The notes under the pieces were generated by a model, which made no database searches, was not told the DNA's origin, and saw only the letters and a list, made by a program, of their open reading frames with translations. Source: Candidatus Sulfurovum profundilacunae (GTDB lineage Bacteria > Campylobacterota > Campylobacteria > Campylobacterales > Sulfurovaceae). Taken from it: a DNA stretch of 46,114 bases. Location: NCBI GenBank assembly GCA_047689495.1, contig JBEWPY010000001.1, positions 1 through 46,114 of the forward strand, in the 5' to 3' direction. This document shows positions 1-46,114 of the stretch, one piece after another. Numbering within the stretch: the first letter of the stretch is position 1; every line of letters begins with the position of its first letter. The position numbers and the translations under genes are program-made.

Positions 1-47
1 CATTATAACATTTTTTAGCATAATTATTTGACTGTTTAGTTAGTGGT

Positions 48-1541
48 TTAATAATTAATAACACTGCCGTCTTTATCCCGTACGGTAGAGAGACTTAACC
101 AAATGGGAAGCTTTTCCCCATTATGTTTTGAAATAGATATCTTTCCTGTCCATACATCTTTTTTATCGATAATACTCCAGACTCTTTGATAAAATCCTGT
201 ATCATTCTCTTCGGTTACAAACATATCCAGGGAACTGTTTTTCAGCTTCTCTTTTTGAAAGCCGGTCATTGTTTTAAACGCCCGGTTTGCCGTTTTGATT
301 TTTTTATTTTCATCCAGGATCAGGATTCCCTCCTGCGTATTTTCAAAAACCGTTGAAGACTGTTTGAGTTTGTTCTGATATTCGATATAATCGGTAATAT
401 CAAGCTTGATTGCAAGGTATTGAACCACTTTACCGTTAATGATAATCGGCGAAATGGATGCTTTCTCGTAGAAAAGAGATCCGTCTTTTTTCTTGTTGAT
501 CAGCTCGCCCTGCCACTTTTCACCTTTTTCAAGCGTACTGTTCATCTCTTCATAAAATCCTTCGCTCATCAGGCCGGATTTGAGGATACTGGGCTGAGCG
601 CCGATCACTTCGCTTTTTTTATAGCCCGTATGCTGTTCAAAGGCATCATTGACATAGATGATATTTCTGTCCTTGTCCGTGATAAGGACAGTGTTATCGC
701 TGTTTTCTATCGCATAACGGAATGCCAGCAGCTCCCGTGTCGCTTTAATCACTTTTCGGTAATTTAAAATCAGCAAAACCAGAACAAAAAAGGCCAAACC
801 GAAAAAGATAAGGGCAACCATTTTCTGCTTATAGATATCCGCATGGTGTTCTTTTTCGAGTCTGGTTTCTATCCTCTGCAGCGCTTCATGAAAACCGATC
901 TGACGGTTTTCATCCAGATAGCCCTTCATCGTATCAAAATCTTTTAAAAACACCTTGACCTGTCTCAGGAAATAGTCACACTTGCTCCTCTCGGCTACCA
1001 GGGGCCGGAGCATATCGATATTCTCCTGCAATACTTCCCTGTTGATCGGAATATCCATGATCAACTGTGTAATCTGAAAAAATATCTCATCGGCAGCCTC
1101 TCTCTTCTCTCCTTTGATATCAGTATTTTTAATAGACCTGCGCAGATCGTAAATATAGTGTACGGCATTGGTCATTCGGGAATTCAGTGATTTAAAGTTT
1201 TCTACCAGACGTTTTTTCTGTGCATAAAGGGAGTTCAGCCCCTGATGATAGCTCCGATAATCTTCCTGCATTAAGCAGGTATCAAAAAGCGTATCAAGCC
1301 TGTCTATTGTATTTTTTATCGTATCAAAATCCAGGTATTGGTACTTTTGCAAAAAGAAGTTATCCAGCTTCTGGTCCAGTAAAATAACCTCTTTGATATT
1401 GTCCCCGTAGACAGTATGCTCTTCAAATTTTTCATCTATCTTTTGCAGATAGGCCAAAAGGCCGGACAAAATAACAGTAAAGATAACAAACAGTATGACT
1501 AAACCGTTCATACTGTTAAAATTTTTGAATACCCCTCTCAT
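48..1541 (-). CDS. Membrane sensor (2 TM, periplasmic helical DAHL-like domain, two PAS/PAC domains); C-terminally truncated, no output domain
   Basis: Two hydrophobic segments (LVILFVIFTVILSGLLAYL; VALIFFGLAFFVLVLLIL), PAS motifs 'IIYVNDAFEQHTGY...WQGELINKKKDGSLFYE...KLDIT' and a second PAS that stops at 'RDKDGSVINY*' inside the PAC motif. DAHL assignment rests on architecture and context only. Confidence 0.75.
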   Translation of the reverse strand: MRGVFKNFNSMNGLVILFVIFTVILSGLLAYLQKIDEKFEEHTVYGDNIKEVILLDQKLDNFFLQKYQYLDFDTIKNTIDRLDTLFDTCLMQEDYRSYHQGLNSLYAQKKRLVENFKSLNSRMTNAVHYIYDLRRSIKNTDIKGEKREAADEIFFQITQLIMDIPINREVLQENIDMLRPLVAERSKCDYFLRQVKVFLKDFDTMKGYLDENRQIGFHEALQRIETRLEKEHHADIYKQKMVALIFFGLAFFVLVLLILNYRKVIKATRELLAFRYAIENSDNTVLITDKDRNIIYVNDAFEQHTGYKKSEVIGAQPSILKSGLMSEGFYEEMNSTLEKGEKWQGELINKKKDGSLFYEKASISPIIINGKVVQYLAIKLDITDYIEYQNKLKQSSTVFENTQEGILILDENKKIKTANRAFKTMTGFQKEKLKNSSLDMFVTEENDTGFYQRVWSIIDKKDVWTGKISISKHNGEKLPIWLSLSTVRDKDGSVINY

Positions 1542-1545
1542 TTGA

Positions 1546-2478
1546 CTACCTTGCTATATCCGGTATCTCTCCGGTGAGCGATTCCAAAAATTCAACGATC
1601 GCCCAAACCTCTTCACTCTCCATAGACCTTCCAAGCTGATAATGTATCATTCTGTATACGGCCTCTTCCAGTGTCTCCGTAGATCCATCATGCATATACG
1701 GTGCTGTCAATGCGATATTCCTGAGAGTAGGAACTTTAAAGACAAACTTGTCCTCTTCCTTTTTGGTGACATTATAACGCCCCAGATGCGTGGAGTTGCT
1801 CTCTTGATAGATAGCAAATTTGTTATAGAGGTTTGCCCCTGCAAGCACCCCGTTATGACAAAGTATACAGCCTTTGGACCTGAAAAGACGGTATCCTGTT
1901 TTTGCCTCGTTCGTGAGGGCATTTTCATCACCCCTTAAATAGCGGTCAAAAGGGGCATCAGGGGTGATCAATGCTTTTTCAAACTCTGCGATGGCATCGA
2001 CAAGGTTACCGGAAGTGATACCGTCCGGATAGATCTTAGCGAACATATCACGGTACTCCCTCTCTTTTTTCAACCGCTCAACGGCACCTTTCACAGTGTG
2101 GGCCATCCCTCCGGAACCCTCAATCGCGCCAAGCACCTGTTCTTCTAGGTTTTTGGCACGTCCGTCCCAGAAGAGCCTGAAGTTGTAAAATGCGTTAAAC
2201 ACCGTAGGGGTATTGATCTTTCCCTCTTCTCCCCTGATCCCTATAGAGTGATTCAAACCGTCATCACCGCCGCTGTCAAGCTGATGGCAGTTTGCACATG
2301 CAACCGTTTCATCTTTTGAAAGGAGGGGATCATGAAAGAGTTTTTTGCCAAGCAGCGCTTTTGCTCTGTCATAGACAATACTCTTCGGTATCGGTTTGAT
2401 CGGTTCTTCCCCTCTCATAAAACTGATAACAAATAGAGAGAAAATCATAACCTTCAATCCTGTCTGCAACATTTTCAC
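1546..2478 (-). CDS. Di-heme cytochrome c peroxidase / MauG family protein
   Basis: Two CxxCH motifs (CANCH, CILCH), 'LGKKLFHDPLLS', 'FWDGRA', 'FKVPTLRNIALTAPYMHDGS', N-terminal signal peptide. Start could be ATG 2472. Confidence 0.92.
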   Translation of the reverse strand: MKMLQTGLKVMIFSLFVISFMRGEEPIKPIPKSIVYDRAKALLGKKLFHDPLLSKDETVACANCHQLDSGGDDGLNHSIGIRGEEGKINTPTVFNAFYNFRLFWDGRAKNLEEQVLGAIEGSGGMAHTVKGAVERLKKEREYRDMFAKIYPDGITSGNLVDAIAEFEKALITPDAPFDRYLRGDENALTNEAKTGYRLFRSKGCILCHNGVLAGANLYNKFAIYQESNSTHLGRYNVTKKEEDKFVFKVPTLRNIALTAPYMHDGSTETLEEAVYRMIHYQLGRSMESEEVWAIVEFLESLTGEIPDIAR

Positions 2479-2511
2479 CCCCTCTCTTCTGTTTTATCCT
2501 CGCTTAGTATA

Positions 2512-3363
2512 TCATAACTCGATACAGGTACCGATACCGGAGCTTGTGAGTATTTCAAGGAGCAGAGAGTGTTCCACGCGTCCGTCGATAATATGGGCTT
2601 TTTTCACTCCTCCGCGCAGCGCTTCGATACAGGCATCGACTTTCGGTACCATGCCTCCCTGGATCGTTCCGTCAGCTTTCAGCGCTTCCGTCTGATGTAT
2701 ATCAAGATTTGTGATGAGACTCATCTCTTTATCAAGTACGCCGGGGGTATCTGTAAGGAAAAGAACTTTTCTTGCTTTCATCGCCACGGCGATCTTGCTG
2801 GCGGCCAGGTCCGCATTGATATTGAATCCCGGATGCCCGACCGTACCGCTGCCGGCGATCGGTGCGATCACCGGTACTGCCCCGTCATCAATGATATTGT
2901 TCACGATCTCGGGGTTGATGTGTTCTATCCTGCCTGTATAACCGAAATTCTCAAAGTCTTTCGGGATACCTTTCAGGAATCCTCCGTCCTTCCCTGAGAT
3001 ACCGATCGCTTTGGTCCCGTGATTGTCCAGCAGTGAGACGATCTCCTTGTTGATCTCGCCGCTGAGTACCATCTCTGCCACTCTCATCACCTCTTTGGTC
3101 GTCACACGCTGTCCATCCACAAATTTCGTATCCACACCCAGATCAGAAAGCAGGTTTGTGATGCTTTTCCCGCCTCCATGTACGATAATAGGTTTCATCC
3201 CAACAAGATGCAACAGGACGATATCGCGTGCAAACTGTTCTTTCAGCTCGGGAGTCGTTTGGGCGGAGCCTCCGTACTTGATCACGATCTTTTCATTGGC
3301 GAAACGCTTGATATACGGCAGCGCTTCATGCAGTGTTTTGACAACTTGCAGAGTATCTCTCAT
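2512..3363 (-). CDS. argB: Acetylglutamate kinase
   Basis: 'IVIKYGG', 'IVHGGG', 'NINADLAA', 'GGMVPKV', 'HIIDGRVEHSLLLEI'. Confidence 0.97.
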   Translation of the reverse strand: MRDTLQVVKTLHEALPYIKRFANEKIVIKYGGSAQTTPELKEQFARDIVLLHLVGMKPIIVHGGGKSITNLLSDLGVDTKFVDGQRVTTKEVMRVAEMVLSGEINKEIVSLLDNHGTKAIGISGKDGGFLKGIPKDFENFGYTGRIEHINPEIVNNIIDDGAVPVIAPIAGSGTVGHPGFNINADLAASKIAVAMKARKVLFLTDTPGVLDKEMSLITNLDIHQTEALKADGTIQGGMVPKVDACIEALRGGVKKAHIIDGRVEHSLLLEILTSSGIGTCIEL

Positions 3364-3466
3364 GGTTTAAAATCCTTTTTGAACAAGCCCGAAAAGGATG
3401 TTTCATCAGCAACCTCATGCAGTTACTTATGTTCTCAGAGAGCTGTCTCCCGATTACTGTGATCAC

Positions 3467-4387
3467 TTATTTTTCAGACTTGGATTGAATATATGCTTGA
3501 ATTTTCCCAATTATACCATCTTCTATGTTTAGTTTAAGCTTCAGCTCAGAAATAGGAAGCGTGAAGCCTTCCATCTTGACTCTGTCTTTGGAGGTACAGA
3601 GTATCGAATCGGCTCCGTATTCGGCAAATATCTTCCCGACCTTCGCTTCATCAAAATACTCATGGTCGGGCAGATAGATCTTCCGGACCACGCCTTCGGG
3701 AAGATAGGGGTCAAGCCTTTGGGGATTCGAGATCGCAGTAATCAGAAGCATTTTAGGTTTGATATTTTTTACCTCTACCTCTCTGCTGAAATCTCTCCCC
3801 TCTTTGGCAACGATATCCGCATACTTTTCGGTGAACCAAAACTCCCTGAATGGACCCGAAGGAAAAGGCAGGTAGTTTTTGATCGAGGCGGGCTCCAAAA
3901 TGATCTCAAACTTCTCTATCTCCACACGGTTAAACCCGTCATCAAGGATGATCAGCCTTGCACCGTTTTCCCTGGCCAGTTCTATGGCACGGTGTCTATC
4001 CTCACTAACGATCACGGAAGCATTGGGCAGAGAGCGTGCCATCAGCATCGGTTCATCCCCGCTCTTTTGAACATCCGTAAGTATCTTTCCGTTACGGCTG
4101 ACTTCTACCAAGCCGCTGCTCTTTCTGCCGTAACCCCGCGAGATAACGGCAACACCGTCATACTCTAACGCCAGTGCGATCGTAAAAGGGGTTTTGCCGC
4201 TTCCTCCGATAACAAGGTTCCCCACGCTGATCATCGGAATACCGTATGATTTTTTCGCAGTGAATCTTCTCCTTAGATACATCAATACACCATAGATCAT
4301 ACTAAGCGGAAGGAGCAGCACGATCAGCGGATAGTGATACCACTTCGGCGCAAAATACATCGCTTCAATAAAGACACTCAACTGCAC
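3467..4387 (-). CDS. lpxK: Tetraacyldisaccharide 4'-kinase
   Basis: 'ISVGNLVIGGSGKTP', 'SRGYGRKS', 'GDEP', 'ILDDGF', 'PSGPFRE'. Confidence 0.95.
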   Translation of the reverse strand: MQLSVFIEAMYFAPKWYHYPLIVLLLPLSMIYGVLMYLRRRFTAKKSYGIPMISVGNLVIGGSGKTPFTIALALEYDGVAVISRGYGRKSSGLVEVSRNGKILTDVQKSGDEPMLMARSLPNASVIVSEDRHRAIELARENGARLIILDDGFNRVEIEKFEIILEPASIKNYLPFPSGPFREFWFTEKYADIVAKEGRDFSREVEVKNIKPKMLLITAISNPQRLDPYLPEGVVRKIYLPDHEYFDEAKVGKIFAEYGADSILCTSKDRVKMEGFTLPISELKLKLNIEDGIIGKIQAYIQSKSEK

Positions 4388-5208
4388 GTTTTGGCTCCAA
4401 GCTTCTTGATCTCATTGCAGGTAAATCCCGCCTCTTTCCTCGCATCAACATTGATATGCGGACGATGCTTCTCCAGCAGCCTGTAACGCTCCAGTATCTC
4501 AAAGTAGACTGACTCGTCCACTCCTTCCTTTTCGCAAAGGTATTTAAACCATCTGTCCCCTTTATGGACATGGTCGATCTCTTCCTCCAAGATGATCTTC
4601 AGTGCCTTGATCAGCTTGGAAACAAGAGGGTTTTTTCTTTTATTATCCAGCTTTTTGATGATCTGGGGATTCACATCCAATCCGCCAGCCTCATAATATC
4701 TGGGCACGATCGCCATACGGTCCAGCACGGAGTGTGCCGTGTGTGCCGCTGCATCAAAGAGACCGCTGTGTACCGGAAAGTCGCCATACTTGTATCCGAG
4801 CTCCATAAGCAGTGCAAGCAGCATCCTGTAGTGTCGTATTTCATCCTCAGCCACTGCCAGCCAGTCCAGTTTATACTCCAGCGGCATCTGCGGAAAGCGG
4901 TAGACCGCATCCAGGGCAAGATCGATCGCCGAGTATTCAATATGCACGATCGCATGCACCAGTGTCGCCAAGCCTTCGGGGGTATCAAACTCCTTGCGTG
5001 CAGGCAGTTTAGAGGGGCTTACCATGCGACACTTCGATGCATAGGAGGGTTTACCGAACACTGCAGGGGTAAAACCCTCCGGAGAACTAACCAAGTTTTG
5101 GTTACAATACTCCAGAGAGTGCGCAACAAGCTGCGATTTACGTCCGATATCATCGCTGCGTATCGCTGTTTCTAAAATGGTATAAAAATTATCATTGTGT
5201 CTATTCAT
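4378..5208 (-). CDS. Ferritin-like domain protein (DUF455 family)
   Basis: 'HAIVHIEYSAIDLALD', 'EDEIRHY', 'EAGGLD', 'EEIDHVHKGDRWF'. Start moved to ATG 5208 because the longer ORF overlaps the opposite-strand MBL gene. Confidence 0.88.
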   Translation of the reverse strand: MNRHNDNFYTILETAIRSDDIGRKSQLVAHSLEYCNQNLVSSPEGFTPAVFGKPSYASKCRMVSPSKLPARKEFDTPEGLATLVHAIVHIEYSAIDLALDAVYRFPQMPLEYKLDWLAVAEDEIRHYRMLLALLMELGYKYGDFPVHSGLFDAAAHTAHSVLDRMAIVPRYYEAGGLDVNPQIIKKLDNKRKNPLVSKLIKALKIILEEEIDHVHKGDRWFKYLCEKEGVDESVYFEILERYRLLEKHRPHINVDARKEAGFTCNEIKKLGAKTCS

Positions 5209-5223
5209 CAGGAGAATTATAAC

Positions 5224-5829
5224 ATGCAAATCAAAATGCAACCCATGGGCCCTTACCAAACCAATTGCTATATCGTCACGGTGGAAGGAAAAAATATGAT
5301 CATCGATCCGGGAGTAGATGCGACCCGGTGGGTACTGAACAATGTCACAAACCCTGTAGCGATCCTCAACACGCACGGACACTTTGACCATGTCTGGAGC
5401 AATGCCGAACTCAAGGAGAATCTCAATATCCCGATTTACTGTCCGCAAAGGGATGCCTTCATGCTTGAAAACGACCCTTTCTCCCAGGGTACACCTCCAA
5501 GCCATCCCGATGTCCTTATCGTCGGGGATGAAGAAATTGAGATCGAAGGGATCAGGGTCAAATTCCGACACTTTCCCGGCCATACCCCCGGATGTTCTAT
5601 CATCGAGATAGGTGATGTCTGGTTCAGCGGAGATTTTCTCTTTGAGCAGAGTATCGGAAGATGGGATTTCCCCAACTCAAGCGGAGAAGAGATGATCCAA
5701 AGCCTGCAAAAAGCCATGGGAATCAAGAAGAACTTTACACTCTATCCCGGGCATGGCGTAGAGACAACACTCAAAGCAGAACAAAACGTCATCCCCTTCT
5801 GGATCGAACAGGTGAGGAGGACAATATAA
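5224..5829 (+). CDS. MBL-fold metallo-hydrolase (glyoxalase II / YcbL-like)
   Basis: 'THGHFDH', 'PGHTPG', 'FSGDFLF', 'YPGHG'; RBS GGAGA at 5211-5215 before ATG 5224. Confidence 0.93.
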   Translation: MQIKMQPMGPYQTNCYIVTVEGKNMIIDPGVDATRWVLNNVTNPVAILNTHGHFDHVWSNAELKENLNIPIYCPQRDAFMLENDPFSQGTPPSHPDVLIVGDEEIEIEGIRVKFRHFPGHTPGCSIIEIGDVWFSGDFLFEQSIGRWDFPNSSGEEMIQSLQKAMGIKKNFTLYPGHGVETTLKAEQNVIPFWIEQVRRTI

Positions 5830-5996
5830 ACGTGAATAGTTTCACGTTTAGTCCGACGGAACCGGAATGGTCGTAGCATAGCGTAGCCATGGAGGCCAGC
5901 GCAATATGATCGTAAACTGCTTTACGATCAGTACGTCGAAACCAGAGCGGTGGAGCAAAGCGACCCGCGGAGGAAAAAGGACAATATAAACGTGAA
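5818..5996. repeat. Tandem 80-bp structured repeat (2 full units plus start of a third)
   Basis: Exact 19-bp direct repeat AGGACAATATAAACGTGAA at 5818 and 5978; perfect 10-bp hairpins at 5827-5850 and 5907-5930; shared CGWCGRAACCRGA...GGAGG core. Confidence 0.85.
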
Positions 5997-6042
5997 GAGT
6001 AAAAGCCCACTCAAGAGAAGCAACCTATGCTGGAGAAAAAAC

Positions 6043-6426
6043 CTAATTCAACACATGCGTATCCAACACAAACGTCGTAAAACTTCCTTCAAAGACCAAC
6101 TTGTTGGCAACATAAGCCTTGACACTCACCTCTTTCTTTTTCCCCTTTTCACAGACAACACATGCTTTACAGAGTACTGCATCCCCAACCTTCACGGGAG
6201 CGATGAACTTTGAATTTGATGCGCCGAGCACCACATAAGGATCATTGACCGCACTCATCGCGGCATAATCCGCTGCACCGAAGATAAAGCCGCCATGCAC
6301 CAACCCCTCTGCATCAGCACGCATCTGCTGAGTGGTATGAAGCAAAACTTCGGCATATTTCTCTTCAAGTTTGGTTACTTTTCCGCATAAAGAGGTATTG
6401 ATTTCAGGATGGGTATTGAGCTGCAT
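6043..6426 (-). CDS. Hotdog-fold thioesterase (PaaI-like)
   Basis: 'GLVHGGFIFGAADYAAM', 'FIAPVKVGD'. Confidence 0.88.
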   Translation of the reverse strand: MQLNTHPEINTSLCGKVTKLEEKYAEVLLHTTQQMRADAEGLVHGGFIFGAADYAAMSAVNDPYVVLGASNSKFIAPVKVGDAVLCKACVVCEKGKKKEVSVKAYVANKLVFEGSFTTFVLDTHVLN

Positions 6427-6583
6427 ATATCTCCCTCTTTGTTTTGGAAGATTATAGCAATATTTTATAAAAGGATTTAAAAATATTTGTGTTTAAAATA
6501 GATTATATTTTTGCAATCTCTTGAAGGTATTTAATAACGTATTTAAATATTTCTCGCCAAAGGCGAAGCTTTAGTGAGATGAA

Positions 6584-6610
6584 TTGAAGAGGGACTTTGT
6601 TCCTCTTCAA
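6584..6610 (-). terminator. Probable terminator hairpin downstream of the response regulator
   Basis: TTGAAGAGG-n9-CCTCTTCAA inverted repeat 8 nt after the stop codon; U-tail weak. Confidence 0.55.
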
Positions 6611-6618
6611 GAAGAAAA

Positions 6619-7278
6619 TTAATAAGCAAATTTATAGCCGCGGCGACGTACCGTATGAATCACCTGGAACCCAAGAATCTGCTTGAGTCTTTTTCTGATC
6701 TGGTTGATCGCTACCTCTACTGTATTGTCACTGACATACTCAGGCTCTTCCCAAAGTGCATTGATGATCTCATCTTTGGAAAACACCCTCTTCTCACGCA
6801 GGGCAAGATAAGCAAGGATATCAAAAGTTTTTCCGTTCAGAGAGACATTCTTATCATCATATTTAATCTTTTTATTGGCAATATCGATGACCAGCTTGTC
6901 TACCTCAACTTGTGTGCCAAAAAGATGTCTCATGTTTGCAAGAACCCTTGCTGCGATCAGGTCAGGTTGATCCGTATGATCACAGATCACATCGTCTATA
7001 CTCAGCTTAAAAAACTCAGACTGCTGTTTAGGATTGGCAGTAAGAATCATAATCTTTGTTTCACTTTTCTTTTTCTTGACTTCATTAACATAACGTTCAA
7101 GCGAAAAGTGCACGCCCTCATCTACGATGACAACCAGTTCATAATGTCTAAAATCCGTAAAGTTTGTTGCATCATACATATCTTTCGCATTATCTACGAT
7201 ACATATGAAATATTTATCTAATTCTTTTTCGAGTTCATTGACGTATTCATCGTCAAATCCAACTGTCAGTATTCTCAT
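6619..7278 (-). CDS. OmpR-family response regulator, HsrA (HP1043)/CosR-like, atypical receiver
   Basis: C-terminus 'LWEEPEYVSDNTVEVAINQIRKRL...TVRRRGYKFAY' closely matches the HsrA/CosR winged helix; receiver domain degenerate; no adjacent kinase. Confidence 0.8.
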   Translation of the reverse strand: MRILTVGFDDEYVNELEKELDKYFICIVDNAKDMYDATNFTDFRHYELVVIVDEGVHFSLERYVNEVKKKKSETKIMILTANPKQQSEFFKLSIDDVICDHTDQPDLIAARVLANMRHLFGTQVEVDKLVIDIANKKIKYDDKNVSLNGKTFDILAYLALREKRVFSKDEIINALWEEPEYVSDNTVEVAINQIRKRLKQILGFQVIHTVRRRGYKFAY

Positions 7279-7592
7279 ATTTATACTACCTATTATTAAT
7301 GTACAAAGAATGAACCAAACCTTAAAGTTTGTTCGATTTCTTTATTTAGTGATAGATTTATAGCAAAAACAAGCTTATTTAAAAATAAAACTAAGGTTAT
7401 ATTAAATTTTAATGAGGATTTTTTCATCTATTTATAAAAAAACAGAAGAGATATCTCATCATAAGTGCTTTTCCTGCTTTGATTGACACATATTTTGGTA
7501 CAGGATCTTATTCCATAAGCCAGTCACAGAGTAAAGCCCTGTGGCCTTATGTTAAACTGTCTGGTTCTTTCCGGCGGAGAGCCCGCGCACCT

Positions 7593-8513
7593 TTAGGTGC
7601 GCGGTTTGCCTAACCCCTTCATAGCTTTAATATATACCCGTTTGGGTGCAGGATACCCTTCGACCGTTTTGGCAGGGTCGTCGGGATCAAGGAAATCCTC
7701 CAGGCTTTGGGTATCGATCCATTCCGTCTTTCTTTGTTCACTATTTTCCGTCACCATCGTCTCTAACACTTCAACGCTTTCAAAACCGGCACGGAGACAC
7801 CAGTTCCTGAGTGCAGGAACCGTAGGGACAAAATAAATATTCGGTATCTTTGAGTATTTACCTGCCGGCGTAAGCGCTACCTCTTCTTCCCCGTCGATCA
7901 TAAACGTATCCAGGATCAGTTCGCCGCCCTTTTGCAATCCTTTAAAAAGAGACTTTAGCATTGCTACAGGGTCAGAACGGTGATAAAGGACACCCAGGCA
8001 GAAAAGTACATCAAACTTATATTCATAAAACGCTACATGTTCCACGCCTAAAAGTTCATAAACAATATCTGATTTGATAAAATGATTGATAAATTGAAAC
8101 TGTGAATAATAGAGCGCTGAAGGATCAAACCCTACCAATTTCTCAGGTTCGTGTGTTTGCATACGAAAGAGATAGTAACCGTTGTTGCATCCGATATCAC
8201 CTACAACTTTCCCCTTTAGGTTAAAATGCGGTTCCAGTAAATTGTATTTGATATAACTTTGCCACTCTGTATCAATAAAAAGATCATTGATCTTAAAAGG
8301 CCCTTTTCGCCAGGGTTTCATCAAAAGTGCAGTCTCTTTGATCTGTGCAGCTTCTTCGTCACTCAACTTAGGTATATTGACAGAAACGGTGTCATTAAGC
8401 AGCACCTTTACATGCTCGGCTTCAGGCAGTTTCTTTATCGCCTCCTGTAAAGGAGCAATATTTTTCCATGTCAGCCATTTCTGGCGTTCTTCTCTTAATT
8501 CTTTTAAGTCCAT
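7593..8513 (-). CDS. cmoB: tRNA U34 carboxymethyltransferase
   Basis: 'PWRKGPF', 'IDTEWQS', 'DIGCNNGYY', 'CLGVLYHR', '[10 protein letters not shown]'. Confidence 0.95.
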
Positions 8514-8534
8514 TGCATGATTACTTTGTTTTAA

Positions 8535-8662
8535 AAAAGCGATTGGTCGCGAGAGCCCGCTGCTGATAAGTGATTAAATCACAGTGCAAGCGAGCCACTA
8601 AATATCGAGTTATAAGCGGACACAGTGTCAGCCTAACGACAAGAGCTTTGCCTTTATCCCGT
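8535..8662. repeat. Structured intergenic element (possible dispersed repeat or small RNA)
   Basis: Nested inverted repeats GCCCGC-TGC...GTGATT-A-AATCAC...GCA-AGCGAGC in an unusually long, GC-richer spacer between co-oriented genes. Confidence 0.4.
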
Positions 8663-8663
8663 T

Positions 8664-9203
8664 CTATTTGATGTACGCCTTGATGATCTTCTGATCGAAG
8701 ATTGGTCTGTTCATCCTGCGATCAACATCTACATTTTCAAGTGTACGTACTGCCTTCTTGCCTGAAACCACTTCACCGAAAATCGTATGTCTCCCGTTTA
8801 AGTGAGGGGTTGGTACGGTTGTAATAAAAAACTGGCTTCCGTTTGTATTTGGTCCGCGATTTGCCATCGCCAGCAAAAAGGGTCTGTCAAAGACAACGTT
8901 GGGTGCAAACTCATCTTTAAACGGCTCTCCCCAAATAGATTCTCCACCTCTTCCGGTACCGGTAGGATCACCGCCCTGGATCATGAATTTTTTAATAATT
9001 CTATGAAAGATCAACCCGTCATAATATCCATTCTTCACATGCGTCGTAAAGTTTTCTACGGCTTTGGGCGCAATATCGGGAAATAGCTTAAGTTCGATCT
9101 TGCCAACATTGGTTTCCATAACTACGATCGGGGAGTTCCCCTCCGCCTGTAGCTGCAACCCACAGAATAAGAGTGTAACAATAAGTAATTTTTTTAACAT
9201 CAT
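8664..9203 (-). CDS. Cyclophilin-type peptidyl-prolyl cis-trans isomerase, exported
   Basis: '[22 protein letters not shown]', '[18 protein letters not shown]', 'HTIFGEV'; signal peptide. Confidence 0.95.
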
Positions 9204-9209
9204 GCCTCC

Positions 9210-9512
9210 TTACGATTCAATTACTTCATTCGCGCATTTATCAATCTTAAGCTCTTTGAGTATTTTTTCAAAGAAGTCACCGCTATCTCTCTGCGCATCA
9301 TCATCAAACTCTATATAGAGTGCCTGCTTCTCTTCTGTATGGTCTTTGGAATTGTCAAATACCTGGGGATTCATCCCGGTCTCTTTCTTCACTTTTTCGA
9401 TCGCTGCTTCGATCTCTTCTCTCAGCTCTTCGCTGCCGTCAAATGTCAGACTCATTCCTGCATAACACTCTTCCATTCTTACATTGGCATTGATTTGATC
9501 ACATCTGTCCAT
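9210..9512 (-). CDS. Hypothetical small acidic protein
   Basis: 100-aa ORF with GGAG RBS upstream, 6 nt from the next gene, plausible composition; no recognisable motif. Confidence 0.7.
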   Translation of the reverse strand: MDRCDQINANVRMEECYAGMSLTFDGSEELREEIEAAIEKVKKETGMNPQVFDNSKDHTEEKQALYIEFDDDAQRDSGDFFEKILKELKIDKCANEVIES

Positions 9513-9614
9513 TTACTTTACTCCTTGGTCTTTTACTCTTTCATTATAACGTATATAAGGTAAATAAATATCTTAAAACAGGGCTATATGATGATGCACG
9601 GATAAGGGTAAGGT

Positions 9615-11141
9615 TCATCTGGCATAAGCCGCTGCCCTTGTCTCTCTGATCACATTTACTTTTATTTCACCCGGATACTGTGTCGTTTCCTGTATCTCGT
9701 TCGCAATCTCCCTGCTCAGCAGAACCGCTTCACTATCTGATATTTTTTGAGCATTTACAAATACACGTACTTCCCTCCCGGCATTCATAGCATAAGCTGC
9801 GGTAACCTGTTCTTTTTTTGCAGCTATTCCCTCTATCTCTTCTATACGTTTCGTGAAGCTCTCAAGCACTTCACGTCTGGCACCCGGCCTGGCTGCAGAA
9901 AGTTTGTCTGCGGCACACACTGCCGCAGATTCTACAGAGTCGGGTTCTTCGTACCCATGGTGTGCATAGATCGCATTGATCACCGTCGGATGTTCATGAT
10001 ATTTTCTGCAGAGCTCTGCTCCTATCTCTACGTGAGAACCTCCTCTCTCCTGGGTCAACGCTTTGCCGATATCATGCAGCAGTCCCGCACGAAGGGCAAG
10101 CTTCTCATCGCCGCCCATGTTGGCAGCCATCACTTTGGCAAGGTTTGCTACTTCAAGTGTATGTGCGAGGGCATTTTGTCCATAGCTTGCTCTGTACTTC
10201 AAGCGCCCCAGCAGACGAACCAACTCTTCAGGCATAGGGAAAAGGCCCAGGTCGATAAGTATATTTTCACCCTCTTCATACGTCTTTTGTTCGAACTCTT
10301 TTTGAACCTTTTCATAAACCTCTTCGATACGGGCCGGATGAATTCTTCCATCTTCAACAAGTATCTCTATCACCCTTGTAGCGATGGCACGCCGGTATAG
10401 GTTGAAGGAGCTTACTACGATCACCCCCGGTGTTTCATCGATGATAATATCCACACCGAGTATCATCTCCAGTGACTTGATATTGCGTCCCTCTTTACCG
10501 ATGATACGTCCTTTATGCTCATCGCTTGGAAGCGTAATGGTATTGATAAGGCGCTCTCCCGCAAACTCTCCGGCATAACGCGTGGTTGCCTGAGCCAAAA
10601 TATAGTTAGCCTTTTTTTCACCCTCTTCTTTTGCCTGTTGTTCATATTTGCGTACAATATTGGCAACATCTGAGCGGCTTTGCTCTTCCACTTTCTCTAA
10701 AATATATGCTTTCGCCTCTTCCTGTGTCAGCGAAGCAATATTCTCCATCTTTTTTACAGCTTCCATCATCGTCTCTTGCTTTTCGGCTTCCAGATGTTCA
10801 ATCTTTTTTCTTTCTTTTTCCAAAGCAAGATGCTGCTCTTCTAAAAGTTTTTCTTTTGTTTCAAGCTCTTTTTGTTCAAGTATTAATGTACGGTTACGCT
10901 CATCTGCTTTTGATAAACGCTTCTGATATTCCCTCTCAAGCTCTATCTCTTGAGTCTGTATCTTTTTTTTGACCGCTTCCAAGAGGTGTTCAGCCTCGAA
11001 CTCTATCGCTTTTGCTTTTGCTTTACTCTCTTTTTCCACATAGGAAAATCTGTTTTTCGTATTATATTTTATCCATAAGTAACAGATCGCTGCACCTACA
11101 GAAGCTCCCGCCAATGCGGAAAGCCCTATCATTCCTACCAT
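9615..11141 (-). CDS. rny: Ribonuclease Y
   Basis: N-terminal TM, coiled coil, KH domain 'KGRIIGKEGRNIK', HD domain 'LLHDIGKA', 'SAARPGARRE'. Confidence 0.96.
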   Translation of the reverse strand: MVGMIGLSALAGASVGAAICYLWIKYNTKNRFSYVEKESKAKAKAIEFEAEHLLEAVKKKIQTQEIELEREYQKRLSKADERNRTLILEQKELETKEKLLEEQHLALEKERKKIEHLEAEKQETMMEAVKKMENIASLTQEEAKAYILEKVEEQSRSDVANIVRKYEQQAKEEGEKKANYILAQATTRYAGEFAGERLINTITLPSDEHKGRIIGKEGRNIKSLEMILGVDIIIDETPGVIVVSSFNLYRRAIATRVIEILVEDGRIHPARIEEVYEKVQKEFEQKTYEEGENILIDLGLFPMPEELVRLLGRLKYRASYGQNALAHTLEVANLAKVMAANMGGDEKLALRAGLLHDIGKALTQERGGSHVEIGAELCRKYHEHPTVINAIYAHHGYEEPDSVESAAVCAADKLSAARPGARREVLESFTKRIEEIEGIAAKKEQVTAAYAMNAGREVRVFVNAQKISDSEAVLLSREIANEIQETTQYPGEIKVNVIRETRAAAYAR

Positions 11142-11157
11142 TTTTATATCCTCACAG

Positions 11158-11715
11158 TCAGGGCATGATAATCATGTCCGCTTTCACATCATAATGATCT
11201 GTAATAATCTCTTGGCTATAACACAATTCACGCGCTATAAACACGGTTCTTTTTATATGTTTTTCTTCCCGTTCAAAAAATCTATCATACATTCCTTTAC
11301 CGAACCCTACACGTCTTTGTGTAACATCCATTCCCACTATCGGTACAATAGCCAAATCTAAATCTTTATCTCTATACTGTTTTGAATTATTGGGTTCTTT
11401 GATCCCGAATTTCTTTCTCTTCAGCGGTAACCTGTATTTTACCAACCTGAAACTTTCACCTTCCATAAACGGTACATAGAGCTGACGCCCCTGACGTCTC
11501 AGTACTTTAATAAGCGGATAAAGGTTTACTTCTGTCTTAAGCGGAAGATACAACATGATTTTTTCCGCATCTGTCTCCAGAATCTCTTCATAGAGTGCGT
11601 TAAGAAGCTTTCTGTCTTTCGCATATGCCCTCTTTGAAGCTTTTTTCAAACGCTCCAGACAGCTTGCTCTAAATGCTTTTTTTCGGGCGCTTTGTCTTGC
11701 TGTATTGTTATCCAT
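11158..11715 (-). CDS. ygfA: 5-formyltetrahydrofolate cyclo-ligase
   Basis: 'FGIKEP', 'DLAIVPIVG', 'RVGFGKGMYDRF'. Confidence 0.92.
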   Translation of the reverse strand: MDNNTARQSARKKAFRASCLERLKKASKRAYAKDRKLLNALYEEILETDAEKIMLYLPLKTEVNLYPLIKVLRRQGRQLYVPFMEGESFRLVKYRLPLKRKKFGIKEPNNSKQYRDKDLDLAIVPIVGMDVTQRRVGFGKGMYDRFFEREEKHIKRTVFIARELCYSQEIITDHYDVKADMIIMP

Positions 11716-11782
11716 ACTTTAATGCTCTTTGGTTATAATCTTTTTTATAAATCATTATATCGAAAATCGACAAAGGCTTTAT

Positions 11783-12475
11783 GTGAAGAGCATCGTGAGA
11801 CAACTCTCAGCAGCAACCATTACCATTACCCTGCTTCACTTTCTTGCAGGCTGTGAAGAGAAAACAAAGGAAGCAGATCATCAGCTCCCACAGGAAAATA
11901 CCACTGAACTTGTAGAGATGAAACAGGAAAACCCCTCAAAACCATTGACGCCACAAAGTATTCCGACAACACCATCCGAACCTCAAGAAGTGAAGGAAAA
12001 GCCTGTTCAACAAAAAGAACCTGATCTATCAACCGTTTATCTTCTTTCAGGACTCCGGGGGGAAAGATATGAACTCTCGTTGAACAAAGAGAGGGTTTCC
12101 CTTGAAAACTCAGACAAACCGTTCATTCTGATTCACCTTTTTAATCCAGACAGCAATGAAGCCGGAGCACAAGCACCCTACCTCTCGAAACTTCAAAAAA
12201 TGTATGCGGAGCGTTTGATGGTCATAGCGATACCGACCAACGGAACAGAAGATGCGCGAGCGCTTAGATCATGGGCGCAAACCTATCAAACCGAATATTT
12301 TATCTCATCAAACAAGGAAAGCAATATTCTAGCAGAGAGACTGTCTGAAGAGCTGAATATCACGACATCACCGTCAACACTGCTCTACCATCAGGGGAAA
12401 AATTATGCCTCTTACGAAGGCATCACCCCTCTGGAGATGATCACGCATGATATACTGCAAGCGGGCAAGAAATAA
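11783..12475 (+). CDS. Thioredoxin-fold (TlpA-like) lipoprotein lacking CxxC
   Basis: GTG 11783 after AAAGG; lipobox LAG-C; Pro/Glu/Gln-rich linker; TlpA-like 'KPFILIHLF...PYLSKLQK.Y...PSTLLY'; syntenic position between ygfA and ftsY. Confidence 0.7.
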   Translation: MKSIVRQLSAATITITLLHFLAGCEEKTKEADHQLPQENTTELVEMKQENPSKPLTPQSIPTTPSEPQEVKEKPVQQKEPDLSTVYLLSGLRGERYELSLNKERVSLENSDKPFILIHLFNPDSNEAGAQAPYLSKLQKMYAERLMVIAIPTNGTEDARALRSWAQTYQTEYFISSNKESNILAERLSEELNITTSPSTLLYHQGKNYASYEGITPLEMITHDILQAGKK

Positions 12476-12487
12476 AGGATAAACAGT

Positions 12488-13354
12488 ATGTTCAATCTAT
12501 TTAAAAAAGTATTAGGCAAAACGAATGAAGCGATCAAGGAGATCGCTGTAGAGAAGAAAAAAGAGATCGATAAAGAGGAGTTTGAAGATATCCTTCTTGA
12601 AGCAGATGTCAACTATGAGCTTGTAGAACGTCTCCTTGAAGGGTTACCCGGTACGATCAACCGGGTACAGGCATTCAACTCACTCATATCCGTCTTTCAA
12701 TACAAGGCTGACTGGAAAGAGAGTGATGCCAAACCGTTTGTAGAGATGATCATCGGTGTCAACGGCGCAGGAAAAACCACTACGATCTCGAAATTAGCCT
12801 ATCGCTATAAAAAAGAGGGAAAAAGCGTCATACTTGGTGCAGGGGACACATTCCGTGCTGCAGCTATCGAACAGCTGAGTCAATGGGCAGCAAAGCTTGA
12901 TCTGCCGATTGTAGCTACGAAGCAGGAGCATGATCCTTCTGCGGTGGTTTTCGATACGATAGAGTCTGCCAGAGCCAAAGGGATCGATCAAGTGATCATA
13001 GACACAGCCGGCCGGCTGCATACGCAGGCCAATTTAGCGGAAGAACTTAAAAAGATGATACGTGTAGCCAACAAAGCTTATGAGGGAGCTCCACACCGCA
13101 AACTGCTTGTACTTGACGGGACTCAGGGGAGTTCATCGGTCAATCAGGCAAAAGTATTTCATGAGATGATCGGAGTTGACGGTATCATCATCACCAAACT
13201 TGACGGTACGGCAAAAGGCGGATCAGTACTGAGCATTGCAGATGAACTTCAAATGCCGATCTGGTATATCGGTACGGGGGAACAGCCTGCTGACCTTATC
13301 CGGTTTAAAGCCAATGCGTATGTCAATACGATCCTGGATGAGATCTTTATCTGA
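12488..13354 (+). CDS. ftsY: SRP receptor FtsY (short form without acidic domain)
   Basis: 'GVNGAGKTTT', 'DTFRAAA', 'DTAGR', 'TKLDGTAKGG'. Confidence 0.97.
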   Translation: MFNLFKKVLGKTNEAIKEIAVEKKKEIDKEEFEDILLEADVNYELVERLLEGLPGTINRVQAFNSLISVFQYKADWKESDAKPFVEMIIGVNGAGKTTTISKLAYRYKKEGKSVILGAGDTFRAAAIEQLSQWAAKLDLPIVATKQEHDPSAVVFDTIESARAKGIDQVIIDTAGRLHTQANLAEELKKMIRVANKAYEGAPHRKLLVLDGTQGSSSVNQAKVFHEMIGVDGIIITKLDGTAKGGSVLSIADELQMPIWYIGTGEQPADLIRFKANAYVNTILDEIFI

Positions 13355-13364
13355 CCTTATCGTA

Positions 13365-14045
13365 TCAAGTAAGCCCGAACTCCTCTTTATAAAGTGTTTC
13401 AAGGTCACCTTTGGTCCGGTAAGAGATCTCTTTGCCGATCATAACAGTAACCTCTTGATCTTTGATACCCTTTCTCATCGACTTTCTTAAAACCTCATCA
13501 GCATTTTGTTCGATATAGACAGGCAGGATCGGCAATCTGTTCTTCAGGGCAATGATTCGGGAACCCTCTTTAAAATTTGAAACAGGTTTGTCTGTTTTGT
13601 TACGTGTTCCCTCAGGAAAAATGAAAATGGAATTTCCCTCCTGTACGCTTTTTTTAACCTCGGCAAAAAAACTGCTCATCTGCGAGTTTTCACGATCCAG
13701 CAGTATCGCACCTGCATTTCTGACAAAAAGCCCAAAAAAAAGTGAATTATATAACTCTTTTTTGGATATCCAATATCCAAAAATTTCTGTCTGTTCCAAT
13801 GCCAATTCTATGATAAGCGGATCAATCACACTTCTATGATTGGAGACAAGCAAATACTGCCCATCTTGCGGAAGGTTTTCATGATTTATAATATTCACTT
13901 TGATTCGCAATGCTCCCAACTGAGCATGGGAGTAAGCGACCCGAAGTCTTTTTTTTTCTTTTGGATCTCGTGTGAGTTTTAACCTCAACCCATAACTGTT
14001 GGTTAGATACATCCCATATAAAATATGTAAAATTACTCTTATCAT
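13365..14045 (-). CDS. Lysophospholipid acyltransferase (PlsC family)
   Basis: 'NHRSVID' (HxxxxD) and 'IFPEGTR'. Confidence 0.92.
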   Translation of the reverse strand: MIRVILHILYGMYLTNSYGLRLKLTRDPKEKKRLRVAYSHAQLGALRIKVNIINHENLPQDGQYLLVSNHRSVIDPLIIELALEQTEIFGYWISKKELYNSLFFGLFVRNAGAILLDRENSQMSSFFAEVKKSVQEGNSIFIFPEGTRNKTDKPVSNFKEGSRIIALKNRLPILPVYIEQNADEVLRKSMRKGIKDQEVTVMIGKEISYRTKGDLETLYKEEFGLT

Positions 14046-14193
14046 AAACGATCATGCCTCTTTTCTATTGTAAAGGACTATTATAGCAGAACCGCCCTTG
14101 TCGGAGAGATTAAAATATGACAATATGACATATTTTTTTCACAAATTTTTCTTATTGTTCTATAATTACTTTAACTTTTCCCAAGGATTAAAT

Positions 14194-15543
14194 ATGGCAA
14201 AAAGAAAAACTCTTTTTGAGTGTCAGTCATGCGGATTTCAGTCACCTGGATGGATGGGCAGATGTACTTCATGCGGCGAGTGGGAAAGTATGGTCGAACT
14301 TACTGCCGATCAAATCAAGTTTCTCAAAGAGATATCCTCCTCCGGCGCAGCACAAGCCATAACAAAAGCCAAACCTATTACGCAGATTGAAGAGGACAAT
14401 ATCTCCCATTTTGGTTCAGGCAGCAATGAACTTGATCTGGTTTTAGGCGGAGGGGTTGTTCCTGGTTCACTCACACTGATCGGAGGCAGCCCGGGAATAG
14501 GAAAATCCACCCTATTGCTCAAGATAGCCGGCAACCTTGCCAAAGAAGAGAAAAGAGTACTCTATGTATCCGGAGAGGAATCGGCAGGGCAGATCAAACT
14601 TCGTGCCAACAGGCTGGATGCCAACCACAACCATCTGTATCTGCTTTCAGAGATCAATCTCACATCGGTAGTCCAGGAGATCAATCAGGAAAACTACAAC
14701 TTCATTGTCATTGATTCCATCCAGACACTCTACTCTGATGAAACACCGTCCGCACCGGGTTCGGTGACTCAGGTACGTACGATCACTTTTGAACTCATGC
14801 GGATCGCCAAAAGCTTGCATATCCCGATCTTTATCATCGGACACATCACTAAAGACGGTTCGATCGCAGGTCCGAGAGTTTTGGAACACATGGTTGATAC
14901 GGTGCTTTATTTCGAAGGGGACAGCAACTCCGAACTGAGACTGTTGAGGGGATTTAAGAACCGCTTCGGATCGACCAATGAAGTCGGGATATTTGAAATG
15001 AACCGTGAAGGACTGGTTGATGCCAAGAGTATGGCCGGGAAGTTCTTCAACAAAGAAAAACTCCAGTCAGGTTCGGCGCTCACCGTCATTATGGAAGGCA
15101 GCCGCCCTATCATTGTAGAGATACAGGCACTGGTCAGTGAAGCTTATGGTCATCCAAAGCGCAGCTCAACGGGTTTTGACAATAATCGGCTAAATATGCT
15201 TCTCGCTCTGCTCGAAAAAAAGCTTGACCTGCCCCTGGGAACCTATGATGTCTTCATCAATATCTCAGGCGGCATCAAGATCCATGAACCTGCTGCCGAT
15301 CTGGCGATCATTGCCGCGATCCTCAGTAGCTACAGGGACAGAGAGCTGAGTGCACAAACCCTCTTTCTCGGAGAAGTGAGCCTTACCGGCGAGATAAGAG
15401 AGATATCCGGCCTCACCAACCGTCTCAAAGAGATGGAGACACAAGGTTTCACAAAGGCGATTATCCCAAATAAACCGCTTGAAGAAACCAATATCAAATG
15501 TTTTATAGCCAATGAAGTCTCCAAAGTTGTGGAGTGGATGTGA
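14194..15543 (+). CDS. radA: DNA repair protein RadA/Sms
   Basis: C4 zinc finger (CQSC..CTSC), Walker A 'GSPGIGKST', 'KNRFG', Lon-like C-terminus; ATG 14194 after AAGGA. Confidence 0.97.
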   Translation: MAKRKTLFECQSCGFQSPGWMGRCTSCGEWESMVELTADQIKFLKEISSSGAAQAITKAKPITQIEEDNISHFGSGSNELDLVLGGGVVPGSLTLIGGSPGIGKSTLLLKIAGNLAKEEKRVLYVSGEESAGQIKLRANRLDANHNHLYLLSEINLTSVVQEINQENYNFIVIDSIQTLYSDETPSAPGSVTQVRTITFELMRIAKSLHIPIFIIGHITKDGSIAGPRVLEHMVDTVLYFEGDSNSELRLLRGFKNRFGSTNEVGIFEMNREGLVDAKSMAGKFFNKEKLQSGSALTVIMEGSRPIIVEIQALVSEAYGHPKRSSTGFDNNRLNMLLALLEKKLDLPLGTYDVFINISGGIKIHEPAADLAIIAAILSSYRDRELSAQTLFLGEVSLTGEIREISGLTNRLKEMETQGFTKAIIPNKPLEETNIKCFIANEVSKVVEWM

Positions 15544-15764
15544 GTCGCGTAAATAATCGTGAACTGGCTTCACGATTATAGCGACGAAACCGGAGACGAT
15601 GTGTACTTGTGCACTGTCGTAGGCTGGGAGAACCGTTAAGAAAACAACCTTGTGCTTGCACTTTCTGTGAGAGCTGCTTGTTGTTTGTAGCTTCGAAGCC
15701 GGAAGCGTTGTGCAGAATGCACCACTGAAGGCAAAATGGAGCAACGAAGTGCGATCCGCGCAGG
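15544..15764. repeat. Further copies of the structured repeat family seen at 5818-5996
   Basis: TAATCGTGAA-CTGGC-TTCACGATTA hairpin followed by CGACGAAACCGGA..AGG; second degenerate unit CTTCGAAGCCGGA..GAAGG; TGGAGCAA..GCGATCCGCGCAGG resembles 5951-5973. Confidence 0.75.
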
Positions 15765-15794
15765 TAGAGATAACAACTGCTTGGTTTTCAATCT

Positions 15795-15845
15795 GTGGAT
15801 CTCCGCCCGCAGGAAAAGCCCTTGCGCACAAGCCCGAGGATGACG
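15795..15845 (-). repeat. CGTC-tagged REP-like palindrome (degenerate)
   Basis: Minus strand reads CGTCATCCTCGGGCTTG...GCGGAGATCCAC, the pattern of CGTC-family REPs. Confidence 0.55.
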
Positions 15846-15851
15846 GTCCAC

Positions 15852-18082
15852 TTAATACTTCATAGTCATACTTAAAAAGACCATACGCGGAGCACCTGTC
15901 TGGTAGGTACTTGATGTCGTAGATGCCGCTAAAACATTATCGGGTGTATTGATGGTCGCAATATACTTTTCATCCGTAAGATTTGTCATTGTCAGACGGA
16001 AAGAGGTGCTTTTTGAGCCTAAGAAGTTTTTACCTTATAGGAGATATCCATATCTACTACGGTATACCCATCCTCTTTCTGCGTGTTCTCTACGTCTCCA
16101 TAGCGGCTTGATGTATAACGCACACTTGGGGTAAAGACCCAGTTATCCAGATAGTAGGAGAGTGCGCCTTTCGCCATGAACTTCGGTGCATCCGGAAGCT
16201 GATTGCCCTCGATATCACTCGTAGTGGATGCGCTTGTTGCAAAATTCTGATCAAAAGAGTAGCGGTTACAAGAGAGTCCTGCCATAAATTCAAGATCCTC
16301 GGTAAGGAGACCATAGGCTGAGAACTCCGCCCCGTATCCGAACGCATCACCCAGGTTTGCAGGGTAACTGATATCCAGATCAGTGTCATAGATATTTGCC
16401 TGTTTATTCTGTACGAAAGAGACAAAAAGACATGGATGGAGTGTCACTGCCCCGATCGTTGTTTTATATCCAAGATCGATATTGTCAGAGGTCTCCAGCT
16501 CCAGATCGTTCCAGAGCTGCTGCAGCGTGATACCCTTGCCTTTAAACTTTGCATAGTTGCTTGTATAGGTCGGATAGAGGTTCACATCAAACCCGTACGT
16601 ACGTGAGTAGTCAAGGTAGAGAGCACTCCTCTCATCCAGTTTGTATGCAAGATAGACGGAGGGCAGCCAGGTTTTAAAGGTTTTTGACTCCACACTCCCC
16701 CATGAATCGTAGGTGGATGTAGCGATCGCCGTCTCATAATCGAGACTTGTATTGCTGTCTGTCAGATAGTTTTTGATCGAACTTACTTCAAAGTTCTGAT
16801 ACTGCAGGCCGACCGAGTAGATGAAGTTATCCACCTCGCCGCTTACTTCCACGAACGGCGACTGCAGGAGATGATCCTCTACCTCTGCCAGTGAAGCGTA
16901 TTTTTTAAAGTAGAGCTCTCCATCGTCATTCACCCCGTACATACGTCTGTCGGTCGGTGGTCCGGGAGGAAGCTGTCTGTGATACCAGTACCCTGCTTTT
17001 GCTTTGATCATTTCACTAAAGCGATGCGCATAGGCAGCAACGGCACCCATAAGATCATGGTCCATCTGCCAGTTGATCACGCCTTTTTTTGCAAAATTTG
17101 AAAAATAGATCTCCCCTTCATCCTGTTTGTAGTAGGGCTTGAAGGTGAAGCTGTCCTCAGCAGTCAGTCTGTAACGGACATCAGCAAAGATATTGGTCGT
17201 CAAAAAATCCTGCTTGTTAAAATCATAATAATCTACATCATTGGCTGATGTCGGCTTTGTTGTCTTATAGTCTTTATCGAAATAGCTGTCAAGATCCTCT
17301 ATCTCTGCATAACTCAGAGAGGCATAGTTGTGGTGTTCATCGCTGTTACGAATGGCATAGAGGTGCGCTTCAAAACGCTCATTTGGCTCATAGGAGAGCC
17401 CCACCATACCGTTGACCCGTTCAAGATCGCCTTCTCCTTTATATTTGTCGTTGGAGAGAAGAGAAAAAGAACCAAAAGCAGAAAAATCCCCTATTTCTCC
17501 TGTATCAAAACGTACAAACGATCTTTTAAAGTTTTCTGTACCGAATGACTGCGACAAAATAGCTCCGGCCTCTTTTTTCGGACGCAGGACATTAAGGTCC
17601 ACTTTTCCGATCAGGCTTGAGAACCCAAGGTTCTTGTCGACAGGAAGATACCCTTTCAGCAGATCGATCGAAGCGGTATTTTCCATATCAAGCATATGTT
17701 TTCCGCCCCCCGGATTTGAAGAGAGAGGCATACCGTTGATCATATATACCCCTCCCGGTCCGGATTGACTCTTTCCTCGGATACGGATCGGATCGTGAAA
17801 AGAAGGTTCATTGGAACCCACCGCATCTGCCGGAGTGAAATTCACCGACGGCGAAAATGCGATCACCGTGTAGGGGTTCATATTGGCATGGCTTGAGAGC
17901 GTTGCAATACTTTTGGGGGTGAAGTGCTCCCTGTTATCGGCCTTTGAGAGGTTATAATCCCCCCAAAAGAGGGGTTCTTCTTCTCCCATCACTTCATTGA
18001 CCACGATCGACTCTATACTTATTGGGTCTGCCGTCAGTGTTGCGGTTGCAACAAGTGACAAAATGATACTGCTTTTTTTCAT
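15852..18082 (-). pseudogene. TonB-dependent outer-membrane receptor, frameshifted near the 3' end (or sequencing indel)
   Basis: Signal peptide, plug 'IRIRG...YMINGMP...IDLLKG', beta-barrel pattern. ORF stops at 16019, but adding one A to the A5 run (T5 at 16027-16031 on +) restores 'VKNFLGSKSTSFRLTMTNLTDEKY...QTGAPRMVFLSMTMKY*' ending at 15852. Confidence 0.9.
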
Positions 18083-18111
18083 CCTACTCTTCTCCTAAAA
18101 TATGTTGTATC

Positions 18112-18137
18112 TCGTTGTATATTAATATATATAACGA
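18112..18137. promoter_or_regulatory. ModE-type operator
   Basis: TCGTTGTATA-TTAATA-TATATAACGA, one mismatch to the CGNTATATA-N6-TATATANCG palindrome, about 30 nt upstream of the receptor start. Confidence 0.75.
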
Positions 18138-18287
18138 ATTGTATAGCATTTTTCTTAAACTTTTTCAATCAGGCTTCTAGCATAGATCAAAAATTATCGC
18201 TGGGACTGTTTACTCAGAAGCAGGATCTAACATATTTTTTTTCAGGGAAGGAATCCTTTGTCTCATAATATCTGATATAATACTCCT

Positions 18288-18638
18288 ATGAAGATAGGGA
18301 CAGATATTATACAGATAGAGCGTATACGCAGAATGAGAGAGAAATACGGTAATAAGTTTCAAGAGCGTTTTCTCACCGGGAATGAGCTCGATGCCTCCAG
18401 AAAAGTTGAATCGCTTGCGGGGCTCTGGGCAGCCAAAGAGGCGATCGCCAAAGCTTTGGGGTGCGGGATCGGTTCCGAACTGGCTTTCCATGATATTATC
18501 ATTGCCAAAGACAAGAAAGGTGCACCCTATTTTGTACTCACTCCGGAAGCACAAAAAAAATATCCTGTCAAAACCTCTTCCCTCTCTATCAGCCATGACG
18601 GAGGATTTGCGATTGCGGTTGCAGTCATCATACACTGA
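18288..18638 (+). CDS. acpS: Holo-ACP synthase
   Basis: 'IGTDIIQIERI', 'AGLWAAKEAIAKALG', 'SISHDG'. Confidence 0.96.
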   Translation: MKIGTDIIQIERIRRMREKYGNKFQERFLTGNELDASRKVESLAGLWAAKEAIAKALGCGIGSELAFHDIIIAKDKKGAPYFVLTPEAQKKYPVKTSSLSISHDGGFAIAVAVIIH

Positions 18639-18739
18639 ACCTTTGAATATGTGGATTCTGGGGGGGGTGTTGCCTGAGATGTTTTTAAAGGTTCAGCATG
18701 AACGGGCAGAAAACTGCTCCCTCCTGCCTAAAACAATCT

Positions 18740-18765
18740 GTCGGGGTGAGGACACCCCGACCTAC
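18740..18765 (-). repeat. GTAG-tagged REP
   Basis: Minus strand GTAG-GTCGGGGTG-TCCT-CACCCCGAC; near-identical copy at 30422-30447. Confidence 0.85.
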
Positions 18766-18832
18766 ATTTATCAAAGCATTTTAATAAATGCTTACCAAAC
18801 CTGCTCACTGCTTCCTACTTACTCTCTATTTT

Positions 18833-19819
18833 CTATTTCCTGAAGTGTACCATCTTGAAGCGGTCACCCATCATCGTCGGTGCAATGAGCGTCTTGATCT
18901 TGTCTGCCTCTCTGGCATATACAGATTTATCTGCCTGTTTTGAAAACATTTCCAGGAGATCGATCAATCCAAAACGTATCAATGCCCTGGCCTGTGTTTC
19001 ATACTCTATCTCTTTAAACCCGGCATCCTGAAAAGCCTCAATCACATGTCCGAAGTTTACATCATAGGTGATATCGTCTTTTTGAAAAGAGTCGGCAAGG
19101 ACCAGTGCTTCATCAAAAAGCGGGAAAGTTTCATGTTCGCGGTAAACACGGATTGAGAAGTCGTTTCTGACATATTTTTCACCATAGTCAAAGCTGACAA
19201 AGTCACACTGCCTGATCCCTCCGGCCATCGCTTTTGCAAAGGCTTCATACCCCACGGCAATCTCGCCTTTCGCAAGATAGTGTTTTTTTGCCCACTGAAG
19301 TGTTTCCTCCGATGCTTTTTCCCAACTGATTTGATGCTCATTCACGGTGGCAACCTTTTCATCTTTGAACAGTTCACAGGGAAAGGCATCGAAGATTTCA
19401 TTCGCCACGACAAAGGCGTAGTCCACTTCAACTTCGGAGATATCATCAAAATGCGTGATCTCTATATCCTCGCCAAAACGCTCTTTGATATATGCCAGTT
19501 GTGCTTTCTGTACTTCCGGCTGACGTTCAACGATACCAAACTTGAGTGTTTTGATCAGCGTCGGATCACAGGTATAGAGCCATTGGATCATATCACAGAT
19601 CAGGTAACCCTGATGCGCCCCTATCTCTATCAGCCATCCGTTTCTCTCCGCCTTTCCTTCACTCAATAATTTGAAAAAGTGATTGGCGATACTCGCTCCA
19701 AAAAATCTGCTGGTACTTACAGCCGTATAAAAATCTCCGCTTTTGCCTATTGCCTTAAATTTTTTATAGTAGCCGTCCTTTCCATATAGCCATTCATACA
19801 TATACTCACTAAAGTACAT
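18833..19819 (-). CDS. SAM-dependent methyltransferase, MidA/NDUFAF7 family
   Basis: 'FSEYM...GYY', 'GDFYTA', 'IEIGA..G', 'ANEIFDAFP', 'DYG', 'DITYDVNF'; start at ATG 19819. Confidence 0.9.
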   Translation of the reverse strand: MYFSEYMYEWLYGKDGYYKKFKAIGKSGDFYTAVSTSRFFGASIANHFFKLLSEGKAERNGWLIEIGAHQGYLICDMIQWLYTCDPTLIKTLKFGIVERQPEVQKAQLAYIKERFGEDIEITHFDDISEVEVDYAFVVANEIFDAFPCELFKDEKVATVNEHQISWEKASEETLQWAKKHYLAKGEIAVGYEAFAKAMAGGIRQCDFVSFDYGEKYVRNDFSIRVYREHETFPLFDEALVLADSFQKDDITYDVNFGHVIEAFQDAGFKEIEYETQARALIRFGLIDLLEMFSKQADKSVYAREADKIKTLIAPTMMGDRFKMVHFRK

Positions 19820-21014
19820 TTTCCATCCTGGCATAAAGTTTCAATAACTCAATCTGTTTATCGATATGGTAAATTTTCTGGTCAAGTTTGCGAATCTTCA
19901 ATGTATTGAGCATCACTTGTGCATCCATAGTTGTTTTCTCTCCTGCATCGGCAAGATTTTTGGTTACCCTGTAAAGGCTTTGATAGACATTCACATCTTT
20001 TTTAGCCAGAGAGATCTTTCTGTCAAGGATATCAAGGTTATTTACAATCCACTGATACTCCTGATCTACCGCTTTTTCACGTTCTATGGCTTCTGTTGCC
20101 GCCTGAAGTTTCGCTACTTTGCTTGCCTCGATATCATCAAAACCATTGATATCCAACGGCATACTCACGGAAAAACCATAATTGTAGTACTCCTCTTCAT
20201 AAGCTGTCATTACCGGACTTGCATTTTCCCCGTCGATATAGGTCCCCTGAAGAGATACGGTTGGAAGATATTTCGCCCATGTGATCTTTTGGTTATGCTC
20301 TTCCTCAAGTGCCCTTAGCCTGTCTCTTTGCAGCTCCAGGTTTGCTGTTTTGTATGCCTCTTCTGTAACCAGTTTGAGGGCAGGAAGCTGCAAAGTATCC
20401 GGTTTTTTATCACTTAAGAGCATGAACTGCTGTTCAAGCGTCGACAAAGCCAGCTCCAGCTCCAGCAGCGAGGTCTCATCCTGGCTCTTTTTCAGTATCG
20501 CCTGATCAAGGAAACTGCTATCGAGTAATCCGGCATTATAACTGTCACGCTTCTGTCGGATATCGATCTTGTCATTTTTGATCTGATACTTCATTTTTTT
20601 CTGAAGCAATCTGTTTTTATGGATATTGAAAAGGATAGTTACCGCATCAGTGATCATCATGCGCTTTTGCAGCGTTATCTCAGCCCGGTTGGCTTTTCGA
20701 AGCGCCTGAGAATATTTAATCGCATAGTAAATCCCCCCGGAACGGAAGATCGGCTGATCAATACTCACCGTGAAGTTCGCACTATCCTTTGTCTCACCGC
20801 CATTGTACTGTGTACTATACGTTTTGCTGTAACGCAAATTCGTCGGGTTGATCCAGCTCTTTGAGAGTTTGTCACTCTCCAGTTCGTTGGTCTGCATCTG
20901 ATAATCAAAGATCATCGACTTGTTGGTTGAAAGGATATCGCCCAACTCATCTGCATAAGAGAGCATCGATGCTCCTATAGCCAATAACAATGTTCTCTTT
21001 ATGCTTTTTTTCAT
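19809..21014 (-). CDS. TolC family outer-membrane efflux protein
   Basis: Signal peptide; repeated 'VSIDQPIFRSGG' / 'YLPTVSL...GFSVSMPLD' strands and long helices typical of OEP repeats. Confidence 0.85.
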   Translation of the reverse strand: MKKSIKRTLLLAIGASMLSYADELGDILSTNKSMIFDYQMQTNELESDKLSKSWINPTNLRYSKTYSTQYNGGETKDSANFTVSIDQPIFRSGGIYYAIKYSQALRKANRAEITLQKRMMITDAVTILFNIHKNRLLQKKMKYQIKNDKIDIRQKRDSYNAGLLDSSFLDQAILKKSQDETSLLELELALSTLEQQFMLLSDKKPDTLQLPALKLVTEEAYKTANLELQRDRLRALEEEHNQKITWAKYLPTVSLQGTYIDGENASPVMTAYEEEYYNYGFSVSMPLDINGFDDIEASKVAKLQAATEAIEREKAVDQEYQWIVNNLDILDRKISLAKKDVNVYQSLYRVTKNLADAGEKTTMDAQVMLNTLKIRKLDQKIYHIDKQIELLKLYARMENVL

Positions 21015-22204
21015 TACGATTTAACCTCCCTGATAGCAGCTTCAAGACGCTTAAAGCCTTCATCGATCTCTGCTTTGGAGATCGTAATGCTCGGGAGAAA
21101 ACGTACCGTGTTACGTCCGGCTTTCAAGACCACGAGTCCCTCTTTCATCGCATTTTTGATCACTGCTCCCTGTATCTCGGCTGATCTTGCGCGCAGTCCT
21201 CTCATAAGCCCGATCCCTACCTCTTTTTCAAAGAGATTTTCATGTCTTTTTACAATATTCTGAAGCTTGTTTTCAAAGTATACAAGCGCTTCCCCGACTG
21301 CTCCGCTCTCATAATACTCCTCAAGAATCTCAAGCACGGCCAAGCCTGCCGCCGTGCTCAGGTAGTTACCACCAAATGTACTCCCGTGATCCCCGGCACT
21401 CAGTACCTCTTTATGTCTGGTCATCACAGCACCGATCGGTACACCGCCGCCCAGCCCCTTGGCAAGCGTGATAATATCAGGTTCGATCTCATAGAGGTTG
21501 GATGCCAGAAACTCACCGGTACGATAGACACCGGTCTGCACCTCATCGACGATCAACAGTATACCCTTTTCTTTAAGGTGTTTTGCCAGATTCTGTATCT
21601 CCTCTTTTGCAAACGGCTGCACGCCGCCCTCACCCTGAACCAGTTCGATGAGGACTGCTACCGTCTCGTCATCGATCGCTTTATAGACATCCTCTATACA
21701 CTTCTTATAACTGAATCCGGCAGGATAGGGAGAGAAGCTCGGTGAGTGAAAATTCTCCTGTCCCGTTGCCTTCACCGTCGTAATCGTACGTCCGTGAAAC
21801 GAATGCTCAAGCGTGATCACCTTGTAACGCTTGTTGTCAAACTTTGTCTCTCCGTACTTTCGCGCGATCTTTATCGCCCCTTCGTTCGCTTCGGCTCCCG
21901 AGTTTCCAAAGAATACACCCATATCATATCCGCTGAGCTCCACGATCTTCTGTGCCAGCTTTGCCTGGGGTTCGATCACCTGAAGGTTGGAGATATGGAT
22001 GATATTCTTTGCCTGATTGCAGATCGCCTCTGCCAGCTTGTCATTACTGTGTCCTACCGAATTCACCCCGATGCCCGAAGCAAAATCGATATAGTCCCTG
22101 CCGTTCTCATCATACAGCGTGGACCCCACACCTTTTACAAAGTTCGTATAATCACGTGCATAGGTTTGGAGTACATATTTTTTGTCTAATTCTTCTAAAG
22201 TCAT
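21014..22204 (-). CDS. argD: Acetylornithine aminotransferase (class III PLP)
   Basis: 'NSGAEANEGAIK', 'SFHGRT', 'VQGEGG', 'DEVQTG', 'AKGLGGG', 'HGSTFGGN'. Confidence 0.93.
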   Translation of the reverse strand: MTLEELDKKYVLQTYARDYTNFVKGVGSTLYDENGRDYIDFASGIGVNSVGHSNDKLAEAICNQAKNIIHISNLQVIEPQAKLAQKIVELSGYDMGVFFGNSGAEANEGAIKIARKYGETKFDNKRYKVITLEHSFHGRTITTVKATGQENFHSPSFSPYPAGFSYKKCIEDVYKAIDDETVAVLIELVQGEGGVQPFAKEEIQNLAKHLKEKGILLIVDEVQTGVYRTGEFLASNLYEIEPDIITLAKGLGGGVPIGAVMTRHKEVLSAGDHGSTFGGNYLSTAAGLAVLEILEEYYESGAVGEALVYFENKLQNIVKRHENLFEKEVGIGLMRGLRARSAEIQGAVIKNAMKEGLVVLKAGRNTVRFLPSITISKAEIDEGFKRLEAAIREVKS

Positions 22205-22307
22205 TTGATTTTCCGTTGCTTAAATATTGCTACTATTATAACAAAGTGATATTATACATCATCTTTCATAGCATACTCTTATAGAAAACTACAACACTCA
22301 CTATCAA

Positions 22308-23453
22308 CTATTGCACATCTTCCGAAGAGATGTCGATCCTATAACTTACATTTCTTCCAGCAGTTCCTTCCACTTGTTTGATACATCCCATTTCTAAAAG
22401 TTCAGCGATATCTCTTGATGCTGTTGTGGATGTGCTATTTGAGATACTCATGTATTTTTTTTTACTCAAATTGCCTTTGAAATTTTCTACTCCGATATCA
22501 AGTATGAAATTCAGTACTTTTATTTGTCTTGCATTGAGGCTTTTATCTCTGTATTTATCCCAAAACCTTGTTTTTAAAACAATGTGGTTGAGTTTGCTTT
22601 TTGTATCAAGCAGGGCTTTATGTAAAGTCTGCAAAAACCACTCACACCAATAGGTGACATTAAGATGATTATCCTCTTTTCTTATGTATCCCGTGCTCTT
22701 TTTCAGTGCTTTATAGTACCCCTTTCTGTCCTCATTGATTGCAGTTGACATTGAATAGAGTCTTGAAATTTTTGAGTTTTCTATTTTGGATAAAACGAGA
22801 TCTGTTATCGCTCTTGCGATCCTTCCGTTTCCATCTTCAAACGGATGTATGATGACAAACCAAAGGTGAGCGATAGACGCTTTGATCAAACTTGATTCAG
22901 CGGTATTGAACCAGTTTAAAAAGCTATCCATTTCATCTTCCAGATTTTCTCTCGGCGGTGCTTCATAGTAAACGGCTTCTCTGCCTGCATATCCGCCAAC
23001 GATTTGCATCGGATCGGGACCTCTGAAATCAGCGGTATGTATCTTATGCAAACCGCTATAGCCTTTGGGGAAAAGTGCATTGTGCCATCCAAACAATCTC
23101 TCCAGAGTTAAATCCTCTTCATAATTGGTATTGGCATCGATGAGGATCTCTACGAGATTATCAGTTTTTTCATCAAGTTTTTTACAAGCAGCCTCCTCCA
23201 GTCCAAATTTTTTGGCTATAGAAGCTTTCACGCTGTCACGATTGAGTATTTCACCTTCAATGGCAGCGGTATTCATTGCTTCATTTAAAAGTGCATCATA
23301 TTGTCTTTGAATGATATTCTCTTGATTCATTGTTTCGGTCAGGGCGATAAGGTAGCCTTGCTCAAGTGATATTTTCTGTATCAAGGCTTCTAGTCTGCTG
23401 GAATCATAGGTAAAGTTCGGATAGTCATCTTGCTGCCATATCCATTTTTTCAT
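22308..23453 (-). CDS. Fic family protein (N-terminal DUF4172-like region, C-terminal winged helix)
   Basis: Canonical motif HPFEDGNGRIAR; 'WIWQQDDYPNF' N-terminus; 'TASRDIAELLEMG' C-terminus. Confidence 0.93.
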   Translation of the reverse strand: MKKWIWQQDDYPNFTYDSSRLEALIQKISLEQGYLIALTETMNQENIIQRQYDALLNEAMNTAAIEGEILNRDSVKASIAKKFGLEEAACKKLDEKTDNLVEILIDANTNYEEDLTLERLFGWHNALFPKGYSGLHKIHTADFRGPDPMQIVGGYAGREAVYYEAPPRENLEDEMDSFLNWFNTAESSLIKASIAHLWFVIIHPFEDGNGRIARAITDLVLSKIENSKISRLYSMSTAINEDRKGYYKALKKSTGYIRKEDNHLNVTYWCEWFLQTLHKALLDTKSKLNHIVLKTRFWDKYRDKSLNARQIKVLNFILDIGVENFKGNLSKKKYMSISNSTSTTASRDIAELLEMGCIKQVEGTAGRNVSYRIDISSEDVQ

Positions 23454-23465
23454 AAAGTAGTTCCT

Positions 23466-23512
23466 TTATGGTACGATTATTTCTCCTAATCATACCATAA
23501 ACGGTATGATTA
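23466..23512. promoter_or_regulatory. Triple half-site operator-like array upstream of the fic gene
   Basis: ATGGTACGATTA (23468-23479), inverted TAATCATACCAT (23487-23498), ACGGTATGATTA (23501-23512). Confidence 0.6.
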
Positions 23513-23636
23513 ATCCAGCAAAGCATTTCTTTTTATACTATTTCTAAAATAGTCATTATCGGTTCTTAATAGCAACAGACTTCGGAAGTGAAAACTTTCA
23601 TAATCTCTGAAGCTTGCAAACAAGAGAAAAAAGCTT

Positions 23637-25421
23637 TTAAACCCTCTCCACCCTCACCTTCACTTCCTGATAACAGGCACTGTCACCCTCTTCGCTGATG
23701 ATCGATGGTGTAAGAAAGTTCAGTCCGACGGCATTACTTGTGATCACGGCACAATCCCCTCTGAGATACTCCGAGTTTTTCACTCCAAAGATATGCTCGC
23801 CGTGCTCAGAGCTTATTTTTACTTTTTCTCCATCCTGGAAACCATGCACCGGGTTAAGCTGCACCCTGTTGTCTCTCACGAACTGCGTATTGATCGACTT
23901 CTTTGACTTTGGCGAAAGAAGCCAGAGTGTTTCGTCTTTCGGCTTGTTTCTGCTCTGTTTTCTAAACTTGGTAAAACGTTTGGTATTGATAAAGTCATCT
24001 TCAAAGTCCTCGATAAACTCAAACGATTCATTCCCCTCTTCACCGAACCCTTCGCTGTATGGCAATTCCTCATAGGCAGGACTGACAAGCTCGCCGTTCT
24101 TCTCTTTGCATTGAGAGAGCCATGCATTGATATAGTATGCTTCGCTCTCCAGTCCGCTGAAACCGAACGCATCAAAAAGGTACCGGGTAAACTCATACTC
24201 ACTGATGCCGATATCAGAGTCTCTGATCTTATTCATGGGAGAAACATACTGATGTCCGTAACTGAGCCTCACATCCTCTTTTTCAAAGAATGTTCTGGCC
24301 GGGATCACAATGCGCGCCTTTTTTGATGTCTCATTCTCATACAGGCCGAAGTAGATAAGATTCTCCACGCCTTCAAGTTCTTCTCTCACCCTGTTGCTGT
24401 CGGGCATGGACTCGGCAGGATTTCCCCCCTGTACCAACACCGTATTAAAACGACTGAAAGGGGTATCTACTTTACGTACACGTTTGCAGGTTGTCTCAAA
24501 AGGATTGACAAAACCAAGCTTGCTGTCCCCCAGAAAGCTCACTCCACACCCCTCTTTTCCGAAGAGCCCAAGCACTGCTGCCAATGAATCTATCGCATGA
24601 AGCGTGTAAGAGCCTGTGGAGTACTTCTGAACCCCGGTACCGACGAGGAATACCACTTTTCTGTTACGAAGATAGTTCAATACACGCCCGAAGTCACCCA
24701 GGCTCATATCGATATGTTCCAGGATCGCCTTGATACGGTGCTCCCTGGTGTAGTCATAGAAATCCTCGAAGTCCGGGGCAAACTCTTCCATCCATGCTTT
24801 ATCTTCACTGTCTTCCATAAAGATAAAACGTGCGAACATAATCGCGACATAGTAGTCTGTACGCGGCGCGATCTGCAAAAAGATATCTGCCCTCCTGGCA
24901 ATCTCTGTACGTACCGGATCGATCACGATAAGCTTTTTTCCTTCAAGGTAAGGCATCAGGTGGGAATTGCTTACGGTAACATCTCTCCCCCAGACAACCA
25001 CTACTTCAGACATCTCTATCTGCTCAAGAGGAAGGGTTCTGTTGACACCTCTGCCCTCTTCTATCCCTGCTGCGCCTGCACCATCACAGAGACTCCCTTT
25101 GGTCAGGCTTCCCTCTATCTGTTCCATAAACAAGTCGGTAATTTCCTGCATGACGCCGACATTTCCCGAACCCCGCCACAGTAGACTTTTGTCCTCTTTG
25201 AAAGCTTCAGCTACTGCCGCCATCGCCTCTTCCATACTGACCTCTTTGCCGTCAACTCTGGGTACAGCGATACGCTCTGCATCATCCATATATTTGTTGA
25301 GTACGGCACAAAGCGCTCCATTGCCGGGAGGGTGGGTTTTATCACCCGCAATCTTTTCATTTTCAGCAATGATACGACAGGCATCATAGCAGTCAAGCCC
25401 GCATGCTGTCTTTTCAGCCAT
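23637..25421 (-). CDS. Molybdopterin (bis-PGD) oxidoreductase, uncharacterised cytoplasmic subfamily
   Basis: N-terminal Fe-S motif 'CGLDCYDAC...C', 'GSLCDGAG', 'VIDPVRT', 'NPAESMPD', 'NETSKKARIVIPA', C-terminal dinucleotide-binding domain; no Tat signal. Confidence 0.88.
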   Translation of the reverse strand: MAEKTACGLDCYDACRIIAENEKIAGDKTHPPGNGALCAVLNKYMDDAERIAVPRVDGKEVSMEEAMAAVAEAFKEDKSLLWRGSGNVGVMQEITDLFMEQIEGSLTKGSLCDGAGAAGIEEGRGVNRTLPLEQIEMSEVVVVWGRDVTVSNSHLMPYLEGKKLIVIDPVRTEIARRADIFLQIAPRTDYYVAIMFARFIFMEDSEDKAWMEEFAPDFEDFYDYTREHRIKAILEHIDMSLGDFGRVLNYLRNRKVVFLVGTGVQKYSTGSYTLHAIDSLAAVLGLFGKEGCGVSFLGDSKLGFVNPFETTCKRVRKVDTPFSRFNTVLVQGGNPAESMPDSNRVREELEGVENLIYFGLYENETSKKARIVIPARTFFEKEDVRLSYGHQYVSPMNKIRDSDIGISEYEFTRYLFDAFGFSGLESEAYYINAWLSQCKEKNGELVSPAYEELPYSEGFGEEGNESFEFIEDFEDDFINTKRFTKFRKQSRNKPKDETLWLLSPKSKKSINTQFVRDNRVQLNPVHGFQDGEKVKISSEHGEHIFGVKNSEYLRGDCAVITSNAVGLNFLTPSIISEEGDSACYQEVKVRVERV

Positions 25422-26218
25422 TACTTTAGCTCCACTTTGATGAGTTTTGAAAAAGAGTTTTTCGGGGCAGGCAGATAGATCTCCGCACGATAGGAAGAGA
25501 TGAACTTTTCATCGGCTACTCTCCATATCTTGTCGACTTTATATCCTGTCTTTATACCATCCAGATAAACCGATCTATTTTCGATCCCCTCCAGCTCTTC
25601 CGGGTCCAAATAGAGTATGAGTTTTGCCCTGCTTGCGTCATACACTGTAGCAAGCGATGATCCCGGTGCAACGAAATCACCTTTGCGCACTACCAGTTTA
25701 TAAAGATACTGATCATGAAGCACGATCGATTTTTTATCGATACTGTCTTCAAGCTGCGCGATCATATACTCCATATCGAGTATCTGTTTTTCAAGGTTGA
25801 GTACTTTCTCTTTCGTTCCCAATGCCTGTGTTTTTGCACTGGTGTAGGACGCAAAAGCGTTGTCTTTCTGTGTTTTGGAAGCTGTTGCAAGTTTGGAAAT
25901 ACGTTGATAATACTCCTGCTGTCTTTTTGCTGTCTCTTCCAAACTCTTTTGAAGATCTCTGTTGATCTCATACATCTGTCTGAAAAGTTCAAGACTTCTT
26001 TTGGAGTTTTCCAGATTTTGAATATCCAGACGGTCATCCAGGTGAATCACACGCTGATGCTTGACATTTTTCCCTTCTTGCTCCAGCGCCACGTTTACAA
26101 CCTGTGCGCTGACGGCAGACTTGATCGTAACAGTATCATAAGGTTCCAATTTTGCATAATGTACTTTTGCTACAAGCAATAACGGGGATAAAAACAGTAG
26201 TAGTAACTTCATATTCAA
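25421..26218 (-). CDS. Periplasmic adaptor (HlyD/membrane fusion protein-like)
   Basis: Signal peptide, lipoyl-like halves ('TIKSAVSAQV..V..EQEG', 'LVVRKGDFVAPGSSLATV') flanking a coiled coil. Start may be 26212. Confidence 0.8.
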   Translation of the reverse strand: MNMKLLLLFLSPLLLVAKVHYAKLEPYDTVTIKSAVSAQVVNVALEQEGKNVKHQRVIHLDDRLDIQNLENSKRSLELFRQMYEINRDLQKSLEETAKRQQEYYQRISKLATASKTQKDNAFASYTSAKTQALGTKEKVLNLEKQILDMEYMIAQLEDSIDKKSIVLHDQYLYKLVVRKGDFVAPGSSLATVYDASRAKLILYLDPEELEGIENRSVYLDGIKTGYKVDKIWRVADEKFISSYRAEIYLPAPKNSFSKLIKVELK

Positions 26219-26259
26219 TTTCTCTTTTTTAGGAGATTATAACAAAATTTGTAGAAAAA

Positions 26260-26696
26260 AAGGCACGACGTAAGCCGGGTTCTGTCTTGGGTAGCTATTT
26301 ATCTAGACACAGTGTTGCCAATGCGTTCAAGCAAAGTACTAGTGCCGATCTAACGGCTTAACAAGACTTTTACCATGTACTTCTTGCTGCGGGAAGGGTT
26401 TACCTAGCTGCCCATGTTGCCACAGGCACTGGTGGGCTCTTACCCCACCGTTTCACCCTTACCGGAAGTTAGTGAGGAGTGAGGAGTGTATGTATGCTTT
26501 TAAAAAAACTTTTATCAAAGTGGAGCCACTGCACCACCTGCTACAACTCCTAACTCCTAACTAAAACCGGCGGTCTACTCTCTGTTGCACTTGCCCTCGG
26601 ATTGCTCCGGCCATCCGTTAGATGGAGCCCTGTCTTGTATGCAGCCCGGACTTTCCTCTCGTGACGGGTGTCACCAGCAACTACCTGTCGTACCTT
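26260..26696 (-). ncRNA. rnpB: RNase P RNA, bacterial type A
   Basis: Minus strand has GAGGAAAGUCCGGGC, AGUGCAACAGAGAG, GGGUAAACCC and ACAGAACCCGGCUUAC; P1 pairing AAGGUACGAC/GUCGUGCCUU. Confidence 0.97.
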
Positions 26697-26703
26697 GGAG
26701 CGA

Positions 26704-26712
26704 ATTATAGCA
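26704..26712 (-). promoter_or_regulatory. Extended -10 promoter of rnpB
   Basis: TGCTATAAT on the minus strand, 7 nt upstream of P1. Confidence 0.7.
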
Positions 26713-26791
26713 TAAAATCAAAGCGTTATTTATCAATCTTTAAAATAATGGATAAAGTATTTCATTGATTTTGAGAAAAAAAGGTGGAAAT

Positions 26792-26818
26792 AAGCCACTC
26801 AACGAAGGAGAGTGGCTT
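26792..26818 (-). terminator. Terminator hairpin after oorC
   Basis: AAGCCACTC-n9-GAGTGGCTT just downstream of the stop codon. Confidence 0.65.
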
Positions 26819-26833
26819 TTTTAAAGAAAAAGA

Positions 26834-27388
26834 TTACGCTTTGGATTCGAGTGCGTATTTTTTTCCAAGCTCATAGGCTTTGAGGTTAAGTTCATGTACT
26901 TTTTTCGGTACCTTTGAAAGCATAGTATCGATCAGTGGCTGCTCTTCGATCGCATCCATATATTCATTTGCAATCGCCAGTGCAACAACCGACTGGGTAA
27001 TCACGTTTCCTACTTCTTCCTTCGCGATAGTAATGATAGGAATCTCAACGATATTCCATTTCTTTCTATCCTCATCATTTGGGAAAACAAGGTTTGGCTC
27101 GATCACGATCGTACCGCCTTCACGTACCCCGCTTTTAAAGAGTTGGAAACTCTTGTCTGCGACAGACAGCATAAAGTCGATCTGTCCCTCGGTCGCATAC
27201 GGATAGAAGATCTCTTTGTCATCCAACTGGATATCAACCACAGTCGGTCCGCCACGTACCTGAGAAGTATACGTCGCAGTTTTAATACCGTAACCACCTG
27301 TTTTGATCTTCGCTGCCGCGAAGATCTCACCCGCCAGAAGAACACCTTGACCACCGACACCGGTAAATCTCATTACAACTCTACTCAT
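26834..27388 (-). CDS. oorC: 2-oxoglutarate:acceptor oxidoreductase gamma subunit
   Basis: 'GVGGQGV', 'YTSQVRGGPT'; last gene of the oorDABC order. Confidence 0.93.
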   Translation of the reverse strand: MSRVVMRFTGVGGQGVLLAGEIFAAAKIKTGGYGIKTATYTSQVRGGPTVVDIQLDDKEIFYPYATEGQIDFMLSVADKSFQLFKSGVREGGTIVIEPNLVFPNDEDRKKWNIVEIPIITIAKEEVGNVITQSVVALAIANEYMDAIEEQPLIDTMLSKVPKKVHELNLKAYELGKKYALESKA

Positions 27389-27400
27389 GTTCTTCTCTCC

Positions 27401-28258
27401 TTATATTTTCTTAGCGAAATCGTCTTGTGTAATCTTGCCGCGCTTGCCTTGCTGTGCTGCTTTGATCTCTTCATACATCGTACAGTACTCTTCAGCTTCA
27501 CTGTCCTGCTTCAGGATACCTGTTGGAAGATAGTTCATCTGCTCCTCTTCGCTAAGCTGATCATACTTCTTCTTGGAGATTGTGATGCTGTCGATCCAGT
27601 CAAGGTTCTCCATCGCCGATTGCATTTTGTTCTTACGCCCGAGATTGATGTGGCAGTTAGAAAGCGCCTCTACAAAAGAGAATCCTTTATGCTTCAACGC
27701 TGATACAAATACTTTTTCAAGTTTTTTAGGCGCAGTGACGTTCTCTCTTGCTACAAATGATGCACCGGCAGCTTCAGCAAGCTTACAACCGTCAAACGTC
27801 GGGTCGATGTTACCCGCTTTTTGTGAAACGGTCCACATGCCTTTTGGTGTTGTCGGTGAAGTTTGAGAATTTGTTAGACCATAGATAAAGTTATTAATCA
27901 GTATCAAAGTCATATCAATGTTTCTTCTACATCCATGGATCGTATGGTTACCCCCGATCGCGAGTGCATCACCGTCACCTGCAACACATACAACCGTCTT
28001 ATCCGGATTTGCAAGCTTCACCCCTGTCGCAAAAGCGACAGTTCTACCGTGAGTTGTATGTACTGTATTAAAATCAATATAGGAAGAGAATCTTCCTGAA
28101 CATCCGATCCCAGAAACTACACAAACCTCATCTTTTGAGAGTCCCAGTTTGTCAACTGCTCTGATAAATGATTTTAGGATTACACCATCACCACATCCCC
28201 AACACCATAATGTTGGCATCTTTTCCAATCTTAAGTAACTATCATAATTAAATGCCAT
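27401..28258 (-). CDS. oorB: 2-oxoglutarate:acceptor oxidoreductase beta subunit
   Basis: 'WCWGCGDG', 'SGIGCSGR', TPP motif 'GDGD...NN'; start at ATG 28258. Confidence 0.94.
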   Translation of the reverse strand: MAFNYDSYLRLEKMPTLWCWGCGDGVILKSFIRAVDKLGLSKDEVCVVSGIGCSGRFSSYIDFNTVHTTHGRTVAFATGVKLANPDKTVVCVAGDGDALAIGGNHTIHGCRRNIDMTLILINNFIYGLTNSQTSPTTPKGMWTVSQKAGNIDPTFDGCKLAEAAGASFVARENVTAPKKLEKVFVSALKHKGFSFVEALSNCHINLGRKNKMQSAMENLDWIDSITISKKKYDQLSEEEQMNYLPTGILKQDSEAEEYCTMYEEIKAAQQGKRGKITQDDFAKKI

Positions 28259-28259
28259 C

Positions 28260-29399
28260 TTAGAATACCTCCTTAACCTTCTCAATAATATCCGCAGGAG
28301 AGAATGGGCGACCGTTTGTCTTGGTCAATTTCTCAATGTCTTTTCTTCCCATTGCTCTTTGGATCTCTTCAAGGTACTGTCCCTGATTAAGCTCTACAGA
28401 GAGTACCTTATCAAATTTCTGTCCAAGCTCATACATTCGCTGCTCTGGACTTGGCCATAATGTGATCGGCCTGAACATACCTACTTTCACACCTTCAGCT
28501 CTAAGTACATCTACCGCTTCTTTTATCGCAAGCGATGCTGAACCGTATCCGATCAAAAGGAACTCCGCATCGTCAACCCTATACTCTTCGTTCGATTCGA
28601 TCTCATCCGTGTGCTCTTCCACTTTTCTAAAGAGTCTATCGATCAGCTTTCTACAGGTTTCAATCTCTTCAGTCGGGAAACCCATTGCATCATGGTGAAG
28701 ACCTGTATAGTGGTATCTAAACCCCTGGAACATCGGGTTAAGGACTGCCGGCTCATCCTGCGCTACGCCATAAGGCCTGTAGTCTTCAGGTGCACCGTCA
28801 AATGTTTTTCTTGGTTTGATGCCTGCTTCTACCTCTTCGGCAGTCGGGATCATCGCCTTACCGTGCATATGCCCCAGTGTCTCATCAAGCAGTACGAAAA
28901 CCGGCTGCATGAATCTGTCGGCAAGGTTGAATGCTCTGACTGTTTCAGTATAACACTCAGCAAGATTCCCCGCACATACAGTGATCGACTTATAGTCACC
29001 GTGGCTTGGGTTCTTTGCCTGAGCAACGTCTCCTTGTGCAACACGCGTAGGAAGACCGGTTGACGGACCGCCTCTCATCACGTTTACAACAACCAAAGGG
29101 ACTTCTGCCATCTGAGCGAGGCCAAGGTTCTCTGCTTTGAGAGAGATACCGGGTCCCGAAGTAGCAGTCAACGTACGTATACCGCTCATCCCTGCACCGA
29201 TTGCCGCTGCAACACCTGCGATTTCATCTTCCATCTGGATCGCTGCTCCACCAACCTGAGGAAGAAGATCAGAAATCGTATGCATTACTTCACTTGATGG
29301 CGTAATAGGATATCCACCGAAAAATCTACACCCGGCGTCTACCGCTGCGACCGCAGCAAGGTCGTTACCGGTTGAAATAATCTCTCTTAAATCAGACAT
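28260..29399 (-). CDS. oorA: 2-oxoglutarate:acceptor oxidoreductase alpha subunit
   Basis: 'GGYPITPSSE', 'QMEDEI', 'ATSGPG', 'RGGPSTGLPT'. Confidence 0.95.
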   Translation of the reverse strand: MSDLREIISTGNDLAAVAAVDAGCRFFGGYPITPSSEVMHTISDLLPQVGGAAIQMEDEIAGVAAAIGAGMSGIRTLTATSGPGISLKAENLGLAQMAEVPLVVVNVMRGGPSTGLPTRVAQGDVAQAKNPSHGDYKSITVCAGNLAECYTETVRAFNLADRFMQPVFVLLDETLGHMHGKAMIPTAEEVEAGIKPRKTFDGAPEDYRPYGVAQDEPAVLNPMFQGFRYHYTGLHHDAMGFPTEEIETCRKLIDRLFRKVEEHTDEIESNEEYRVDDAEFLLIGYGSASLAIKEAVDVLRAEGVKVGMFRPITLWPSPEQRMYELGQKFDKVLSVELNQGQYLEEIQRAMGRKDIEKLTKTNGRPFSPADIIEKVKEVF

Positions 29400-29731
29400 T
29401 AGTTAGCCTCCTTATACTCTGCTGGCAATCTGTATCCGTTATTTGAAATTGCCTCTTGTCTTGCTTTCGCTGTATCAGTAAGCTTGGCAAACTTAAATTC
29501 GCTCTTCTCTGCAACATAAATCGCAAAGTCTGGACATGAAAGTTCACACTCGTTACATCCAATACATGATTCCGGTGCAATCACCGAGATCATTGCGCCC
29601 AATGTTGAACTTGGCTCTGCTTTCATTGAAAGTACACCTGCCGGACATGCATCCACACAGATATCACATGCTTTACATCTATCTGTGTTAACCCATACCG
29701 GAGTATTCGCCGGTGCTGTCATTGCTGCCAT
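29399..29731 (-). CDS. oorD: 2-oxoglutarate:acceptor oxidoreductase delta subunit (2[4Fe-4S])
   Basis: CKACDICVDACP and CIGCNECELSCP. Confidence 0.94.
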   Translation of the reverse strand: MAAMTAPANTPVWVNTDRCKACDICVDACPAGVLSMKAEPSSTLGAMISVIAPESCIGCNECELSCPDFAIYVAEKSEFKFAKLTDTAKARQEAISNNGYRLPAEYKEAN

Positions 29732-29892
29732 TTGTGCCCCTTTAATAGTTATTTATTAAGTGAGATTTACAATTCACTATGGTTGAGAATACAACACTTT
29801 GACTAATGACAGAATAAATAACGTAGTATTATTGTCACGATAAGCCTCTTTGTTACATTTTGAAGCAAGGTAAACAGGTTTATATGACGCTT

Positions 29893-30180
29893 TTAGCTAT
29901 TCATTTTTCCAATAGCGCATGAGATGAAACTTTTTGCTTCAGTTGTCTTGCTCTCCACAAACCCCATCTCCTCGTCTACCATCGGATAACCGAGCTTTTT
30001 AAGCACTTTTTTGAGTGACGGGACCTGCTGGTCAGCGATATCCAGACTGATCTGACGGGGCTCTTTCTCAAGATCAACTTCTACTTCGCCAAATTCGTCA
30101 AAAAGTTTTTTCTTAAGCGTCGAGGCACATCCGCCGCACTTGACATTCAGGACTTCAAAGGTCTGTTTATGACTCTTCAT
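29893..30180 (-). CDS. Heavy-metal-associated (HMA) domain protein
   Basis: 'NVKCGGCASTL', 'LKKLGYP', extra C-terminal Cys 'SFISCAIG'. Confidence 0.85.
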   Translation of the reverse strand: MKSHKQTFEVLNVKCGGCASTLKKKLFDEFGEVEVDLEKEPRQISLDIADQQVPSLKKVLKKLGYPMVDEEMGFVESKTTEAKSFISCAIGKMNS

Positions 30181-30378
30181 TTTATACCTTTTCCTTTAGT
30201 GATTTGTTACACTGCATTTTAACACTTGTAACTCTTGTCATCTTTTTCTCTTTTAATGAGAGACAATTATAGTGAAAAAATGTGTAAAGTGTGTAGATTT
30301 GTTAAAATATTTACTTTTGGTTCTCTTGGATGTTGTTTTCGTTTACTTGATAGTGGAGGATTAAAGTGAAGGAGATCT

Positions 30379-30447
30379 GTAGGTCGGGATACCATTATCC
30401 CGACATCATATTTTCTAACGTGTCGGGGTGAGGGCACCCCGACCTGC
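30379..30447. repeat. Inverted pair of GTAG-type REPs (REPIN-like)
   Basis: GTAG-GTCGGGATA-CCAT-TATCCCGAC (+, 30379-30404) and GCAG-GTCGGGGTG-CCCT-CACCCCGAC (-, 30422-30447). Confidence 0.85.
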
Positions 30448-30459
30448 AAAACTTTCGTT

Positions 30460-31332
30460 CTATTTAGAAAGCACTTCGCTGACTGCTTTACCGATCTCTG
30501 CCGGAGAGACAACCACTTTAACCCCTGCTGCTTCAAGTGCATCCATCTTCTCCTTTGCCGTACCTGCACTACCGCTTACGATCGCACCGGCGTGACCCAT
30601 CCTCTTGCCTTTAGGTGCTGTCTGTCCAGCGATAAATGCTACGACAGGCTTTGTGATATTCTCTTTAATGAACTTCGCTGCCTGGATCTCAAGATCTCCA
30701 CCGATCTCACCGATCATTACGATCGCATCTGTTTCAGGATCCGCTTCGAACATTGGCAACAATTGCTTATAGCTAAGACCGATGATCGGGTCACCACCGA
30801 TACCGACTGCAGTTGAGATACCATACCCTTCTTTACATACTTGATTTGCACCTTCATAGGTCAATGTTCCTGACTTGGAGATCAGTCCGACTTTTCCTTT
30901 TTTGAAGATCATACCGGGCATGATACCGATCTTACACTCTTCAGCCGTGATGATACCGGGACAGTTCGGCCCTATCGTCTTCATCCCGTGCTTTATTGCA
31001 TACGCTTTTGCTGCCTGCATATCACGTACCGGAGCACCTTCAGTGATGATCACGGCAAGTTCGATACCGGCATCCGCTGCTTCCATTACGGCATCCGCAA
31101 CGAATGCAGGCGGGACAAATACCATAGAAACGGTTGCACCGGTTGCTTCAACTGCTTCTCTTACTGTGTTGAATACCGGCTTTCCAAGGTGCTCCTGTCC
31201 GCCTTTGTTCGGAGTGACACCACCCACGATCTGTGTACCATATGCGATACACTGTTCAGCATGGAAGGTACCTTCACCGCCTGTAAAACCCTGTACGATT
31301 ACTTTTGTCTCTTTATTTACTAGAATACTCAT
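30460..31332 (-). CDS. sucD: Succinyl-CoA synthetase alpha subunit
   Basis: 'IGPNCPG', 'SKSGTLTYE', 'RMGHAGA' phospho-His. Confidence 0.97.
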
Positions 31333-31363
31333 CTCTTACTCTCCTTTTCTAAAGAAACAGCGC

Positions 31364-32536
31364 TTAGGCTTGTTTTGCCGCTGCTACTGCTTTTGCCGCA
31401 CCGTCTGCTAGGTCAGTCGCTGCGATCACGTTTTCGATATTTGCATTTTTAAGAATCTCTGCTGCTTCCGGTGCATTGGTACCGTCGAGTCTTACGATCA
31501 CCGGTACATGGACATCCGTCATTTTTGTCGCTTCAAGGATACCGTTTGCGATACGGTCACATCTTACGATACCACCGAAGATATTTACAAAGATCGCTTT
31601 TACGCTCGGGTTTTTGAGGATAATCTCAAACCCTTTTGCTACTGTTTCGGCATTTGCACTGCCGCCCACATCGAGGAAGTTTGCCGGCGTACCGCCCATA
31701 TAGTTGATCGTATCCATTGTCCCCATCGCAAGACCTGCACCATTCACCATACATCCGATCTCACCGTCCAGTGCTACGTAGCTCAGTCCATAACGGCCCG
31801 CTTCTCTCTCATCCGGATCCTCTTCAGAAATATCTCTCATATCTTCGATATCAGGATGGCGTCCGAGTGCAGAATCATCAAATCCCATTTTTCCGTCAAG
31901 CGCCAGAAAGTCACCGGCACCTGTTTTAATCAACGGGTTGATCTCGATAAGCTCTGCATCATTCTCCATATAGACTTTATAGAGTTTTGAAGCAAAATCT
32001 ATAAATTTCTTCTGCTCCTTCTTGTCTGTAATTCCAAGGCCGAATACCAATTCCCTACCATGGAATCCCTGGAAACCGATCGCCGGATCTACTGCTACTT
32101 TGATAATCTTTTCAGGAGTCTCTTCCGCCACTTTCTCAATCTCCATACCTCCTTCGGTTGAAGCCATGAGCACAGGCATCTCTTTTGCTCTGTCCAGTAC
32201 GACACCGAGATAGAGCTCATCTTTGATATCTGCTCCCTCTTCGATATACACTTTCTGTACCAGTTTACCTTCCGGACCTGTCTGGTGCGTGACAAGTGTC
32301 ATTCCCAAGATCTCATCAGCAAGTGTTCTTACTTCATCGATAGACTTCGCAAGTTTTACACCGCCGCCGAGTCCTCTCCCCCCTGCATGGATCTGTGCTT
32401 TTACTACCCAGATGTCTCCACCCAGTTCAGCTGCATTTTTAGCAGCTTCGTCCGGTGTATTTGCAATAATACCTCTAGGTGTCGGCACACCGTACTTTTG
32501 GAATATTTGTTTTGCCTGATACTCATGAATATTCAT
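31364..32536 (-). CDS. sucC: Succinyl-CoA synthetase beta subunit
   Basis: 'MNIHEYQAK', 'KAQIHAGGRG', 'NGAGLAM', 'NIFGGIVRCD'. Confidence 0.97.
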   Translation of the reverse strand: MNIHEYQAKQIFQKYGVPTPRGIIANTPDEAAKNAAELGGDIWVVKAQIHAGGRGLGGGVKLAKSIDEVRTLADEILGMTLVTHQTGPEGKLVQKVYIEEGADIKDELYLGVVLDRAKEMPVLMASTEGGMEIEKVAEETPEKIIKVAVDPAIGFQGFHGRELVFGLGITDKKEQKKFIDFASKLYKVYMENDAELIEINPLIKTGAGDFLALDGKMGFDDSALGRHPDIEDMRDISEEDPDEREAGRYGLSYVALDGEIGCMVNGAGLAMGTMDTINYMGGTPANFLDVGGSANAETVAKGFEIILKNPSVKAIFVNIFGGIVRCDRIANGILEATKMTDVHVPVIVRLDGTNAPEAAEILKNANIENVIAATDLADGAAKAVAAAKQA

Positions 32537-32679
32537 GTTATCTCCTTTAAAATTTACAAAATAATGCTTATATTATAGGCTTAATAAGGATAATATTCTA
32601 TTAATTCAATTATTAGTTTGGATGATTAGAGAAAAGTGTATGATATTTACACAGTTTCAGAGGGAAAAAAAGGAATAAA

Positions 32680-32703
32680 TCCGGATGAAAATTCTCATCC
32701 GGA
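32680..32703 (-). terminator. Intrinsic terminator after fumC
   Basis: TCCGGATGA-n6-TCATCCGGA followed on the minus strand by TTTATTCCTTTTTTT. Confidence 0.75.
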
Positions 32704-32711
32704 GTAAAGTG

Positions 32712-34109
32712 TTACGCTTTAGGCGCGATCATCTCTTCGGGCTTCACTGCAGCATCAAACTCTTCGGCAGTCATCAAACCAAGATTCACAGCCTCTTCTT
32801 TTAAGGTTGAACCGTTTGCATGTGCTGTTTTCGCGATCTTTGCCGCATTATCATACCCGATATGAGGGTTGAGCGCTGTTACCAACATCAACGAATCATT
32901 CAGGAATCTCTCTATATTCTCTTTTACAGGTTCGATACCTGCGGCACAGTTCTTGTCAAAACTGATCATCGCATCGGCCAAAAGTTTAGCAGACTGAAGA
33001 ACATTATAGGCAATCACCGGCTTAAATACATTGAGTTCAAAATTGCCCTGGCTTGCTGCAATACCTACTGTCGTATCATTCCCCATGACTTGTACCGCTA
33101 CCATTGTCATCGCTTCAGCCTGTGTTGGATTCACTTTTCCCGGCATGATCGAAGATCCGGGCTCATTGGCAGGGATTTCGATCTCGGCAAGTCCACATCT
33201 TGGACCGGAAGCCAGCCATCTGACGTCATTGGCGATCTTCATCAGGTTCGCTGCCAATGCCTTGAGTGTGCCGGAGAGTACCACCTCTGCATCATGTCCT
33301 GTCAGAGCATGGAATTTATTCGGCTGAGAGACAAAACCGTAATCTTTTGCCATAAAACTGTTGAGCTGTGCCGCTACCTTTTGTGAGAATTCAGGGTGGG
33401 AGTTAAGCCCTGTACCTACAGCTGTACCACCGATCGCCAGCTCTCTACAGTACACCAATGCATCCTTGATCTGCCTGAGGTTTGCGTCCAACATCGCCAC
33501 ATAGCCTGAAAGCTCCTGCCCCAGTGTCAAAGGTGTTGCATCCTGAAGGTGTGTCCTGCCGATCTTCACCACATCATCAAACACTTTTGCTTTGGCTTCC
33601 AGTGTCCCCTTGAGCTGCTCCAGTGCAGGGATAAGGGTATCTGTCACGGCTACTACTTCGGCGATACGCATACCGGTAGGATAGGTATCATTGGAACTTT
33701 GCCCTTTGTTGACATCATCATTGGGGTGAACAAGCTTCTCTTTGGTGAAATCTCCTCCGAGTATTTCGGTCGCTTTGTTGGCAACCACTTCGTTCATGTT
33801 CATATTGGATTGTGTTCCCGAACCCGTCTGCCAGACAACCAGCGGAAAGTTATCATCGAGTTCACCGCCGAGTACACTGTCACATGCTTTGGTGATCGCT
33901 GCTGTCTTTTTCTCTTCCAGACGTCCCAGTTCACTGTTTACCAATGCACACGCTTTTTTGAGGTTGGCAAACCCGTAGACGACTTCCAGAGGCATCTTTT
34001 CGTTTCCGATCTCAAAGTTATGTACCGAACGTTGTGTCTGCGCAGCCCAGTACTTGTCTGCAGGTACCTGCATTTCACCCATGGTATCTTTTTCTATTCT
34101 ATATTCCAT
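32712..34109 (-). CDS. fumC: Class II fumarate hydratase
   Basis: '[12 protein letters not shown]', '[10 protein letters not shown]', '[11 protein letters not shown]'. Confidence 0.97.
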
Positions 34110-34118
34110 ACTTGTCTC

Positions 34119-35063
34119 CTACTCAAAAAATTTATTCTCTGTCAAAATGCCAATACTTCCACGGATAGAGTCTACAGAGACCCTGAACTTCTCTTCGGTC
34201 TCCTCATCAAGTTCCATCTCGATGATCTTCTCTACCCCGTTGCGCCCAAGCAGAATCGGTACACCTACTGTCACATTACTGTATCCATACTCTCCATCCA
34301 GCAATACCGAAGAGGAGACAATAATTTGTGCATCATCCAGTATCGCTTCTACCATATATGCGACAGCACGTCCCGGACCATAGTACCCAGAGGTACCCAA
34401 ATATTTTACGATCTCCGCACCGCCATTTTTTGTACGATCAATGATTTGCTCCATCTGCTCTTTTGTCAAAAGCTCTGAAGCATTCACCGAGCCTACCTGT
34501 ACTTTTTGTGGCAGCGGGATCATATGCTGTCCGTGATCACCGATCACAAGATCACCTGTCTGTGTCATTCCATAGCCCAGTGTCCGGTAGATCTGATACG
34601 CCATTCTCGCACCATCCAGTGCACCCGCCATGCCGATGATACGGTTACGCTCCCAGCCTGTTATCCTGTGGATCACATACGTCATCACATCAAGCGGATT
34701 TGAAACACAGATAATGACCGCATCGGGAGAACTCTCTACCAGCTCATTGAGCACACTTTTCATGATCTTTGCATTGATCATCAAGAGGTCCGTCCTGCTC
34801 ATGTCACCTTTTCTGGGTACACCTGCCGTGATGACTACAATATCACACCCTTTGATATCTGCAGCCGTTTCTGCTGCGGTCACTTTCGTACTTTTAGGCG
34901 AGTAATGTGCAGCCTGCCCGATATCGATCGCTTTACCCTGTGCTATACCCTCTGCAATATCAAAAAGAATGATCTCTTCACAGCTGCCCGTCATTACCAG
35001 CGAATATGCTGCCGTCGCACCTACTGCTCCGGCCCCTATGATCCCAACCTTTCTTCCATGCAT
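34119..35063 (-). CDS. mdh: LDH-like malate dehydrogenase paralogue 2 (NAD-type fingerprint)
   Basis: 'GAGAVG', 'ILFDI', 'TAGVPRKGDMSRTDL', 'SNPLD', 'LDGAR', 'GDHG'. Confidence 0.85.
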   Translation of the reverse strand: MHGRKVGIIGAGAVGATAAYSLVMTGSCEEIILFDIAEGIAQGKAIDIGQAAHYSPKSTKVTAAETAADIKGCDIVVITAGVPRKGDMSRTDLLMINAKIMKSVLNELVESSPDAVIICVSNPLDVMTYVIHRITGWERNRIIGMAGALDGARMAYQIYRTLGYGMTQTGDLVIGDHGQHMIPLPQKVQVGSVNASELLTKEQMEQIIDRTKNGGAEIVKYLGTSGYYGPGRAVAYMVEAILDDAQIIVSSSVLLDGEYGYSNVTVGVPILLGRNGVEKIIEMELDEETEEKFRVSVDSIRGSIGILTENKFFE

Positions 35064-35066
35064 TGA

Positions 35067-36026
35067 CTATTGTTCCCCATCAAAGAATTTAAGTTCGTAA
35101 AGCTTATCCACCATCTCCTGTACCGATGCGACTGATTTGGCAAAACGCTCCTGCTGTAATGGTTTGAGAGTCATACGGATCACCTCTTCTCCACCCCCTG
35201 CTCCGATCATCACAGGCACTCCAGAAACGATACCTGAATATCCGTAATCATTTTCAAGCATAATCGCACAGGAGTGGATCTGGTTGGTATCTCTAAGGAT
35301 CGCTTCAACCATGATCGCCGCTGATTTAGCCGGGGCATAATAGGCTGAACCGTCACCAAGCAGATTGACGATCTCTGCACCGCCGGTTCTTGTCTTCTGT
35401 ACGATCTCACCGATCTGTTCTGCATCAAGCAGGTCTTCAATCGGTACCCCTGCTACTGTTGTAAACTTGGGCAGCGGTACCATCGTGTCTCCATGCCCGC
35501 CCATCACTGTCGCACGGATCTGTCCCGCACCGTACTCAAGCTTCTCATAGATGAAGTGCGCCATACGTGCCGCATCCAGGATACCGGCCATACCAAGCAC
35601 TCTTGCTCTAGAGAACCCTGTCTCTTTGAGTGCCACATAGGTCATGACATCCAACGGATTAGATACAACTATGACGATTGCCTGAGGTGCATGTTCTCTA
35701 ATTTCTTTTGAATACCTTTTAACAATAGCGGCGTTTTTTGTAAGAAGGTCATCTCTACTCATTCCAGGTGTTCTCGGAGCACCGGCTGTGATCACTACGA
35801 TATCAGAATCAACCATATCTTCAGGACCTTTCGCAGCTTTGACGATCGTATGCTGACGAGCTGCATTGGCTGCCTGGGACATATCGAGTGCTTTGCCTTG
35901 TGCCTTGCTATAGTCTCTACCTCGCAACACAATATTATGACAAGAGCCGTTCATCGCCAAAATAAATGCAACGGTTGAACCGAAGTTTCCCGTACCGACA
36001 ACTGTAACTTTTTTACCACTAGCCAT
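35067..36026 (-). CDS. mdh: LDH-like malate dehydrogenase paralogue 1 (Asp replaced by Gly-Arg)
   Basis: 'GTGNFG', 'IVLRGRD', 'TAGAPRTPGMSRDDL', 'LDAAR', 'GGHGD'. Confidence 0.9.
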   Translation of the reverse strand: MASGKKVTVVGTGNFGSTVAFILAMNGSCHNIVLRGRDYSKAQGKALDMSQAANAARQHTIVKAAKGPEDMVDSDIVVITAGAPRTPGMSRDDLLTKNAAIVKRYSKEIREHAPQAIVIVVSNPLDVMTYVALKETGFSRARVLGMAGILDAARMAHFIYEKLEYGAGQIRATVMGGHGDTMVPLPKFTTVAGVPIEDLLDAEQIGEIVQKTRTGGAEIVNLLGDGSAYYAPAKSAAIMVEAILRDTNQIHSCAIMLENDYGYSGIVSGVPVMIGAGGGEEVIRMTLKPLQQERFAKSVASVQEMVDKLYELKFFDGEQ

Positions 36027-36049
36027 TTGAATCCTTTATTTATGAGATC

Positions 36050-36322
36050 CATAGGGTGACACTCTTTAGCAAAACATAACTCATCATTTTAGGGCTTACA
36101 TGCCCGTAAGATCATCAATAATGTTTTGCAATGCTATAGGGCACATGCAAGACTAGGCAAGCTTCACCTTCGGGCATCTCTCGCTTTCCCTTATGCGTCG
36201 TTACTTACTCTTGAATTAGCTATAGCCAGTCCTGCGAGTAAGTGCCTAGCCTAAGAAAAAGCTAGAGAAGTTGTGAAAGTTGCCTAGTCTTGCGTGTGCC
36301 CTCTAAAGTCGGCTACCCTATG
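36050..36322. mobile_element. Nested MITE-like palindromic elements
   Basis: Inner element 36137-36303 with 22/23-bp inverted repeat flanked by TA on both sides; outer imperfect IR CATAGGGT..CTTTAG / CTAAAG..ACCCTATG. Confidence 0.7.
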
Positions 36323-36384
36323 TTATTGTCAGAAAACTCTGAGAAGACTAGTATACCAAAATGTTGGAATATTTTGGCAAGAGA

Positions 36385-36408
36385 CACTGCATCAAGCTTG
36401 ATGCAGTG
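36385..36408. terminator. Perfect 24-bp palindrome downstream of icd (terminator or stabiliser hairpin)
   Basis: CACTGCATCAAGCTTGATGCAGTG. Confidence 0.55.
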
Positions 36409-36434
36409 CTTATACTGTCTAAAATGGAAACAAA

Positions 36435-38609
36435 TTAGATCGCATCGATAATACTGTTCAGTGTCGCAGACGGCCTCATTGCTGCTTCAGCTTTGGCATC
36501 ATCCGGGTGGTAGTACCCACCGATATCTTTTGCTGACCCCTCAGATGCCAAGAGCTCGGAAATAATCTTCTCCTCATTCGCTTCGAGTGCTTCAGCAACC
36601 GGGGCAAACTTCGCAGCAAGCTCAGAATTTTCACTGTTCGCAAGTGCTCTAGCCCAGTACTGTGCTACGTAGTAGTGAGATGCTTTGTTATCCGGCTCTC
36701 CGCATTTTCTTGATGGTGCTTTGTTATCGTCAAGATAACCGTGGTTCGCCTTATCAAGCGCAGCAGTAACAGCCGAAAGGTTTGCATCCGGATGCTTTTG
36801 TTCAATGTATCTTAGCGACTCTGCAAGTGCCAGGAATTCACCGAGTGAATCCCATCTGAGGTGGCCTTCTTCCAGGAACTGATCTACGTGCTTAGGCGCT
36901 GAACCCCCCGCACCGGTTTCAAACAGGCCGCCGCCTGCAAGCAATGGAACGATCGAAAGCATCTTCGCTGAAGTACCAAGCTCAAGGATCGGATACATAT
37001 CAGTGAGGTGATCTCTAAGAACGTTCCCTGTAACAGCGATCGTGTTTTTACCTGCTCTAATCCTCTCGTTCGTAAATCTCGTTGCAGATGCGATATCCAT
37101 GATGTGGATTTCCAAACCATCAGTATTGAACTCCGGCAGGTATTTGTTTACTTTTGCGATCATTTGAGCATCGTGCGCTCTGTTCTCGTCCAACCAGAAC
37201 ACGACAGGGATCTGCTCGATCTGACCTCTCTCAACAGCAAGTCTGATCCAGTCTTTGATCGGGATATCTTTTGCTCTGGACATTCTCCAGATATCACCCG
37301 CTTCACACTCAAAGCTCATAAGTTCTGTACCGTCTTCAGCTGTTACAGTAACTGTACCGGCTTCACCTAGCTCAAATGTTGTTGGGTGAGAACCGTACTC
37401 TTCCGCTTTTTGAGCCATAAGTCCGATGTTCTGCATCGTACCCATCGTACTTACATCATATTGACCGTTTTTCACACAGTCAGCCACCATCTCCTGGTGG
37501 AACATTGCGTAGGTACTGTCAGGGATCACCGCCACACACTCTTCTGCATTATCGTTTCTATCCCACTGTTTACCACCTTCACGTACCACTACCGGCATAG
37601 AAGCATCGATGATCACATCGTTTGAAGCGTTGAAGTTTGTTTGGCCTTTATGAGAGTCGACCATTGCGATTTTCGGGCTGTCTGCTTCAACTACTGCCTG
37701 GAATGCCGATTTGATCTCAGCTTCCTGCACATGGCCTGCGATCTTTTTCTCAAGATCAGACATACCAAGGTTAGGATTTACACCAAGCTCTGCAAAGGTA
37801 TCTGCATACTTTTTGAACACATCTTCGAAGAAGATCTCAAATCCATGACCGAACATGATCGGGTCAGAGATCTTCATCATCGTCGCTTTAAGGTGCAGTG
37901 ACCAGATCACACCTTTTGCTTTTGCATCTTCAATCGTCTTTCTGAAGAAATCTCTCAGTGCTTTTGCTGACATAAATGTACCATCAAGTACTTCACGATC
38001 AAGTGCATCGATTGTCGCCAACTCGTTATCGTTAAGAGCGATCGTTACTTTTTGACCCTTATCCATAGTCACAGACTTCTCATTTCCGTAAAAGTCTCCA
38101 TTACCGCCCATATGTGCTACATATGCTTTTGAGTCTTCAGCATAAGGCTTCAATCTGTGCGGGTTTTTCTGAGCAAAATTTTTCACTGCTTTTGCTGCAC
38201 GTCTGTCCGAATTACCTTCTCTGAGTACCGGGTTCACCGCTGAACCCAGACATACACTGTATTTCGCCTGAATCGCTTTTTCTTCATCGTTTGCCGGGTT
38301 TTCAGGATAGTTGGGGATATCGTATCCCTGGCCCTGAAGTTCAGCAATACATTCTTTAAGCTGCCCAACTGACGCTGAAATGTTTGGCAGTTTGATAATG
38401 TTGCCCTCAGGCTGAAGTACCACTTCGCCCAGTTTAGATAGTTCATCTTCAGCTTTTCCCATTGCTGCAAGTACACGCCCGGCAAGCGAAATGTCACTTT
38501 GCTCAAGCTCTACACCACCGGCAGCACAGAATTTAGATGCCATTGGGAAAAATGAATACGTTGCCAAAGCCGGAGCTTCATCAATTTTTGACCAAATGAT
38601 TTTTGCCAT
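36435..38609 (-). CDS. icd: Monomeric isocitrate dehydrogenase (NADP-type residues)
   Basis: 'DEAPALATYS', 'IKLPNISAS', 'NPVLREGNSDRRA', 'KATMMKISDP', 'GSAPKHV...HLRWDSLGE'. Confidence 0.97.
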   Translation of the reverse strand: MAKIIWSKIDEAPALATYSFFPMASKFCAAGGVELEQSDISLAGRVLAAMGKAEDELSKLGEVVLQPEGNIIKLPNISASVGQLKECIAELQGQGYDIPNYPENPANDEEKAIQAKYSVCLGSAVNPVLREGNSDRRAAKAVKNFAQKNPHRLKPYAEDSKAYVAHMGGNGDFYGNEKSVTMDKGQKVTIALNDNELATIDALDREVLDGTFMSAKALRDFFRKTIEDAKAKGVIWSLHLKATMMKISDPIMFGHGFEIFFEDVFKKYADTFAELGVNPNLGMSDLEKKIAGHVQEAEIKSAFQAVVEADSPKIAMVDSHKGQTNFNASNDVIIDASMPVVVREGGKQWDRNDNAEECVAVIPDSTYAMFHQEMVADCVKNGQYDVSTMGTMQNIGLMAQKAEEYGSHPTTFELGEAGTVTVTAEDGTELMSFECEAGDIWRMSRAKDIPIKDWIRLAVERGQIEQIPVVFWLDENRAHDAQMIAKVNKYLPEFNTDGLEIHIMDIASATRFTNERIRAGKNTIAVTGNVLRDHLTDMYPILELGTSAKMLSIVPLLAGGGLFETGAGGSAPKHVDQFLEEGHLRWDSLGEFLALAESLRYIEQKHPDANLSAVTAALDKANHGYLDDNKAPSRKCGEPDNKASHYYVAQYWARALANSENSELAAKFAPVAEALEANEEKIISELLASEGSAKDIGGYYHPDDAKAEAAMRPSATLNSIIDAI

Positions 38610-38718
38610 AATTATTCCTTAATTTTAATTTTAATTTTAATAGAATAAGTGTAGCACTTTTTTTGTATAAGGAGAAAGAAACCCTCTGTTATCAAAAAGA
38701 TATCCTTCAAAACTGTTT

Positions 38719-40326
38719 CTATATTTCACACTTTAGTGCTTTATCCACCAAAAGTTTTGCAGTTAACTCATTTTGATTTATAAAACTTTTGATCGGCAGA
38801 TCTGAAAGCTCTTCAATATGTCTGCGGTCAGAAACTTTGAGAATGATATCTATATTGATATCAATATTGTGGATCGTTTCGCATATCAATCTTATCTTCT
38901 CATCATTATCAATGGCAATAATCACGGCAATCGCATTTTTAATATCCAGGGCATTAAGAAGCGTTTTGGACGCTGCATTACCGAAAAAAACACTGTCGCC
39001 TCTCTCTTGCCCCTGCTCTACCAGGCTTCGATCATGCTCGATAGCAGCATAGGTAATTCCCTGCGCTTTAAGCTCTTCCACCGTACGCTGTCCAAGCTGT
39101 GAATATCCGCAAACAACGATATGATGGGTGATACACGATGAACAGATGGGCTCCCGCATCGCCTCAGTCGGTTTTTGGTAAAAGAAGTTTATAAAAGCAC
39201 GCACATGCTTCACTGCCAAAGAGGTAAAAATCAAAGAGACTACGACGACAGAGATAAGTATCTGCAACACTTCATCGTCTACCAGCTGATAGGATTTTGC
39301 CAAAGCAAATACTGCAAAGGAGAACTCCCCTACCTGTGCCAGAGCCAAGGAAGTCTTCAGCGCCCTTTTTGGGAACGAAAAGAGTATAGTGATCCCAAAA
39401 ATGATCACCGCTTTTATCAGCAGAATTGCTATGGTCAATGCAGCGATCGTAAAGAAGTGTGCAGTAACGACATCTAGATTGATCTGAAGCCCGACCGTAA
39501 TAAAGAAAAGCCCCAGCAACATGTCCCGAAAAGGAACAAGGTCTGCTTCGATCTGATATTTAAACTTACTCTCAGCAATCAACATCCCTGCGATGAAAGC
39601 ACCTAGAGAATAGGAAAAACCGAAGAGGTGTGCCAACAGTGAAGCAGAAAGCACGATCAGCATGATCGCAAGGATAAAGAGCTCCTCGTGCTTGCTATCC
39701 ACCACATATCCAAGGAATTTGCTTGTAGCATATTTACCCAATACAAAAAGTATAAAGATTACGGCAACCCCTGAGAGTACTGTCTCTATCATAATATCAA
39801 TTAAAGAGGAGGTAGGTTCAGCCAGAAATGAAACCATCAGAAGAATCGGGATCACGGCAAGATCCTGAAAAAGCAGGATACCCAATGCATATCTTCCGTA
39901 AGGCCGATGAATATCCCCGTTTTTGTTGAGTGTCGTAAGTACGATAGCGGTAGAGGAGAGCGAGAGTGCCATACCTGCCACTAAAGCACTTTTTAATGAC
40001 ATATCAAACAGTGCGGCACTAAGATAGGTAAAGAAAGAAGCAGTGATCACCACCTGAAGTGTTCCGAAAATAAACACTTCTTTTTTCATACGTTTCATAT
40101 GGGGCAGTGAAAACTCCAACCCTATAGTAAACATCAAAAAGACGATTCCAAACTCGGCAAGCTCAGCCAGGACATCCTCATCGATGCGTGCATAGTCAAA
40201 AAAGGTTGCGATGATAAATCCGGTCAGGATATACCCTACGATTGTAGAGATATCAAAACGCTTCAGCAGAAGGTTGACTCCAAGTGAAACCCCTACGGTT
40301 AATACGATCAATGCCAATATATTCAT
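38719..40326 (-). CDS. CPA2 cation:proton antiporter, KefB/KefC-like with TrkA-N domain
   Basis: 'AEFGIVFLMFTIGLE', 'LSSTAIV', 'GILLFQD', 'LAQVGEFSF', 'IVVCGY'. Confidence 0.92.
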   Translation of the reverse strand: MNILALIVLTVGVSLGVNLLLKRFDISTIVGYILTGFIIATFFDYARIDEDVLAELAEFGIVFLMFTIGLEFSLPHMKRMKKEVFIFGTLQVVITASFFTYLSAALFDMSLKSALVAGMALSLSSTAIVLTTLNKNGDIHRPYGRYALGILLFQDLAVIPILLMVSFLAEPTSSLIDIMIETVLSGVAVIFILFVLGKYATSKFLGYVVDSKHEELFILAIMLIVLSASLLAHLFGFSYSLGAFIAGMLIAESKFKYQIEADLVPFRDMLLGLFFITVGLQINLDVVTAHFFTIAALTIAILLIKAVIIFGITILFSFPKRALKTSLALAQVGEFSFAVFALAKSYQLVDDEVLQILISVVVVSLIFTSLAVKHVRAFINFFYQKPTEAMREPICSSCITHHIVVCGYSQLGQRTVEELKAQGITYAAIEHDRSLVEQGQERGDSVFFGNAASKTLLNALDIKNAIAVIIAIDNDEKIRLICETIHNIDINIDIILKVSDRRHIEELSDLPIKSFINQNELTAKLLVDKALKCEI

Positions 40327-40341
40327 CTATCGCCTTTTTGC

Positions 40342-41031
40342 TTACTGAGAAGAACGGGAAGAAGTCATTCCGACATTCAACCAACTTTGAAGTCCGCCCC
40401 TATACCATTTCATCTTCTCAGGAGGAAACCCTATATCAAGCAGTGCTTCGATCATTTGAGGGGACTGTCTGCACCAGACACCGTTACAGAAAAAAAGTAT
40501 TGTTTTTGCTTGAGAGAAATCATACCCCTCTTCCGTCTGTTGCACACCAAACAGTTTCAGTGCTTCCTGTTTCTTCTTTTCCCACTTTCCGCGCTCTGTA
40601 AAGTAAATAAACGGGATATTGACCGCACTTGGAATACTGAGCGCTTGATACCATCCTTTGCGCCTGCTGTCTACAAAGAGCATACTTGCATCGTCTTGCA
40701 TCTCTTCAAGAAAATCCAATACTTCAAGTTCTCCATACGTATCGATCTTCTCATGCATTTTCATAGGAGAAAGTTTCCCTGCAGCAGTGATAAAGGTCTT
40801 TTTACAAAATTCCGGCACTTCTGCCTGCGCGTAGTTTTCACTCCAGAACGTAGGGCCGTCAAATGGAATTTCGCGACAACGAAGGTCAGAGTCTCTTGCA
40901 ATCCTTACTTTCTTGGGTGAACCGTCCTTTGCCTGATAGGTTACTTCTATACTGTCTGCATGAAGCATCTTTATTTCATCAGTATATCCAAAAAGCGATA
41001 GTAAGACTACTATCCATAACAACTTAAACAT
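40342..41031 (-). CDS. Exported rhodanese-like domain protein
   Basis: Signal peptide, 'VDSR', 'SIPSAVNIP', active loop 'FCNGVWCRQS', 'WYRGGLQSW'. Confidence 0.88.
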   Translation of the reverse strand: MFKLLWIVVLLSLFGYTDEIKMLHADSIEVTYQAKDGSPKKVRIARDSDLRCREIPFDGPTFWSENYAQAEVPEFCKKTFITAAGKLSPMKMHEKIDTYGELEVLDFLEEMQDDASMLFVDSRRKGWYQALSIPSAVNIPFIYFTERGKWEKKKQEALKLFGVQQTEEGYDFSQAKTILFFCNGVWCRQSPQMIEALLDIGFPPEKMKWYRGGLQSWLNVGMTSSRSSQ

Positions 41032-41046
41032 ATACTTCCTTTTCTT

Positions 41047-44000
41047 TTAATTCTCTACGGCCAAAAACTCTTCTCGATATACACCTAACGCTTTGGCTTC
41101 CTCCAAAATAAGCTCACTTACTCTGATCTTACTTTCAATGACCACATCAGCAAGTTTAGACTTGATATGAAGCTCCAAAGGACGTTTACCGGGATACTTT
41201 TCAGCCAGGCACATCAGCTCTTCAGCGATCTTCGGATCAGGCATCAGATTCAGTGAAAGGATCAGCGGCGGCTGTTCGGGTTCTTCCACATGTCTTTCTT
41301 CTTTTTTTACCTTAACCTTCTCTTTTTTGGCATCTTTAAGCGACTCGATCTTAAGGATACTCATGCGCGTAAAATCACCGTCTTTGGAGATCTTGATCTT
41401 AAAAGCGATCGGTTTGGTGATATCAAAATCCTCTTCAAGCTCTTTCAGCCTGTTCTCAAAGAGCATCAGCTCAATATTCCCGTGCAGGTCCATGACATTG
41501 GCGATACCGAATTTATTACCCTTTTTGCTGATCTTCTCTGTGATCTCTTCTATCTTCCCGATCAAAAGTGCCTGTGAGCCGTCCGCAAGGTCATCAATCT
41601 CGGAACTCAGTGTATAGTTGATACTATCGAGTGTTTCTCTGAACTTGTCCAGGGGGTGTCCGGAAACATAAAAACCTAAAGACTCTTTCTCCATCTCAAG
41701 GATCTCCAGCGGTTCAAATTCAGGCATATCACTCAGTGTCAAGCTCACGGCAGTCATCTCTTCACCGCCGCCAAAGAGCGAATTCTCCGCCATTTTTTTG
41801 GCATCTGCCGATTTCTTCGCCGCCTCTATGATATCTTCAACCTGGGAAAGCATCGCATGGCGAGAGTAGCCAAACCCGTCCAATGCTCCGGCTTTGATCA
41901 GTGATTCGATCACTTTTTTATTGACCTTGCTGGAATCTATCCTTGAAACAAAGTCGCTCAAATCTTTGAATTCGCCCTCTTTACGCGCTTCCAGGATAGA
42001 TTTGATCGCGATATCTCCTGCACCTTTGATCGCTCCCATACCGAACATGACTACTTCTCTGCCCTCAAGCTCTTTTGCTTCAAATACAAGTCCGGAAATA
42101 TTAACATCAGGCGGAAGCAGATCGATATCCATACGCTTAAGCTCATCGACATATTTGACCACTTTATCCGTGTTATTCTTTTCTAGTGTCAGAATCGCAG
42201 CCATAAACTCAGTAGGATAATAGTGTTTCAAAAATGAAGTATAGAAAGTGATCAGCGCGTAAGCGGCAGAGTGTGATTTATTGAACCCGTATCCGGCAAA
42301 CTTCACGATCAGGTCGAAAAGTTCTTCCGCTTTAGCCCGGTTGAATCCTTTTTGCTCTGCACCATCCGCAAACTGCTCTTTGAGTTTGTCCATCTCCTCT
42401 TTGATCTTCTTACCCATTGCACGACGTACCAGGTCTGCACCGCCCAGACTGAATCCACCGATCGTCTGTACGATCTGCATCACCTGTTCCTGGTAAACGA
42501 TGACCCCATAGGTCGGTTTGAGGATCGGTTCAAGTTCGGGGAACATATAGGTGATCTCTGCCCTGCCATGCTTACGTTCAACAAAGTCATCAAGCATCCC
42601 AGACTCCATCGGTCCCGGACGGTAGAGTGCCAGCATCGCGATCACATCCTCAAAGCCTGACGGTTTTAACTTCTTCGCCAGGTCCTGCATCCCTGCCGAT
42701 TCGATCTGGAAGAGGCCCAATGTCTCACCGGTGGCGATATAGTCATAGACACCCCTGTCATTGATATCTTCTTCGATAAATTCAATACGCTTCCCGTAAC
42801 GTTTCTCTACCAGTTTATTGGCCTCTTCAACCACGGTCAATGTCTTAAGCCCGAGGAAGTCGAACTTGATCAGATCCACATCCTCGACATACTTGCCGCT
42901 ATACTGTGTTGCCAAAGTATCAAGCCCTGACGGCTTAAAGAGCGGTGTCTTCTTCCAAAGCGGTTCATTGGAGATCACTACTCCGGCGGCGTGGGTACCG
43001 GCATTACGGTTCAGCCCCTCCAGGGCAAGGGCGTACTCCCAGGTACGTGCGGCAAGAGGATCATTCTCCAACAACTCTTTGATCTTCGGCTCTTTCTCAT
43101 ACGAACTTTTCAGGTCGATTCCCAGCTCATCGGGGATCAGCTTTGCCATCGCATCAGCTTTGGCATAAGGCATATCCAGTACCCTTGCTACGTCACGAAT
43201 CACCCCTTTGGCAAGCAGTTTACCAAAGGTAATGATCTGTGCAACATTCACGCGCCCGTATTTCTCGATCACATAATCAAGTATCTCCTGGCGGCGTGCC
43301 TGACAGAAATCCATATCGATATCCGGCATCGAGACACGTTCGGGGTTCAGGAATCTCTCAAAGAGCAAACCGTACGGCATCGGGTCGATATCGGTAATGC
43401 GGAGGGCATACGCTACCAGAGATCCCGCCGCAGACCCACGTCCCGGGCCGACAGGAATCCCCATCTCTTTGGCCGCATCCACAAACTCCCATACGATCAG
43501 CATATAACCGGGGAATTTCATACTGGTGATAATATCGATCTCTGTCTGCAGCCTGTCACGGTACTCCTGGTGCTTTGATGGGTCCACGATCTTCAGACGC
43601 TCTTCCAGACCGCGCCTCGACTCTTCGATAAAGAGGGCGGTATCGTTCGCCAGTGAATATTCTTCATCAGGCTCAGGCAGTTCAAGTCCTATCAAGGCAG
43701 CCTTCTCACGGGCAAACTTGAAGTTCGGCGGTGTCGGGTTCCCCAGCTTGATCTCCAGGTTGCATTTCTCTGCGATCTCCTGTGTATGCTCCAGTGCTTC
43801 AGGAATATCGGCAAAGAGTGCTGCCATCTCTTCCGGTGATTTGACATAGAACTCATGGACCGAGTGGCGCATACGGTTGGGGTCGTCATAGAGTTTGTTC
43901 ATCGCGATACACATAAACGCCTCATGCGCATCGGCATCTTCGGGGTTGGTATAGTGGGTATCATTGGTAGCAACCAGCTTAATTCCCGTTTCCTGTGAAA

Positions 44001-44616
44001 GCTGTATGATCTGATTGTCGATGTTGTACTGGTCACCGATACCGTGACGCATGATCTCCAGATAGAAATCATCTCCGAATACCTCTTTGTACTTCAGTGC
44101 GACACGTTTTGCTTCGTCATACCCTTTGGCGCCGAACTTTACATTACGTTCGGAGAGATTGAGGTTCCAGTTGACCTCACCCTGCAGACATGCACTTGTA
44201 CAGACAAGTCCTTCGGCATTCTCTTTAAGCAGCTTCCAGTTAATACGCGGGTAGTAGTAAAAACCGTTAAGGTAAGCCTGGGAACTCAAGTACATCAGGT
44301 TTCTATACCCTGTTTCATTTTTGACATAAAGGCAGAGGTGAAAACGCTGACGGATACTCTTGTCTCCGATATCGGGCTGGTTATGGACATAGGCTTCCAT
44401 TCCTATGATCGGTTTGATTCCCTCTTTTTTCATCGTATTGTAGAAGTCTATGGTACCGAACATATTGCCGTGGTCGGTCATTGCTACAGAGTCCATCCCC
44501 AGCGCTTTGACCCTTTGTGCCAGCGCTTTGATCTTGTTGGCACCATCAAGGAGTGAATACTCGGTATGCAGGTGCAGATGGGTATATTTTGGTATATTTT
44601 TCGGCTCTTCTGACAT
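41047..44616 (-). CDS. dnaE: DNA polymerase III alpha subunit
   Basis: PHP 'HLHLHTEYSLLDG', 'GPGRGSAAGS', 'MPDIDMDF', 'KFDFLGL', 'FAGYGFNKSHS'. Confidence 0.98.
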   Translation of the reverse strand: MSEEPKNIPKYTHLHLHTEYSLLDGANKIKALAQRVKALGMDSVAMTDHGNMFGTIDFYNTMKKEGIKPIIGMEAYVHNQPDIGDKSIRQRFHLCLYVKNETGYRNLMYLSSQAYLNGFYYYPRINWKLLKENAEGLVCTSACLQGEVNWNLNLSERNVKFGAKGYDEAKRVALKYKEVFGDDFYLEIMRHGIGDQYNIDNQIIQLSQETGIKLVATNDTHYTNPEDADAHEAFMCIAMNKLYDDPNRMRHSVHEFYVKSPEEMAALFADIPEALEHTQEIAEKCNLEIKLGNPTPPNFKFAREKAALIGLELPEPDEEYSLANDTALFIEESRRGLEERLKIVDPSKHQEYRDRLQTEIDIITSMKFPGYMLIVWEFVDAAKEMGIPVGPGRGSAAGSLVAYALRITDIDPMPYGLLFERFLNPERVSMPDIDMDFCQARRQEILDYVIEKYGRVNVAQIITFGKLLAKGVIRDVARVLDMPYAKADAMAKLIPDELGIDLKSSYEKEPKIKELLENDPLAARTWEYALALEGLNRNAGTHAAGVVISNEPLWKKTPLFKPSGLDTLATQYSGKYVEDVDLIKFDFLGLKTLTVVEEANKLVEKRYGKRIEFIEEDINDRGVYDYIATGETLGLFQIESAGMQDLAKKLKPSGFEDVIAMLALYRPGPMESGMLDDFVERKHGRAEITYMFPELEPILKPTYGVIVYQEQVMQIVQTIGGFSLGGADLVRRAMGKKIKEEMDKLKEQFADGAEQKGFNRAKAEELFDLIVKFAGYGFNKSHSAAYALITFYTSFLKHYYPTEFMAAILTLEKNNTDKVVKYVDELKRMDIDLLPPDVNISGLVFEAKELEGREVVMFGMGAIKGAGDIAIKSILEARKEGEFKDLSDFVSRIDSSKVNKKVIESLIKAGALDGFGYSRHAMLSQVEDIIEAAKKSADAKKMAENSLFGGGEEMTAVSLTLSDMPEFEPLEILEMEKESLGFYVSGHPLDKFRETLDSINYTLSSEIDDLADGSQALLIGKIEEITEKISKKGNKFGIANVMDLHGNIELMLFENRLKELEEDFDITKPIAFKIKISKDGDFTRMSILKIESLKDAKKEKVKVKKEERHVEEPEQPPLILSLNLMPDPKIAEELMCLAEKYPGKRPLELHIKSKLADVVIESKIRVSELILEEAKALGVYREEFLAVEN

Positions 44617-44678
44617 GATTGACCTTTCTGTTTCTTGGATGGTATTTTAGGTAAATCTCCTTTAAATCCCGCTCTCTG

Positions 44679-45233
44679 CTAACAATAATCCAGTAGCATC
44701 CCCTCTTTCACTGGATGCATTGCTTCAGCCCCTCCTAACCTCTCAAGGATCGCAAGTCCGAAACATACTGCCGTTCCGGGCCCCTGAGAGGTCATCACGT
44801 TACCGTCGGTAACCACCTTGCTGTCTTCTCTGTATCCCGGATGGCTGATCTCATCCTTTGCACCAGGATAACAGGTATAGTCATTACCCAGTACCCCGGC
44901 TTTTTTAAGTACATACGGTGCGGCACACATCGCTCCGACCGTTTTGTTTGCTTTAAATTCCTGAAGCAAAGAGACTACCTTTGCATCCTCTGCAAGCGCA
45001 TAGGTACCGTCCCATCCGCCAGGGAGCACCATCATGTCAAAATCCTCCGCACTGACATCAGCTATTGGAATCTCTGCCATCACCGTAATACCGTTTGCTC
45101 CGGACACTGCAGCATCCTTCCCGATATAAGCCACTGTCACTTCGATACCTCCACGACGCATCACATCGATCAATGCAACCGCTTCAAGCTCCTCAAAGCC
45201 TTTTGCCAGGGGTAATAATACTTTTGCCATCAT
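44679..45233 (-). CDS. DJ-1/YajL/PfpI family protein
   Basis: 'GFEELEAV', 'LPGG', nucleophile 'AMCAAP', 'TSQGPGTA'. Confidence 0.93.
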   Translation of the reverse strand: MMAKVLLPLAKGFEELEAVALIDVMRRGGIEVTVAYIGKDAAVSGANGITVMAEIPIADVSAEDFDMMVLPGGWDGTYALAEDAKVVSLLQEFKANKTVGAMCAAPYVLKKAGVLGNDYTCYPGAKDEISHPGYREDSKVVTDGNVMTSQGPGTAVCFGLAILERLGGAEAMHPVKEGMLLDYC

Positions 45234-45417
45234 CTTCTCCTTTCTATTTCATAGTCATATTAAAGATTATAACGATATAAAATCAATAAATGCTAAATAA
45301 AAAAACATAAAGTATCACTGTATTTAAAGAAGTGCATAGGTTTTAAAAGTGTTGCCTGCCATCCAGCGCAAAAAGATTTGGGCAGGATAATTTCGGGAGA
45401 GACCCGACTAAAAAAGA

Positions 45418-45984
45418 TTATTTTGCTTTCTCCAGGTATTTTCCCTCAACCGTATCTACCTTGATCATCTCACCCTCAAGGATATGGAACGGTACCTGTA
45501 CTACTGCTCCGCTCTCCAGAGTAGCCGGTTTCTTGCCGCCCTGCGAATCACCTTTGAAGTTCGGCGGTGTCTCAACGATCTTAAGTACAACTGTCTGCGG
45601 GATCTCTACCGAGATCGCTTTGCCGTTATGGAAGAGCACTTCTGCTTCCATCCCGTCTATCATGAAATCAAACGTCTCTTTACCCACCTGTTCATGTGTC
45701 AGGCCGATCTGATCAAAGGTCTCGGTATCCATGAACTGAAGAAATTCGCCATCATCATAAAGATACTGCATTGTTTTCTGCTCGAGCTCCGGTACCTCGA
45801 ACTTATCCCCTGCATGAACCGTCTTCTCGATCACTTTGCCTGTTTGAAGGTTTTTGATCTTCACTCTTACGAAAGCTGCACCTTTGCCCGGTTTTACATG
45901 TTGAAACTCTGTCACTTTATAGGGGTTTCCGTCTATCTCAAGTCTTTTACCCTTTTTCATATCACCCATACCGATTGTAGCCAT
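45418..45984 (-). CDS. efp: Elongation factor P
   Basis: '[12 protein letters not shown]', 'QYLYDDG', '[14 protein letters not shown]'. Confidence 0.97.
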
Positions 45985-46114
45985 ACTAGCTCCTCAAAAT
46001 AGTTTTATTGGGCAAATTATATCGAATGGTTGGTTAATAAAAAGGAAGGGGGTTCCCACTGTTAGAAAAGTCCACCAACATGGTATCCACCAAAAGTATG
46101 AGAAGATACTCAAG

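Follow-up and report, generated by a model that had tools for sequence, protein, structure and literature searches.

A family of TonB-dependent receptors (TBDRs) encoded behind ModE-type operators is, on balance, likely to import ligand-bound molybdenum when molybdate is short, and a frameshifted, partner-less copy of it lies in the window (the whole 46,114-nt stretch of Candidatus Sulfurovum profundilacunae DNA analysed here). The receptor gene of the window sits between acpS and radA, and the features of this locus are as follows.

nt 15852–16031, minus strand: out-of-frame C-terminal part of the receptor, about 56 codons, covering the final two strands predicted for the barrel and the terminal aromatic; 81% identical to residues 685–743 of the intact relative P0002
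nt 16019–18082, minus strand: TBDR, truncated frame of 687 aa (relatives 735–752 aa); PF00593, E 3e-27
nt 16026–16031, minus strand: one-base deletion in a short homopolymer (A run), the cause of the frameshift; polymorphic, the base being present in sequencing runs X2 and X6 and absent in X1 and X5
nt 18083–18113, minus strand: remnant 3′ end of a deleted periplasmic binding-protein gene, supplying the AGGAG ribosome site (from the alignment with the related locus L009)
nt 18113–18136, palindrome, no strand assigned: ModE-type operator, 1 nt downstream of the -10; second-ranking site of the genome, at 30.2 bits
nt 18138–18159, minus strand: likely promoter, TTTAAG (nt 18159–18154) and -10 TACAAT (nt 18143–18138), kept in loci L009 and L043

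The ModE-type operator and its counterparts in this genome

The palindrome CGTTGTATA-TTAATA-TATATAACG, with its 6-nt spacer, was read from the sequence at nt 18113–18136, just where the original prediction had placed it. It lies between the -10 region (minus-strand TATACAAT, nt 18145–18138) and the AGGAG ribosome-binding site (nt 18096–18092), with the ATG at nt 18082; this arrangement, and the 205-bp spacer to acpS, are likewise as predicted. In an alignment, L009 and L043 show the -10 hexamer and the upstream TTTAAG in matching positions. A generic sigma-70 scan did not call the promoter at nt 18138–18159, and it is by the Campylobacterota promoter pattern that we take TTTAAG and the -10 to be one. 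Fur, NikR and riboswitch control of the receptor were considered and dropped, none being found by consensus, pattern and Rfam scans: the best Fur consensus match in the promoter has 7 mismatches in 19 positions, TRWYA-N15-TRWYA (which we take as the pattern of a NikR-like box) is absent from the receptor spacer, and an Rfam scan of nt 15400–18400 at E up to 1 gave no match, so that no cobalamin or TPP riboswitch was detected there. The earlier reading, that neither a Fur box nor such a riboswitch is visible, agrees with these results.

Within the 1.79-Mb assembly there are four matches to the E. coli ModE consensus (taken from PMC545781) with at most 3 mismatches in 20, the window site among them, while 0.2 are expected from 10 local shuffles. 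When the genome was scanned with a matrix built from other genomes, the window box ranked second at 30.2 bits, and the top six sites comprised two at the start of a TBDR gene on contig C148, the window site and three at the mod operons of contig C146. Judged from sequence, the box is a genuine ModE-type operator. The original prediction had proposed looking for a modE-like gene and for the motif in front of mod genes, and both turned up. A full ModE, with HTH and two TOBE domains, is encoded on contig C62 (TIGR00637, 108 bits; TIGR00638, 133 bits; both over the cut-offs), and boxes precede both mod operons (C146, nt 16326–24135). The first of these units encodes an OprD-type porin, ModA, a TOBE protein, ModB and an ABC ATPase; the second a short porin-like fragment, TauE, a second ModA and ModB, and ModD. 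The C148 sequence (nt 1–330) is the start of a second, different TBDR behind two strong ModE boxes, the contig ending inside the gene, and it resembles the TBDR that closes the operon in relatives (44% over 48 aa).

Five other TBDR genes of the genome have no box, their best sites showing 6–9 mismatches (the start of the one on contig C55 is mis-called). In that C55 gene, near nt 7220–7350, the signal-peptide part is apparently out of frame at an A run, and another TBDR gene, on contig C34, is preceded upstream of nt 6409 by what we presume to be a sequence resembling a TPP riboswitch.

Damage to the window copy and loss of its partners

The window protein matches the C-terminal beta-barrel domain PF00593 with 97 bits against a cut-off of 27 (E 3e-27), scores 68 bits with the siderophore-receptor model TIGR01783, below the cut-off of 223, and has no match to the N-terminal plug PF07715, which is listed for many homologues; the plug was modelled at low confidence. 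TBDRs import their substrates with energy supplied through TonB, and the motif ESIVV, with conserved I26 and V28, is presumably TonB-box-like. The intact relative P0002 was modelled as a plug-and-barrel protein, with PqqU, FoxA and FecA as nearest folds (14–17% identity, E 1e-31). Sequence and fold searches of the PDB gave no close match to the receptor, and fold matches of this kind, obtained with a predicted model, say nothing about its cargo.

The receptor frame had been claimed to run to nt 15852. It stops instead at nt 16019, after 687 aa, because a base is missing near nt 16026 and the last 56 or so codons lie in another frame. An assembly error as the full cause was rejected, as the deletion is carried by the contigs of runs X1 (possibly the source run) and X5 and not by those of X2 and X6; the intact allele is thus found in two of the four runs. 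Strands 692–702 and 733–742 of the P0002 model fall in the part lost, and the terminal residue is Y or F in 118 of 119 relatives. Since the last two predicted strands and the terminal aromatic are missing, the window allele is probably inactive. A second genome of the genus (locus L154, G420:C48) has the same receptor split over two frames. Two further observations concern the surroundings of the gene: a short multicopy element, deeply covered and with loose ends in every run, lies between radA and the receptor (nt 15630–15790), and nt 26834–38609 hold a TCA-cycle cluster (2-oxoacid:ferredoxin oxidoreductase, succinyl-CoA synthetase, fumarase, two malate dehydrogenases and isocitrate dehydrogenase).

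Upstream of the gene, nt 18179–18118 align to nt 8677–8737 of L009, and nt 18113 onward to nt 9967 onward. Skipped in the window is about 1.2 kb of L009, comprising a second box and the binding-protein gene. As far as this alignment reaches, it shows a deletion of some 1.2 kb that brought the box beside the receptor and turned the last binding-protein codons into the ribosome site. Five further genomes of the genus carry the operon at this same position beside acpS. Neither the window locus nor the L009 locus has the downstream permease genes, and searches of the present assembly, which is 91% complete, gave no cognate binding protein, FecCD permease, globin or monooxygenase. The description of a stand-alone receptor therefore holds at this locus and fails for the native state, which in relatives is a binding protein–TBDR–FecCD–ATPase operon; on gene content and alignment, the window copy is an eroded remnant of such an operon.

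The central part of the gene (about nt 16600–17750) is identical to L009 over some 1.2 kb, while the flanking genes are 76–82% identical. Recent gene transfer was first favoured for this stretch and then doubted, since the read depth over it equals that of the L009-type population alone and run X6, which lacks that population, gives no coverage. These data suggest that chimeric assembly of co-occurring populations is at least as likely as recent exchange. A chimeric centre leaves the box and the family assignment unaffected.

The receptor family, its operon and its regulators

One search yielded 178 receptor homologues, those at 58–89% identity coming from Sulfurimonas, Sulfuricurvum and relatives; in another, 136 clusters reached E 1e-30. 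The original prediction held that molybdenum or tungsten import would suit a sulfidic, molybdenum-poor habitat; members of the family are also found in methanotrophs of soil and peat. Carriers make up 21 of the 401 genomes of the phylum and 10 of the 116 of the genus. The receptor belongs to a conserved operon, or module, across 61 loci, which are related to one another and partly redundant: a class III binding protein, TBDR, FecCD permease and ATPase, forming a type II ABC importer like MolBC-A. In the 29 loci that span 15 kb or more, a binding protein is encoded in 29, FecCD in 28, the ATPase in 26, TonB in 24 and a mod gene in 23, and these same loci hold a truncated globin (20), a luciferase-like monooxygenase (14) and ModD (11). 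TonB is co-encoded in the module, with ExbBD in some loci, and modE, modABC and nifQ often accompany it too. Many loci also encode methyltransferases and additional TBDRs, a single operon holding several distinct paralogues of receptor and binding protein, and TauE-family genes are present in 8 of the 61 loci. No chelator-synthesis gene was recognised among the annotated recurring neighbours.

A palindromic Gibbs search of module intergenic DNA from 21 GTDB loci, under a model that forces one site per sequence, recovered the ModE motif. It is present in 21/21 loci. Leave-one-out scores were 14–31 bits in the module and no higher than 5.8 bits in the flanks, which serve as control for the 20 loci that have them and are mostly coding. 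Among the nine other carriers of the genus, which overlap with the GTDB loci, all have the box at the operon head, with the binding-protein gene directly upstream of the receptor in eight; it is because the box is at the operon head that the scan finds few boxes directly upstream of the receptor. At three loci (L111, L112 and L158) receptor and box stand without adjacent ABC genes. Homologues had been expected either to keep the box or to sit among mod, tup or nif genes; their operons do keep it, and do lie among mod and nif genes. With ModE present, and the motif in front of mod genes and of orthologous receptor operons, the genomic findings that would have spoken against the original prediction did not appear. 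A chance AT-rich match, or a leftover box with no relation to the receptor family, is very improbable: the deletion did place the box beside the receptor and the allele is broken, but four sites were found where 0.2 are expected, and operon-head boxes recur in 9/9 genus carriers and 21/21 GTDB loci. Control of the receptor family by ModE has strong genomic support and is very probable.

ModE is encoded in 20/20 carrier genomes, against 278 of the 401 genomes of the phylum. For nifD the figures are 16/20 against 50/401, and 5/8 against 10/26 within family f7, so that the enrichment among carriers is largely shared with their kin; a strict tie to nitrogen fixation was rejected, as 4 of the 20 carriers, and the present genome, show no nifD (nitrogenase was not found in this assembly). 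ModA is encoded in 24 of 25 carriers and MoaC in all 25; the present genome has NapA and MoaC.

Further neighbourhoods are linked to molybdenum, some of them outside Campylobacterota, where the range is taken from four plasmid records and the labels of Atlas clusters. At loci L109 and L115 nifQ heads the operon. On a Paraburkholderia plasmid (L130, nt 8704–10963) a truncated globin, a DUF2325 protein and a luciferase-like monooxygenase are encoded between nifQ and modBAC; the module globin is closest to PDB 4NK1. Alphaproteobacterial plasmids carry binding-protein homologues near modA, TOBE, msrPQ or molybdotransferase genes in three of the four loci viewed, with no TBDR. Plasmids of Methylocystis and Methylosinus have a TBDR–binding protein–FecCD–ATPase set and a convergent monooxygenase gene, with ModE-like boxes before both; these boxes are one base wider and weaker (4–5 mismatches in 20), and the OB3b copy stands without ABC genes. 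At L110 the receptor lies directly upstream of fdhD, a ModE-like HTH gene, wtpABC and selD; the module is ModE-boxed, and its binding protein (nt 16172–17194) is identical in sequence to PDB 4PAG.

Five loci (L116–L120) form a separate receptor clade, at 27–31% identity, in a 62-row FastTree with weak deep branches, built after dropping the redundant L101, L106 and L107 along with two thirds of the distant representatives. Their ModE scores are 1.9–11.6 bits, that is, they have no ModE boxes. The NikR-like pattern occurs in all five of their upstream regions against none of six from the ModE clade, and L116 adjoins a nikA-type ABC operon. The lack of ModE boxes, together with the nikA-type operon beside one locus, indicates that the receptor family is not molybdenum-specific. 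On these upstream sequences, the comparison suggests that the regulator, and probably the metal, differ within it. The family name alone does not fix the cargo, and the sister clade is both a useful control and a warning. It also lends weight to another reading, in which the cargo of the ModE-controlled receptors is a complex of a different metal (Fe, Ni, V or Co) needed when molybdenum is scarce, ModE control being secondary. The distant match of CeuE to the binding protein points the same way, as do three TBDR operons of A. vinelandii activated only without Mo and V (per the accessible text of PMC9542535). However, neither a Fur nor a NikR-like box was seen at the window promoter, and linkage to modABC, modD, TOBE and nifQ recurs in two phyla; we consider a different metal improbable.

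Candidate cargo, known systems and significance

From this context, the family probably serves molybdenum acquisition. For the cargo, an even chance is given to a ligand-bound molybdenum species that ModABC would not take, and this reading is ranked above bare or thio-molybdate, cofactor salvage and another metal. Tungsten, also put forward in the original prediction, finds little support in this genome, which has no match to WtpA or FdhD and only a weak one to PF12849; a single relative, L110, lies upstream of fdhD, wtpABC and selD.

The best PDB match of the module permease is MolB (2NQ2, E 1e-63), MolA matches the module binding-protein profile (E 1e-21), and CeuE is a distant match. The MolA oxyanion residues K221, R264 and Y301 (named after the accessible part of bioRxiv 10.64898/2026.10.15.759412, with a numbering offset of 21 that we infer) align to S, a variable residue and D in the module binding proteins. 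PDB 4PAG and a model of the L043 binding protein superpose with a TM-score of 0.89 at 38% identity. MolA and MolB being the nearest characterised proteins to the binding protein and the permease, the receptor might take bare molybdate, tungstate or thiomolybdate through the outer membrane at high affinity and feed a MolBC-A-type importer, the accessory enzymes stripping sulfur from thiomolybdate or being unrelated. TauE-family genes (8/61 loci) and the link of L110 to wtpABC would fit, and tetrathiomolybdate supports growth of M. maripaludis, according to the text available of PMC11484787. Nevertheless, uptake of a bare or thio-oxyanion is judged unlikely: the three oxyanion residues are not conserved, there is already an OprD-type porin as well as ModA, and operons with several distinct TBDR and binding-protein paralogues point to a number of larger ligands.

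Less likely still is salvage of molybdenum cofactor, pterin or another cofactor, derepressed at molybdenum shortage. The binding protein has a BtuF-like fold, the receptor is closest in fold to PqqU, which imports PQQ, and the combination of a phosphoribosyltransferase (ModD), methyltransferases and a flavin monooxygenase is reminiscent of gene sets that remodel cofactors; but the carriers show no evident cofactor auxotrophy, and the NifQ link points to free molybdenum for nitrogenase. Auxotrophy for molybdenum cofactor in particular was rejected, since MoaC is encoded in 25/25 carriers and in this genome. Ligand-bound molybdenum is favoured because the MolA residues are not kept, ModA and MoaC are already present, the receptors have paralogues and an oxygenase is encoded.

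Molybdate-bound ModE represses uptake genes, as stated in the accessible part of PMC11672702. In the intact relatives, molybdate-loaded ModE would cover the transcription start, and molybdenum shortage would free the promoter. The receptor, powered by the co-encoded TonB (and ExbBD in some loci), could then pull a molybdenum–ligand complex across the outer membrane, and the class III binding protein with the MolBC-A-related FecCD/ATPase pair would carry it into the cytoplasm. There the luciferase-like monooxygenase, methyltransferases and ModD may break or modify the ligand, the truncated globin possibly feeding oxygen, and the freed molybdenum would reach Mop/NifQ, nitrogenase and molybdopterin enzymes, NapA among them. 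Taken jointly, and held tentatively at somewhat below an even chance, the receptors would be the outer-membrane entry to a pathway devoted to scavenging molybdenum: TonB receptors and MolBC-like ABC importers would bring in molybdenum chelates (or thiomolybdate), a globin-assisted flavin monooxygenase would free the metal for NifQ/Mop, and the sister clade would have exchanged ModE control for NikR, a metal switch in the family.

One of the closest known systems is MolBC-A of Haemophilus influenzae (HI1470–1472; PDB 2NQ2, 3PSA/3PSH), which shares the type II ABC importer, the class III binding protein and the molybdate context. The available text of PMC4031551 describes it as a low-affinity importer of bare molybdate and names no outer-membrane receptor for it; unlike MolBC-A, the module adds a TBDR, TonB and processing enzymes, and does not keep K221, R264 and Y301. 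With the ModE regulon and ModABC of E. coli, as given in the accessible part of PMC545781, it shares the operator consensus and its repressing position, whereas the target here is a TBDR with a type II ABC system. The same architecture, a metal-repressed TBDR with a FecCD-type ABC importer for a non-iron metal, is found within the phylum in Helicobacter FrpB4 and NikH with FecDE/CeuE under NikR (PMC3856676, in the part available); regulator and predicted metal differ, the likeness being one of architecture, and the sister clade L116–L120 may be a nickel version of the module. An outer-membrane step tied to molybdenum status, with another regulator and other proteins in each case, is described in the accessible texts for the VnfA1-activated TBDR operons of A. 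vinelandii (PMC9542535) and for secreted ModA with IcmP of P. aeruginosa (PMC11734730). A 2018 survey (PMC6147048) counts only ModABC, WtpABC and TupABC as prokaryotic importers, and its main text, as available, does not contain the term 'TonB'. PDB 4PAG, titled a solute-binding protein of Sulfurospirillum deleyianum, is a structural-genomics entry with no function given, and a literature search for it gave no paper naming the structure. A ModE-boxed TBDR operon was not found described in the literature searched; most subscription journals, supplements and regulon databases were outside its scope, and an earlier prediction may exist.

The family bears on how molybdenum crosses the Gram-negative outer membrane and on how bacteria use molybdenum that is chelated or sulfidised. 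It deserves follow-up, while the window copy, being eroded, is a poor test object. In the family there are specific genes to test, hosts in culture (Methylocystis, Methylosinus and the 4PAG organism) and a binding protein whose structure is solved but has no function assigned to it. If the reading is true, many 'iron complex receptor' annotations would be corrected, and the family would explain by what route sulfur oxidisers and methanotrophs supply their nitrogenase and nitrate reductase with molybdenum.
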